This document shows, one piece after another, positions 1 through 64,000 of a stretch of 64,000 bases of DNA. A program made the position numbers and the translations under genes. The stretch comes from Setoptus koraiensis (Eukaryota; Animalia; Arthropoda). A model generated the notes under the pieces. The model ran no database searches and was not told where the DNA came from. It was given only the letters and a program-made list of their open reading frames with translations. The stretch lies in the NCBI GenBank assembly GCA_048013815.1, contig CM106586.1, positions 7,626,001-7,690,000 of the forward strand. The letters run 5' to 3'. The number at the start of each line of letters is the position of its first letter. Positions within the stretch are counted from its first letter, which is position 1.

Positions 1-945
1 TCTCTCCCGCTCTCTCGCTCGCTGGCAAACTGGCAAGACCGCTCCGGCAAGATCTGCTCTGCTTTTTGCAGTCTGCCAAAGCGATCTCGCCAGAGCGATC
101 TCGCCGGCGCGGCCTTGCCACAGCAAGCGTGATCGAGATGCGGCACAATGGCGGCCAAGTGCATGCCAAGCGCAAGTACGCAGAGAGATGCGATTGTTTG
201 ACAAGCTGCTGCGGCGGCGGCGTAGCAAATTGTTTGCCGATGTTTGTCGAGTCGCTGCTGCTGCCAACAGAAACAAACAAACGAGCTTGTGTAAGTTACA
301 TAATGTAACGACTATGCACAGTCGTTACGTAAGCTCGGCAAACAAAAACGCCTGACAACGCACTCATGCGTCGATACGGCTCATTTGTCTTGGCATCGAT
401 TGTGTCGGCGCTGCCTGGCTCGGCCACTAATGAATAGAGGCCGCCACTTATGCGACCATTGCCAGCCGCTCATGTGACGCTTTTTGGCTGTGAGACACTT
501 TTGGCCGCCTTTTGCATCTTTGTCTCTCTCGCCGCTGCCAAGACGGCGCTGGCGAGACGGCGCTGGCGAGATGCATGTGGCTGCGAGTGTGCCGGCCGGC
601 GCTCATTTCAATGTTGAGCGTGAGTGAAAAAGAAGCCGAAGTGAATTCGAAAGAAGCCGGCAGAAGCCGAGAGAAGCCGAGAGAATGGTTCGCTGGCCCA
701 GAATGTCGGACTGGAGTGTATATTTAGAATGTGAGTGGCCGTCGGCGGGCGACACTTTCCTGCTCGAATTGTTTTGACTCTTGTTTAGTCGCTCGCGCCC
801 ACTCCAATTGAGAGATTGTCGAGGTCGCGCCAAGCGAACTCGTTACAGCCCGGCAATCGGTTTAGTGCGACCAATTGCGATCGATCGGACAAAAGCGGCC
901 CGAACGAAAAGAGGATGCTACTCACTTTTTGAAGTATCGCTTCAT

Positions 946-1110
946 TGTTGGCCACTGTTGTTGCTGCGCTTGTTGCTGCTGTTGACGGTGATGTTGTTGC
1001 TGTTGCTGTTGCTGCAAATGTAGTTGCTGTTGCTGCTCTTGCTGCAAATGTAGTTGTTGCTGTTGTAGTTGTTGCTGTTGTAGTTGCTGTTGTTGTTGCT
1101 GGTGGTGGCG
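946..1110. repeat. Compound (GTT/GCT)n microsatellite
   Basis: Run of ttg/ctg/gtt triplets; explains the spurious polyQ, polyV and polyL ORFs at 781-1196. Confidence 0.9.
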
Positions 1111-1863
1111 ATCTTGGCCGTCGAAGGCCGCCGCCTCTCTGACTGGATGCTCGTCGGCGTCTCCCATTCTCGCTGTTGTTGTCTTGTTGTTGTCACTGAT
1201 GCTCGCTAATTATTATTGTTGTCGTTCGTTCAGCATCCAACTGACTCACTGATTGTGTTTATTGCTGCCAACTGCTGATGATCAATTAGCATCGCTCATT
1301 TGTTGCCCGGCTCGGCTGGTGTCGGCTGATCCGGCACGGCAAGTCGCTGGTCGCTGGTCGCTTGTCAGTTGAGCTGCCAATGTCGCGTTGTCTTTGTTTG
1401 CAATTGCTAATTGATTAATTAATCACTAATTATGTCGTCGTTGTTGAGTCACAGTTTTGTCGTTGTTGTGTTGCAGTGGGCCGAGGCACGCCAATTGGCA
1501 ACGGCTCGTTGAGACGCTAGTCGACAATTGGGGCTGCTTATTGATAATTGCGGCTGCTGATTGGTGCGTCTGAGGCGTCGTCTGGCGGCCACTTGTTGTC
1601 GATGCACGGAAATTGTCGTTGTTTGATGCTGATATGACACGGTCGGCCGTGCAAACGAACTGCAAACAGATTTTGCGACTGGCGGATTTTGCGACTAGCA
1701 GATTTTGCAGATTGGGGCGCTTCGTCGCATTGTTCGGCTGTGTCAATAGCTTGCGATCGTTCACTTGCGCTGATGAATCACCGATAGCGTCGCGTTGCAT
1801 TCATATCGGCAGTCGGATGTTTCTATTTCTGTCGCTGTTTGTCGTGATTTGTCGCGATTCGTC

Positions 1864-1950
1864 GTGATTTACTATGATTTATTGTGATTTATTGTGATTT
1901 ATTGTGACTTGCTGTGACTTGCTGTGACTCGCTGTGACTTGTTGTGACTC
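1864..1950. repeat. 10-bp tandem repeat drifting from ATTTATTGTG to ACTTGCTGTG
   Basis: About 8-9 consecutive 10-mers with stepwise substitutions. Confidence 0.85.
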
Positions 1951-2480
1951 GTTGCCTGCGAGCTAGTAACAGCAGTTGCACAAATGGCTGAGATTTGTTT
2001 TGATTCGGTGCGCTGCGTCGCGGCCATCGACAATGACGTTTGCTGTTGCACTGTTGCGCCGCTATTATGCAACTTGTTCATTTATTGCCGGCTTGATGGC
2101 GATAAAATGGCGATAAAACGCTGATAAACGATCTTGTCAATGCGAGCTATCAATTCATATCAATCTCTCGTCGTCTTGCTGCTGCCGTTTTGTCGACACA
2201 ATCATAATGATTTGCAACGGGGCTGCACGCAGATTCGAGGCGCTGATACGCGCTGATATGTTGCTGATTTGGGCCTGATAACGATGTATGTTCACTTGTC
2301 ACCGTGTCGACGAAATAAAACAATTGCTGCTAATTGCTGCTTGATTACTGCTGAGTTGATCAATTGTTGCTCGACTGCTAATTATTGCTGAAATGCTCAA
2401 TTATTGCTGATTCGATCGATTGGCGATCGTGTCACAAATTCTTCGATTATGTTCTATTCTTCAGTTATTCTTGCCGTTGG

Positions 2481-2636
2481 TGGCGCAATTCGAGGCGCAA
2501 ATTGGGGCGCAAATTGAGGCGCAAATTGAGGCGCGGATTGTCGCTCGGGCCGCGGTTCGTCGGGCCGGCACAAATAGGCACAAATAGGCACAAATAGGCT
2601 CAAATAGGCACAAATACTCGCAAATAGACACAAATA
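2481..2636. repeat. 12-bp (GGCGCAAATTGA) and 10-bp (GGCACAAATA) tandem arrays
   Basis: About 4 copies of the 12-mer, then about 7 degenerate copies of the 10-mer. Confidence 0.85.
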
Positions 2637-3235
2637 CGCGCGTAGCTCCGTCTGCCGCTGACGCCAAATGCCAAATGAACCGTTATGTTGTTGTTGTCCC
2701 ACAAACGGCAACGAGAGACTCAACTTGCTCTCACGCTCTAACTTGCGCAACTCAACCTGTTTCCACCTGTTGCCCAGCATTGTGCTCGCTTACCTGTCGG
2801 ACTCAGCTCAGCCGGGGGGCGTGAGCTGTGCGCCGAGTCGGCTCGGCGGCCAGTTTGCCGTTGCCAGTGTGCACATACCGTGCATTGCACAGTCCACATT
2901 GCACGGTCCACATTGTACGGTCTGCACGCGGACGGGTGGCGCCCTCTCATGGCGCCATCTCGTGGCACCGGCCCGACGGGAAAGCGGCCCGACGGGAAAG
3001 CGGCCCGACGGTAAAGCGGCCCACAATCAGCCGGCGGTTCGGCCCGCTGGCCCAGCAGTCATCCGGCCCGATCATAACAGTCAGCCGGCGGGATCATTGC
3101 GATGGCGGGCCACGGCGAACGGGACGGGCGAGCATGAACATAAATATACAAAGATGGCAAGCGGCGCTGACAAGATTCATAATGTTATGCTAATTGTGTT
3201 TGTTGGCCGGTGATGCCGCGCGCGCGCTGATTTAA

Positions 3236-3237
<2 letters not shown>

Positions 3238-3305
<68 letters not shown>

Positions 3306-3306
3306 G
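3238..3306. repeat. Perfect (TTG)23 microsatellite
   Basis: Uninterrupted ttg run. Confidence 0.97.
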
Positions 3307-4799
3307 GTCGCACAGTCCGGCGATGGAGCGGCCGCCGGAGAAAAAATAACATTTCTCAACAATCTGGCCAAATTGAGCTGGCCGCTCAGCGCTGCTTGTG
3401 TTGAGTTACGTAACTGGCAGCGCTGGCACAGATTGGCGAAATGAATCCGACCGCAAACAAACAGATAAACAACCGCACAGAGAGAGTATGTCAATGGTCA
3501 ATGAATAGTTGTTCAATTTATCGCTGCCGACCGCTCGGCTGCGATCGGCTGCCAGATATTACATAACGGCAATATATTGGCCATAGATAGCTTTTTAGTA
3601 GTTGGTCATTGGCAGCAAGCGAGAGTCAATATGAGCGGTGTGATTTATTGTAACTGTTGCACAATGAATAACGACTGGTCGTCGCGTTTGCTCCTGTTGT
3701 TCACTCACTCGTTTCGGCCGGCCAGCCAGCCTCTTTTATGGCCACATCGGCTGACAAGTGTTGTCGCTGTCGTCGGCGCTTGCCGATATCGCTGCCGTCA
3801 TTGCATGTGAGTGTGTGGTCACTCGAGCGACTGGCCGACACAAATGCTCGCACTGGCACAAAAACTGACACTGACACTGAAACCGAAACCGAAACAAAAA
3901 CGGCCGAAATCGAGCCAGACACTCAGGCGAAATCGAGCCAGAAAAAGAGAAACAGAAATGAACGTTGCGATCCGATGCCGACCAAATGCGCGCAAACGCG
4001 ATCCGTCGAGCTGCCAGTCGATGAAATGAATTATCCGGCCACAGGCACGCTCAGGTTCATGCGCGGTGCCAACGCGCGCGTTTGATTATCATGCCAGAAA
4101 CAGTAATTAAAATTGATAAAAAACACAACGCACAGACGATGATTAATTACGGTGTCGTTGTCCAGTCCGAACCGCACACTCTGTAGCGTGCGTGCGACAC
4201 TTGTCGTTGTTGCTGTTGTTGTTGTTGCTGTTGCTGTTGTTGTCGTTGTTGTGCTGTTGTTGTCGCTGCGGTTGTTGCTGTTGTCGTTGTTGCGCTGTCG
4301 TCGCTGTTGTGCGTGTAGCCCGCCAATAACGGGTATGGCCGCCGTCGGCCATGCCCGCTATCTCAGTGCTGTGGCCCGTCAGTGCTGTGGCCAAGGTCAT
4401 CGGATGTGCTGTGTTTGATGGATGCGGTCCGGTCCGGTTCGGTCCGTTGTGCTGGCTAACGGTTTCACTGGCGGGACCGCTAATTGCGCCGCGCCGAGCC
4501 GGGCCGGCCAGCGACAGCCGACAGCCGACAGCGACAGCCGACAGCAAACAAGCTGATTCACGCAATTTTATAGACATATTTTATTGACACATAATTGCGC
4601 TACCTCGATATGGATATACAAGTTATGTAACATGCACTGATATTACATAACTTGTATTAGTATCGGCAGTAATATTGATGTTACATAACGTACATTAATA
4701 TTGTGTTCACATTATATAGCCTGTGGCCCGTTATACTGATACCTATAAACAAGTAACAACAAGTGGCGTAGCGTGCCACGCTGCGTCACACGACGTTTG

Positions 4800-4926
4800 C
4801 ACCTGATCAGCTGAGCGCGCGACAGGTGACGCGACGCTGGCTTGGCCGGCCAACACTTGAAATGGCGACTGGCCTGATAACAGCTGACAATTGACACAAC
4901 TTGTCACAGCTGTCAACCGTCAGCTG
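4800..4926. promoter_or_regulatory. Dense E-box (CANNTG) cluster, candidate enhancer
   Basis: CACCTG 4800, CAGCTG 4808, CAGGTG 4823, CACTTG 4854, CAGCTG 4881, CAATTG 4888, CAGCTG 4907, CAGCTG 4921. Confidence 0.35.
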
Positions 4927-7154
4927 ATCGATGCATAGCTGCCGGGCCGGACCGGACCGAGCCGGACTGCCACTTGCTGTACGCAACTTTCGCTCATTAC
5001 GACACCGATCATCGCATTATGACAGCGCTCGTCATACGATGGTCGGCGCTCGTCATGAGATGGTCGGCGCGTTATCCGGCTAGCTGCGGGTGTTTCTGTC
5101 GCGTCGTTGATTGATACCGTTCGCGTCTCGTCTTATTTTGCCTACTGGCAAAATTGCCAGCATCAGCGATACCGTCAGTAACTGACAGTAACTGACGGGC
5201 GGCGAGATGCCGCTTCTGGCAGTTGGCAAATAGTTGGCCCGCAAGACAGTTGGTCAAGCCGACCGAGGAAACGCGCCAATGTGTGAGCTCACCTGTCCAG
5301 CCGAGTTGATCACACCAGCCGAGCTTATCTGACCAGTGTCGAGCTTACGCTGAGCAGGTGAGATGAGCTCATGTGGCCAGGTGAGATGAGCAGTGTTGGG
5401 CCTTTGCATGTGACCGGCAGCGATCATGGTGATGCCATGCCGCGGCGAGAGCATAGCAGCCGCCGCAGCAACAGGTGCTCTGGCAACAGCAGCACAACAA
5501 CAACAGCAACCACAGCCGTGTGACGCAATCGACGGACAGCAGTTTGGCGCTCAGCTGACCAGTGGGCAAACTGTGTTGTGAGCCGGCTGCGATGAGCCAT
5601 CGGCCAACAAAAGAAACAGAACAGGTGAGCAGACGAGCCAAAGGATGCGATTATGAATTATGGCCACTTACACAGGTAAATCGAGTGCGCACAGGTAAGT
5701 CACCGGTAAGAGCCGCTTGGCGCCTGGCAGCCGCTCTTCCTCCTTGTTATGTGTGAGCAGTTAAATATAAAGATATATCATCTTTGTATTTGTGAATGAC
5801 TTGCTCTACTCGCATCTGATGACGCAACATGCTGTTGCAGCCCATTTGGACGCTGTGGCGCAGTTGCGATTGCACTGCGTTCGGCGCTCCGGGGTAATCG
5901 AGACCAAACTGCATGATAACGAGCCCTTTATCGAGGTCAGCCGGCCCGAAGCGAGCCACGCCGGCCGCCGGAGCCGTCCGCTGTGGACGGCCGCTGCAGC
6001 CGGGCGCCCGAGCTGGCCGCTGTAGCCCGAGCTGGCCGCTGTAGCCGGAGCCGGCCGCTAGGGAGCGCTCCATCGTGCCGGCAACAGCGTGATGCGCGGC
6101 CCGGACGAGTGCCGGCCGGAATCGGACGGGTCGCAGCAGAGTCAGCGCACAGACGCTGACTGGCGGACACGGCCACTCATCACTGGTCGCCCCGGCGACC
6201 AGTCGGGACGGATTGCGAGCCGACAATTATCGTTCAATTCAATTTCTATTCAAGGCGCCACACGGCATGCACAGTGGTCGTGTGTGCGCAATTGAAAATT
6301 GAAAATTAATTCGCAACTACTCTTTTCGGCCAACTTTTCATTGCTGCAGCCACTCTGACCACTCTGACCACTCTGGCCACTTTGGTCACTTTTGCCGCAA
6401 AGCAGCCGGACGGACTGGCTGCGATGGGCACCGAAGCGTTCACTGGTTGGCAGTGGCGCGCCAGGGCCGTGATTACCGCTGATTAGCTGACATTAGCTTG
6501 CTGCAAGAGCGCATGAGAGCGAATTGAGAGCCAATGAAGCGTCATCGTTCGCCAGGTGAAATCAACGAGCAGCAGAGTGTGTTTGTTTATATCGGTTTGC
6601 TGTGTTGCGCAACATGGCATCTCGGCATATATGAGCGTTGGCCGACAGCCAGTTATAAACAAACATCCTAATGAGTTATGACCGACTTGACCGTGATGCT
6701 TGTGGCATCTTTTTTGCCCGCTGACACTGTTGCGCAATGCCTAATGAGCCATCTCACTGAGATGGCTCACTGAGATCTCAGGTGCGAGCGATTGGCCGTC
6801 AGCGAGCAAGTCAAGTTTGTTGTCTCGTTAGTTGGCTTGTTGTCCGCGGCGACCGACCGGCCGCCACTTGTGACTCACAAGTTGTGAGCGAAGAGTTGCC
6901 GGCCCGACCGACAAGCGAGCGAGCGAGCGAGTGATTTCCATGGGCAACAACTCTCACAGTTGGCCGACAATTGGCCCGTCTCCATGGCACCATGGCCAAT
7001 GGGCAGCATCATGCAACCATTATCACGGCCAGCCGATAGCCGCTCGGCGCTGATTAGCCGGCGCTGATTAGCCCTGATTGCAGCCCGTCGAAGCTGCATG
7101 CTGATGCTGCATGTACCTGTTGTATCGTCATCACATTACCGCATCTCGTTAGGC

Positions 7155-7266
7155 GTCGTCGTCGTCGTTGTTGCTGTTGTTGCTGTTGTTGTTGCTGCTG
7201 TTGTTGCTGCTGTTGTTGCCGCTGTCGTTGTTGTTGCCGCTGTCGTTGTTGTTGTTGTTGTTGTTC
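7155..7266. repeat. Compound (GTT/GCT/GTC)n microsatellite
   Basis: Triplet run producing polyV/polyT/polyN ORFs. Confidence 0.9.
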
Positions 7267-7744
7267 GATGGCGGTGCTCGGCGCCGGTGAGCGTCACACC
7301 GAGCCGCATCAAGGCCGCAAATCGCCGGTCGCCACTCATTATCGCAAGCGCCGAGACAGCTAATGAGCGACCACTCATTATCATTAGCCACTCAAACGGC
7401 CCATGTTGGCTCGGCATCAGGCCAGCCGACACCGGCAAGCCTGTTTTCAATAACACCGCACACAACAGGCGATTATCCGCAAAAAGTCTGGCAAAAATAT
7501 CCGCAAAAAGCACACATATAAACATGACAGTGTCTGGCCAAGCGGCCGCCGACTCAACCCGAGTGTCATAACGATAATTGGCGCGCTTCATTATCCCAAT
7601 TCAGTTGTTGCCGCCATTAAAATTAATGAAAGCTATTCAATTCGAGCCAATTGCTCTCTGTTTGCTTTCAGATATTTCACCTCCACATTTCTCGTCCGCC
7701 AGCACAACAAACGGCGCTCTCTCTTCGAGCTTCTGTCGCCGCAG

Positions 7745-7803
7745 AATCGGCGACCGTCCGAAAAATCGGCGACCGTCCGAAAAATCGGCGCCCGTCCGAA
7801 AAA
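7745..7803. repeat. 18-bp tandem repeat (AATCGGCGACCGTCCGAA) x3
   Basis: Three near-identical adjacent copies. Confidence 0.85.
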
Positions 7804-10800
7804 GCCGTTTCACGTTTCGCAGGCTCACTCCGGCCGCTCGTCCCAGAAATCGTCCAGTTCGCGTCAGCCCGAACTCCAACAATTGGCGTCGCTCTGATCT
7901 CGTTTCCGTCTGCGCATCGTTCTCTTGAGTCGACGGTCGACATGCGAAATTTTCTTTCAAAAATTTCCTTTTAAAAATTTTCTTTCAAAGATTTCCCTTT
8001 GAAAATTCTCCCTTGAAAATTCTCCAAGGAAAATTCGCCTGAATCAACCAAATTTTCGCCTGGCTCAACATTGAAACAGAATTTTCTCTGAATATTCAGC
8101 CGATGATTTTGTGACGGCCCCTTCGTCGTCGCACTGCTCGTCGCCGTCGAAATGAGTATCAATGGCCAATTTGCTTTTCGAGCCTCTCCAAACGCCGCCA
8201 TTCTGCTGCACACGCCAAAATGAATGTGGGTGAAAAAAAAGTGACCGGAAACGAGAATACAAGTAGCAAGTGAGCTGCCTATTTTTTGTTGCTTCTGGCG
8301 CTCATCATCAATTATCGTGTCACATTTGACACTGCGATAATTAGTCAGTGTCGGCGGCACAGTAAACTGGCAACATTTCAAAATGTAGCCATTTCGAGCC
8401 GTTAAATTGATGACTCAGGTGCCAGTTTACAGCGAGAGAGATAAATGGTCTAAGCGCGCTCATAGTTTAAGTGTTTGCCGTGGCACCTTCGCAAAGTAGC
8501 ACCGTTTTGCGGAATACGCCACAGAAAAATCGCCGGACGATACCCGCTGAGGCTATTATATTATCGCCAGACTACTGTTGCCAATCAGAGAGATCATCAA
8601 CGGGTTTACAAGTGGAGCAAGCCGAGTGGCCGACGAGCCGATCGCGCCGGCCGCAAAACAAGTGCAAGTTGAGGCTGCCAGAGAGAGGCCAAAATAGTTC
8701 AATGGAACACCGTTGAAGCATAAATAGCCGGCTGGCATTTCCATTCTCGTCTGATTAGCTGCAGCTTATAAATTCAATTCAATCCGATTCGATGCGGCTA
8801 ATCTCATTTAAGCCCACACTGTGCCGCGGAGCCGGTGTGTGTTGTGGCTAAAAAGGTTTAGGCCAGAGTTGTCTCCGAATCGGACACTCCGACGATATCT
8901 GCACACAATATATCTGGCGAGCTGCTTATAGGAGGAACTGGCCTGTCTGTCATGATAACAACAGATAATAATAGACGCCGAGGCTCAAACTTTGAGCAAC
9001 TCCGCGCTCGCTGATGATGGCTGATTATTCATGAGTGAATATCGCAACAAAAATATGAATATAATGATCAGATTATTTGTTTGACAGATCAACATGATGG
9101 AACGCAATGAAGAGAGATACGAGGTCGACGAATGGATAATCACGCCCTTTGGCCCGTTGATTGAGAAATGGCAAGCGGGCCGAGAGGGGCAAAAAGAGCA
9201 AAAGGAGCAAGGGAGCAAAAGAAGCAAAAGAAGCAAAATGAGCAAAATGAGCGAAAGAGCAGCGAGAGCGGCCAGAACGTTTCTCGGCGGACTTTTCTAG
9301 GTCAAACTGTTTGCTGAAGCCATATCATAAATAGCATCGCCGCACAGCTGATTTCTGACAGGTGACCCAAGAGCGGTGGTCTTTGTCTTACATTGCGTAA
9401 TATTAATACGACGCCGGTTGTTGCGTTGCGGCTGTTGAATGGCAACTGGACATCAACTGGACATCAACTGGACATCAACTGTATATCAACTGGATATCAA
9501 CGGCAACAACAACGGCAACAACAACGGCGACAGCAGCAGCAGCAACGACAGCAACGACAAGCGCAACAACGGCGCCATTTGTAGACCGATACGAGTGAGC
9601 AAATTGAGCCAACCATTTAAATGAGTGATAGCCGCGAATATTAATGTCCAGTGGCCGTTGACGATACACACAACGGCACACACATACTTACGTAACGCAT
9701 ACACAGACAGCAACGGCATAAGCTCGGCATTATCGCATCAGCATGACAATTGTGATGATGCGAGAATTACGTGACGCAACCAGATCAATGCCAAAAATGG
9801 TTGCGCCATGCGAGTGCCCGAGGACACAAACGCTGGACATTGCTGCGAAATGAGTGAGTGAATCCAATTCACTTCTGTCCGGCTAGACTCACACTGACAT
9901 TGACTCAAACACCGGATTAGCTCGCCCGTTGATGCCGGCCATTCTAGTCAACAGGCCAAGCTAGTCAGCAGGCAACCAACGTCAAATATCGTCGGCGACA
10001 AGTGTCGGCAGGTGACGACGTCGAGGCTGCTGCACGGTGACACAAGCAACAGGTGAAATGATACTATCAATATGATAGATGCTCATCATGCCAGTTAATC
10101 GCCAACGAGCGTATCTCTAAATCTCTCGAGTCACCTCATTCAACTTGATCGTCAGCTGAATCATTCAAGTGTCAGCCTGTGACACTTGATCCTGCCAGAG
10201 CCTCTCGGTATAAAACTTTTATCTTGGTCGTTTCTTTTTGGCGCAGTGAGTCGCCCAAACAACTGCCCTTGCCAGTCTCGTTGCCACTCGATGCAACCGG
10301 GCTGCATTGAGCGCTCATTATCTGCGCTCACTATCTGCCGACGTGCAAGGCTCACCCGCAAACCTGCGAACCCGCTAACTGTGTTCTGGCGAAATTCCGG
10401 CGAGTTCCCGGCGAGTTCCTGGCGAGTTTCTGGCGAGATTCTGGCGAGATCGATGGCTACTGCTGCGCACAGTTTCAAGGTCTGCGCATCAATCGCATGT
10501 GATGGCCACTTTACGTGGGCGCTTGCGGCTGCCGCAGAGGGTGGCTGCCGCCAAGTGTGGCCCGGCCGCGAGCTGCTGCTCGGCTCGAGCGGCTCGAGCG
10601 GCTCGAGTTGGCGCAAGTCAATTGGTCAATAATGCAATAATTGCAACATCGTGGCTGAGAGCCTCAGGTGAGAGCTCTCCAAACGACGGCCGGCGACCTA
10701 GTGGAACCAATCGGAATATGCTGCGGTGTCAGCAACTTGCAAGGGCCAACTGCTAAGCCGAGTGTTTGCACTGAAAAAATTATCTCGTTATTATCATCTA

Positions 10801-13800
10801 AGACTCGATTCGTGCGTGTGTGTGTGTGTGTGTGTGTGTGGCGACCGAGAGCGTCGCCGAGGCGAACAAGCGAGAGAAGCGAGAACGGCGAAGGAGCGAG
10901 AACGACGAAGAAGCGAGAACGACAAAGAAGCGAGAACGGCCAAGAAGCGATCGAAGCGGCAATTAGGAGTGCATGAAAAATGTATCAATCGGAGCGTGCG
11001 CTGCCGCCGTCGGCCGGCCGGACGCTCGCGTACCGATTGCCCCGGGACGGCGGCGGGACTGCCCACTCCAGTTTGCAGCATGGCGCTTGTGGCCGGCTGC
11101 GTCGGTCGCTTCGAAGCGTCCGCCAATCAACAGGCCGAAGAGAAGCGGCCGCAAACAACAATTGGCCGCCACAAGCACAAACAAGCGAGCTCAAGTCGGC
11201 GATGTTCGCAGTCGCTCGCAGTCGCTCGAAGCCGCCCGAAGCCGCCCGAAGCCGCGAACGCTCGACAAACCGGCGAGACGGCAGCGCCGCCGAGTCGAGA
11301 ATTAGGCCACAGCCAATGGCCACTTCCTGAGCCGGCCTGCGTGGCCGGCTCAACTGACCGCTCGCTCGCTCGCCAACTCCGGCCCGGTGACAGTGGCTCA
11401 ATGACAGGCCTGACATCGCGCCGTCTCAATGGCGCAACAATGCCGAACCAATTCACCTGTCGGATGTACACCAAATCTCATCGTCAGGCACGCTGCACCT
11501 TTGCACCTCTAGCCGCCGCCAAGTGTACGTGACTGCAACTGCAACTTGGCCGGCTCGCAACCATTGCCCACACAACAAAGTTTGAGACACACATACAGAT
11601 CACTTGTCGAGCCAACTGCCCTCTGTCGGCCGTTGGATCGACTGCCGGCGCCGAGACTCGGGCCGCACAGGTGAGCTGCCACCGACGACAGGTCTCGGTC
11701 AGCGAAGCCGTAGTTGTCATGTTTGGTCGTAATAGTCGTTGTGATATTTAGTTGTGATATTTAGTTGTGATATTTAGTTGCAATATTCGGATATTTAGAC
11801 CTTGTGAGACTTTGTTTTTGGCCGGTTCCAGTTGCAGATCGAGCGTTAGCTTAACGTAGCGCGTCAGGCAAGCAATCATCGAGCATTAGGCATAAATTAT
11901 CGATAGTTTAGTAATTGATTCGGCAATTCAATTTCTGGCCACTGGGGCGCACGCGAGTGAGCCAGAGATTGAGCAGATTAAGCCACCGGTGATAGACGCC
12001 AGATCCGTCGAAAGTGATCGCAACCAGCCCAATGGCAGCGACTCTCGAATCGACAGGCACGAACAACAATCATCCGATGTTATTTAATTCATTATTTGAT
12101 CAGCTCGATCGACATGGCAAATACTCGCTCGCTCATACCGATTTCATAATGAACACGAATGAAGTGAAAATAATTTCCAGTTAATCTGCATTCGTTTTCG
12201 TTCGGCCGAGCTGTTGGTTCGGCGGATCGGTAAGCGGAAACACTTTTTCCAGGTCGCATAGGCATTATAGCCAACGGCGTGCCCATCAAGTGGCTAGACG
12301 GTACAAGAGCGTCTCTTATTTGCACAAATTGAGGCGCATTTGTTGAGGCACAACAGGCACAACTGCGCGCACTATATTCGGGACCAAGACTAATTTCAAT
12401 TCAATTTGTGTTGACTGTTGCGAAAAGAATAGCGACGGACCATATTCGGATCGTTCGGTTGATGATTATATTTGGTGTGATGGACAAACAAAAGCAACGA
12501 GAATCAAGGACAATTTTGGGCAAAATTGATTTTGAAAATGGATTTTTTGCAAATCTGAAAATCGATTTTCAACAAAAATCCAAAAATCTTGTGCCAAGCG
12601 TTGATTTCGCGTATTCCGAAAGTTATCTTACAACTTGTTGTTAGTGTCCGCAACATTTCGACATTTCGCCATTACAGTGTATTTCAATGCCGAATAGCGT
12701 GCAAAGAAATAGCAGTTCGAGCGCCAATGGATGGGTCAGAGTTTTCACTTACGCAATGAGCTGTTTGTAGGGGTATCACCCAAAGGCAGGCCTGTGCGCT
12801 ATTTGATTGAAATAAAATTGAGAATAAATTTAGATCGACGCACTTGTTGATTCACTGGCGCCTGTTGGCGTTCGAACGGCAATCCAAAAGTCGGCCCAAT
12901 ATACACCGGTCCGGATGGATATATTTAGCAATGGTACTTGTGAAATTGGGTTAGTAAACATATCGCACATACGCATTGTCGGAACATAACAACGTATCAT
13001 TATTATCTAATTTGAGCTTGGTGTTGCCGTTGCTGGCATTGCGGTCGGAACTAACAACAGTCGGGCAACAAAATTTGAATCAGTCACTCGAGATTCATTT
13101 CAGTCCGGCAGTCTAATGACACGTTATTGGAAACAACAGCAGCAGCAGCAGCAACAACTGCAACAACAACAACATCGGCAACAATAACGGCAACAACAAC
13201 AGAGTGACGACACCCGTTGTTGTTATTTTGGTTGTTTGGCCGATTCGTTTGTTGTCGTTGCTGTGGTTGTTGTTGCTGTTGTTGTTGAACGGCGAACAAA
13301 AGAAGGAGCGATTTTCATCAATGGCTGTGATTTGTTGTTTATCATTAGCAACTCTTTTTGTGCAACTATTAATGAACAGAATGCTTGCCAACGTTTCGCC
13401 GATAATTATTACCTCTGATTGCCTGTGCCCGCTAATATCGGCTAATTATCTTTCGGCGTGCCATTGTCGATGGTTCGTTTCGTTGCCCTCGACGGCGAGA
13501 AAGCGAGAGAGCGAGAGAGAGAGAGCGACTTGCCGCACAATACCTTTCGAGACAGAAACTTGGCCAAGTTGTTGTGGCCAAAATGATACAAATGAGCGTT
13601 TTTCGCAGGCTTCGTCGCAACGCATCGCCGGCCTGCAAAACACAAACGGATGCCAACAAGTGGTCGCTGCTGGCCATTCGTTGGGCCAAAATGCATTTTC
13701 GACGCCACCGCATCCAATAAATATGCAACTTATTGCACCGTACAAGCGTTGCCCACATTTATTGGATTGGCGCTGGCCAGTGCGCATGCGACCGATTTGC

Positions 13801-16800
13801 GTAGAAAGTGATTGCATAATCGAGAGTTGATCAAGAACAACAATGTGTTTCTCGATGTGACCAATGCGCGAATAGGAAATCTATTGACTGTTAGATTAAT
13901 CGATCGGATGCGGCCGGCCAATCGATCAATCGCGGCCTGGCCAGCGAGCGAGATTCGGGATGCTGATGAGATGCAACCGATGATACGGCGACCGCAACTG
14001 ACGGGCAGCCCGTTCTTTTCATTACAACTAATGATGAAGAGATTGCCGTTGATGGCCTTTTAATCTTGATCTTTGCCATCTGTCATCGCGGGCTGTGCCT
14101 TGTTTGCACTGAACAACAACAACAATAATCGCAACACACTGGCGATTATTGTTGTTGTTGTTGTTGTTATTATTGTGTCTCGCTGGCAACTTCCTAACCC
14201 ACTGACAGTGCCGAGCGGTGCGAGGTGCGAGACTAATGATGCGAGACTCGCCGTCAGTTTGTGGTCACTCGTAACCTGCGGCCATCCGACAATCGAGCGC
14301 CGACAACGCGCCCGACGAGAGTGGGTGAAATCAAACTTTTAATCTTCTCTCGACTCTTCGTTGGCCGGCAATTGGTCGCTCGTCGCCGTTCGTTGGCCGC
14401 CGAGTCGCCGCTCGCTCGCGTCTCCGTCGGGCGGCGGGCTCATATGAACCCGCGTGAGCCCGCCGTCGTCCGAGGCTCGAGACTGACCGCGGCAACCCGT
14501 GAGTCGGGTCAGTCTCTCGAAAGTGCCGCTCGAAAAGCGGCCCAACTCAAAATAGCCGCCAACAGCGACAGCGACGCCGACAGGTGGCTTACCGAGCCCG
14601 GGATTACGGGCGACGGCGATGTGTCGTAAAACGAAGAATTGACTTTATCGTTCTCGTCTCGGCTTTACTACTATCGCAGTGCTGCCGGTTCGCGGCTTGA
14701 CCGGGCGATTCGACACGTCGGGCGATTCGACGCAACGGGCGAGCCCACCGAGCGAGATCCGAGAATCCGTTGCCGCCGAGCGCAAGTGTGACGCCAGACA
14801 CCTATGCTAATGCGCCACCTGATGAATGGGGGCGCAATCATTATCGGGACGATTAGCACCACTGACTCGGCCGTGTTGTTGTCGCTGTTGTTGGCGTCGC
14901 TGCTGCTGGCGTCGCTGTTGTTGCCACTCGGACCGTGGCGGATAATTGCTGGTCGCTGGCGCGCGCGTTACCGCCATCGCAACAATCGGACTGATTGAAT
15001 CAGTTATGCGAACAACGGCACATTTTATTGCCGCGTCGGGACAAACAATTAACCGGCTCGATCGGTCAGCGCGGCCGCCGGTCTCGCCAATCGATGGCCG
15101 TTGGCCGGGTGGCCGCTTGGCCGCTGCCAACGGCCGCTGCCAACGGCGACCGGCGACAGGTGCCGGCTCGCCAACGCTCGACTGGCCCGTCGCGGCTCAC
15201 ACAAATTGCGAGCGCCATTTGCCATAACCGACCGACCATAAGCCCAAGGTGTTAATAATAGCCGGCCGAATGGCCGGCCGAAACACGGTCGGACGGCCGG
15301 CGGTGCGGCCACACGCTCCGGCTATTATTAACGGCCGGCTGTGTCCGAGCGCATGAAGCGGCGACATGGAGAGTAATTTACAAATTGGCCGTTAAAGCGA
15401 TTTGTTGTTGTTGTTGCTGTTGGCCGCTTTACACTAATCGGCCAAATCAAATCTGGCGAATCGCTCGAGCTCGAAGCTGCCAGCTCGCAATCGCCAGCGC
15501 GGCCCCCCTCGCATTCGCGTTCGGCCGGTGACGAGCTGTGGCAGCGCCGAGCGCGTCAAACCATCGCGGCGCTGATTGGCGAAACGGAAGTGGAGCGATG
15601 CGACCGGCCCAGAACAAATCGGTGTGTCGCTGGCCGAATTGTCAGTGTTGAGCGGATCGCGCGCCCAGCGCGAAGATGCAACCGGATGGAATTATCATTT
15701 GTGTGCCGCTGCGCTGCCTTTTGTGCTGCCACCAATTGAATGTTTGTGCCATGATTTGGTAATTCTTTTCGCACAACAATGGCCGCGCCAAAGGTTGTGC
15801 GAAAAGACAACAGCCCACGCGCGCCCCTTCGCGTTGCGCGGATCAGCCGGCCGATCATCATGCCAAATCGAATCAGCTCGAACTAAATTAAAATGATCAA
15901 AAATGCGAAATTAAATCCGCTCATGAATGACCATTATCGGCCGAGCTGTTATTGTTTCTCTTTCAACTGTGCGCGCAAATCAGCCGCAGATTAGCGCTGC
16001 CAGCATCCGGGTCTCGCCGGCTCGCTCCAGTTGCGCGTCTTCTTCTTCTTCTCTCCCAGTTGCAGCATCTAATCCGAGATGCGAGACGCGAGAATCCGAG
16101 ATGCGAGTGGCGAGACGCGAGAATGCGAGTGGCGAGTCCGCAGATTACATTACAGATTAGCGAGCCAGCGAGCACACAACGACGCCAGGGCGAAACGCCG
16201 AGCTCAACAATGACCGGTGGCGCCCAACTCGGGCTCGCAGCAACCACAAACACTTGTGAACGCTAAAATTGTTATGTAGTGAGCGGCCACAATAACAGCC
16301 ACTCATTACATAACAATGTTGCGCTTGCTGCGAGCCTCGTCACTAGTTATAGACCGATGTGACGGCTGATAGATATCATCATCATCATCATCATCATCAT
16401 GGCAGTGGGGCGAGTCCGCTTGTTTTGTCTTGTTGCGGCTGCCTATTGTTACACCGACAACAGATTGTTGCCGCTTGAGAAAGATAAACACTGTTGCAGA
16501 CACACAAACTAAACACAAACAACAACTCATTATCTCAGTCTAATTAGATTTGTTGCCCATCGATCCAATCATGCGCGAAATTGTTATTCTAATAATAGAG
16601 TCATTCTCCCTTTTTCGAGCCGCTCAAAAAAGATCAATGACCAATATCGCCTGCTACAAACGCCCAGATGCCGTTTTGTCAGAAAACTATTGACTCGATG
16701 AGATTAACTCCATTCCAAATATATCATTCATATGAGAGATATTCCAAACTAACAATTGATTTTGAACAAACAAAAGCTCACCATCTTGGTCATAGTTGTT

Positions 16801-18116
16801 GCGCTCCTATTTTGGGCTCACAGTTAACAAGTTACAAGTGCGAAGCAACTTGGCCATTGCAACTTTAACGGTGTCTCAAGAAACTAAATAGACAAATCAG
16901 ATCGAGAACTGAATGGCCTGATCAACGATCGCCTCTATTATGGCCAGATATAAATAATGTTCGACCGTCATGGCCTCAATTGTCCGCGCAAAAAGTGAGC
17001 GCCTTGCACGTGGGGCAGCCGAAATTCTAGAGCCGTACTTGTGGCTAAAATCGTTATTATTATCGTTATTATTGAATTATTAATGATAAATTATCAGAAG
17101 ATTACTAATCACGCAACTGCAATTGATGAGCATCTTGTTTTTGAAGTTCGAGTTGTCTCTCACGAACTATCAATTTTTTGCTGCTGGATATCCCCTGTTT
17201 TTGTTGACAGAGGAGAGCACTATGCTTTACCTCCATTTTAGAGGAGCTAGCTCGCGCCTTTGGCGAACAAACCTCGTCTGCAATTGGCTGCATTGAACAA
17301 ACTTCATTAGGATCGACCATGGGATATAGAGAATTTTGCGATTGATTTGTTTCGGCAGGCACAAATGACCATACTTCTTGTATATTAAACTCTGGTTGTA
17401 ATTATAGAATATCCAGATAAGCTAATTGGTCGTCCATAATTCTGTAATTATTTAGTAATTGTTCCTTATCTTTGAAAGTTGAAGTAATTTTTGGTCAATT
17501 ATAAAAATCAGGAACAAAATCCTTCATTACTGGACCGGCAAGTGACACAACTTATGTCACTTGATAATCAATGTTCAAAAATTAAGCAAATCCAATTGCT
17601 GTTGTCCGAAAACGTCCCAGCAAATGTTTCTGTGGACAGCATAATCATTCTGCCAGAATGGAACATTATGAAGTGATCGAGACTGTATGGTCTGGCACAC
17701 TGTTGGTTTATTTTTCCACTGTTTGAGCGAACTCAAATAGCAACAACAAAGCAATCAAATCAAATTCATAGTCCAAAAAAGAATAACAAGCTTAAGCCAG
17801 ATGAAGGTTTCTATGATCATAAAGTGCCAGCAGAAAATGAACCATGGAGTATAAATAGCTGCTCGAATGACAAAAGTGAATTCGTGCTTAGAATTGTTGG
17901 TCCAGTGAAGATCGATGAGAGAGAATCGTTGATTTCGAGCACCTCACAGATAGTAAAATGTCTAATTAGCTACTAAAAGACAAAGAAGAAAATGAACTCA
18001 CGCAGTGATATAAGTCGAGAGGGAATTTATAAGTGTCATGACGCATGGTGAAACTCTCAGCATGAGACCATTTTGACCCAGAAAGAACAGGGAAATGGGC
18101 AAACTTCAGGTCAAAG

Positions 18117-19682
18117 TTATTTTGCCAGATAGTATATATTGAAGAGCGAAGCCGGTCGTCTGGAATTATCGTTGTAGAATGGGCCGTAACTATGCTCAAC
18201 CCAAATGGAACATAGTATACTAAAAACTACAAGTAATAAGAGGGACCCAACAGCTATAGCAAGACCAATTCCAATTTCAGCACCCGGCGATCCGCCCAAA
18301 TAATGGAAATGATGTCCGGGAGGGTAATGATGGTGAGGAGCGACGAAGTGGTTGGTCACGTGAGCGAAGGCACTACCAGAAACGGCGCTCGTGCCACCAA
18401 ACTGGACCTCGCCTTCGGGATCTTCCATATCACTCATGAATGATTGCGTGAATGACTTGTCGAATGCGGACAATTTTATGAATTCGGCAACGCGACGTTC
18501 ATGGGCACTCACTCGCCTCAAAAGCCACGCTTTCAAGCCTCGCGAATAGGTGAAAATTTTGATGCTGGGATCAAACGTGATAACAGTGTCGATAATCTCG
18601 TAAAATCTATGCGCTACAATGTCCTGTTCGATACGTCCCTCATTCTTTGTTACGTCGACAACGAGTGCTTGCTCGTTCGAAGCATCTTTTTCAAATTTCA
18701 GGGGGCTTTTTTGCTCTAAATCGACATTGACATGCACAATAAGAATACCCTGGCAATATTGAACTGCGCGAATCCATTTTTGTATTCTTTCATCATTGGT
18801 GATGCTCTGGTCTAGTTTGCCTCGATCGTCTCGAGCCAAGTAACCCCGCCATGCTAACTGGGCAATTGTGTAGATTGAACTTCGAGCGTATCCATCAATC
18901 AACTGGCAGGCGCCCTTAACCTTCATGAAATCCTCATACATGCCCACCGAATTCATTGTAACTTCAATTGAAAATACCGTATCTGGTCCGGGTTTCAACG
19001 AATCGAACAAAACGATATTTTCTACCCTCGTAAATAGGTTCGGGGCGTATTTCGCGGTTAGACTAAACAGCTTGCGCATTTCAGGTGACAAATTTTTTGC
19101 GTTTTCATCATCGAAACGCAAATCGTTTTTTGTTGCCAATGCGACAATTTTATCAACTGCTTCTGCTGATTCGGAATTTTTCTCCGCCAATTCCAGCTTC
19201 TGCCCCAGGGATCTCTTACAAGTTAGCACAACTTGTCCAGCGAACAATCTGAAGAATTGCGATAATCTATGCTTCTTCTTGCGATGTAGATATTTGCCAC
19301 GAATGCCATTATTTTTGATTCGTCGATCGTACTGCAACAATTGAGCAGTGAAGTCTGGATCGCACACCGAGTGAATTGACGATGCTTGTCGAACTATTTT
19401 TCGAAGCATCTCGATTTCTTGTGCTCCGTTTAAAGATCTCAAGCAAGAATTAATTAGTGAATGTTGATAGAAATTGACCACGCGAAAAGCGATGGGAGCG
19501 TCATCTTCCGGCAGTAATTTTTCCGCGAGGTCCAGAAATTTGTCGACTGTATCCATCTTCGCAATCATTTTGACACACTGTTTTTTGGTCAGTGTCCATT
19601 TCGCAGTTTCACTGTGAACTATGCTGGTAGATAAAAATCCACCAACTAAGATCACACATATCACCAATTTGAAGTTGCTCAT
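18117..19682 (-). CDS. Orphan signal-peptide/C-terminal TM protein, paralogue 1 (521 aa from MSNFKLVIC)
   Basis: Intronless ORF. Met at 19682 aligns with the starts of the other three paralogues. Hydrophobic N-terminus, six conserved ectodomain Cys, QFGG motif, His-rich segment, GxxxG-type TM helix. Confidence 0.9.
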   Translation of the reverse strand: MSNFKLVICVILVGGFLSTSIVHSETAKWTLTKKQCVKMIAKMDTVDKFLDLAEKLLPEDDAPIAFRVVNFYQHSLINSCLRSLNGAQEIEMLRKIVRQASSIHSVCDPDFTAQLLQYDRRIKNNGIRGKYLHRKKKHRLSQFFRLFAGQVVLTCKRSLGQKLELAEKNSESAEAVDKIVALATKNDLRFDDENAKNLSPEMRKLFSLTAKYAPNLFTRVENIVLFDSLKPGPDTVFSIEVTMNSVGMYEDFMKVKGACQLIDGYARSSIYTIAQLAWRGYLARDDRGKLDQSITNDERIQKWIRAVQYCQGILIVHVNVDLEQKSPLKFEKDASNEQALVVDVTKNEGRIEQDIVAHRFYEIIDTVITFDPSIKIFTYSRGLKAWLLRRVSAHERRVAEFIKLSAFDKSFTQSFMSDMEDPEGEVQFGGTSAVSGSAFAHVTNHFVAPHHHYPPGHHFHYLGGSPGAEIGIGLAIAVGSLLLLVVFSILCSIWVEHSYGPFYNDNSRRPASLFNIYYLAK

Positions 19683-19822
19683 TGTTGTATCATATTCTGA
19701 ATAAATTTTCGGGTATTTGTTTAAACAATTGAGCATTAAAGTATTGATAATGTAGTCGAAATCGGCGGTTCCTCACCGCCATTCTCATCCGATTTCGCCA
19801 TAGTTCGTTCAACGCGTGATTG

Positions 19823-20050
19823 TCCCGAAACTTCTATATATTGTAGTCATGCTTAGAATTTTGTTCCCTCTTTCAGACTACGAAAATGGCTGCATATTTG
19901 TTGCTATTTTAGTTCCCTGAACTCTATTTTTGCTCACTTAGCCAACATTCCAATTCGCAGTGCTCATGGCAACAAATACGGAGCCATTTTCGTAGTTCGA
20001 ACAAGGGAAAAAAATCTTAAGCATGACTGCAATAGGTAAAAATTTCGGGA
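19823..20050. repeat. Inverted repeat at the centre of the head-to-head gene pair (82 bp arms, 64 bp spacer)
   Basis: 19823-19904 vs reverse complement of 19969-20050: 68/82 identical, ungapped, by hand alignment. Confidence 0.9.
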
Positions 20051-20238
20051 TGAGTACGTTCAGAACGACACATAGGTGGTTCTCGGATGACAATAGTTGT
20101 AAAGTCATTCTTAAAATAGTTAGTCCATTGTAAATCGAAGAGCAGCTGGAATCGTCAATCCTTAGTACATTATCAATAGTCTAATGTTTAATTGTTTAAA
20201 CAAATGTCGAAAATCCATCTCGAATAAAAGAAAAAACA

Positions 20239-21753
20239 ATGAGTAGCTCCAAATTGGTGATATGTGTGATCTTAGTTGGTGGATTTTTATCTACCAGCAT
20301 AGTTCACAGTGCAACTACAGAAGAGACACTGACCAAAAAACAGTGTGTCAGAATGATTGCGAAGATGGATACAGTCGACAAATTTCTGGACCTCGCGGAA
20401 AAATTACTGCCGGAAGATGACGCTCCCATCGATTTTCGCGTGGTCAATTTCTATCAACATTCATTAATTAATTCTTGCTTGAGATCTTTAAACGGAGCAC
20501 AAGAAATCGAGATGCTTCGAAAATTAGTCCGACAAGCATCGTCAATTCACTCGGTGTGCGATCCAGACTTCACCGCTCAATTGTTGCAGTACGATCGACA
20601 AATCAAAAATAATGGCATCAGTGGCAAATATTTGCATCGCGAAAAGAAACATAGATTATCGCAATTCTTCAGATTGTTCGCTGGACAAGTTGTGCTAACT
20701 TGCAAGAAATCGTTGGGGCAGAAACTGGAATTGGCGGAGAAAAACTCAGAATTAGTGGACGCAGTTGATAAAATTGTCGCATTAGCAAAGAAAAACGATT
20801 TGCGTCTCGATGATGCAAACGCGGCAAATCTATCTCCCAAGATGCGCGAGCTGCTTACTCTAACTACGAAGAAAATTCCGGATCTAATGACAAAGGTAGA
20901 AAATATCGTTTTGTTCGATTCATTGAAACCCGAACCCGATACAGTATTTTCGATTGAAGTTACAATGAATTCGGCAGGCATGCTTGAAGATTTCATGAAG
21001 ATTAAGGGCGCCTGTAAGTTGATTGATGCATACGCTCGAAGCTCGATCTACACAATAGCTCAATTAGCATGGCGAGGTTACTTGGCGCGAGACGATCGGG
21101 GCGATCTAGATCAAAGAATCACCAATGATGAAAGAATTCAAAAATGGATTCGCGCAGTTCAATATTGCCAGGGTGTCCTGATTGTGCATGTCAATGTCGA
21201 TCTGGAGCAAGAAAGCCCGCTAGAATTCGAGAAGGACGGTTCGAATAAGCAAGCAATTGTTGTCGATATATTAAAGAATGAGTGGCAAATCGGAAGCATT
21301 CCAACGCACAGATTTGACGAGATAACTGACGCTGTTACGACGTTTGATCCTAACATTAAAATTTTCACCTATTCGCGAGGCCTGAAAGCGTGGTTCTTGA
21401 GACGAGTGAGTGCCGATGAACGTCAAATAGCCGAATTCATAAAGTTGTCCGCATTCGACGAATCTTTCAAGCAATCATTCATGAGTGATATGGGAGATCC
21501 CGAAGGCGAGGTTCAGTTTGGTGGTACGAGTGCCGTTTCCGGTAGTGCTTTCAGTCACGTGACCAATCACATCGTCATTCCTGGTCATCATTACCCTCCC
21601 GGACATCATATGCATTATTTGGGTGGATCACCAGGTGCTGAAATTGGAATTGCCTTTGCTATAGCAATTGGATCTGTCTTTTTACTTACGGTTTTCAGTC
21701 ATTTGTGTTCGGCTTGGGTTAATCGTGGACGCAGTGGACCATACCGTGGGTGA
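20239..21753 (+). CDS. Orphan signal-peptide/C-terminal TM protein, paralogue 2 (504 aa)
   Basis: Intronless ORF highly similar to paralogue 1; AATAAA at 21921-21926. Confidence 0.92.
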   Translation: MSSSKLVICVILVGGFLSTSIVHSATTEETLTKKQCVRMIAKMDTVDKFLDLAEKLLPEDDAPIDFRVVNFYQHSLINSCLRSLNGAQEIEMLRKLVRQASSIHSVCDPDFTAQLLQYDRQIKNNGISGKYLHREKKHRLSQFFRLFAGQVVLTCKKSLGQKLELAEKNSELVDAVDKIVALAKKNDLRLDDANAANLSPKMRELLTLTTKKIPDLMTKVENIVLFDSLKPEPDTVFSIEVTMNSAGMLEDFMKIKGACKLIDAYARSSIYTIAQLAWRGYLARDDRGDLDQRITNDERIQKWIRAVQYCQGVLIVHVNVDLEQESPLEFEKDGSNKQAIVVDILKNEWQIGSIPTHRFDEITDAVTTFDPNIKIFTYSRGLKAWFLRRVSADERQIAEFIKLSAFDESFKQSFMSDMGDPEGEVQFGGTSAVSGSAFSHVTNHIVIPGHHYPPGHHMHYLGGSPGAEIGIAFAIAIGSVFLLTVFSHLCSAWVNRGRSGPYRG

Positions 21754-22110
21754 GAGGGGCCTATTTTCGAAGGATCGAATTGCAAAAGGATTTGAAAAGA
21801 AAGAATATCGAATGGAAGATAATTAAGAGATCAAATCGTAGAGGGCAAAAATTTGCTTCTCGTGGTGCTTATATAGCACAAGTGAACGAACGCTCCGCGA
21901 TACTTCAATTTTGTTGATCGAATAAAATTGTTTTTTGCTGCGAATATACAAGGTTGTTAAACCCATTTTTTTTAATCGCTTCTTCAAATCGTATATGGAA
22001 AATCTATCCGGGTTCTCTTCGTCGGGGCTTGGGGCAATTTCTTCTACAAACTCTTCTGGCCCTTTGTTGCTCCTTGAATTCCGACTAACAATCCTCCAGC
22101 AATACTAATG

Positions 22111-22329
22111 TAAGTGAACAAAAATAGAATTGAGGGAACTAAAATAGTCACAGATATGCAGCCATTTTCATGGTCTGAAAAAAGGAAATGTTTGAGCATG
22201 GCTACAACAGATAGAAATTTTGGAATGATCACGAATAGGGCCAACTATAGTGAAATCGAGATCGGATGTCAATCAAGGTCAGGAATCGGCGATCTTGAAA
22301 ACGTTATCAATACTTTTATGTTCAATTGT
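22111..22329 (+). promoter_or_regulatory. Orphan copy of the family upstream/promoter region with no gene behind it
   Basis: Aligns with the reverse complement of ~19715-19940 (e.g. GGGAACTAAAATAG, ATATGCAGCCATTTTC, TTATCAATACTTT). Confidence 0.7.
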
Positions 22330-22339
22330 GTACTCTGAT

Positions 22340-22735
22340 CAATTTTGGTACTATAATCGACATTTGATAGAGCAGACACTGTATCAATCTCATCAACCAG
22401 GACTTCACCCTCGGGATCCTCCATATCACTTATAATTTATTGTCTAAATGATGATCGAATGCTGATAATTTTATAGATTCGGCCATACAATACTCACTCT
22501 CACCCATGGGGTTTGATGGCAACTCTCTCAACTTGCGAATGAGTATAATATTCAACATTGGATTCGAATGTAGTGGCAGTGTCGAGAATTCATTATATCT
22601 ATGCGCTAACCTGCATTGTTCTCCTATGCGTAAACAATAATAGCCTGCTCACCATCAGAAGCTTTTTCGATCAGTTCAATCTGGCTTTCCTGATCAAAAT
22701 CGACAATAACCGGAGAAATAAGTAACCATCACGCA
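22340..22735 (-). pseudogene. Degraded fragment of the same family (C-terminal half)
   Basis: Minus strand reads LLISPVIVDFDQESQ (cf. ILIVHVNVDLEQESP), LAHRYNE, DTATTFESN and ISDMEDPEGEV, interrupted by a TAG and frameshifts. Confidence 0.8.
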
Positions 22736-22948
22736 CCAGTCTCATATACTCGCGGGAGGTACAATTTTATTCAATCAATAAAATTCAAATCCCGTGGAAC
22801 TAGCGTTCATTTGTGCTATGTAAGCACCACGAGGAGTGGTTTCTTAATTTTCTGCCATTCGAAACTGCATCTTTCGACATTCTTCATCGTTATTCGATCT
22901 TTCGCGGCTCAGTCCAACGTCGTTCGAATTTTCGACAAAAAGTCCCTC

Positions 22949-24433
22949 CTAATAATAGCCTGTTTTATGTCTAATCCAACTGGCACATAATGAATGCAAA
23001 ACCGCAATTAAAAAAGTGCCTCCGACCGCTATAGCTATGGCAATTCCAACTGTAGCGCCCGGAGATCCGCCTAAGTAATGAACATGATATCCGGGAGGGT
23101 AATGATGATGATAAATCACGCAGTGATTTGTCACGTGAGCAAATGCACCACCGGACACGGCACTCGAACCACCAAACTGGACCTCGCATTCGGGATCTTC
23201 CATATCACTCATAATTGATTCCTTGAATGATTCGTCGAATGAGGACAACTTTATAAATTGGGCTATGCGACGTTCATGGGCACTTATTCGTCTCGAGAGC
23301 CACGCTTTCAGACCTTGCAAATAGGTGAAAATTTTGATATTAGGATCAAACGTGGTAACAGTGTCGGTGATCTCGTTAAATCTATGCGCTAGAATGTCCT
23401 GTCCCTCAGTTTTGGTTACGTCAACAACAAGTGCTAGCTCATTTGAACCATCTTTCTCGAATTCTAGCGGGCTTTCTTGCTCTAAATCGACATTGACATG
23501 AACAATAAGAATACCCTGGCAATATTGAACTGCGCGAATCCATTTTTGAATTCTTTCATCATTGGTGATGCTCTGATCTAGTTTGCCCCGATCGTCTCGA
23601 GCCAAATAACCTCGCCATGCTAATTGAGCAATTGCGTAGATTGAACTTCGAGCATATCCATCAATCAACTTGCAAGCGCCCTTAATCTTCATGAAGTCCT
23701 CAAGCATGCCCGCCGAATTCATTGTAACTTCAATTGAAAATACTGTATCTGGTCCGGGTTTCAACGAATCGAACAAAACGATATTTTCTACCTTTGTAAA
23801 TAGGTTCGGGGAATAGTTTGCAGTTAGACTAAGGAGCTTGCGCATATCGGGTGACAGATTTTTCGCATTTTCATCATCGAAATGCAAATCGTTCTTCGTC
23901 GCCAGTCCAACGATTTTATCGACTGCCTTCACTGAGTCAGAATTTCTTTCCGCCAATTCCAGTTTCTGCCCCAGGGATCTCTTGCAAGTTAGCACAACTT
24001 GTCCAGCGAACAACCTGAAGAATTGCGATAATCTATGTTTCTTCTTGCGATGCAAATATTTGCCACGAATGCCATTATTTTTGATCTGTCTATCGTACTG
24101 CAACAATTGGTCGGTGAAATGTGGTTCACACACAGAGTGAATTGACGATGCTTGTCGAACTATTTTCCGAAGGTTTTCGATATCCTCTTTTCCGTGCACA
24201 CTTCGCAAGCAAAAATCAATAACTGTATTTATATGGTATTCGATGGGAGGGGCATTTTCTGGCATTAGTTTATCCGCGAGGTTTAGAAATTTGTCCACTG
24301 TATCAATCTTTTCAATCATTTTGACGCACTGATCTTTGGTCAATGTCCCTTTCACAATTGTACTGTGAACCATGTTGGTGTATAAGAATCCACCAACTAG
24401 GATCACACAAATCATAAAATTGTAGCTACTCAT
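22949..24433 (-). CDS. Orphan signal-peptide/C-terminal TM protein, paralogue 3 (494 aa)
   Basis: Intronless ORF with the same architecture; minus-strand AATAAA at 22766-22771. Confidence 0.92.
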   Translation of the reverse strand: MSSYNFMICVILVGGFLYTNMVHSTIVKGTLTKDQCVKMIEKIDTVDKFLNLADKLMPENAPPIEYHINTVIDFCLRSVHGKEDIENLRKIVRQASSIHSVCEPHFTDQLLQYDRQIKNNGIRGKYLHRKKKHRLSQFFRLFAGQVVLTCKRSLGQKLELAERNSDSVKAVDKIVGLATKNDLHFDDENAKNLSPDMRKLLSLTANYSPNLFTKVENIVLFDSLKPGPDTVFSIEVTMNSAGMLEDFMKIKGACKLIDGYARSSIYAIAQLAWRGYLARDDRGKLDQSITNDERIQKWIRAVQYCQGILIVHVNVDLEQESPLEFEKDGSNELALVVDVTKTEGQDILAHRFNEITDTVTTFDPNIKIFTYLQGLKAWLSRRISAHERRIAQFIKLSSFDESFKESIMSDMEDPECEVQFGGSSAVSGGAFAHVTNHCVIYHHHYPPGYHVHYLGGSPGATVGIAIAIAVGGTFLIAVLHSLCASWIRHKTGYY

Positions 24434-24824
24434 CGCTTTTTTTTATTCGAGATAGATTCTCGGCTACTTGTTAAACATCAAACTATAGGTAATGTACTCA
24501 AGATCGACGATTCTTCACCACAATTGCCATCCGAGCTCAAGTTCAATACTCTCCGTTCTGCGAGTAATCATCCCGAAATTTCTGTATGTTACAGTCATGC
24601 TAAAACATTTTCCCTTTTTCATAATTTTGAAATGGCTCCATATCTGTGTCTCTTTCAGTTCCCCAACTCTATTTTTACTCACTAAGCCAACATTCCAATT
24701 CGCAGCGCTCATGTCCAAAACGAATCGATATTAACTGACGGATTGTAAAGTTCTAAACGTTTGTCTTATATTCGATCTTCGCTGTTCCTCCGCAAACCTT
24801 ATGCCCGATACGGAGTATTAGCTT

Positions 24825-25023
24825 TGTGTCAAAATGATTGCGAGAATGGATACAGTTGACAAATACGTCATCACAATGACGAATTACAAATGACAGGATA
24901 TCGAATGATAGAAGATTAAAAGATCAAATCGTAGAAGGCAAAAATTTATTCCTTGTGGTGCTTACATGACACAAGTGAACGGAGGATCCACAAGACTTGA
25001 ATTTTGTTGATTGAATAAAATTG
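24825..25023 (+). pseudogene. Internally deleted family remnant (N-terminal fragment joined to 3' UTR)
   Basis: 24825-24866 encodes CVKMIARMDTVDKY; ~24897-25023 matches the paralogue 2 3' UTR (~21805-21930), including AATAAA at 25014. Confidence 0.75.
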
Positions 25024-25405
25024 CATAACCCTCTTACGTTTAACCTAAGCGAGGGGGAGAAAGGGGCCCAACAAAAGGACCCATAATTTTCCATAGTTGT
25101 TTTCCGGTCCTTAGTAGGACATTCTTTTGTTGTTCGTTCCATTACGTTGCACGTAATCATTGTTAGCTCACCTCGATGGAAAGTTGGTCTAATAATAAAC
25201 TTCGCTCGAGTATCAATTGGCAGAGACAGAGTCGCTAAAAGATTGTTTTTTCCACTGGATTCCAGAAAAATAATATTAATAGACTCTCTCCATATAACCC
25301 GTCCAATAGAACAGTCACAAATGGTTTCAATATATTGCAAGCAATGATTTCGAATTAAAAAATTGCAGTTTATCCTTGATTGTCGTGCTCTGATTAATTT
25401 CGATA

Positions 25406-26161
25406 ATGCATCTATTCAATGTCATCATTATTGCTGTAGGGACTCTCATGTTTGTCATGAGTTTCAGTTCATTGATGGTTAACGGACAGGAGCGATTTTT
25501 GGAACAAATAAAGATGATCAACGATCAAGTTGAAAAATGGTACCAGAAAGAATCTCATCTGTTGTCGAATCTCAAAGAGGTTGCTGGACATGCCAGTGCG
25601 GTTCATCTGCAAAGTAAGAGTCAGCATTGGCCAAGACTAATGATGAAAGTATTACAAGTGGCCACTTACACAGGCAAGTTTTGGCCATTTGAATTATCGA
25701 GTGAGGTGGACATGGGAACCGTCACTCATCTTGTGGCCGGGTTACATAATGACATTCCATCAGCAAAGAGACAACTCAGCCGTAATTTCAACTGGTATAT
25801 AAATTACAAGGGCAGATTTCGCAATGCAGATAGTGATGTGTATGTCGAGCAGATGAAAAAATTGTGCTACCCCTACGGTGACCACAGCAAAAATTATTTC
25901 AACTTCCAAAAAGCCATTAACGATCTTTTAAAGATAGCCAAGGAGGAGAATGTTGACGATAAACAGTTCAATGAGCTTGTCATCACTAGTAAGGAGCCTA
26001 TTGCGCCACTTTATTCTACAGCAAAGATCTGTCAATCGATCATAGTGGCAGCAACCTCGCTTCCTCCGCAATGGTTCGTATGGTCTGAACCTGCCGAAAG
26101 TCAGCTCAAGGCATGGCCCTACCCCGGGATCTGGATTTTTCCAGAGGATAAAGAATATTGA
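25406..26161 (+). CDS. Orphan predicted secreted protein (251 aa)
   Basis: Long high-complexity ORF with a hydrophobic N-terminus (MHLFNVIIIAVGTLMFVMSFSSLMVNG), two Cys and no TM; family not recognised. Confidence 0.8.
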   Translation: MHLFNVIIIAVGTLMFVMSFSSLMVNGQERFLEQIKMINDQVEKWYQKESHLLSNLKEVAGHASAVHLQSKSQHWPRLMMKVLQVATYTGKFWPFELSSEVDMGTVTHLVAGLHNDIPSAKRQLSRNFNWYINYKGRFRNADSDVYVEQMKKLCYPYGDHSKNYFNFQKAINDLLKIAKEENVDDKQFNELVITSKEPIAPLYSTAKICQSIIVAATSLPPQWFVWSEPAESQLKAWPYPGIWIFPEDKEY

Positions 26162-26941
26162 TGACGATCGAGCAATCCAGGGCCTGATGAGATCATGGCC
26201 AGATTAAAACAAAGGACCTAACAAGTCGACCCGTTTATTTGGTGTATTGGATCACTTAAACATTCTCGATGTTGAGAGAGTTGGAACAATCTCTCTTGCC
26301 GAGATTTGAATAATTTTTCGTAGTGTAAGATAATGAAACTGGAGACCAGAAGAATAAGAAACTTATCATGCATTACCCCTTAATGAAGCATTTCACATTC
26401 TTTCAAATGTGTATAGCATATGTGTTGGTGCTAGTAACTATGTACAAATCAGGGTATGAGAAATGAGAATGGAAAACTTGGGTCGGAATTACTGTGATCT
26501 TTCGAACCAATAGGTAGATTGATTTTGGGAAAAATTCCATGCATAAATGGTTGCTGGATCAAAAGTGTGACACATTTTGCTGTTTGTGTAACGAATTCAA
26601 TATAGCAATTGAGTCTAGATGGAGACGCAAGTTCAAGTTTCGCTTCACCCAGTTATTCTCTTGAGTTCTCGATCAACACCACAGCTAGTTTGACGTTTTA
26701 CTTTGGCGGAGCTAGCTGTTTTTTTCAATTTTTCTGAATCATCATCGGAGTTTTTGTTCGCGATGTTCAACCTATCATAGACAGAAATTAAATTAAACAG
26801 AAATACCTGAAGAAACAAATATCCGTCACGCATCAATCCCACTTACTCACAGGAAATACAATTTTATTCAAATAACAGAATTGAAATCTCGTAAATCTCC
26901 CGTTCAATTGTTGGTATGTAAGCATCACGGGTAACAAATTT

Positions 26942-28504
26942 TTACCTCTCTGAATTTGATTTTTTACCGACCGTTCGGTATAAATCAAATGTATAAAATT
27001 GACGGCCGTAATAATAAGAGCCGTATTTATGTCTAGTCCAATTCGCGCATAATCTACCGAAAACCATAATTAAAAAGGTGGCTGCAATTGCTATAGCGAA
27101 GGCAATTCCAATTTCAGCACCCAAAGATCCACCGATATAATGGGGATTCCATTGGGGACCGAAATGATGTTGAGAAACGGCGATGTGATTGGTCACGTGA
27201 CTGAAAGCACTCCCGGAAACGGCACTCGTGCCACCAAACTGGACCTGGCCTTCGGGATCTTCCATATCACTCATGAATGATTGCTTGAATGATTCGTCGA
27301 ATTCGGACAACTTTATGAATTCGGCTATGCGACGTTCATCGGCACTTATTCGTCTCAAGAGCCACGCTTTCAGGCCTCGCGAATAGGTGAAAATTTTAAT
27401 GTTGGGATCAAACGTGGTAACAGTGTCAGTGATCTCGCTAAATCTATGCACTAGAATGTCTTCCCCTGTTCGTCCCTCATTCTTTGCTACGTCAACAACA
27501 AGTGCTTCCTCATTCGAAGAATCTTTTTCAAATTTCATAGGGTTTTCTTGCTCTAAATCGACATTGACATGCACAATAAGAATACCCTGGCAATATTGAA
27601 CTGCGCGAATCCATTTTTGAATTCTTTCATCATTGGTGATGCTTTGATCTAGATCGCCCCGATCGTCTCGAGCCAAATAACCTCGCCATGCTAATTGAGC
27701 AATTGCGTAGATTGAACTTTGAGCGTATCCATCAATCAACTGGCAGGCGCCTTTGATCTTTATGAAATCCTCAAGCATGTCGGCCGAGTTCATTGTAACT
27801 TCAATTGAAAATGCTGTATCGGGTTCAGGTTTTAACGCATCGAACAAGACGATATTTTCTACCTTTGTAAATAGGTTCGGGGAATAGTTTGCAGTTAGAC
27901 TAAACAGCTTGCGCATTTCGGGTGACAAATTTTTTGCGTTTTCATCATCGAAACGCAAATCGTTTTTTGTTGCCAATGCGACAATTTTATCGACTGCTTT
28001 CGCTGATTCGGAACTTTTCTCCGCCAATTCCAGCTTCTGCCCTAACGATCTCTTGCAAGTTAGCACAACTTGTCCAGCGAACAACCTGAAGAATTGCGAT
28101 AATCTGTGCTTCTTCTTGCGATGCAAATATTTGCCACGAATGCCATTATTTTTTATTTGTCTATCGTACTGCAACAATTGGTCGGTGAAATGTGGTTCAC
28201 ACACAGAGTGAATTGACGATGCTTGTCGAACTATTTTTCGGAGGTTTTCGATATCCTCTTTTCCGTGGACACTTCGCAGGCAAAAATCAATTACTGTATT
28301 TATATGGTATTCGATGGGAGGGGCATTTTCTGGCATCAGTTTATCCGCAAGATTTAGAAACTTGTCCACTGTATCAATCTTTTCAATCATTTTGACGCAT
28401 TGATCTTTGGTCAATGTCCCTTTCACAATTGTACTGTGAACCATGTTGGTGTATAAGAATCCACCAACTAGGATCACACAAATCATAAATTTGTAGCTAC
28501 TCAT
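26942..28504 (-). CDS. Orphan signal-peptide/C-terminal TM protein, paralogue 4 (520 aa)
   Basis: Intronless ORF; first ~160 aa nearly identical to paralogue 3; minus-strand AATAAA at 26863-26868. Confidence 0.92.
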   Translation of the reverse strand: MSSYKFMICVILVGGFLYTNMVHSTIVKGTLTKDQCVKMIEKIDTVDKFLNLADKLMPENAPPIEYHINTVIDFCLRSVHGKEDIENLRKIVRQASSIHSVCEPHFTDQLLQYDRQIKNNGIRGKYLHRKKKHRLSQFFRLFAGQVVLTCKRSLGQKLELAEKSSESAKAVDKIVALATKNDLRFDDENAKNLSPEMRKLFSLTANYSPNLFTKVENIVLFDALKPEPDTAFSIEVTMNSADMLEDFIKIKGACQLIDGYAQSSIYAIAQLAWRGYLARDDRGDLDQSITNDERIQKWIRAVQYCQGILIVHVNVDLEQENPMKFEKDSSNEEALVVDVAKNEGRTGEDILVHRFSEITDTVTTFDPNIKIFTYSRGLKAWLLRRISADERRIAEFIKLSEFDESFKQSFMSDMEDPEGQVQFGGTSAVSGSAFSHVTNHIAVSQHHFGPQWNPHYIGGSLGAEIGIAFAIAIAATFLIMVFGRLCANWTRHKYGSYYYGRQFYTFDLYRTVGKKSNSER

Positions 28505-28908
28505 AGCTTTTTTTATTCGAGATAGATTCTCGGCTTCTTGTTAAACATCAAACTATAGGTAATGTACTCAAGATCGACGATTCTTGCCACTCATCGATCC
28601 TTATAAGTCTAATAATTTTAAGTATGATTTCGCCACTATTGACATTCGAGCCTCTCTTCATACTCTATGGTTTATTTTATGCTTGGAATTTACAATCTCC
28701 CGAAAATTTCTCTCTATTGTATCCATGCTTCAATTTCTCATCTCTTTCTAAGCTCACCATTTGTAAATTGCTTCACCTTTGTTACTATTTTAGTTGTCTC
28801 AACTCTATTTTCCCTCATCTAGCTAGTTCTATTCTTGGTGCTAAGTACTAAGGTAAAAATAAGTTGATTCCCTCGAACAAACTATAAAGTTTCGATTGCT
28901 CAAAGAGA

Positions 28909-29420
28909 ATGCATGACGACGATTTCAGGGAATCGATCGGAGCTCAATATGAACGGGTCAAAAGTTATAGAGCAGTGGAGAGGGTGGTCAGAATATCAGA
29001 CACTTCCGGTCTAGGTTCATCTTGACCTAAATAGGACAGAAAAATGGGCCCGCCTCTCCGTAGCTGGAAGTTTCTGTGGTTCGGGACTACGAAATTCATG
29101 ATCTGAGTCCCCTAGAGTGTGTGAGGTTTCGCAACGATCGACGCAGGTACCAGGTCGCAAGAACACTTAACACACGCGTTAAATTGATTGTCATAATTAG
29201 ACATTGATATCATCATTATGCACCATTTCGTTCCAAACTCGTTATATTCACTGAGTGATTCGACGAGCATCGAAAGTTCTTCTGTCGATTCGAGAACATT
29301 CTCAAGTTGTTGTAAGATGCAAATATCCGGATGATTTAAACAAATGGACACAATGCAGGTATGCGAGTCAATTCTGTGTGCATAGCCAACACGGACCAAG
29401 GCACAGAAACTACAATCTGC
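28909..29420 (+). pseudogene. Possible decayed Tc1/mariner-like transposase
   Basis: MHDDDFRESIGAQYERVKSYRAVERVVRISDTS resembles the Tc1 N-terminal HTH pattern (...RxxIVxxxxxGKSYxAI...IS). Downstream frames are broken and no clear DDE motif is visible. Confidence 0.25.
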
Positions 29421-29439
29421 GCTGATCGCTGAGCATAGA

Positions 29440-29753
29440 TAGTGATCGGGGGGAGCAGCAAGCATCCTGCTCCCAGATTTGCTGCCTCGTCCCGCCCGAT
29501 CGCTGGCTCCCTGCTCGCACTAGGGAGTAGGCCCGAGCTCTCCCTCCCGCAACGAGGCCTTTCTCTGCTGCTGGTGTCACTCATAGGCATTTTGTGCCCC
29601 TTATCAAAGATGATATGGAGCTAAAAATTTCGCGCTCTCAGTCTGTGAAAGCAGGGCCCAGCTAGCAAGGGGAGCAAGTGGGAGCTAGCGGGAGCAAGTG
29701 GGAGCTGCGGCTCCCTCGCACAGGCCGGGAGCGGTGAGCTGCCGCGATCAGTA
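29440..29753. mobile_element. Possible hAT-like MITE (alternatively GC-rich MED12 promoter/first exon)
   Basis: TAGTGATCG...CGATCAGTA imperfect termini and many internal GGGAGC/GCTCCC motifs; no matching 8-bp TSD found. Confidence 0.35.
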
Positions 29754-29764
29754 ACACACAGCAG

Positions 29765-29954
29765 TGTTAGGCTATGGAATCAGAAGTCCTTTATTTAAAA
29801 GCGTGCACATGTTTTTATAGTCGTAGTCGTGCAGTAAGGTGAACACAGTATAGAATAAAGGCACAGAATAGTATGTGCCGCACAGAATATGATAAAGTAA
29901 GAATAGTTTAGCGCGCAGCGCTTGAGTTGTGGCAAAGGATGCCAGATCCTAACA
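29765..29954 (-). repeat. 3' LTR (190 bp)
   Basis: TGTTAGG...CCTAACA terminal inverted repeat; 173/177 identical to 36579-36755; minus-strand AATAAA at 29790-29795 and TATAAAA nearby. Confidence 0.97.
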
Positions 29955-29968
29955 TCCCGCCCCTTTAA
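29955..29968 (-). other. Polypurine tract
   Basis: Minus strand TTAAAGGGGCGGGA directly abuts the 3' LTR. Confidence 0.85.
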
Positions 29969-29979
29969 GATGGTTCCTC

Positions 29980-32900
29980 CTAATATAAGCGGAGCTTGCT
30001 TTGCTTATGGCTCATCTTTACATGTGTTGGCAGCGTTTGTCCGTAACCTCCGGAGTACATATACTCCGGCATGTATGATGCTGTATAAACTATGATGTTT
30101 CGGAAAGGCTTCAACGCTAGACGGAGAATCGCTATTAGAATGAATACTACAGGCGAAATACAAGTCCAAATAGCCAATAGGGCTATGGCCATGAGGATGT
30201 AAGTCACACTTTGAAGATTTAAAATAGGTGAAAGATCTACGCTTCCTGTGAGGGCTTCCGCAGCTGCTTTTAGTCCTGGGTGTTTGGGCAGGTCCTGTAT
30301 CCATTGTACGGTTGAAATGTTGGCCAAATATTGAGGCATGTTGTCTAATTTGTCGCCTGACTTCTCGTACCCTTCGACTACAATTGGTAGCCGGTACGTT
30401 GCGAATTTGTAATTAATCTTCGACATAGCCGCGTCGATATTCGTTGTGCTGAGGGATATCTTTCGGGCTTCGAAGATATTGTTTCCTGTGACGAAGGTTA
30501 CCTCGTCTGGTAGCTTGAATGGAAAACTCGGGCATGGCACTGTCCCTGATTCCAGGCTGATGTTGCCTGGGAAGCAGTAGATATGGTTGTAGTTGTCGTG
30601 TGCCACGACTTTGCCCAGGTTAAATGTAATATCTTGTCGTTTAAAGCATTGTGTAGTGTTCCATTTATTTGTTACGTCCGGTTTCGAGAATGCCTGGACA
30701 CACTCAGCTCTGTAGGTGTTGTCTTTGAGTATATCGCTACTGTTTACTTCCTGGTAGCACCCTGAGGTGGCATTGACCAGTACCGTCTTGGGTCCGATAT
30801 AGGAATTTAGGCAAAGCTCATTGTTCGTTCCGTTCCAGTATTGGAACGGTTCGGCTTCCATGATCGCCGAAGCTTGGTCAATCAGGTGTGTAGTAAATGC
30901 AAGGATTAATTTGTCATCTTCCACAACGCATGATCGTGGTTTTCCGTAGCTCATTATGTTATGGTTGTATTGTTTGGGTACTCCGAACAAGTGAAAGAGT
31001 TCGGGTGCGATCCCATCTTCGTAGAACCATTTGTCACGTGCTTTCTTTATATTCAGGTTTATGGTCTGGAGTTTATCCATATACTCGGCCATAAGGATGG
31101 ACGATGCCAGGTTGAGTCCTTGTTCGGTCTGGATCGTCACTATCTCTTTAGCAAACTTCTTAAGGTATTTCTCGGTGAGGTTGTGATCAGTCTGGACTGC
31201 TCTTCTCAAGTCTTCTACTTTAGCGTCTAGCTTACGGAGGATGCCTTCGGAATTTTCTTGTGAGGCTCGTAATTGTACGACGGACTTCTTCAAATAGGGG
31301 ACATCATTCAGTTTGACGTCTAACGCCAGCACAAGCGAACTTGTAGAAATCGCAATGGCGGCTACGTCCCCAACGAACCTCCTTTGTCTGTCCGCTGAGT
31401 TGGTGTAGTTACAAAACCCTTTTATCGGCAGCAGCACCAACTCCCTAAATTTCTCGTAGCATTTTTCGCTCAGCATGGTATCGGACGCGTTCGACGCTGT
31501 TGATCCATCGAATAGCGCGTGACATGGATCGTCAAAGATGACGTCCATGTTGTAGTGGACCATCCCTTTTACTACGGGTATATTGGTCTTCGTCCAGATT
31601 ACCGTGTCGGTTGGTATAAATACTGCGTTTGTCATCATAAATATGCTAAATAAGGTTTGGGCTAATAGTACTAGGTTTATAGTCCTTGGAATAAGCTTTT
31701 GTTTGCGTCTACCTTGGTTGTTTGTTGTGGTTTGGTCGTCTGCTGTTGTTTCTGCTTGTTCTGTCCTTTCTGCGTTGGCCTCCTCGTCCAAGTCGATGAC
31801 GGTTGTTGTCGATTCATCTCCTGTTCTGAACGGTTTCATTCTTGAAACATGAGCGGTTGTTATTTTGCCTTTCTTTGCGACCAATTCTAGTTTGTATATA
31901 TCATTATTTTTCACGCCTATCACCTCATACGGGCCTTGGTATCTGGCGATTAGCTTCGACCCGTCCTTGTTGCTGCGTGGTTCGAAGTGTAGCATGACCA
32001 GGTCGCTCACGGCGTACTTAACTGGTCTGTGTTGGCCGTCATATCGTTGTTTAGAGGCGGCATTGGCGGAGCTTATCCGGTCGAGCACCCTAAGCCGGGT
32101 TAGCTCGATCTCGGATGCGATCATCTCCGCATATTGTTCTGCTCGAGAACTTATCTTGATCGGTCCTCCCGGAAGCCTGAGTTTTCTTCCGTAGAGGACT
32201 TCATATGGCGTTATGCCAGTAGTACTGTGTTTGGTGGCATTGACGGCAAGGACGGACATTCCTAGTGCTTCGTCCCATTCCATGTCGTCACGACCTTGTA
32301 TGCTCATAGCGATTTTGTCCTCCAAGGTTTGGATGGCCCTCTCCACCAGCCCGTTACCTTGGTGGTGGTAAGGGGTGGAGAAGGTCATTTTAATACCAAA
32401 GGCTGCCGTTACGTCTTTTGTTAGATTGGCCTTGAATGCAGGCCCATTATCGGTATGCAATTGCTCTGGCACTCCGTGCAAGGCAATTACATCGTTAATC
32501 AAGAATTTAACAAATTCTTCCGCACTAGTAGACCGGGTCGGTCTGGCGATTATGAATTTCGAGAAAGCACAAGTTGCGACTATGACGTGCGCATTCTTGT
32601 GTCGTGTTTGTTTAAGCGGACCTAGATGGTCGCAGCATATCATCTGAAAGGGATGAGCTGTTTCGAAGGAATGCATAGTCCCTGCTGGCGCCATTCTTGG
32701 GACTTTGTGCTTTTGGCAGATTAGGCACTGCTCGACCGTTCTCTTAACGTCGTCTTCTAACGTTTTCCAATAATAATTCTCTCTTACTAAATCGATTGTT
32801 TGTTTGACACCTGCGTGTCCCGCGGCGTGGACTGAGTTAATTACGCCTGGTCTCTTTGCTAGTGGGACCAGCAGTTTTCCCCGTCGATATAGGAATTCAT

Positions 32901-35900
32901 TGTTTATCTCGAACTCGCTGTCCCCGCGTTCTAAGCTTTCGATAGCCTTTTGGCACTCTTCGTCAGTGTCGTAGAGTACCCTATAATCGTCTAAAGGGAT
33001 TACCAACATAAGGAATTTGCTTTCGTCTAGCCCATCGACTGTGCCTCCCGTCGGCTGTCGCGACAGGCAGTCGACGTCGGTATGTTGTCTACCTGATCGG
33101 TAGACGATATTCAAATTATATTCGGATAGCGCAATTGCCCATCGGGCAAGCTTACCTGTTAACGGTTTAGTTCGGCCCAATGTGCATAGGGCACAATGGT
33201 CGACTATAACCGTACATTCTTGTCCGTAAATGTACTGACGAAATTTCTGAATGCTGTAAATAAGGGCTGCACCTTCGAGTTCGGTGACCCCGTAGCTCTC
33301 TTCGTTGGAGCATGTTCGGCGGCTGGCCGTCGCGATTATCCTCCAGTCATTTCTCTGTTTTTGGTAAAGAATACCGCCGAAGCCTATCTTTGAAGCATCG
33401 GTCTTTAGTAGTAGTGGCAAGCCTGGCACAAAGTACGAGATAGCCTCGCTTTCTATTAGAGCCTTTTTCAACTGCTCGAAGCTCTTCTGGTGCTCGTCTG
33501 TCCATGTAAATCTATTGTCCTTTTTGGTGAGGTCAGTAAGTGGCGCCGCGATCCACGCGAATCTTGGCACAAAGCGTCTATAGTAGCCAAACAGTCCTAG
33601 AGTTTGGCGTACCTGCTCCAGGCTAGTTGGTACCTGTAAGCCGCTTATCGCTTTTATTTTATCGGGTTGTGGCTCTATACCACTTTTGCTTAGTTTGTGG
33701 CCAAGAATATTTGCGGACGCCATAGCGAATTGGCATTTTCTTGCCTTGATTGTGAGATTATGTTCAGATAGACGTTCTAGTACTGATTCTAGACTTTCCA
33801 AGTGTTTGTTCCAAGTTTTAGACATGATCACTATATCATCAAGATATGCGAATATCTGTTGTCCTACGATGCCTGACAAAACTATGGACATCATTCGACT
33901 AAACGACGCCGCGGCATTACAAAGACCGAATGGCAGGCGAAGGAATTCGTACAGTCCGTTGGCTGTCATAAAGGCTGTGAATTCCCTTGACGCCTCGTCT
34001 AATGGCATCTGCCAATAGCCGGCGTTAAGATCTATGCAAGTGAAAAATTCCGCACCATTACCGCTTTCTAATATCTCTTCTTGGTTTGGAAGCGGGTAGA
34101 CCCACTTCTTTGTTGCCGCGTTCAGACGTCTATAATCGACGCAAAATCTAATTGTTCCGTCGCGCTTCTTGACCAGGACAACTGGACTGGCGAACGGCGA
34201 CTGCGAATGCCGAATAACGCCTTTGTCCAGCATGTCCTGAACTTCGTTTTGGATTAGGTCGCGCTCCTTGTATGCGAGGCGCCTGAGCGGCGTCTTGAAT
34301 GGGGTCGGGTCAAGCAATTCTATTTTGTGTGTGTACGCTGATGTACATCCTAGTTTCTCTCCTGCGGAGAACACGTGTTTGTAGTTATTTATGACGGAGA
34401 TTAGCTGACCCTGCTGTTGCTTGGACAGGTGATCGCCAATTTCAATGTCGCCAATGTCGCCAGCCTGGATTATGGCCATTGTCTTCCTATTTTCGCTTGT
34501 GTCCAGATGTTCTGGCGAATATGTTTGCGCTTTATACTCGTTATCCACGGCGTCCCAAGACGCTAACTGCTCCAGGCCTTTGATTTCGATTGGGCTCTTG
34601 GTCGGGTTGGCTATTGTTGTTATTATCTTCTCGTCCGCGATCATGTTGATGCTTTTGGGCAGCAGCGCCTGGTCTTCTCTGTGTTTAGGCTCGATAATTA
34701 TAAGTTTGTTCTTATTGGTTGACCCGTTAATTTTGAGTTCAACCGTTATAATTGAATTCGCTGGGACTTTTATAGGATTGATAGCGTGGCAGCTTCCTTC
34801 CGGGAATGGCTCTACGTTACTTGGCGTTGCATTAGTAATCATGTCGTCGTTCGCTCCTCCGACGAAGATGTTTCTTTCTCTTATGATGTCTTTACCTACG
34901 ATCGCGTCGAAGGGAAGTTCTGTTGCGACCGTGAGTTCGTGTTCAAAGTTGTGTTGCTGATTGAGAGTATTTAATGTTATTTTGACCGTTGTCTCTTTGA
35001 GCTCGCCCATAGAGGTGCCGTTAGCTGTCCCCATGGTGAGGCTAGTTGGCGTGAGCGTTAGATTTAGCTGTAGGGCCTTACTTTCTTTGATCATTGAGGA
35101 CGATGCGCCTGTGTCTATCAGTGCTGTGACAGGCTTGTTGTTTATGAAGATTTTCCTCAGGAAGGGTTTCTCTGGGGCTATGTAGGCTACCACACGGTTA
35201 TTGTTGTTATTACCGTCGTTCTGGTTACGAGGTGGGGCATCGTTTGATTGTTGTCTGTTGTCGCCATAGTTGTTGTGAGGTGGGCCATTGTTGTTACGGT
35301 TGCTGTAGTTGTTGTTCCTAGGCTGCTGTTGGTTACCGCGGTAGTGTCCGTTGTTGTTTCTACCTCGGCCTCTGAATCCGTTACCCTGCTGATTATGGTT
35401 ATCTTGTTGATTGTTGTTTCGGTTATTATTGTAGTTGCTATTCTGATTGTTGTTACGGTAATCTCCTCGAGAGTTGTTGCGTGAGTAGTTGCCTCGGTTG
35501 TTGTTGCCTTGATGATTATTTCTCCTGTTGAAGTTGTTGTTTTGATTGTTGTTATAACCGTTATTTTGATTGTTGTTATAGCCGTTGTTTTGGTTGTTTC
35601 TCTTGCGGCACACATCCCAAGTGTGGCCTCTTTTGTGGCAGTGGTTGCAGCTTACGTTGTTATTATTCGACCTATCACCCCTGTTGTAGATGGCGTTAGC
35701 TTTGCCTTTGCAAGCTTCACGTTTGCGGTTACCTTCTTCTATGAGGCTACAGGTTTTGAGTAACTCTATAAGAGTGAGAGGGTTGGCCTGGGTGAGGTAT
35801 GGTTCGAAAGATGGTAATAGTCTTTCTTTGATTTTATCGACGATTTCTGATTCGTCCATCGACGGATTATATTCTTTGCATAAATAGCGCATGTCGACGA

Positions 35901-36348
35901 TGAAGTTTGTTACGGGTTCTTCCTCCTTTTGTCGTTTACGATCTAACTCACGTGCGATGACTGTCTTCGTTGCTTGTGGCAGGAAGGTCTCTTCGAATAA
36001 CTTCTTGATTTGGTTGATGTCCTCCTTTAAGGGGATTGCTAATGCTGGTGCGTCTGGTGGCGGTGGTGGTAGTATGGCTATTTTGTACCAGTTAAGGGCT
36101 GTTCCTTTGAGAAAAACTGGAAAGCGTATGGCCTTGGTCTTATCGTCCCAGCCGTTGAGCTCTGAATCGAACATGTACGTGTTGATCCAGGCTCGTGCTG
36201 TGTCGCGGTCGCCTTCATATATCTCTATTTTCTTCCTCATCCGGAATCCTTCCTCGAATGTTCCGGTCAACCCGGCGACGTTGCCATCGGTTGAATCTTG
36301 ATTACCGCCAGTTCTTTGCTGACTGTTGCTAGTGCCTTGGTCGGCCAT
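29980..36348 (-). CDS. Gag-Pol-Env polyprotein (2122 aa, single ORF)
   Basis: CCHC knuckle CNHCHKRGHTWDVC; protease LIDTGASS; RT PFGLCNA/YLDD; RNase H TDASKIGFGG; integrase HHCC, D,D-35-E region and GPY motif; then signal-like segment, RQRR/FVG cleavage site, 8 N-glycosylation sequons and C-terminal TM. Confidence 0.95.
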   Translation of the reverse strand: MADQGTSNSQQRTGGNQDSTDGNVAGLTGTFEEGFRMRKKIEIYEGDRDTARAWINTYMFDSELNGWDDKTKAIRFPVFLKGTALNWYKIAILPPPPPDAPALAIPLKEDINQIKKLFEETFLPQATKTVIARELDRKRQKEEEPVTNFIVDMRYLCKEYNPSMDESEIVDKIKERLLPSFEPYLTQANPLTLIELLKTCSLIEEGNRKREACKGKANAIYNRGDRSNNNNVSCNHCHKRGHTWDVCRKRNNQNNGYNNNQNNGYNNNQNNNFNRRNNHQGNNNRGNYSRNNSRGDYRNNNQNSNYNNNRNNNQQDNHNQQGNGFRGRGRNNNGHYRGNQQQPRNNNYSNRNNNGPPHNNYGDNRQQSNDAPPRNQNDGNNNNNRVVAYIAPEKPFLRKIFINNKPVTALIDTGASSSMIKESKALQLNLTLTPTSLTMGTANGTSMGELKETTVKITLNTLNQQHNFEHELTVATELPFDAIVGKDIIRERNIFVGGANDDMITNATPSNVEPFPEGSCHAINPIKVPANSIITVELKINGSTNKNKLIIIEPKHREDQALLPKSINMIADEKIITTIANPTKSPIEIKGLEQLASWDAVDNEYKAQTYSPEHLDTSENRKTMAIIQAGDIGDIEIGDHLSKQQQGQLISVINNYKHVFSAGEKLGCTSAYTHKIELLDPTPFKTPLRRLAYKERDLIQNEVQDMLDKGVIRHSQSPFASPVVLVKKRDGTIRFCVDYRRLNAATKKWVYPLPNQEEILESGNGAEFFTCIDLNAGYWQMPLDEASREFTAFMTANGLYEFLRLPFGLCNAAASFSRMMSIVLSGIVGQQIFAYLDDIVIMSKTWNKHLESLESVLERLSEHNLTIKARKCQFAMASANILGHKLSKSGIEPQPDKIKAISGLQVPTSLEQVRQTLGLFGYYRRFVPRFAWIAAPLTDLTKKDNRFTWTDEHQKSFEQLKKALIESEAISYFVPGLPLLLKTDASKIGFGGILYQKQRNDWRIIATASRRTCSNEESYGVTELEGAALIYSIQKFRQYIYGQECTVIVDHCALCTLGRTKPLTGKLARWAIALSEYNLNIVYRSGRQHTDVDCLSRQPTGGTVDGLDESKFLMLVIPLDDYRVLYDTDEECQKAIESLERGDSEFEINNEFLYRRGKLLVPLAKRPGVINSVHAAGHAGVKQTIDLVRENYYWKTLEDDVKRTVEQCLICQKHKVPRMAPAGTMHSFETAHPFQMICCDHLGPLKQTRHKNAHVIVATCAFSKFIIARPTRSTSAEEFVKFLINDVIALHGVPEQLHTDNGPAFKANLTKDVTAAFGIKMTFSTPYHHQGNGLVERAIQTLEDKIAMSIQGRDDMEWDEALGMSVLAVNATKHSTTGITPYEVLYGRKLRLPGGPIKISSRAEQYAEMIASEIELTRLRVLDRISSANAASKQRYDGQHRPVKYAVSDLVMLHFEPRSNKDGSKLIARYQGPYEVIGVKNNDIYKLELVAKKGKITTAHVSRMKPFRTGDESTTTVIDLDEEANAERTEQAETTADDQTTTNNQGRRKQKLIPRTINLVLLAQTLFSIFMMTNAVFIPTDTVIWTKTNIPVVKGMVHYNMDVIFDDPCHALFDGSTASNASDTMLSEKCYEKFRELVLLPIKGFCNYTNSADRQRRFVGDVAAIAISTSSLVLALDVKLNDVPYLKKSVVQLRASQENSEGILRKLDAKVEDLRRAVQTDHNLTEKYLKKFAKEIVTIQTEQGLNLASSILMAEYMDKLQTINLNIKKARDKWFYEDGIAPELFHLFGVPKQYNHNIMSYGKPRSCVVEDDKLILAFTTHLIDQASAIMEAEPFQYWNGTNNELCLNSYIGPKTVLVNATSGCYQEVNSSDILKDNTYRAECVQAFSKPDVTNKWNTTQCFKRQDITFNLGKVVAHDNYNHIYCFPGNISLESGTVPCPSFPFKLPDEVTFVTGNNIFEARKISLSTTNIDAAMSKINYKFATYRLPIVVEGYEKSGDKLDNMPQYLANISTVQWIQDLPKHPGLKAAAEALTGSVDLSPILNLQSVTYILMAIALLAIWTCISPVVFILIAILRLALKPFRNIIVYTASYMPEYMYSGGYGQTLPTHVKMSHKQSKLRLY

Positions 36349-36568
36349 TGTTGAGACGTTTGGAGTCTGGAACTCCTCGTTGTTTTCTGATTCTAATAAG
36401 TCGACGATGTGTTCTTTAAAGAACTTGTTGATATTACTTTTCTTGATTGATGTAACTAGTTGTTCGAGAAGGGGTCTGGCCTCCTCGGGGCTTTCGTGAT
36501 CACCAATTTTACTGCTTTGTTGACTTTGAATTAACTAACTAACTTGCATGTGAGTCCGAGTTCTACTC

Positions 36569-36578
36569 AGAACCTCCA
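36569..36578 (-). other. Primer binding site, tRNA-Gln-like
   Basis: TGGAGGTTCT immediately follows the 5' LTR. The first 9 nt are complementary to the animal tRNA-Gln 3' end as I recall it (...GAACCTCCA). Confidence 0.75.
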
Positions 36579-36755
36579 TGTTAGGCTATGGAATCAGAAG
36601 TAGTTTATTTAAAAGCGTGCACATGTTTATATAGTCGTAGTCGTGCAGTAAGGTGAGCACAGTATAGAATAAAGGCACAGAATAGTATGTGCCGCACAGA
36701 ATATGATAAAGTAAGAATAGTTTAGCGCGCAGCGCTTGAGTTGTGGCAAAGGATG
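36579..36755 (-). repeat. 5' LTR (runs into assembly gap)
   Basis: Matches the 3' LTR with 4 substitutions over 177 bp. Confidence 0.97.
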
Positions 36756-37255
36756 NNNNNNNNNNNNNNNNNNNNNNNNNNNNNNNNNNNNNNNNNNNNN
36801 NNNNNNNNNNNNNNNNNNNNNNNNNNNNNNNNNNNNNNNNNNNNNNNNNNNNNNNNNNNNNNNNNNNNNNNNNNNNNNNNNNNNNNNNNNNNNNNNNNNN
36901 NNNNNNNNNNNNNNNNNNNNNNNNNNNNNNNNNNNNNNNNNNNNNNNNNNNNNNNNNNNNNNNNNNNNNNNNNNNNNNNNNNNNNNNNNNNNNNNNNNNN
37001 NNNNNNNNNNNNNNNNNNNNNNNNNNNNNNNNNNNNNNNNNNNNNNNNNNNNNNNNNNNNNNNNNNNNNNNNNNNNNNNNNNNNNNNNNNNNNNNNNNNN
37101 NNNNNNNNNNNNNNNNNNNNNNNNNNNNNNNNNNNNNNNNNNNNNNNNNNNNNNNNNNNNNNNNNNNNNNNNNNNNNNNNNNNNNNNNNNNNNNNNNNNN
37201 NNNNNNNNNNNNNNNNNNNNNNNNNNNNNNNNNNNNNNNNNNNNNNNNNNNNNNN
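36756..37255. other. Assembly gap (500 N)
   Basis: Run of n. Confidence 1.
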
Positions 37256-37653
37256 ACAGCAGCACAGATTATAGTTTGAATTGTGCGCACATTTTTTTTC
37301 ATTCTCACAATTACAGATGGCGAGTGGCGAGAGAAAAAATGAAGAAGAAAAAAGATGAAATAGATTGAATGCACGAACGCTACATAGGTGATACCTTGTA
37401 TTATTATTACTGTTATTATTGCCAATAGTAGAAATAAATTGTTCAGTTGGCGAGATTTACACAGACTGTCATCCAACGATGGGATGACACTGTTGACAAC
37501 AAGAAAACATCACTATATTATTACATAACTATACATATTATTATTATTATAATCTCTCTATCTGTTAGTAGAGGAGCGAATCTATTAGCGCCAGACGAGC
37601 CGGCCTAATTTTCACATCACCACCAGCAACAACAACGACCACACGCCATTACA

Positions 37654-40600
37654 ATGGCCTTTGCACATTTAGAAAGGAGGCCGCTCAAGAAGAGCGTGCC
37701 CAAACTGGGCCCGCCAGACATTTATCCCCAGGACCCGAAACAGAAAGAGGACGAGCTGACATCCATAAATGTCAAGCAGGGCTTTTGTCCGGTCGCCTCC
37801 ACATCGGAGGAGTTTGGTTCGGCCAGGACTGCCGATTTCAAATGTTTTGGTGTGTATTTTAGCGCACTTAAAAGTGAGAAACAACGTATAAACACCATGC
37901 AGGATGCCACCAAAAAGAAACAGCTAGTTAACACTAAAGAAATATGGTATGTCCATGCTAAAACTAAAAACGCCGTAGACAATTGGTTCAAGGATCTGGC
38001 CAATGGCACAAAGGCACTCAATCAACTTGGCAAACGTATACCTATGTTCAACAATAAAGAAGGAATATTTATGCAATTATATGATAGTAGGGTACCCATC
38101 GTTAAAGCAGTTTGGTTTATTAAAATGTCAGCCATACATGCCATCGCACTTAGCGAATCTAGCTCAAAATCAAAAAAGAAACAATTGCCAGATCAATCTC
38201 AAGAGCTGACAGCCTCATTGTGTCGCTATATTGGTGAATTGTATCAAAAAATGTCAGACTCCTATTGCCAGTCGGAAATATTGACGGGCGAAAAGACTAA
38301 TAGCAACAGCAACAACAATACGGGCCTCAAGGGAACGCCGTCATCGCAATCGTCCTTACCTAGTTCGATTCTATTACCGTCCCCAGAAGATATTGATTTG
38401 TCTTGTCCGTCCTCATTGAAAGATTCAGCAACGGCCGCTTCAATTCTCACATCAATCACTGCTTCTACAGCAGCTCTATCAGTGGCATCCATAACAATTT
38501 CCAATGCGGAAAGCTCCATTGCTGCAAACACTCAATGGCAATACCAATTGCAACTAGCTCGCAATCTCTTTGATGAGGGCCTATTAGATCAATATGACTT
38601 TCTTTGTTGGCTATTGGATTTCTTTGAGAAGAATAGAAATATCAATGATCTAACATTGAAATTAATATGCCCTTTATTGTTACAATACGTGATAGATTTC
38701 GCTAAATTAAATGTATTATCAAGACGATTGGCTCACGTTTGCGCTCAAAGACTAACGCTATTATTGAACAACTGTAATATTAATGAATCCGCAATACAAA
38801 AGGATGCCATATATATTCTGTCTTGCATCATTCAAGTTATCACATTAGAATGTCCCACTGCAATGGTCAGACATCATATTGTAGATGCCAAGCCTACATC
38901 ATATCAAGGTTCACCACTAGACAATATACCTTGCCCACCGTCTCTGTTGCCCATGACGGAGTCCGATCTCAACTTGGAACTTAGAAGATCTATTCATGAT
39001 GCCGAGAAAGATATATCACAAAGGAGTAACCTAGCCGATACTAGATGGTCATGTTTCAATTCCAACTCCACCGGTAACATAATTAATAGATTATTAAATG
39101 TTTTAGACATATTAGATAAACACAACTTTGATAGGATAGACCAAAACAATTCCCTAGACATTCTATATGGTAAGATCTTTTCCAGTCCCATCAAGCCGAA
39201 ACAAAACAACAGTAATCAGGCGTCGACCGTAGATTCTGCAGCCACTTTGGCATCGTCCACAACAAAAACGACTAAGCAACAAGATCAGCAAGGCACCAAT
39301 AACCAGCCAGATAGCTATGATGACCATGTTACCGTATTCCTTTGCGAATGGGCTATTACTACTCATAGGACTGGCGAACATAGAGCATTTGTGGTGGCTA
39401 GACTGTTAGAAAGGCGACAGAATGATTTATTAATATATAACAACAACGATGATTCTCAACCAAATACTTATCAGGACCTACTTTTACAATTTTTAGATAC
39501 TGCATCCCCTATTATAAACGAACCAGATGATTGCCTAGAAAACAAAAAGACATTTAGTAATTTTATACTACTGTTTAGTGAATTGATACGCTGCGAGGTT
39601 TTTTCACATTATTCCTACATGTGTACATTGATCTCTCGTGGTATGTTCAATAATTTAAACAACAATACAACCTCAAGCGCTATCTCTAATTTTTTGCAAG
39701 GACCTCCACCATCAAATATCAGCCATCCCTTATCGGCTCAGCCGGCCCCGATGATGCGATCATTAGGATTCAGTCCGTTATCATCCCAACATACTCAAAA
39801 TGATTCCCTTTCTAATCTTCTTGACAACAATGGACATGTTAGCATGGACGACGTTGACGCTGATTTGGGGAAAATCCTACAAGACATCAATGGGCAACAA
39901 GATGGCAACGATCCATCTGATTTGTTTACCGACTATATTGGAATTGGTAATTCGAGCGCAAATAACAGACAAGACAAACCCACTGGCAATGCTAGTAGTA
40001 TTCTCTCATCTTCAACTATAGCCCCCAATCATGATACACAAAATCAGACTAGCAATAATACAAAAACGCCAAATATTATTCCCACTGACAGTAGTTGTCC
40101 CAATTTACTTGAACAACGTCACCTGATATACATCAAGCATCTGCCGATACCTGATGACGATAGTTTTATTCACGACTCCAATCAGCGAACTCTGCTTCTA
40201 TACGGTTTTGGAAAGGACAGAGATGAAATCAAGCAAAGGGCCCGCAAGTTGCATAAGGAGATCAACAGTAAAATATTTTCCAAAAAATCTTCTAGGGATA
40301 TTAATGATGGTGGTAAAATCAAAAGGCCTCTTTTCAGCAGTGGCTTCAGTCTGGATAGTGTTTTAGCCAAGTTTGAGCTTCTGACCCACCACGATCAACA
40401 TGTTATTGCAAATGATATAGCCACTGCCATAGTTGGTATGTTCAGTGGTGTATCCAATGGCCAGACTAATCATTTACCCACTTTGGAAGCGTTGGCGTTC
40501 ATCTTTGACGTTCTGCGTGTAGCTGTAAATGTTAGCGGCCTAATAGACTTGATAATACAAATACTCAAAGAACTACCAGATGTTGAGGCGCAATTGAAAC

Positions 40601-43600
40601 TAAAATGCCCTATTTTGGCAAATCAATATTGCTCATCTGTAGCATTATACATTGTTGGAATGTTGTGTCGATACCATAGTTGTGTCTTGCTATACCCTGA
40701 AGAAACACTACAGATCATGTTTGAATCACTATACAAGCTTGTGGCCCATGTTGTAAACCCGAACATTTGCTCGTCGTCCGCCGAACGGGTGATATTATGC
40801 TATTTGCACGACATTTATGCGTGTTGTTCCTGTCTGCAACAAAAATGCAAAGATTTGTTTGATGCGACATCAAATAAGATAAAATTGCAGATTCTATCAG
40901 TGAGTTTATCCCAGCAAATGAATTCAGACATTTTCATGCATTGGCAGCCAACTTTCATGAACGAAGTAGTCAGCCAATTGAGCAGTCAACATCTGGCGAA
41001 TTCTTCTGGCGGCCTATCAATGACAAGCTTAGGTCACAACATGCACGAGTTGAATCTGATCAGACAGATTCAATCAACTGATTCGGCTCTTATTACACAA
41101 CTTAATAATGACGGTCCACTTAGGTTTAGTTTCGTATGTGATGCAATATACTACACTGCTACTTCGGAATCATCAGAACTAGTAAATGACATCGCAGTCT
41201 TATGTGCCGACCTGACCTCTAGATGTCCGCAACTAGTTACCGATCCAACTACTAATTGGTATGGCGTTGTTAGAGCAATTTGTTGTTCGGCTCAAAAGGA
41301 TAACTCTGGCTATCGTGATCTATTATCAAAAATCAACATAACCGACCCAATTGTTAAAGATAATCTGGCAATATTTACATCTATTATGGTTGCGAGGAGA
41401 TGTTTGTCCTTACAAGATTTCTTAAAAGGCTCATTCATTCATTCTCTTTTGGGTCCAGTACAGCCAACGGGGGGACAACAGGCAAGCGAACCCGGTGCTA
41501 GATTGACATGTCATCTACTGTTGTCATTATTTAAAACTTGTGACTCGTCAACTAGCTCAACCAAGTTAATGCAATCGGATTCACCCGGAAATCTCGACAT
41601 AACGAATGGTTCGAACATGCCAAACTCGATTCCCAATATTGGACTGTTGCAACAGAATAAAGATTTCCCTCACGGTAACAGATTGCAAGCAAATGGATCT
41701 ACCTTTTATCTAAAACACCTGTGTGATAGATACTTATTAGCAACGTCTTGTGTAAGTATTAAAATTGAGCCATTAGTTACATTATTGAAGGCCATCAAAT
41801 TATTAGCCATATCTGCAGAGAGGGATTGTTCGAATAATAGGATGCGATTGGATGATCAATCTAATGAGATTAATATGGAGGACGTAATGGGGTCAACAGC
41901 AGGTGACATGAGTGATTTGTATCACAATTCTAACAGTGCAACATTAGGTAACGATATGATTGCATTGAACAACAACAAAGCTATTGGTGATATGAATCTG
42001 AATCAATTTGCGGATATGACATTGAACAAAATTTGTTCTCAAAGGTGGCTTCATGATAAATGCCTCATGGATTCTGATAGATTGAGTATAACCGACAAAA
42101 ACATACTAATAGATCCTCAGTTAGAAATCAAGCAATCGCAGCGACTTTTATATATGATATGCTACAACAAGTCCCCAGAGAAGCAAGCCGAAGTTGCGCT
42201 TGACGACCAAGGAACTGATCAAGTAGCTAGTTTGGTGAAAATATTTGAAAATTTAGATGGTTGGTCTATGAGATTGTCTTTGCTCAGATTGCAATTTATG
42301 TTTGTTTGTCTATCATCGACCGCTGCAGTCAATGATTGGCTCGATAATTTAGCTAAGGCAATTGTGGAATTCTTTCAAAAGGTCAGCCAGGAACAAGATG
42401 GTGGCAAATCTTGGCTTATTGGCCCATTAATAGATAAACTGACCAAACCACCTAGCTCAATACAGGGACGCATCCTCAAAGCGACAGCATCTATTATGGA
42501 ATCTGCCTCAATCAGAGCGAATTCTTTGCCATCTCTGAATCCCTTTTATCCTCCAACAGCGGCTGCTTCGACAAAATTCAAAGAGAGAACATTATCTCAG
42601 AGGGGAAGCGGATCAACAAACCCTTCTAATTTGGCATCTACTTCATTGCTAGGATTTCAACCATTTCTATCATTGTTGACTAGCTGCCTGAAGAACCACG
42701 ACAAGGAACGTGAATTATTATTGACCTCTTTGAACAGTCAACTATACCAGGCTATTCACGAAAAGTTGGATGATGTTCGTTACAAGTTATCTTTGCAAGA
42801 TGGTCTAGAGCTCCGGTTGAGTCTTATTGGTCAGATGTTCGACATGATACAAAAATCACCATCATTAACATCCGATTGGGCCACGTTACTACTGCTGCTC
42901 GTTATGAATAATCTCGTCGATCCTCAGCTCGACTACCGAATCTATGTATCAGTGCTCGATATGCTAGCTATGCTTATCAATACTGCCTACACATCTACCT
43001 CAAGCGATCAGCAGAGAGATGGCAGAGGAGAGGAATCACGCAAACAATATACCAATCTAATTAAGAAATTTCGCAAAGAATTAGCAGCACTAACTGACAA
43101 AAGTGTACGTCAGATGAAATTAATCAGTCCTCTCATGCCCACTCCGCGTCTAATGACCGAGGTCATTACTTGTGAGCCAATGGGAAGTTTAGTAGACACC
43201 AAGGGTGAGAAGGTACAAGATTTTGATTCTATTGACAAAAAGAAAGGCTTGAAGGTATCCGATATTCAGGAGGTCAGTCCATGGGATCTGATCGAGGGAC
43301 ACAAGAATCCCGCTCCGTTGAGTTGGCCCTGGTTTGGAGCGTTGAAGATGGAACAAAAACCGTTGAGAGCGGAGGAGAACAATAACCTAATGTCCTGGCA
43401 TACACACACTATTAGACATCCAACGTCGTACTTTTGTGAGGAGCCACCCGATAACGATGAAAATGCCGATATAAATAGCAATTACAGCGAAGAGGAAATG
43501 GACGACTGGATAGATCATTTGTCTGATGCTGTTCATGAGTATTGTCAAAATTTGGACAAGGCCAAAGATACTCAACAACAACCACCACCAACCCCAACAC

Positions 43601-45645
43601 CAACAAACAACAGCAGCAGTATGGTTCCATCGCCTGCCCCAACAATTGGAACACAACAGCCACCTCAAAAGAAACATCAATCTGGACAAGCGCCATTTAT
43701 ATCTCGTTTGCAACAAGAATCAGCATTGTCTCCGTTGCACCGCACCCAATCGCCTGGAACATTGATGAATAGCCAAGATATTAAGAGCGAGATTACTTTG
43801 ACGCCGGGGCCAGCACCGTCACCGTTTATGTCGGCCACCGTTAATGTACCCACTCCCACCAGTAATACTCTGTCAGGAAACGCTGGCAATGTGCCTTCCA
43901 TCAACAAATCTCATCAAAATCAGCAGGTTCAACCACAGATATTGCCAGCACCACCAAATCAATCCATACCTCAACAGCAGCAACAACAACAGCAACAAAT
44001 CCAACACCAACACCAACAGCATCAGCAACAACAACAACAACCACAGTCACTACCTCAACCAATGATTCAAGCACAAATTCAAACCAAGACACCAATGCAC
44101 GCTCAGCAACATATCGTGCAACAGCAACAACAAATTCCCCAAGTTCAGCAACAACAGCAACTACATCAACAGACGCAACAACAACAGTTGCAGCAACAAC
44201 CTCAACAAATGCAATCACAACCACAACTACAGATGCAGTTACAGATGCAGCCAGGACAGATCCGACCGCCGGCTCAGCCACCTTCACAACCCCAACTACA
44301 GGCGAGACTTCAGTTACAATCTCAAACGCCACAGCCGCAACTACCTCAGACACTTCATCAACACCAACAGCAGCACCATCAGCAACAACAACAACAACAT
44401 CAGCAACAACAGCAACAACTGCATCATCAGCAACACCAACAACATATGGGCCATCAACATGCCCGACCACAGGTGCAAACAATTCAGGTGAGGCCACCAA
44501 TAATACCTCCAACTCCAGCCTCGCTGGCACCCACAAGCGTTGTACCAATTCAACCGCCCGCCCCTGTGGTGGCTGCTGCGCCCCCCAAAGTGAGGCAACC
44601 CAGGAAGACCAGAAGGCCGCGCCAACCCAAAGTTCCTGTTGTAGTAGCTCCTCAACCTGTTCAAGTGCAACAATCTTATGCCGGCCATCATAACGTCACT
44701 AGTGCTTCGATGCAACCGCAACAACAGCAACCACCGCAGACTTCAATTCAGCCCCAGGCAACTAATATTCAGCATCATCATTTGTTGCATCAGCAACTCC
44801 AACATGGACAACAACCTCAACAACAGCAACAACAGGGCCCCATGCATCAGCAGCAGCAACAGCATTATGCAGCTCAGCATGTTGTAAATACATCAGAACC
44901 TCAGATGAACGCGCACCCTATACAACAACAGCAACAACAACAGATGATCCAGAATATAAACATTCAGCAGCAACAACAACAGCAACATCAGTTGCAACAG
45001 CAGTATGGAGGATCGCATCACAACCAACCTATACAACAACAACAACAGCAACAACAACAACAGCCCAGCCTACAGCAGCAGCATCATCCTTTGCTACATC
45101 AACAATTACAGCAACAACAACACGGCCAGCAACAACAGCAGCAACACGGACAACAACAGCAGCAACAACAACAACAGCAACAACATTATATCGCGCCACA
45201 ACATGTTGTTAATACCGGCGACGCACAATTAAATCCGCACACAATGCAACAACAGCAACAGCAGCAGCAATCACAACAACAGGTGATACAAAACATCAGT
45301 ATGGTTGGGCAACATGTTGTAGGTCAACAACAGCAGCATTACACTGCTCAGCACGTCAATGCCAGTGAGGCCCAAATGGGCCAACATCCCATGCAACAAC
45401 AACAACAACAGCAGCAGCAAGTTATACAAAACATAAACATGCATCCGCAGCAACAACAACAGCACCCAGTGCCACAAGCTGCTTACCAGCAACAACAACA
45501 TCAGCACCAACAGCAGGGACCACAATTCTTTCCACCGGCACAAACTGCCGGCCACTCACGACCGGCTTTGACCTCAATGTTACGTCAGAGGGCTGCCAAT
45601 ATAGATCTAAATGGCAAGCATAATCCGAGACACTATTACCAATAG
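37654..45645 (+). CDS. MED12: Mediator complex subunit 12 (kohtalo), single-exon ORF, 2663 aa
   Basis: N-terminal [33 protein letters not shown]-type motif [52 protein letters not shown]/P-rich tail. AATAAA at 45693 and 45798. Confidence 0.97.
   Translation: [2663 protein letters not shown]
43960..45520 (+). repeat. Coding CAA/CAG polyglutamine region of MED12
   Basis: Many interrupted CAA/CAG runs encoding a Q/H/P-rich tail. Confidence 0.95.
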
Positions 45646-48600
45646 GAACAGCAGCACACACACAATATACATGATAGGAAAGTGATATGTTCAATAAAGA
45701 GATGATTGATATAGACACGATTACGTGTCGACGAAGACAATTTGCTCCATTGCTATCATTTATTTAAAAATTTGTTGGTTGCAATTGAACAGTTTGGAAT
45801 AAATTTATTTATCGTTTGTTATTTTCGATTGTTTGACTGACACCGTCGACGTTGGCTATTCGATTGTTTTCTGAGGGTCTATTTCATCAACTATTTTTAG
45901 CGGAGTTGTAACATTAATTAAATTGTGGCGCCAATAATGGCGCCACGAGATGCACCCAAAAGTCAAGTGAAGCAGTCAGCGGTTTGTTAGTTTGGCACGA
46001 TAGTTAGTAGTTGAGATTACATAATCATCAATGAGCAGTTTATCGTATCGACACACCATCTATGGTTGGCGCGCATCAACGTAATTAGTCTGGTGTGGTT
46101 CGAAATGGTTTAGAAACTGTGGGAACCAATAGATAAACTATTAATCTCAAACAACGACAACAGCAACAACAACAACAACAACGGCACCATTGCTTGTGTG
46201 CACTAATACGTGCACATGTGACACTCACATGATAACTGAGGTCACATTATCGCACGCTTGTGGATGACAATGATTTAATGGTGACCCACCGAACGCCAGC
46301 ATAACAATTCAATTGATATGCTGGTGTTCAATTGAATCTGGCCCCATGCTCGTGCGATACTTGACTATCTGGCCGCCATTCAATATTGCACAACACGAGT
46401 TTGGGTTGGGGTTGGGGGGGGATATTTTTTGCAGACTAAAAGCGAGTGACCCAGTTGATTAGGCACAGTGTTTGTGTGTGTGTGTGTGTGTGTGTGCGTG
46501 CGTGTGCGTGTCGTCGGCGACGAGAAGTGATTAAGCATGAAGAGAGCCTTTTATTTATGGTGGTCATCATCATATTCTACTCGACTGGCCAGCAGCGTAG
46601 TGCTTGTCGTTGTTGTTAGCGGTTGATTAGTCCGTGCTATATGGTCACACTTACTTTGTTGTTGTTGTTGTTTGTGTTGAACAATGTTGTTGTCCGCTGG
46701 CGTAGGTGCCCATGGGTTTGTCTCTATTAAACTGGTGCTCGTTCTCATGACATTAACAGCTACCACCGACTGACTAATGCGACTGCGTGAGTGCGACCCA
46801 CTATCATACAATTGCACACTATCATACATTGTTGTTGTACATGGGACCCAATCTAGTTGAATGGACGCCAGCTTTATACGTTACGTCATAACGTAACGTG
46901 ACGCGTGGTGCACTCACAGGGCCATTTGTTGGGCAACAGTAACGGCAGCAATCGAGTATTTTATGTCTTCTTTCCATTACATGATTGTTGTCTCACTGTT
47001 GTCTCAATGATGTCCAATGTTCACTCCAATCCAATCCGATTCGATTCAATTGCACTCTTGCATTCAATTCGCAGTTGCTATATAGTGCGCGTCTTCATTT
47101 GGGCCATTTCACAGTACAGTTTTATACAGTTTCGCATAGCAGTTTTATGCAGTGCGGTGTCTGTGTGATTTGATCTCATTTGACACAGATATCCGAGAGT
47201 GTGCGCGCGCGATATACGCCAAGGTGATTGATTGATGGCGATACAGAGAACAAATTGCAGATTGGCAACGCTCCCAAAGGCGACTTGTGCCTCTTAATGT
47301 CGCTGATATTATCTCACACATTTATTTATGTGACACCCACCAGGGCGAAAACGAAAGTTGTCATTCCCACAAGTTTGCTGCGCACCGTTGCCCGTTGATT
47401 CAATTCAATTCGAATCAATTCGAATCAATTAGACAATTGGGCGCTCTCGCAACGCGCATTGTCGCTCTGCTCGCGACGCCTGCGACTGTTAATGATTCTC
47501 TCATCATATCGCCTTAATTGAATTGTTTGCCAGCACACAATGGAGGCCCCCGAACCGGCGATCTCCGAACGGGCGATCTCCGAACGGGCGACCATGTGCC
47601 GCAATCACAAGTGCGCCACTTTATTACGCAACCGCTGATAAATGTTGAACAGTTACTGTTTGCAGTCAACTGTGGTCGCGTTTGCGCGCAGTTGACTCGC
47701 GACTCGCGAGCCGCAAGTCTCGCAAGTGGCAACGTGTGAATCGCCAACCGTCATCCGTCGGGCTCACCTGGACATCGCGTCAGTTACATAATGAGGATGC
47801 GCTACGATCCAGCGATATCGCATGCGGCGACACAGCACATGGCACGGCGTCGCAATATATAGGTTCGGGGGCGATATGTGTGGCGAGCGGCGTAGGTCGG
47901 CGGTTGTTGTTGTTGGCGCTCATTAAACATGATTAATCACCCTTGTTTGTGCATGTTTGCTGTTATAGGCTTATTATTATGCGATGAGTGGTTACAATGT
48001 TGTCATCGGCAATCATTATTGGCAGCGCCTCAACAATTGCGATTGTTGTTGCGCTTGCACGCCAACAATAATTGTCAGCTTGCACACAATTATTTGGCGT
48101 TGTTGTTGTGGGCACCACTGCGGGCACCACTGCGGGCATCATCATTGGCACCACTGTTGGCATCACTGTTCAACAGTGACTGTTGGCTCCACTGTTGGCA
48201 CCGAGTGGCGAGTCGCGACCAGGTAAGCGCCGACAGCGGCCAATTAAGGGTTGCACAAGCTCGCACGAGGCGACCAACGCGCACATTATTGCCACCCATC
48301 GACCGCCTGTTGATCGATTTGGCCGCCAGCGGCACTCGGCCGACCGTTGATCGCGTGTTTTGCGGGCCGCTGCTCGCCGGGTCAGTGGCGCGGGCCAACG
48401 ACCATGACCCCGAAGCGATGATTGCGCTCGCCTCCAGTCGCGCGGCCAGTCTCGCGGCCGCTGACAGCAAAGTGACAGCGCAGTGACAGCGCAGCAAATG
48501 ACCACTGACGATCGCCAATGACTGGCCAGAGCGCCAATCGCACCAGCGGCACCAGCGGCGATATTGGCGCTATCGGCGTGCCAGTTGGAGAACGGCGCTC

Positions 48601-50690
48601 AGTCGCGAGTGCTCAATCGCGGCTGCTCAATCGCCGGTGCGCGAGCGCTGGTGCGAGATCGGCGGTGCACGATCGGCGGTGCACGATCGCTGGTGCACCA
48701 CGATTGTTGTGCTGCACGCCAGCCGAAACTGCCCATCACCAGTCTAGATGACGGTTGTCGTCTGTCGTTGTCGTTGCTGCTGTTGGCGCTGCCGGCGTTG
48801 TTGTGATCCGACGCTGATGCGACCGCGATGCAATGACAACGCCGGCCCAAAGTGATCAAAACAACCGGCGACGACAACGACAACAACGACAACAACAGCA
48901 GCGCGTCAACACTGCTGCCAGAGCGACTTCCGCTTTGGCGCGGCACCTCGAGCGCCCCTGAGCGACTTTTGGCCGGCGCGCAAGTTTCTGCACAGCGAAA
49001 CTTTCTGCAAAATGAAATTTCTGCACAGCGAAATTTTCTGCAAAATAAAAACTTTGCGCCGGCCGACCTGTCGAAGCGGCCGTCGGCTCGTCAAACTGGC
49101 CACTGGTGAGTGGACAGTTTTGTAGTCGGGTGTCACCGCTAGGCGCGCCTGTCACCGGCAAACAAAAGGATTGGCTGCTTGCGCCGCCGAACAATGCTCG
49201 TCGGTTCATCGCACGTTGGCAGCACTCGGCAATCAAGTGGCTGTTGTGTGACGCAACAGCGGCCAGCTCCCAATTGAGGAGCCGAAAATTTTCAAGTTTT
49301 GAATTTTAAACTGGCGGAAAAAGTGCAAAAAACGCACGCACAAAAACAAGCCCAAAACACTGGTTCGTTCGTGCGAACGGGGGCCCCTGTTTTGTGACGA
49401 GTGACACGCTCGCTGACAATTGTCACTCCATTCATGTGTCAGGCTTGCCCGACGGCCGCGCACCACACCCGCACCGTGTATGATAGCACAGGGTATATAT
49501 CATAGCGCGTGTGTGTGACCTCTGGCCCGCACAAACCGGCCCCGGTATCAAACTGGCCCCGGCGTCAAACCAACCAAACAAACGGGCGACCGGGCGGCGG
49601 GTCGCCCCCACTGCTCGCGAGATGACGGCGCTGGATTTGGATTGACAGATTTACATCAACAGCATCATTATTGGCCCGAAGATTATCCGCAGAAGCTAGT
49701 TTCTCACGACGCTTCCGCTCTCGACTGAGCGCCCGATCTGCGAATTCCCGGTTTGTGTTTGCGTATTTGTATTGCAGTTGGGGAGCCAGGATTTTTTGTT
49801 TTTGTTTTGCTGTTTTGTTTCGCGCGTGAATCAATTGATGAGCCCACGAAACGGTGAGCCGATGAGCTGACGCAATGGTGAGCTGACGCAATGATGAGCT
49901 GACGCAATGATGAGCCGACGAAATGATGAGCGGATTGGCGAGTGACACCGAGCAGCCGAACAAACATTATGCAAATCAACGTGACTCAACGACGATGGCA
50001 TGTGTGTGACATTAAGATATAATGGGGCCACACGCTTACATTGCAGTATTTGCTTTTTTGTGCGCACCAGTATTTTTATTGCTCGCACAGTGCACAGTGA
50101 GTAATGGCTTGCGCAACGCGCGCGCGCGCGATTGCAAGTTGCGCAAGGATCGATGGCATTTCAATTGAATTGCCACCGCTAACGGCCCTGCGAGCGGGCC
50201 CCATAATCGTGGGGCCCAATCGTGGGGCCCAATCGCGGGGCCCGATCGGGGCGGCGAGTTTTTTAACGGAGCCACCTTTTAAGTGAGCTTTTGTTTCGGT
50301 GATCTTTGAGTGGCAGCCACAGTGCGGGCATAAGTGGCGTAGGTTGGCCGTGGGTCGGGCGCGTAGACGGGCGCGGGCAAAAAGTGTCGCGAAACAGCGA
50401 GAGACAGGCGACCCCAAAAGACAGCCGATGAAAAGAACGGCAAGAAGAATGGAGAAAAAACAATAAAAAACTAATGCTAATAAGACCAATCTATATTACG
50501 ACATCTGATATGAATACGTGCACGATACGTGCGCAACTGGGCCAGACACTTTATTACCTATGCCCATTAGCCGTCGTTGCGTCATCGCATGAATATTGCG
50601 CGAACAATGCGCTGTCGCGATGATGACGACACACACACACACACACCGACCGACATTATCACATTATCATATAATCATATTATATTTGAT

Positions 50691-50721
<31 letters not shown>

Positions 50722-53700
50722 TGAACTATTCAACTGTCTGAATTGATAGCCGAACAGCTCAAACGGAGCAAGCAAGCGAGCCGGCCAAAGAGAAAAGGTT
50801 AACGCGTTTTGCACGTGTCTGTGCGCACGAGCTTCGACGGATGGCGCAAAAAGCCGGGCCCATAGTTCGCTGCTCCATAGTTACTCCTGCCAGAACTGTC
50901 TACACTGTCGGCCGGCGCGCAGATAGCGCCAGTTCGAGATTTAAGGGCCGCTGTGTCACAAACTGTGCACTACAAAGTGGCTCACCATCCATTTCAACGG
51001 GATGTTCAACGGGATATTCAACGGGATATTCACGGGGCCCACGGGGCACAGTTTTTGCGGGGCACGGTGCCAATAACGGGCCATGGCGACAATGACGGGG
51101 CACGGTATTGAATATCCGGCCGAAATGATGCCGAAACAATATGCGCTCGTTAGGTTGTCAGCCGCAGTGGCAGTAAATTGTCGCCAAGTGACCGGCCGAT
51201 ATGTTGCCGAGTCTCCGATAGGCCGAGTATTGAGCTGTATGTCGTCGGGCGCAATTGGGTCTCGTCAACTTGAAACGGCCAGTTGAGCCAGACAGCAATC
51301 AGCCATTCAAATGAGATAAAACAGGGATAAATCTAAATAATGAATCTAAATGCCACAGACAGTGGCATAAAAAGCAGTTGCGACCGTAACAGGGGCGCCA
51401 AACCTGTTGTGCGGCCGGTGCCTGGCGACTCGTGTTCGCCGGACATTGCGACACGAGTCGCGACAAGAGGCCAGCGTGGGAACCGGCCAACTTATCCGTG
51501 CGCGTCTTTCCGTTATCACTTTACAGTGTGCACATTAATTTACAATAAACCCGTTTCACGGTCTCTCTAGACGCTACATAGTTCACAGTTACATAACAGT
51601 TTGCAGTTATATTATAGTTATATTATAGTTATATAATAGTTTACAGTTACATTACACTCTACAGTTATATATCACACACAGCTGATGGCTGATGGCTGAT
51701 GGCCGCATCAGCTGCAGTCAAACGATAGTCAACTAATAGTCAAATGTTGATGCTCGAATGCTGACACGTGAAACGTTGACGGCTAATGGTTATGCAATGT
51801 CGGCCCAAGATTGTTTGCGTGCGGGCACAACTGGTTAGCATAATGGTGGCATAAACAATGTCGTTGTTGTTGTTGTCGGCGGTGGCTTGTTGTTGGACCG
51901 CCACCGCCGACAACAACAACCGAACAACAATGACAACGGCACGTTCTGGCCGTGCCGTCATCGTCGCGTGTGTCATCGTCATCGATGACGGCCCCCATAT
52001 GATATCGGCCGTCATCGGGCGCGTCACCCACAATTGTCCAACTGACAATTGTCAGCTGACCCGAATTGCCTGTTAACTTGGCTGACTCTTGTGTCTCTCT
52101 GGTCACCAGACTCTGTCTCTGGTTACCAGACTGTATCTCTGGTTGGAGTCTGGTGAACGCCATAGAGATGGAGCGAGATGCAGTTCAAACAAATGATCAT
52201 TAATTTAGTGCCAAATTGAATGGAACGGAGCCGTTTCGTTCAATTTCGCTCACGTTGTTGTCACTTTGTTGTCGTTGTTTGTTACTTTTGCTCTGTTGTC
52301 GTGTTTGTCGTGTTGTTGTTGCCATCAGCGCCGATGATGGGCATTTTTGCAATGGCCAACACACACACACACACACACAAACACACAGCTCGAGGTAATC
52401 AACGAGTTAATGATGCAACCCAATCAAGCGTAACCTTGTAATGACTTGTCGACTTACAATTCACAATTCAGCGACACGTTTAGCCAGTCACACACTGGCC
52501 ATGCAAATCTTGTGCTCGTTGACCTCTCGCTCTCACTCGTTTGCTCGCTCTCGTTGTCGCTGTCAGACGGATCTCATCGGACATAAATAATTCTGCGTCT
52601 TTTCTCACGCGCATTTGCACGTCCACTTTGCCTGGCCAACAAACCAATCTAACGATGATCTAACGGATAATTAGCTCACTCGCGCACTAATCACGCCACG
52701 ATAATTGCCATCCGTCAGCTGTCGTCGGTGTTGCGAGCGCCAGCGATCGCGCCACAATAGCGCATAGTCACAATAGGTGAGTGGGGCAGATATGAACGTT
52801 GTATAAATCAACATTTCATGCGCGACCATTCGAAGCCCTCATTTGAGTCATATCGAGCCGGCCACTGCACCAATTAACGGTCAGTTAATGGCCAATTAGC
52901 CGCTCGCGTTGCGCCACTAAACAACCTCGGACACGATGTCGTCGTGACGATGAACGTTATTTAAACATCCGCACATTTCATTGGTTGTTGTCAATTAGAC
53001 AAACCGATGAGCTGGCCGGCGCCAATTAGCCAACTGACCGCCAGACCACTGCTCGTGCAAGACTACTGCTGCAAGTGACTTGTGGCCACTTGCAATCATC
53101 TCTGGCCCCCTCGCGACAGCACCGGCAACTAGGTGCGCAAACAAGCAGCACCGGACGACAGTAGCTCGGCCCCCAGTATCGCTAGTTTGTGCTGACTGGC
53201 GCACAAAAACACAATTATTATCATTTTTTTTACAAATTATTTTTGTCGGAGCTATGCGCTGAAAAATGTCCAACTAAACATTTTTTTTTCACACACTGAC
53301 AAGTTGTAGGCTCAGCTCTCTCCAGTGCGACCTCTGGTGTCTATATCGTCGCGCACGGCTTATAGTGGAGTAGATAGTGAAACTATCTAGGTGAAAAGTT
53401 AAACTTTAAAAAAGTTTCGCTCGTCCGGGCCCCCGAACTCGAATGTAGATGGCGCTGTGAGAGTTTCGGCGCGCAACAACGCGCTCGCATTTGTGCAATG
53501 GCGTTGCCATTGTGGCACACGCCACAAAACTTTGGCGCACGACACTTTGGTAACGCTGGTTGTAAGTGCAGTTTCGCTGTGCGGTTTGGCACGCGCCACC
53601 GAACAGTGCAATGGCAAACCTGCACAATATTATTGTGACACTCTGGACTAACACATGCAAAGTGTGTGCATATATTTGGCACATGATTATTGTTATTGCA

Positions 53701-56700
53701 TCACTGTGCTGATCGGGCGCGCACGTAGTGTCGTCCAGTGGGGCGTCGCATTGTGTCATTGGCATTATATAGGCCACTGACAACGATGATCGTCGCATAT
53801 GGCCGTGCACATGCGCACTGGCGGCACAGTGGTCACGATTAAGAGTGGTCACCATGTGACACCCAGCAACTTGCTGCTTGTGGTCGTGCTTCTTTCCCCC
53901 CGTTCGATTGAATAACTATCCCCCAGCACCAGACAAGCCAGTCAGCCAATTGTCATTTGGCTCGAGTTGGGTAGGGGGGGGGGAACCAAACTCTGGTTGC
54001 GACAGCGATCAGGCTTGTGTCCGCCCCCCTGCACCAGTCAGCTGACAAGTAACCTGAGCAGGAATGGTCTGTGCACTACTTGAGAGTTGAGAGTTGCGTG
54101 TCACAGTGGCGCGCGACGAGCGTAAGTGTGCGCGCGCGCCCTCACCAAACCAAATTGTCAGGCACAGCAATTGAGCAGCGACAACAACAACAACAACAGC
54201 CATGAATTGTGAAATGCGACGACATTCAATTGACAATTGTCCGAATGTCAGCTCATTCGGTGATCGCCACTCAAACAGCAAGCAACTCACACCGACAATA
54301 CCAACACAATACTTACGTAATACAAACGTTGACACAGTGAAACAAAATCAAAAGTCGCCAAATACCCAGGCCAATAGAGACGCAAACCGGAAGCAGCAAG
54401 CAGCGCCAAGTCTAGTCATTGGTCAATATAGTTGCGACAGATCAATTGCATAACAACTACAAATCAATTACATAACAACCACAAATCAATTAGCAGTCAG
54501 GTATTGAGTGTTTGTCATGTCTAGTCAGCCGCTCTCAATTGCAGCGTGTCCAGCGTGGGGCCACTTCCGGTTCCAGCATCGTTGTCGGCAGTGCGCGTTG
54601 TGCAGCCGAGATAAACAGCAGCAACAGTGTCAAGTGTGTCGCTGCAGTTTGTGCAGCAAAAACACAGGCCTGAGATGGGGGCTGCAGTGGGGCCCGACTG
54701 GCACAGACACTTGCGTGCACATGACAGTAATATTGGCACAACAACAAGCGTCTCGGTGCACAGCAGCGGCACAACAACAACAACAACGAGTGCAAAGTCA
54801 ATCAACAAAAATGCCGAGACAAACAAATGCCAACGACAGTAACAATGCGGCCCAGACAATGGCACGAATGAAACACAAACACATCGGACAACAATTGAGA
54901 CTGATTGCCTCGCTTTACGACAAACATTGTGACACTATAATGACAAGTCAGCGACAAACTCAACTTCACCTGGTGCACAGCACAAATTGCACTTGCAACA
55001 ACAGCATGGCTCAACCAGGATATGAGTGCTAGCACCCCATTATCATCATTATTATTATTATTATTATTTTAACCAGCCGGCCAATCGTATTATCCGATGA
55101 ACTCATTGAACTGACAAGTTGACTTGTGAGCCTCCAAATGTGCACCTCGATACCAATGGCGATCGCTCGACTCGCTGTAATCAGTTGTTGTGTCCGGTGC
55201 ACGCCAGTCGACGGCTGACCAGATCAGCTCGCCCGCCCGAACTTGGTCACACTAACGCCTTATTCTGCAGCACATGACACTCGGGGGCGCCCCCTTCAAA
55301 CTGCATCGTGTGCATCGTTTGCGAATGCAGATATAGCCCTCGTATCATACGAGTCGTATGAGCCGTCATGTGGGTCGATAAAAGTTGCATATATCTGCAC
55401 AACAGAGCAACAGAGGCACCACGATCACTTGGCCGATGGCAGCATTGGTCAATTAAAGCTAAAATATCTAGTATATGTATTTTTGATACGCATTGTAAAT
55501 AGTATGAATAAATTGTAAATTGATCGCCCGCCACACAAACCGAAGTATAAATATAAAATAACGTGCCATTATTATCATGTTTTAGTTACATTGTTCTATG
55601 ATTGCTTCTCTAGTTTGCTTTTGCCTAGCCTTTGTCCACGTGTGAGTTACAACTTGTAACAAGTGACTTGTGCTCGCTCTGTGGCCCGATCGGATCGCCC
55701 GTCATCCGGTGAACGCTTACAGTTGCAAACAGTTGGCAAAAGTTGGTGGAAAAATGTCCGCAGATGTAACAATACTCTTTCAGTTGGTATCCATGCATGG
55801 ATTGCACGGGTATAAATATTGATATTGATATGGATATGGATATTGATATAAATATGTTATTATCTGCACAGGCTCATTAATTGGCACCCTTATCGGGCAA
55901 AACAATCAACAGCTGTGTGTCGTGTTCGGACAATTCAATTCGGCGGATTCGGCAAATTCGGTGAATTCGGTGAATTCGGCAGATTCGACAATTTTGGGCG
56001 CCCCACAACTTGCAACGCTCATGCACAGTGCTGTTTTTTGGTCACACCTCGCGCTCCCAAAGTTACCAAATCGCTCGTGATATATGGCACATTTTATCGC
56101 GCACCAATTGTTCATTATTGCGATTAGGCTCAAGCTAAGAAAGTCACGATTTAGGTGCTAAATCAATGCAAATGAACGGATGGGTCGGCAAACGTTGAGG
56201 GACACCGACAGCGCGAACGCACCAAACAGAATGGACGCGAGGAATGGACGCGAGGAATGGACGGCTCAAAGAACAAACAAATAGAGATGATGAAGTGTGC
56301 TTCCTGTCCCGAAGCTCAACACGCACTCATTGTTGTTGTTGTTGTTGTTGTTGTTGTCAAACAATAATGACAACAATTTGCATATCGCCCACTTGAAATC
56401 GATACCATCTAATGCGACTATTATAAGCGTATGTTTGCTCTGATTTTGGCCCGCATCATCTGATGCGATGTCACGCTGTCAGGGGCGATCGCCAGCATTG
56501 TGTCGGCGATATGTCGGCTATATCGGTTGCCGTATGAGCGACGGTGTCCAGTGCACAAAAATCAGGCCAAATTGCCGCTGACACACATTAGCTAATTTAG
56601 CACCTCCGCTGTCTGTTTGAGTGGGCGTTAGAGTAACGGTGCCACAAGCAAAGGTAAGTGGCACGAGTGGCCCCGTTATGATTTATTTATTTGTGCCTTC

Positions 56701-59585
56701 GAGCCGTTGCGAGTCGCCATGGCCGACAGTTATGCGATTGGCGCCAAACAGGAAGCAAACTGAAGCGCAAATTGTTGCTGCATTGTTTGTTGTCGTTGTC
56801 GCACGGGCGCCGATAGCTAATCATGATCGATTAATCACTGCGAATAAATATGGAAATCGATATGCTGCAACTGGTCAGATGTACCCATTGGCCGATGGCT
56901 CACACATATCGCCATGGCCGATTGGGGCGACAATTGGCCAACAACAATTGCGACAATTTAAATAGTAAACAACAAACAACAAATTGCTTTTCGCAATGCC
57001 GGCAGCCAATAGTTTATTAGGCTATGGCATTAATTTGAATATTTTCAATGGTTGTTGCATCGCTTTGAATTGCCAATTTGGCCAATTTGGCGACCGTGTG
57101 TCGATTCTCACTCACAAGTTGTCAGTGACAGCGAGCGCTCTGGCGAGCGGAGCCCCACATCGCCACAACAGAGATGCTGCTGCTGTTTGGCCGGCCAAGT
57201 GCGCCCAAGTTGGTGCACGTAGCACGTGCCGGGGATAAACAAACAAGCGGGCTAAAAAGAGTGCCAGCGATGCAAGCGACGGACATCGGCCGATGACCAG
57301 CGACGCAGCCCGTGAGTTGCACAACAGTAAACAATGATTTATTAGTTAATCACGAGAGATAAACTGCAAACTGTAAAAAACAAACGAATCGCCGGCCAGT
57401 CGCTATTATGGGGCCAGCAAAGCGCACAATTTGTCGCCCGCTTTCGTTTAATGCAGTCACTCCAGTTAGTTATTAGCCGCCACTAAGCTAGACCGCGCGA
57501 CAAATGAACTCTTGCGCCGTTTTGGGGCCGTTTTCGGGCCGTTTTTGGGGGCCGTCGAGGGCTATTTTGGGCCAGATTCGAACGGATTCAAATGAGTCGC
57601 TCGCGAACAATGTTTGTGCGCGTCAGGCGAAAGCGTTTGCCGGCCATCGGTTCGTCGCGGCAACCAACGCACAGCGCAATAGTACATTGTTGTATAGTGG
57701 CACGTGTTTGCACGTTCATGGGTCATGTGATATCGGGTTGTGTGGCTTGGTGTGGGCCCCATATTAGATGGCCCACACCCATGTGTGTCTCTGCTGGACA
57801 TTCCGAGAATTTTCGCGCTGGCGCGCGCTTCTAACGCTCACTGTTATTGTAGTGTTTGCGTTGAGTATTGGTGAGACCAGAGCGTGGTCAGTTGGCTCGG
57901 CTTACACATACAAGTTATATAAGTATATATAAGAGTTATATATACACGTTGCGTAAGAGGCGCCGGAGACGAACGAGAATTGTCAAAATTGTATCACACG
58001 CTTTGCTTTTTTTATATATTGTATGATTTTATTGTTTGATCACAATGATGACATAATACAAACATTGTCATTGAGCAACTGCCATCGACCGTTATTCGGC
58101 CGACAACAAATTAAACAATGACCGTCTCACACAGTGTGTGCACAGTTCAGCAGTGGTCAGCAGCAGTGGTTCGAGCACCTTTAACCGACCGTTAGGTAAC
58201 TGATTTGACCAGTGGCACCAACTAGCGCTTTGTTTGTTTGTGTTTCGCTCGTGTGTGCGTGTGTGTGTGCGCTTGTGTGTGTGTGTACGTCGTAGTCGGT
58301 GTACGTGGTGTGGTCGTGTGCAGTCGTGTTACACGTGCTCGTGCACAAATGATGAATTACATCTGCTTTTAGTTGTGAGTTTCAAGAGTTTCTACAAAGT
58401 GTCGTCTGCCCGTGCTATTGTGTGTTCTCAGCTTGTACTCAATGGTCAGTCGCTAAAAAGAGCACCCACAACGGCCAGAAAAAGGCCAATTTCGGAACAG
58501 AAGCGTAAACTCTCAAGGAAATCTCTCTATGGCGCGCACGAGCAACATTAGTCATGCTCAATCATAACTGTGCTCACCTTATCTATATCACACAATGTCA
58601 CAATAGTCAATTGAAAACGTTTCTCTGCTGCGCTCATATCGCAATGTTGTCAATGTTTGTCGGTTTGGGCGCTCGCTGCACCGACCGACTGACCACCGTC
58701 AGAGGTGATTCATTACATCATTCAGGTGCACACACTCATTTAGGGTCTTATTTAGGCTAGCTTTTATTTAGGTTTTGGCTGTGTGTTTTTAAAGCGCACA
58801 ACTTGACGCAATCACAACAATGATTGATTATTATCTTATAGAGATTATTTTGTCGCAACAAAGTAAAAATAAACAGATCGAACGCACCGATAACTGATCC
58901 ACAATGGCAACAAAACAACACACCAATAATACAGCAGAAATATTCTCGAACCGAGATAAAGTTGCACGAATTGCATTGGCTTGAGAGAAAAATGGGGCCA
59001 AAAAACGGGCGACAAGAATGATTGTTTCCGTTTTGTGTCGCATCGTCATCAGCGAACCACGGCCACTGTGTGTGTGACTATGCGACGACCATCGCCGCCA
59101 AACCGCCAACCGATAACCATTAACGTCAGTGCATGTCGTCAGCCACTAAAACTGTGTGAGTGACAATTGAGATTACAATTGGGGTCACGACAACAGTGTC
59201 GTGTGTGTTTGTTGTTGATGATGCAGCGCCGTTTGTTGTCACAAAATCGATCAGCACACATCACTACAGTTTTTACAGTTTTTTACTGCAGTTTTACTGT
59301 CATGTCTCATGATGAAAACAGTCAATTTATGCACGCAATGACCAGGTAATCAATGGCATAATGCCAGTGATCATTGTCGAGCAACTCTCAAAGTCAACAA
59401 GGTATAAGATATCAATTCTTTGTTGTTGCTGTCGCGATCATCGTTCATCATTGGCGATTTATTTTGCATTTTCTTATCAATTTTCAGTGCGCCTTTTTCT
59501 GCACGCTTTTCTGTGCGCTCTTCTATGCTTTTCTGGTGAAAATTGTGTGCTGCGAACAATTTTCGAGAAAACAAAATATTTCCAA

Positions 59586-59645
59586 ACGAAACGAAACATT
59601 TTCAAACGAAACATTTTCAGACGAAACATTTTCAAACGAAAATTC
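59586..59645. repeat. 15-bp tandem repeat (CGAAACATTTTCAAA) x3-4
   Basis: Adjacent near-identical copies. Confidence 0.8.
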
Positions 59646-62485
59646 GTCTATTACGAACAATATCTATTTGCATAAACATCACTCAACGCCGTGATGATTT
59701 ATAGAGTTATTTACGGTGACACCCGAGATTTCGGCCCGGTCGACTTTGTGCGTCTCACTGCAATTTGCGGTGCCGATAGTTGCGACGACAGCGCCACAGT
59801 TGCCTCAATCTAGGCAGATAAATCATGTTAAGCGAGCATCGAGGGCGAAAAATGGTTGCAGGGCCACCCGAAGCTGATTTGTCTCGTTCGGCGGCGACGA
59901 AATGCCCGCTCAAATTAGTTATCGGTATTAGTTTTTTTTTGTCGAAAAAAGCAATTCACAGCATCTGCAATTCACAACTTGCATCGCGGGCTGCTCGCAT
60001 TCTATAGCTACCCGATACTGCTCGCTGCCAGTGATACAAAACTGCCGACGCAACGCCGCCCCGAATTTCCCTGGCCATTCTTTGATTGATCGTGACTCCA
60101 ATGGGGCCCATCATCTCATCACACGTTAAATATCTGAAAGCGAGAGAGATTAGTTTGAGAAAGCACACGCGGCAAGTGAATGTTACTATGTAGACTCGGT
60201 TAGATTGGCGCCAAATTTTGTCGCGTCAGTCGGCAATTTTATGCCGGCGCGTATTTTATGAAAAGCAATGAGTGTCCACGAGAGAAATCGCAGAGTAAAT
60301 CCGGCAATTCGCATTGGTGGTTGGCGGCGGACAACACGTTGCTGTCCACGTCGCAACCACCAATGCGAATGCAAAACTTGCGGCCACCAAAACTAAACCA
60401 ATTGAAGCCACCAATGGATTTGGCCGGCACGTAAATGGCTGCGTGTGCGCCGGGCAGCGGGGGCCCAACTGCACCAAAGTGAACAACAAATCAGATCAAA
60501 CCATCGTAAGGTAAACGAACCAAAATGGACATTGACGAATAGCGATCATCTCACCTCAAAACTGACCAACAGTTGATGGATGGGAGCAGCCGCCCCCACA
60601 AATAACAACAATACGGTAGCAGCAGCGAGAGTAGCAGTTGGTGTTTATGTAAAACTGAAAAAGACAAATGTTGTTGTTGTTAGCATTGATGACATGGCAA
60701 TAACAACAACAGATGATTCTTTTTACAACTGACTGTTTGGCCTCCATTAATCCCCTTCCAGCAGCCCAATTATTTATTATTTTTAGCTATCATTACAATT
60801 GTCGTTTGTGTGTTGCGGCTGCAGCATACAGCAGCATTTGCATCATCATTGTATCAGATATTCGCGATGTTTGGAGATATTTCTAGAGTGACATTGGGCC
60901 GAATCAAGAGACCAATCACAGAGATTATATCATCATGCGTGGGCGCTCGTTGTCGCAACGGCGGCCTGTTAGTGTGGTCAGTGGGCGCCAGCGTACAAAT
61001 CGAGAAATCGTACAAGTCGCGTAATCCGTCGTTACGTGATTGGACTGCAAACTGGCTGGCAAACTAAACTGGAGCAATGAGCAGCCCGCTGGTTTTGAAT
61101 TTGTTTCGGGCGCCGCTCAACCCAAACTGGCCACCACCCAAACCCAACTTGCCTATAACGTCCAGAGTCTCGGCAGTTGAACTTGGCGCCAACCAATGGG
61201 GCCAAGTTCAATATAACTTCAATATAAGTTCAATATAGGTTCGAGGGGCCGAATACCGTTACATTGTTGCTGTCATTGGGTTGCCCGGCATTGAAGCGAG
61301 CGAGCGGCTCGCGTTTCTCGCCACGGCTCTCGACATGTCAGACTGGCGACATGTTGACATGTTCGATTGTGTTCGAACGCGCTCGAACGCGCTCGAACGT
61401 GCTCGAATGAGCGTGTAGGCATACGCGCTCGACGCGACAACAATATTTGCATATTTTCGAGCGTATTCAAATCTGTTCGCTACTAGTTGCTGTCCATTAC
61501 TGTCAGCACAACTGTTACTATTAGACAGTCGTAACTCGGACAATTTACAACAGTTTATGACAGTTATAACTGTGCAGACGGACAGATTAATGACACAAAA
61601 TATCATACAATCGCGTGTATTGGTGGAATGTAAACACGCTGTTAACATCTGTTAATCAATTGTTAATCAATCATCTGGCAAACGATAGTCGGCTTGATTG
61701 GTCACTTACGGTCGGCGCATGCAAATGGCACGGCAAATTGGAACGACACGCACAAAGTGAGAGTGACGAAAGAGTTTCGCTCCAACTCACCGTTCCAACT
61801 CACCGTTCGATTTGGTCGTTCGAATTAGCGTTCGAAGCAGCGTTCGAAGCGGCCTTCGAAGCGGCGTTCGGAAGAATTAGCCCGATCCAATCGCTGGAGC
61901 ATCAAATGGGCGGACAATTGAGGCTCGATTGACAGCGTCGAAAATCGACCAATGAGCCAGTTGCGCCAATCGCGCCAGTCGCGCCAATCGAGAAGCAAGA
62001 ATTGTACTTGTTTGGCGCATCGCGCCCGCCGGTGCCCTCGCATGTTCGCATGCTCGTAGCGAGCCCCAGCGTCGGGCCCCAGCATCCCGACAGCGAGCCC
62101 CGTTTAATGTGCGTGTCTGACTGTGTTCAATTTGCCATTCCGTGCCACCGATGATTTGTGTGACAGTGCGCGTCAAATCTCTCGAGAGATTGGCTATATT
62201 ATCAGCGACACACAGACAGATTTAAATGGACAAAAGAACGAGTTCAGCCGGGGTCAGGCGCGCCGGGGTCAGAGTACAGTTACAAACAGTTCAATCCTTT
62301 ATTAGTTGTTGTCACGACTAATAAAAGCTTCTTAAAACTAATAACTGACGCTCTGTTGCTCGCTGCGTTTGCCCGCTCTGGCCGCTCTTGTGGCACTTCG
62401 ACACTGACAATTCATTTGCGATGCCTCATCAGCTGCTAATTTCTACGTGTCGCTCAGGCAATTGAGTAGCTGAGCTAGTTCCAGT

Positions 62486-62590
62486 CGCTTTCGGTCGCTT
62501 TCGGTCGCTTTCTGTCGGTTTCTGTTGGTTTCAGTCGGTTTCTGTTGGTCTCCGTTGGTTCGTTTGGTCGGTTCAGTCGGTTGGTTCACT
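62486..62590. repeat. Degenerate 10-bp tandem array (TCGGTCGCTT to TCGGTTTCTG)
   Basis: Stepwise-diverging 10-mers. Confidence 0.75.
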
Positions 62591-63385
62591 CTGTTGGTTG
62601 GCCCGCGACTAAATTGTTGAATTGTCGAATCGTGTCGCAGCGCCAACTCGCAGCCCGTTCGAATATAAATCTTGTCCGCTGCGCCGATGAGCATACAATG
62701 GATATGCAATGATCACAATAGTTGTAAATAGTTGTAAATAGTTGCAAATAGTTGCAAATAGTTTTAAAAGATGCACCACAAAAGAGCAGTTCGACATGGC
62801 CATTTCGGGCCGTGTTTCATTAGCATCAGCGAATTCGCTGGCTGCCAGTTGGGCCGCATTCTGAGCGCCTTTCGGCCGGTTCGGGCTCGCAAGTTCGAGG
62901 CCGGCTTCAGTTGGAGCCCGAGTTTCGGCCCAGCCGAACCGAACCGGCGCTGTGCCGGATCCGCGCCAGCACACAACTCGTGCACAACACGAGCCAGTTT
63001 GTTGATTGGGCCCCATTGGCGATGTTTAATTTTCATTGTGGCACTCACTTTGACAGTTTGTGTGTGTGCGTGTGCGTGTGTGTGTGTGGCACAACAACGG
63101 GCTTCTGTTTGTTGTTGTGTCACCTATAATTAATTAGTTTGCATTAATCGGCCCGCTCGCAGTGGGCGCAGCAACGGCACAATATTTAGCAGTGAGCAAG
63201 CAAGCAATAGTTGGCGATAGTGCCCATATGCTGATTCCATCACTGATTGCAAACAGATAAGTTTGTTGGGGGCCCTACATTCGCACTGGCCGCCATTGGA
63301 TGGGCCAAATGGATCAGTTAACTTCGGTTGGTTTCGGTTGCTTGGCTGGGCGCGCTGCATTGGCCGCTGCACGACTGGCACGGCC

Positions 63386-63530
63386 CGAAATGAGCTCGAA
63401 ACGAGCCCGAAACGAGCCCGAAACAAGCCCGAAACGAGCCCGAAAAGAGCCAGAAACAAGCCAGAAATGAGCCCGAAATAGTCCGAAACAAGCTAGAAAT
63501 GAGCCCGAAATAGTTCGAAATAGCCCGAAA
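63386..63530. repeat. 11-bp tandem array (GAGCCCGAAAC) ~13 copies
   Basis: Adjacent degenerate 11-mers. Confidence 0.85.
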
Positions 63531-64000
63531 CGAACGCAACCGATTGCACTTTGAAGGGCCCCAATTGAATTAGTTGCATCAGCGATTCAATCGACTGCCT
63601 CTATCCAATTTAACGCTCCACTGACAGGTGCATCAATCTAATCTCGATCAGGCAGCAGCCCGCCATTCACTTTAATCTGGCAACTGTAAACTGTTAACTG
63701 TAAACTGCTGTCCGTTGCCGGATAAAGCACTTCACAGTGGACAGTATGGGCCGCCAACCAGGGGCGGCCTTGAGCAGTCAGTGACAGCTAAAGTCAATAC
63801 AACAAAAAGTGCACAATTTAAAGTTTTTCCGACAACAACAAATCAGTGGAGTGGCCAGTGATTTTTGGCCATCGCTTTGGGTTTCGTTCGAGGTTGAGCC
63901 CGCGATGCTGAGGGGCCCACAGGGCGACACACACAAGCACATTACATTATAGTTTGGCGGCGCAGAGGATTTATCGCCCATTGATTTTATCATATCTCTG

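What the first reader, a model, noticed from the sequence alone, without database searches (positions are those of the whole stretch)
18117..28504. Tandem cluster of an unrecognised signal-peptide/TM protein family, candidate effector or host-interaction locus
Seen: four intact intronless paralogues (494-521 aa) plus two remnants within ~11 kb. They share a signal peptide, six ectodomain Cys and strongly conserved cores (QFFRLFAGQVVLTCK; AWRGYLARDDRG; KWIRAVQYCQG), with a variable N-terminal segment and variable tails. I recognise no known domain. Inference: birth-and-death expansion with localised variability is typical of host-interaction proteins; if this is a plant-feeding mite, these are candidate salivary or gall effectors, or surface receptors.
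Basis: partly seen in the sequence, partly recalled or inferred. Interest (0 to 1): 0.75.

Follow-up and report, generated by a model that had tools for sequence, protein, structure and literature searches.

The report
Mite-only surface protein family, expanded
Four neighbouring genes encode membrane-anchored proteins of a family found only in gall and rust mites (eriophyoids), which has grown to about 75 loci in this tiny genome; it resembles no known domain or solved structure, and it evolves under purifying selection rather than like arms-race effectors.

Summary
There are four intact, intronless paralogues of 494-521 aa, 75-84% identical. Each has a signal peptide, six invariant ectodomain cysteines, a His-rich stalk, one C-terminal membrane helix and a short tail. 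Decayed scraps of two further copies lie between them.

The genome is very probably the pine-needle eriophyoid mite Setoptus koraiensis. Genome-wide I found 93 family ORFs:
- 42 intact membrane-anchored forms.
- 28 intact shorter forms with a signal peptide but no anchor.
- 23 fragments or odd forms.

That is over 1% of about 6,000 annotated genes.

No Pfam domain matches. A profile search of 1.84 billion proteins gave only 52 hits, all unnamed. One distant branch is shown to sit in an eriophyoid, on one contig; the source species of the rest could not be looked up. A good AlphaFold model (pLDDT 79) matches nothing in PDB or BFVD.

Selection is purifying throughout (omega 0.12-0.45, and no 30-codon window above 0.78). 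The variable parts are the signal peptide, loops, membrane helix and tail.

My best reading is cell-surface binding or receptor-like proteins with soluble paralogues. The window genes are unlikely to be injected effectors. Function and expression are untested.

The parts
18117..19682 (-). Copy 1, 521 aa: signal peptide, helical six-Cys ectodomain, His-rich stalk, membrane helix, 28-aa Tyr-rich tail. The ORF runs on to an upstream ATG at 19736, which is probably not the start.
19683..20238 (.). Shared divergent 5' intergenic region of copies 1 and 2. It forms the centre of an inverted duplication spanning 18198-21720, whose arms are 82.5% identical.
20239..21753 (+). Copy 2, 504 aa. This is the reference for numbering and for the AlphaFold models.
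22350..22608 (-). Remnant 1: a decayed fragment matching residues about 348-439 of the family. A piece like the 5' flank lies beside it at 22111-22332.
22949..24433 (-). Copy 3, 494 aa.
24825..25023 (+). Remnant 2: an almost wholly deleted copy. It keeps 40 nt of N-terminal coding sequence (24825-24864, 90-92% identical to copies 1 and 2) and 136 nt of 3'-flank homology (24888-25023).
26942..28504 (-). Copy 4, 520 aa. It lies outside the neighbouring LTR element, whose near LTR is at 29765-29941.

Best explanation
**What it is.** The four genes encode type I (single-pass) membrane proteins of a superfamily that I could trace only to eriophyoid mites.

**Architecture (copy-2 numbering).**
- A cleaved signal peptide.
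- An alpha-helical domain of about 290 aa, probably braced by three disulfides formed by the six invariant Cys.
- A smaller mixed alpha/beta region, roughly residues 316-430.
- A His-rich, disordered stalk ending in a conserved GGSPGAE-type motif.
- One membrane helix.
- A short, poorly conserved, often Tyr-rich cytoplasmic tail.

**Shown.** The architecture, the family size, the age of the duplications, purifying selection, and the lack of any detectable relative outside unnamed public assemblies.

**Inferred.** The proteins sit on the mite's own cell surfaces, and the conserved helical ectodomain acts as a binding or recognition module (receptor, co-receptor or adhesion-like). The 28 anchor-less short paralogues elsewhere in the genome would be soluble, secreted versions of the same module. 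The window cluster arose by one inverted duplication and further tandem duplications, followed by partial decay of two more copies.

I give about 0.9 to the structural and family description. I give about 0.4 to the reading 'own-surface binding or receptor protein rather than injected effector'. The confidence value of 0.45 is for the statement as a whole.
For: **Architecture**
- ORFs and alignments.
- The AlphaFold2 model built on 72 sequences has pLDDT 79.1 and pTM 0.75. It shows a confident helical domain at residues 30-320 and a helix at 465-498.
- 39 of 42 long forms have an N-terminal hydrophobic peak. All 42 have a C-terminal one followed by a median 15-aa tail. The 45 aa before the helix hold a median of 6 His.

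**Family size and form**
- 93 ORFs in total: 42 long, 28 short without an anchor, and 23 fragments or odd forms.

**Real genes under constraint**
- Omega is 0.24-0.34 among the window copies.
- Omega is 0.12-0.45 (median 0.31) in 33 close pairs across the family.
- Omega is 0.14-0.36 in windows over ectodomain residues 31-330, in 11 independent sister pairs.

**Taxon restriction**
- Only 52 hits among 1.84e9 representative proteins. Every one I looked up is unnamed and comes from Logan, ENA or JGI.
- The kinesin-8 gene beside a distant family member is 65% identical over its full length to the Aceria tosichella protein. The next named species reaches only 40%.

**Old diversification**
- External sequences interleave with at least 10 subclades of this genome.
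Against:
- The signal peptide and membrane helix rest on hydropathy and the AlphaFold model, not on dedicated predictors.
- The ectodomain could be shed. The conserved small-residue motif before the helix could be a cleavage or GPI-type site, although tails of 5-50 aa argue against GPI.
- A large, taxon-restricted, tandemly arrayed secretory family in a herbivore is also what an effector repertoire looks like, and 28 members really are anchor-less.
- Window-level omega below 1 does not exclude positive selection at single sites.
Confidence: 0.45

Rival explanations
1. These are salivary or host-manipulating effectors. The proteins, or shed ectodomains, would be delivered into the plant to suppress defence or alter tissue.
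For: - Signal peptide, taxon-restricted family, tandem arrays and birth-and-death turnover.
- A 28-gene short subfamily with a signal peptide and no anchor.
- The host organism is an obligate plant feeder.
- Family places sit near a second large family of signal-peptide ORFs far more often than chance: 8 of 50 places against 0.8 expected.
Against: - All four window genes keep a membrane helix and a tail.
- Omega is 0.14-0.36 over residues 31-330 of the ectodomain and never above 0.78 in any window.
- Subclades are shared with other source organisms.
- No duplication is very recent; the lowest dS is 0.138.
- There are no expression data either way.
Confidence: 0.2
2. This is a domesticated envelope or fusion glycoprotein taken from a retroelement or virus. 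The argument is the type I helical ectodomain protein sitting next to an env-carrying Ty3/gypsy element.
For: - Type I architecture with a long helical ectodomain.
- Copy 4 lies 1.3 kb from a young Gag-Pol-Env element.
Against: - Profile comparison with that element's Env region gives probability 0.16%.
- No BFVD structural match; the best E is 0.33 with TM about 0.1.
- The element's LTRs at 29765-29941 and 36579-36755 exclude copy 4.
- Family members lie at 50 places. I did not systematically check those places for nearby pol genes.
Confidence: 0.03
3. This is an alpha-helical pore-forming toxin of the ClyA/Nhe/Hbl type, or a bundle like Cry toxin domain I, used against microbes or plant cells.
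For: - ClyA-family toxins (NheA, SmhA, MakE, MakA, XaxA and XaxB, AhlB) recur among the weak Foldseek rows, at E 0.5-3.
- Cry toxin domain I appears at Z 4.4-5.8.
Against: - TM-scores are about 0.1.
- Re-alignment with VIA-align gives Z 2.4-2.8 at rmsd of about 10-13 A for the ClyA-type chains.
- All Z values lie below the tool's stated noise level for helical models (under about 13).
- Pfam Bacillus_HBL matches 1 of 72 members, at E 0.027.
Confidence: 0.03
4. These are non-functional or decaying ORFs: a dead repeat family that only looks like genes.
For: - About a quarter of family ORFs are fragments or interrupted.
- No transcript evidence was available.
Against: - 70 ORFs of about 330-570 codons stay open at dS of 0.14-0.84 with omega about 0.3.
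- The invariant cysteine framework is kept.
- Related sequences occur in other assemblies.
Confidence: 0.02

Closest known systems
Unnamed eriophyoid single-copy type I membrane protein (alignment A4, e.g. P0025, P0059), encoded beside the kinesin-8 (KIF18A-like) gene
   Same: - True but distant homologue: 60-100 bits to the family profile, aligned over its full length.
- Same layout: signal peptide, helical domain, conserved Cys, the Q-V-x-x-x-C-K and W-x-x-x-x-Q-x-C-Q-G type motifs, and a C-terminal membrane helix.
   Different: - About 525 aa, apparently single copy, with a conserved cytoplasmic tail.
- It lies next to kinesin-8 on L039.
- This genome has no close orthologue: the best match is 109 bits, against 548-751 bits among full-length A4 members.
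- Its function is equally unknown.
Taxon-restricted secreted effector families of plant-feeding arthropods, such as aphid 'bicycle' proteins, Hessian-fly SSGPs and spider-mite saliva families. This comparison is recalled from my own knowledge and was not tested by sequence.
   Same: An orphan secretory-pathway family, large for the genome, in tandem arrays, in an obligate herbivore.
   Different: - Those families are soluble, usually small, and typically show strong diversifying selection and salivary-gland expression.
- Here the window genes are membrane-anchored, about 500 aa long, and under purifying selection.
- No expression data are available here.
Insect odorant-binding proteins: six-Cys, all-helical, secreted binding proteins (Pfam PBP_GOBP)
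   Same: Six conserved cysteines in an all-helical secreted domain, and many tandem paralogues.
   Different: - The domain is about 290 aa rather than about 120.
- No Pfam match in any of 72 members, and no structural match.
- Most members are membrane-anchored.
- This is an analogy only, not membership.
ClyA/Nhe/Hbl alpha-pore-forming toxins and Cry toxin domain I
   Same: Long helical bundle with a small beta element, and recurrent weak Foldseek rows.
   Different: Z 2.4-2.8 for the ClyA type and at most 5.8 for Cry domain I, with TM about 0.1. This is within noise for helical proteins.

Membership tests
The eriophyoid six-Cys helical superfamily defined here (alignments A3 and A5) | Significant full-length match to the family profile | tested here: met
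   All four window ORFs score 651-666 bits, covering HMM positions 3-471.
The eriophyoid six-Cys helical superfamily defined here (alignments A3 and A5) | Six conserved ectodomain cysteines at fixed positions | tested here: met
   C36, C80, C107, C155, C259 and C310 are invariant in 37 sequences. Four are invariant and two at least 90% conserved in 72 sequences.
Type I single-pass membrane protein (architecture class) | N-terminal signal peptide, one C-terminal membrane helix, and basic residues after the helix | tested here: met
   - Hydropathy peaks of 2.85-3.12 over 12 aa at the N-terminus and 2.35-2.78 over 19 aa near the C-terminus.
- AlphaFold helix at 465-498 with block-mean pLDDT of 63-94.
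- Arg, Lys and His follow the helix.
- No dedicated signal-peptide or membrane-helix predictor was available.
ClyA/Nhe/Hbl alpha-pore-forming toxins | Shared fold, shown by structural alignment clearly above noise | tested here: not met
   Foldseek E 0.5-3 with TM about 0.1. VIA-align Z 2.4-2.8.
ClyA/Nhe/Hbl alpha-pore-forming toxins | Pfam Bacillus_HBL (PF05791) or related profile match | tested here: not met
   1 of 72 members matches, at E 0.027, below the cut-off.
Retroviral or errantiviral envelope (class I fusion) proteins | Sequence-profile or structural similarity to a viral glycoprotein | tested here: not met
   hhalign against the neighbouring element's Env gives probability 0.16%. 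BFVD best E is 0.33.
Insect OBP/PBP_GOBP six-Cys binding proteins | Pfam PBP_GOBP match and a compact six-helix fold of about 120 aa | tested here: not met
   No such Pfam hit among the families listed for the 72 members. No OBP among the structural matches.
Salivary effector (functional class) | Secretion into saliva, or salivary-gland expression | not testable with these tools
Salivary effector (functional class) | Soluble secreted product with no membrane anchor | tested here: not met
   All four window genes carry a C-terminal membrane helix. The criterion is met only by the 28 short paralogues elsewhere in the genome.

The most novel reading that the evidence does not exclude
The superfamily is a previously undescribed, eriophyoid-specific cell-surface recognition system. 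Its ectodomain has a new disulfide-braced helical fold. An ancestral low-copy receptor-like gene was amplified in the Setoptus (phytoptid) lineage into about 40 membrane receptors and about 30 soluble ligand-binding or decoy forms. The repertoire may take over sensing or host- and microbe-recognition tasks in a genome that has almost no gustatory-receptor genes.
Probability: 0.2. Interest if true: 0.8.

Novelty: new variant of a known kind. Interest (0 to 1): 0.5.

Why it matters
**Scale.** Eriophyoid mites are major crop and forest pests with the smallest arthropod genomes, and how they deal with their hosts is molecularly unknown. This genome has about 6,000 annotated genes, and only two sub-threshold gustatory-receptor matches turned up. 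An orphan family of about 70 intact genes is therefore among its largest gene-family investments.

**Novelty of the protein.** It has no Pfam domain, no named homologue and no structural neighbour. Its ectodomain is a candidate new fold and a concrete target for structure determination.

**A testable split.** The division into membrane-anchored and anchor-less forms gives a clear hypothesis: surface module versus soluble module.

**A caution for effector screens.** 'Signal peptide plus expansion' is not enough to call an effector. These genes are anchored and under purifying selection.

Tried and rejected
**Domain and homology searches that found nothing**
- Pfam on the four copies and on all 72 superfamily members gave only scattered sub-threshold noise, such as DUF3963 and IQ.
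- A PDB profile search gave nothing below E 0.25.
- The ESM Atlas gave no usable hit for a window protein or for the distant homologue P0025.

**Fold searches that found nothing**
- First model (pLDDT 63.6): Foldseek PDB and VIA-align wide.
- Second model (pLDDT 79.1): Foldseek PDB, VIA-align wide, BFVD, and VIA-align re-scoring of Foldseek's top chains. The best Z was 6.3 over 84 residues.

**Relationships rejected**
- No relation to the neighbouring Env or to the 251-aa ORF inside the cluster.

- The first metagenome scan, using the A4 profile, found nothing. The second scan, with P0059, gave one contig.
I could not read more than 1.26 kb downstream of this genome's own kinesin-8 gene, nor two further divergent family loci.

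**Other dead ends**
- The IQ-TREE mixture tree did not finish, so FastTree was used instead.
- The bacterial-type promoter scan is irrelevant for a eukaryote.
- A k-mer look at upstream regions showed only ordinary TATA-like boxes.
- Searches of this scan's own findings returned nothing on this family.
Full report
**1. The observation**

- 18117-19682(-), 521 aa. An upstream ATG at 19736 would add 18 residues ahead of the signal peptide. The paralogue alignment argues against that start.
- 20239-21753(+), 504 aa.
- 22949-24433(-), 494 aa.
- 26942-28504(-), 520 aa.

A self-comparison of 16-30 kb shows how the cluster is built:
- Copies 1 and 2, with their shared 5' intergenic region, form one inverted duplication (18198-21720, 82.5% identical).
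- Copies 3 and 4 form a direct duplication (85%).
- Two decayed copies remain. One is a fragment of the C-terminal domain at about 22350-22608(-) (tblastn E 4e-5). The other, at 24825-25023(+), is almost wholly deleted and keeps 40 nt of N-terminal coding sequence plus 136 nt of 3' flank.

A family HMM finds only the four intact genes in the window.

**2. Which organism**

- The window lies at C2:7,626,001-7,690,000 of a 48.76-Mb assembly in two sequences of 24.22 and 24.53 Mb.
- At least 22 arthropod cuticle (R&R, PF00379) domains are present.
- Large genes such as Med12 (2,663 aa) are single ORFs.
- The published chromosome-level genome of the eriophyoid Setoptus koraiensis (Phytoptidae, collected from Pinus koraiensis) has two chromosomes, a scaffold N50 of 24.53 Mb and 5,954 annotated genes (PMC11920263).
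- The N50 equals the length of C2. The identification is therefore very probable but not proven; the paper quotes a total of 47 Mb.
- Earlier notes of this scan also call this genome a gall or eriophyoid mite.

**3. The protein**

Alignment of 37 members shows six invariant cysteines: C36, C80, C107, C155, C259 and C310. With 72 superfamily sequences, AlphaFold2 gives pLDDT 79.1 and pTM 0.75. The model shows:
- a signal-peptide helix;
- a confident, almost all-helical domain at residues 30-320, with a small sheet;
- a less confident alpha/beta region at 316-430;
- a disordered segment at 428-463, which corresponds to the His-rich stalk;
- a helix at 465-498.

Hydropathy and composition across the genome's members agree with this layout. 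The long forms carry a median of 6 His in the 45 residues before the helix, a median tail of 15 aa (range 5-50), and only 1-2 N-glycosylation sequons.

Tails of this length, with basic residues after the helix, argue for a type I membrane protein rather than a GPI signal. That is an inference from sequence.

**4. The family in this genome**

A six-frame protein search gave 90 matches. I fetched the loci and scanned them with the family HMM, which gave 93 ORFs:

| Class | ORFs | Features |
|---|---|---|
| Long form | 42 | Intact, signal peptide plus membrane helix |
| Short form | 28 | Intact, 332-373 aa, signal peptide, same six-Cys domain, no anchor (sequences) |
| Other | 23 | Fragments, split ORFs or odd forms |

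- They lie at 50 places; 23 of these hold more than one ORF and 27 are singletons.
- All matches are continuous open frames without introns.
- This is more than 1% of the annotated gene number.
- For scale, the gustatory-receptor profile finds only two sub-threshold matches in the genome.

**5. Relatives elsewhere**

*Search results*
- The word-indexed search found seven proteins, all from Logan assemblies and unnamed, at 35-49% identity.
- The family scans had left the protein open and the claim rests on absence of relatives. I therefore ran the exhaustive profile search.
- It returned only 52 proteins at E below 1e-3 among 1.84 billion representatives.
- Fifteen of these are close (E below 1e-30). 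A second set of about 520-600 aa aligns over the whole profile at 60-100 bits.
- None that I looked up has a name or a Pfam domain, and all come from Logan, ENA or JGI.

*Provenance of the distant branch*
- One distant member (P0059) sits on a JGI metagenome contig directly downstream of an intronless kinesin-8 gene.
- That kinesin is 65% identical over 100% of its length to the Aceria tosichella protein. The next named species (oribatid and trombidiform mites) reach only 37-42%. The carrier is therefore an eriophyoid.
- This points to conserved synteny.

*State in this genome*
- There is no close orthologue of that branch: the best match is 109 bits.
- No family ORF lies in the 1.26 kb I could read downstream of its own kinesin-8.
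- The genome does hold other old paralogue lineages. These are 53-77% identical to external proteins P0027, P0040, P0045 and P0010.

*Tree (FastTree)*
- External sequences interleave with at least ten subclades of this genome.
- The short forms fall in one clade (support 99), together with two external members.
- The four window genes plus one gene on the other chromosome (C1:10.646 Mb, 68% identity) form a clade with support 100 and no sampled external member.

Diversification is therefore old within the group, followed by local duplication.

**6. No known domain or fold**

- Pfam gives nothing for the window proteins, the distant relatives, or any recurrent family across 72 members.
- A PDB profile search gives nothing, and the ESM Atlas gives nothing.
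- Foldseek against PDB has no match at E of 0.001 or better for either model.
- An exhaustive VIA-align search gives a best Z of 5.8-5.9. The tool states that Z below 8, or below about 13 for helical proteins, may mean only a common arrangement.
- BFVD gives nothing.
- ClyA-type pore-forming toxins recur among Foldseek's weak rows, but on re-alignment they score Z 2.4-2.8 at rmsd of about 10-13 A. I reject that lead.
- Profile comparison with the Env part of the adjacent retroelement gives probability 0.16%.
- The element's LTRs at 29765-29941 and 36579-36755 (98% identical) leave copy 4 outside it.

**7. Selection**

| Comparison | dN/dS | dS |
|---|---|---|
| Among the four window copies | 0.24-0.34 | 0.30-0.48 |
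| 33 close pairs across the family | 0.12-0.45 (median 0.31) | 0.138-0.84 |
| 11 independent sister pairs, 30-codon windows, residues 31-330 | 0.14-0.36 | - |
| Same pairs, loop 331-360 | 0.42 | - |
| Same pairs, signal peptide | 0.45 | - |
| Same pairs, membrane helix and tail | 0.64-0.78 | - |

No window exceeds 1. It sits in segments expected to be weakly constrained, not in an ectodomain patch.

**8. Interpretation**

*Shown*
- A real, constrained, taxon-restricted family of secretory-pathway proteins.
- Two architectures, anchored and soluble.
- Expansion by tandem and inverted duplication, with decay of some copies.

*Inferred*
- The anchored window genes act at the mite's own cell surfaces as binding or recognition modules.
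- The short paralogues are secreted versions of the same module.

*Weighing the effector reading*
- The anchor, the purifying selection and the sharing of subclades with other source organisms all weaken it for the window genes.
- It stays open for the short forms, and for shed ectodomains.

*Limits*
- I found no description of this family in the eriophyoid genome papers or in the wider literature search.

**9. Verdict**

As a phenomenon, a taxon-restricted, tandemly expanded secretory family in a herbivore is a familiar kind of thing. As a protein, it has no known relatives or fold, and it is unusually large for so small a genome. Function and expression remain untested. I therefore score interest as moderate.

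Noticed in passing
window 25406-26161 (+): A 251-aa ORF with a signal peptide, inside the cluster, belongs to a second large lineage-specific family. It has 69 matches in the genome (some are pieces of one frame), in open frames of mostly about 235-300 aa, with big tandem arrays at C2:5.02-5.05 and 5.35-5.37 Mb. It has no Pfam domain and no profile similarity to the 500-aa family. The two families co-locate: 8 of 50 places lie within 10 kb of each other, against 0.8 expected, and 0 of 5000 shuffles reach that.
   Followed up: partly
window 29765-36755 (-): A young Ty3/gypsy-type element with one uninterrupted 2,122-aa Gag-protease-RT-RNaseH-integrase-Env ORF (29980-36348) and 177-nt LTRs that are 98% identical. 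I only observed it. It is unrelated to the family.
   Followed up: partly
window 37654-45645 (+): Mediator subunit Med12 is encoded as a single 2,663-aa ORF without introns. This illustrates the intron-poor state of this genome.
   Followed up: no
L039:7479-11584, and by inference about 10 Logan/ENA contigs: In other eriophyoids, a conserved gene of about 525 aa for a type I membrane protein (the distant branch of the superfamily) lies directly downstream of the kinesin-8 gene. In this genome, the 1.26 kb I could read downstream of kinesin-8 (L040:889-2445) holds no such gene, and no close orthologue exists anywhere.
   Followed up: partly
window 18925-19344(+), 20577-20996(-), 23838-24140(+), 27909-28211(+): Each of the four genes carries an open antisense frame of 100-139 aa over its most conserved part (residues about 113-250). 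This is probably a by-product of codon composition and conservation of the sense strand.
   Followed up: no
whole genome G000: The gustatory-receptor profile (PF08395) gives only two matches, both below the cut-off, in six-frame search. This suggests an almost absent GR repertoire.
   Followed up: no
G000:C1:10149768 region (L081) and G000:C1:1593562-1594707 (L033): These are divergent old paralogue lineages of the superfamily. One is 77% identical to external protein P0027, a form of about 580 aa with a long acidic tail. The other is a 381-aa form, 58% identical to P0040.
   Followed up: partly

What the first reader, a model, noticed from the sequence alone, without database searches (positions are those of the whole stretch)
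29980..36348. Gag, Pol and Env in one uninterrupted ORF of a Ty3/Gypsy element
Seen: after the integrase GPY motif and an acidic/Thr linker, the same frame continues ~570 codons with no stop or frameshift into an envelope-like protein. Known: Drosophila gypsy-type errantiviruses carry env as a separate ORF expressed from a spliced RNA, and often frameshift between gag and pol; in-frame pol-env fusions are known to me mainly from BEL/Pao elements. Inference: this is a potentially infectious, retrovirus-like element whose Env is released co-translationally by signal peptidase at an internal signal (QGRRKQKLIPR-TINLVLLAQTLFSIFMMTNA). Env-bearing Gypsy elements exist in other invertebrates, so novelty must be checked against them.
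Basis: partly seen in the sequence, partly recalled or inferred. Interest (0 to 1): 0.85.

Follow-up and report, generated by a model that had tools for sequence, protein, structure and literature searches.

The report
Gypsy retroelement with in-frame fusion envelope
An intact retrovirus-like Ty3/Gypsy element in an arthropod-like genome encodes capsid, enzymes and a paramyxovirus-F-type envelope protein as one 2122-codon reading frame, and this layout recurs in its unnamed database relatives but I found it described only for a different family (nematode belpaoviruses).

Summary
Window 29980-36348 (minus strand) is one stop-free 2122-codon ORF. It encodes Gag, a CCHC knuckle, PR, RT, RNase H and IN, then a 585-residue tail. 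190-bp TG...CA LTRs flank it, with a PBS-like TGG and a polypurine tract. The 5' LTR runs into a 500-N scaffold gap.

The tail is an F-type class I fusion glycoprotein by profile and by fold. It has a signal-like segment at the IN/Env junction, the polyprotein's only R-x-K/R-R site followed by a fusion-peptide-like stretch, and a C-terminal membrane anchor.

The fusion is not an accident of this copy. The four closest Pol relatives (39-55% identity) keep it, although the linker varies from 31 to 108 residues. In this clade Env has no conserved start codon of its own.

Best reading (inferred, not shown): a Gag-Pol-Env polyprotein whose Env part enters the ER through an internal signal and is then cut by signal peptidase and a furin-like protease. 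A spliced env mRNA cannot be excluded.

F-type Env-carrying Gypsy elements are known, and so are single Gag-Pol-Env polyproteins in Belpaoviridae. I found no description of the fused layout in Gypsy. The same Env is also fused to Ty1/Copia-type polyproteins.

Verdict: new variant of a known kind; interest 0.55.

The parts
29765..36755 (-). Whole LTR element as visible in the assembly. The outer ~13 nt of the 5' LTR are lost in the scaffold gap; expected full length is about 7.0 kb.
   Evidence: LTR pair and boundaries.
36579..36755 (-). 5' LTR, visible 177 nt; it is cut off by the gap.
   Evidence: Direct repeat D2 and alignment. There are 4 mismatches in 177 nt against the 3' LTR.
36756..37255 (.). 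Run of 500 N (scaffold gap) abutting the 5' LTR. It prevents any check of the target-site duplication.
36561..36578 (-). Primer-binding-site-like stretch that starts TGG directly after the LTR's terminal CA. The tRNA was not identified.
   Evidence: There is no tRNA gene in the window.
29980..36348 (-). Single Gag-Pol-Env ORF of 2122 codons plus stop.
35755..36123 (-). Gag capsid-like domain (aa 76-198).
   Evidence: Pfam Retrotrans_gag and Arc_C, both below the curated cut-off but concordant.
35608..35649 (-). Single CCHC zinc knuckle (aa 234-247).
35164..35598 (-). Asn/Gln-rich low-complexity spacer between the knuckle and PR (aa 251-395).
   Evidence: repeat family D1; 58 N+Q residues in a 100-aa window.
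34876..35154 (-). Aspartic protease (aa 399-491). The D-T-G aspartate is conserved in 5 of 5 clade members.
33691..34173 (-). Reverse transcriptase, RVT_1 type (aa 726-886). Both YLDD aspartates are conserved 5/5.
33118..33504 (-). RNase H (aa 949-1077).
31828..32868 (-). Integrase: H2C2 finger, DDE core and SH3-like C-terminal domain with GPY (aa 1161-1507). D, D and E are conserved 5/5.
31711..31827 (-). Acidic/Thr-rich IN-Env linker (aa 1508-1546). It is poorly conserved and varies in length among relatives, but is always open and in frame.
31615..31710 (-). Internal signal-peptide-like element (aa 1547-1578). It consists of a basic flank (net +5), a hydrophobic core, and small residues at -3 and -1 before aa 1579.
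   Evidence: (helix at tail residues 19-35).
31378..31614 (-). F2-like N-terminal Env subunit (aa 1579-1657). It ends in RQRR (31378-31389), the only R-x-K/R-R motif in the polyprotein.
   Evidence: P1 Arg nearly invariant in 40 sequences; both Arg conserved 5/5.
31303..31377 (-). Fusion-peptide-like hydrophobic stretch directly after the basic site (aa 1658-1682).
   Evidence: up to 72% identity to clade members; aligned to the cleavage site/fusion peptide/HRA region of F0 structures.
30229..31302 (-). F1-like ectodomain (aa 1683-2040): a long heptad-type helix and beta-rich head domains with conserved cysteines.
30088..30228 (-). C-terminal transmembrane anchor region (aa 2041-2087).
29983..30087 (-). 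Short cytoplasmic tail (aa 2088-2122).
29955..29966 (-). Polypurine tract (11 of 12 purines) directly upstream of the 3' LTR.
29765..29954 (-). 3' LTR, 190 bp, with TG...CA ends and short inverted termini.

Best explanation
This is a structurally intact Ty3/Gypsy (Metaviridae-type) LTR retroelement in an animal genome that is arthropod-like, probably chelicerate. It carries a paramyxovirus/baculovirus-F-type class I fusion glycoprotein fused in frame to the C-terminus of integrase.

Most likely mechanism:
1. The unspliced full-length RNA is translated into one Gag-Pol-Env polyprotein.
2. The first ~1550 residues, which contain no hydrophobic segment, stay in the cytosol.
3. When the internal signal-like element (aa 1547-1578) emerges, the ribosome is targeted to the ER and the Env part is translocated.
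4. Signal peptidase frees the Env N-terminus near aa 1579, leaving Gag-Pol membrane-tethered until the element's own protease trims it.
5. A furin-like protease then cuts after RQRR (aa 1657), exposing the fusion peptide of a membrane-anchored F1-like subunit.

Shown: the ORF, the domains, the F-type identity of Env, and the conservation of the fusion, of the junction signal and of the cleavage motif.

Inferred: ER targeting, both cleavages, and any role in cell-to-cell spread.
For: ORF and domains.

LTR, PBS and PPT.

Env identity:
- The family profile hits paramyxo/pneumovirus F0 structures, E 1e-5 to 1e-3, over the cleavage site, fusion peptide and HRA.
- The AF2 model has pLDDT 73, and its top 50 PDB fold hits are all F proteins, best E 5e-10.
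- BFVD hits include baculovirus F/Ld130, arthropod mononegavirus glycoproteins and F0.

Topology: the only hydrophobic segments in 2122 aa are at 1559-1578, 1658-1680 and 2041-2087, and there is a single R-x-K/R-R motif, at aa 1654.

Conservation of the fusion:
- The 4 closest Pol relatives (39-55% identity) all carry Env in the same protein.
- They lie on 6-8 kb contigs that leave no room for introns.
- The linker has 12-38% identity and 31-108 residues, yet is always open.
- 37 of 96 representative Env relatives have more than 400 aa upstream in the same protein.

No own start codon: the nearest upstream Met is 55, 53, 145, 213 and 27 aa from the hydrophobic core in the clade, against a median of 4 in standalone Envs. 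A positive flank is present in 46 of 47 fused proteins.

Logic: with no stop after IN, every ribosome that makes Pol must run on into Env.

Precedent: belpaoviruses encode a single Gag-Pol-Env polyprotein (PMC9094657). Internal signal peptides in cytosol-then-lumen polyproteins are established for Flaviviridae (my knowledge).
Against: - There are no expression, protein or read-level data for this locus.
- A 1:1:1 Gag:Pol:Env output is unusual for retrovirus-like elements.
- Cer1, another Gypsy element with one long ORF, also expresses its C-terminal part as a separate protein, CERV (PMC10309623; that this is by splicing is my recollection). An open frame therefore does not exclude a subgenomic mRNA.
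- Across all fused relatives, a Met within 15 aa of the signal is somewhat more frequent than chance (21 of 47, against about 14 expected), so some lineages may also use an internal start.
- No signal-peptide predictor was available. The cleavage site rests on the -3/-1 rule read by eye.
- The LTRs differ at 4 of 177 positions, and the 5' LTR touches a scaffold gap, so age and copy integrity are uncertain.
Confidence: 0.65

Rival explanations
1. Env is made mainly from a subgenomic mRNA. This mRNA would either be spliced, borrowing a start codon from the 5' end as in Drosophila gypsy, or start at an internal promoter. On this view the open frame across the IN/Env junction is a tolerated by-product of env overlapping pol in the same frame. 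This rival is not exclusive of the polyprotein route.
For: Cer1 shows that a Gypsy element with one long ORF can still express its C-terminal part as a separate protein. Retroviral env is classically made from a spliced mRNA (stated in PMC10309623). Some fused relatives have a Met close to the signal more often than chance predicts.
Against: Splicing does not require the removed stretch to be open, yet the junction is open in all 5 clade members despite a linker that is free to vary in length and sequence. It is also open in dozens of Gypsy-type and Copia-type relatives. There is no conserved Met near the signal in this clade, which argues against an internal promoter with its own start. The host looks intron-poor: Med12 is one 2663-codon ORF. 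No splice model was built or tested here.
Confidence: 0.25
2. The fusion is an assembly or consensus artefact: a collapsed repeat, or an indel error that removed the pol stop or a frameshift.
For: The element abuts a 500-N scaffold gap and its LTRs are not identical, which is typical of repeats that assemble poorly.
Against: The junction lies about 5 kb from the gap, inside continuous sequence. Independently assembled relatives at 28-41% overall identity have the same in-frame layout. The junction carries a conserved, functional-looking signal element.
Confidence: 0.02
3. The copy is an inactive relic or a host-co-opted gene, and the single frame has no present role in an element life cycle.
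For: Only one copy is in the window. The LTRs differ at 4 of 177 sites. No expression data are available.
Against: All catalytic residues of PR, RT and IN, and the Env cleavage motif, are intact and conserved. The LTRs, the PBS-like site and the PPT are all present. A co-opted gene would not be expected to keep a full Gag-Pol. In a neutral-decay simulation, an ORF of this length stayed open in only 5-21% of runs at the divergence the LTRs suggest.
Confidence: 0.06

Closest known systems
F-type Env-carrying Ty3/gypsy elements: the 'ancient errantiviruses' of Chary & Hayashi (eLife 2026, PMC13524379) and TelKA of bdelloid rotifers (Rodriguez et al. 2017, PMC5408684)
   Same: - Ty3/Gypsy Pol.
- Gene order gag-pol-env.
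- A paramyxovirus-F-like Env with a conserved furin-type site and fusion peptide.
- Presence in non-insect animals, including arachnids.
- A short RNase H-to-IN bridge (about 84 aa), which fits their 'RNase H + mini domain' type. This rests on spacing only; I did not fold it.
   Different: Those papers treat gag, pol and env as separate ORFs (ORF3 in TelKA). They do not mention in-frame fusion, an internal signal peptide or how env is expressed. Here all three are one frame, and Env has no start codon of its own. I could not place this element in their tree, because their supplementary data are not held.
Atlas virus and other nematode belpaoviruses, such as Cer13 (Merchant et al. 2022, PMC9094657)
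   Same: A single Gag-Pol-Env polyprotein without stop codons or introns, flanked by LTRs. Env sits at the C-terminus with a C-terminal membrane anchor.
   Different: They belong to a different family (BEL/Pao RT lineage) and have a different fusogen class: a phlebovirus Gn-Gc-like class II protein. Here the Pol is Ty3/Gypsy and the Env is an F-type class I protein. So this element works like them but is not a member.
Drosophila errantiviruses (gypsy, ZAM, Idefix)
   Same: A Ty3/Gypsy backbone with an F-type (baculovirus F-related) Env that has a furin-type site.
   Different: Per PMC13524379, insect errantiviruses have a duplicated pseudo-RNase H, for which this Pol has too little room. Pfam Baculo_F does not hit this Env.
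Cer1 of Caenorhabditis elegans (PMC10309623)
   Same: A Ty3/Gypsy element with one very long ORF whose post-integrase part encodes an extra protein.
   Different: The Cer1 C-terminal part is not a membrane fusogen. It forms part of CERV, a nuclear RNA-export factor that is a separate protein. Here the tail is a genuine F-type glycoprotein with a signal, a cleavage site and a membrane anchor.
Flavivirus/pestivirus-type polyproteins (mechanistic analogue only)
   Same: A cytosolic N-terminal part is followed by an internal signal sequence. That signal sends the downstream glycoprotein into the ER, where signal peptidase separates them (established knowledge).
   Different: These are unrelated RNA viruses with no reverse transcription. 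The analogy concerns processing topology only, and it is inferred here, not tested.

Membership tests
Ty3/Gypsy (Metaviridae-type) LTR retrotransposon | Pol domain order PR-RT-RNase H-IN with an RVT_1-type RT | tested here: met
   Pfam order and scores. The closest relatives are Gypsy-type polyproteins.
Ty3/Gypsy (Metaviridae-type) LTR retrotransposon | Flanking LTRs with TG...CA ends, a PBS after the 5' LTR and a PPT before the 3' LTR | tested here: met
   190-bp LTRs, a TGG-initiated PBS-like site, and 11/12 purines in the PPT.
Ty3/Gypsy (Metaviridae-type) LTR retrotransposon | Target-site duplication | not testable with these tools
   The 5' flank is lost in the 500-N gap.
Env-carrying Ty3/gypsy ('errantivirus' in the operational sense of PMC13524379) | Uninterrupted gag, pol and env on one LTR element, with Env of F or gB type | tested here: met
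   The Env is F type.
Insect Errantivirus (gypsy/ZAM type) | env as a separate ORF3 downstream of pol | tested here: not met
   No stop or frame change lies between IN and Env.
Insect Errantivirus (gypsy/ZAM type) | Duplicated 'pseudo' RNase H in the bridge between RNase H and IN (PMC13524379) | tested here: inconclusive
   Only about 84 aa separate the end of RNase H from the IN finger, which seems too short for a second RNase H fold. The bridge was not folded.
Paramyxovirus/baculovirus F-type class I fusion glycoprotein | F-like fold of the ectodomain | tested here: met
   The top 50 Foldseek PDB hits are all F proteins, best E 5e-10, probability 1.00. TM-scores are low (0.2-0.4) for a monomer model. 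The profile hits F0 chains.
Paramyxovirus/baculovirus F-type class I fusion glycoprotein | Multibasic cleavage site immediately followed by a hydrophobic fusion peptide and a heptad-repeat helix, plus a C-terminal TM | tested here: met
   RQRR at aa 1654-1657, a hydrophobic stretch at 1658-1680, a long helix at tail residues 166-239, and a TM at 2041-2087. The P1 Arg is nearly invariant in 40 sequences.
Paramyxovirus/baculovirus F-type class I fusion glycoprotein | Trimer formation and membrane-fusion activity | not testable with these tools
   Only a monomer model was made, and there are no functional data.
Belpaoviridae Gag-Pol-Env polyprotein elements (Atlas/Cer13 type) | Single Gag-Pol-Env ORF | tested here: met
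   compared with PMC9094657.
Belpaoviridae Gag-Pol-Env polyprotein elements (Atlas/Cer13 type) | BEL/Pao-lineage Pol and a phlebovirus-like class II Env | tested here: not met
   The Pol matches Gypsy-type families and relatives. The Env is a class I F type.

The most novel reading that the evidence does not exclude
In-frame fusion of an F-type fusogen to the end of Pol, entered through a conserved internal signal peptide, may be a widespread and so far undescribed expression strategy of animal LTR retroelements. It is used both by Ty3/Gypsy lineages and by Ty1/Copia-type lineages. Copia-type elements belong to Pseudoviridae, a family currently described as having no extracellular phase. The strategy would be a splicing-independent, flavivirus-like way of making an envelope.
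Probability: 0.4. Interest if true: 0.75.

Novelty: new variant of a known kind. Interest (0 to 1): 0.55.

Why it matters
How envelope-bearing retroelements outside Drosophila express Env is an open question, and the largest survey (PMC13524379) says transmission mechanisms are unknown. A conserved Gag-Pol-Env frame with an internal signal peptide gives a concrete model that can be tested by description alone. In this model Env synthesis is obligatorily coupled to Pol synthesis, and Gag-Pol is delivered to the same membrane as Env.

The result also extends the single-polyprotein design from Belpaoviridae, with their class II Env, to Metaviridae-type elements with a class I Env. The side observation that the same Env is fused to Copia-type polyproteins bears on whether Pseudoviridae really lack enveloped forms. 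It also bears on how often fusogen modules moved between retroelement superfamilies.

Tried and rejected
- Pfam on the tail alone found nothing. Pfam on 40 family members gave only 2 weak Fusion_gly hits.
- The word-index protein search with the Env region found a single hit, so I relied on the full HMMER scan.
- The exact look-up of the neighbouring Med12 protein to name the host found no record. Host placement therefore rests on Med12 homologues and is only 'arthropod, probably chelicerate/mite-like'.
- The tRNA scan of the window found none, so the primer tRNA is undetermined.
- The bacterial promoter/terminator scan of the LTR is irrelevant to a eukaryote and I disregarded it.
- The supplementary tables of PMC13524379 are not held, so I could not check whether its catalogue already contains fused elements.
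- I tested whether the four neighbouring ~500-aa membrane-protein paralogues are Env-derived.
- I considered and rejected an assembly artefact and a relic or co-opted gene (see rivals).


Full report
**1.

The minus strand of window 29980-36348 is one ATG-initiated ORF of 2122 codons with no internal stop. Pfam places the following in this one frame:
- a retrotransposon Gag/Arc-like capsid domain (aa 76-198);
- an aspartic protease (399-491);
- an RVT_1 reverse transcriptase (726-886);
- RNase H (949-1077);
- an integrase with H2C2 finger, DDE core and SH3-like end (1161-1507).

A single CCHC knuckle lies at aa 234-247 and the GPY motif at aa 1472. After an acidic/Thr-rich linker, the frame runs on for 585 residues that match no Pfam family.

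**2. Element anatomy**

- A 190-bp direct repeat with TG...CA ends and short inverted termini flanks the ORF. The 3' LTR is at 29765-29954. The 5' LTR runs from 36579 to 36755 and is then cut by a run of exactly 500 N, a scaffold gap at 36756-37255.
- The two LTRs differ at 4 of 177 comparable positions.
- A TGG-initiated PBS-like site follows the 5' LTR directly, and a tract with 11 of 12 purines precedes the 3' LTR.
- The target-site duplication cannot be checked because of the gap.
- No tRNA gene is in the window, so the primer tRNA is undetermined.
- No second copy, fragment or solo LTR is in the window.

**3. Host**

The adjacent plus-strand ORF (37654-45645) is Mediator subunit Med12, encoded as a single 2663-codon frame. 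Its best named relatives are arthropod proteins, mostly chelicerate. An eriophyoid mite protein matches at 41% identity over the full queried region, followed by other mites, spiders and ticks. The named Pol relatives come from a pseudoscorpion, an eriophyoid mite and Daphnia.

So the host is an animal, probably an intron-poor chelicerate. The species was not identified: the exact look-up failed.

**4. What the tail is**

Read directly from the sequence:
- The only hydrophobic segments in the whole polyprotein are at aa 1559-1578, 1658-1680 and 2041-2087.
- The only R-x-K/R-R motif is RQRR at 1654-1657, immediately before the second hydrophobic segment.
- The tail has 11 cysteines and 9 N-x-S/T sequons.

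A full HMMER scan of 1.84 billion representative proteins found 378 relatives, 100 of them at E of 1e-10 or better. In an alignment of 40 of them, eight cysteines, a Y-x-G-P motif and the P1 arginine of the basic site are nearly invariant.

Three lines of evidence agree on its identity:
- The profile of that alignment hits paramyxovirus and pneumovirus fusion glycoprotein F0 structures, E 1e-5 to 1e-3, over the cleavage site, fusion peptide and first heptad repeat.
- An AlphaFold2 model (mean pLDDT 73, with 210 residues at 90 or above) returns only F proteins among its top 50 PDB matches. The best has E 5e-10 and probability 1.00 over about 500 columns. TM-scores are low, as expected for a monomer of a protein with two very different conformations.
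- In the viral predicted-structure library it matches baculovirus F/Ld130, glycoproteins of arthropod negative-strand viruses, and F0.

The tail is therefore an F-type class I fusion glycoprotein.

**5. The fusion is a conserved trait**

In this element's own clade:
- The four closest Pol relatives have 55, 48, 48 and 39% identity over RT-IN and are 2110-2238 aa long.
- All four contain the Env-family domain in the same protein, E 1e-39 to 1e-98.
- They lie on contigs of 6.4-7.7 kb that the ORF nearly fills, so they are plain uninterrupted frames and not spliced gene models.

Region-by-region comparison of the five proteins:

| Region | Identity to the window protein |
|---|---|
| RT | 50-61% |
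| IN | 34-50% |
| F1-like ectodomain | 15-29% |
| IN-Env linker | 12-38%, with length 31 to 108 residues |

Despite this freedom in the linker, it is open and in frame in all five. The catalytic residues of PR, RT and IN and both conserved arginines of the basic site are identical in all five.

More widely:
- Of 96 representative relatives whose Env N-terminus is matched, 37 have more than 400 residues upstream in the same protein and a further 28 have 100-400.
- P0151 is another complete Gag-PR-RT-RNase H-IN-Env protein, 2353 aa on an 8070-nt contig.

**6. The junction looks like an internal signal peptide, and Env has no start of its own**

- In 47 fused relatives with a strong hydrophobic segment at the junction, 46 have a net positive charge in the 12 residues before it. 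In the window protein that charge is +5.
- In the window protein, small residues occupy the -3 and -1 positions before aa 1579 (read). No signal-peptide predictor was available.
- The nearest in-frame Met upstream of the hydrophobic core is 55 residues away here, and 53, 145, 213 and 27 residues away in the four clade members. In standalone Env relatives the median is 4.
- The in-frame Met positions near the junction are aa 1504, inside the IN C-terminal domain, and aa 1571-1572, inside the signal-like segment itself.
- Across all fused relatives, a Met within 15 residues is somewhat commoner than chance (21 of 47, against about 14 expected). Some lineages may therefore keep an internal start.

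**7. Mechanism**

Gag and Pol can only be made by translating this frame, and the frame has no stop after IN. Every ribosome that completes Pol must therefore continue into Env. This is logic from the sequence.

The most economical reading is a Gag-Pol-Env polyprotein that is processed in steps:
1. The first ~1550 residues, which have no hydrophobic segment, stay cytosolic.
2. The internal signal directs the nascent chain to the ER.
3. Signal peptidase frees the Env N-terminus.
4. Gag-Pol is left tethered to the same membrane until the element's protease trims it.
5. A furin-like enzyme cuts after RQRR and exposes the fusion peptide.

Every step after translation is inferred. The topology follows the established processing of Flaviviridae polyproteins (my knowledge). 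[quoted passage not shown]

The main rival is a subgenomic env mRNA. The Gypsy element Cer1 also has one long ORF yet expresses its post-integrase part as a separate protein (PMC10309623). That rival does not explain why a removable, freely varying linker should stay open in so many lineages. It cannot be excluded without transcript data, and the two routes could coexist.

I put the polyprotein route at about 0.65 and a mainly subgenomic route at about 0.25.

**8. Comparison with what is known**

- Env-carrying Ty3/gypsy elements with F-type or gB-type Env are now documented across metazoan phyla, arachnids and rotifers included (PMC13524379; TelKA in PMC5408684).
- This element fits that operational class. 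By its short RNase H-to-IN spacing (about 84 aa), it fits the 'ancient' subgroup better than the insect one.
- Those papers treat gag, pol and env as separate ORFs. They do not mention fused frames, internal signals or splicing.
- Targeted literature searches found no description of a Gag-Pol-Env single frame outside Belpaoviridae.
- The library is incomplete and the supplementary tables of the key paper are not held. Prior listing in a catalogue therefore cannot be excluded.
- The element fails the membership feature 'separate env ORF' of the Drosophila-type errantiviruses. It also fails the Pol and Env type features of Belpaoviridae.

I rate it a new variant of a known kind.

**9. Side finding**

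The same Env family sits in frame at the C-terminus of Ty1/Copia-type polyproteins.
- Five such proteins (1912-2187 aa) have copia-type Gag, IN before RVT_2, and then Env.
- hhalign gives probability 100% and E 4e-42 for one of them against the Env profile.
- A census finds 23 Copia-type and 23 Gypsy-type fused proteins with similar hallmark frequencies:

| Hallmark | Copia-type | Gypsy-type |
|---|---|---|
| Hydrophobic segment at the junction | 21/23 | 23/23 |
| C-terminal TM | 21/23 | 20/22 |

- All five lie on 6-8 kb contigs.
- Env nearest neighbours are of the same superfamily in 57 of 61 cases (label-shuffle mean 30, maximum 46). Deeper clusters mix both types. This crude analysis suggests rare old exchanges followed by long co-divergence.
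- The ICTV profile of Pseudoviridae says these elements have no extracellular phase (PMC8515867, abstract shown).
- Two further Gypsy-type proteins carry Pfam Baculo_F in the same protein as RT and IN.

**10. Age and integrity**

If the 4/177 LTR difference reflected age, a random-substitution simulation suggests an ORF of this length would stay open in only about 5-21% of runs. That is mildly surprising but not significant. The 5' LTR lies at a contig end and may come from a different copy.

All enzymatic motifs are intact, and I found no broken gene in the element. Nothing here shows activity or infectivity.

Noticed in passing
Proteins P0014, P0015, P0043, P0088, P0137 (hits); census: Ty1/Copia-type polyproteins (copia Gag, IN before RVT_2) carry the same F-type Env family in frame at their C-terminus. 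They have a hydrophobic segment at the junction and a C-terminal TM, and they lie on 6-8 kb contigs. I found no description of this arrangement.
   Followed up: partly
Proteins P0278 and P0280: Gypsy-type proteins whose precomputed Pfam list includes Baculo_F (PF12259) together with RT and IN in one protein. In-frame pol-env fusion therefore also occurs with the baculovirus-F-type Env family.
   Followed up: no
window 18117-19736 (-), 20239-21753 (+), 22949-24433 (-), 26942-28504 (-): Four intronless paralogous ORFs of 494-539 aa with 74-86% identity to one another. Each has an N-terminal and a C-terminal hydrophobic segment and 8-10 cysteines. They have no Pfam family and no match to the Env profile, and the AF2 model was unusable (pLDDT 33).
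   Followed up: partly
window 37654-45645 (+): Mediator subunit Med12 is encoded as a single 2663-codon ORF without introns. It is divergently oriented next to the element, across the scaffold gap. This points to an intron-poor arthropod (chelicerate-like) host.
   Followed up: partly
window 36756-37255: A run of exactly 500 N (scaffold gap) cuts off the outer end of the 5' LTR. The adjacency of the element to Med12 and the target-site duplication are therefore unverified.
   Followed up: yes
window 35164-35598 (-), aa 251-395 of the polyprotein: An extreme Asn/Gln-rich low-complexity spacer lies between the zinc knuckle and PR (58 N+Q residues in 100 aa), built from degenerate short DNA repeats. 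One clade member has a similar run (49), the others do not.
   Followed up: partly
window 29112-29465 (-): A small Cys-rich ORF (117 aa, 10 Cys) lies about 300 nt outside the 3' LTR. It has no family match.
   Followed up: no
window 1-16000 versus 16000-30000: Base composition shifts from about 45-57% GC, with few long ORFs, to about 39-43% GC in the stretch that holds the paralogue cluster.
   Followed up: no
window 29765-29954 and 36579-36755: The LTRs differ at 4 of 177 sites although the 6.4-kb ORF is fully open. In a neutral simulation the ORF stayed open in 5-21% of runs at comparable divergence. The 5' LTR at the contig end may derive from another copy.
   Followed up: partly
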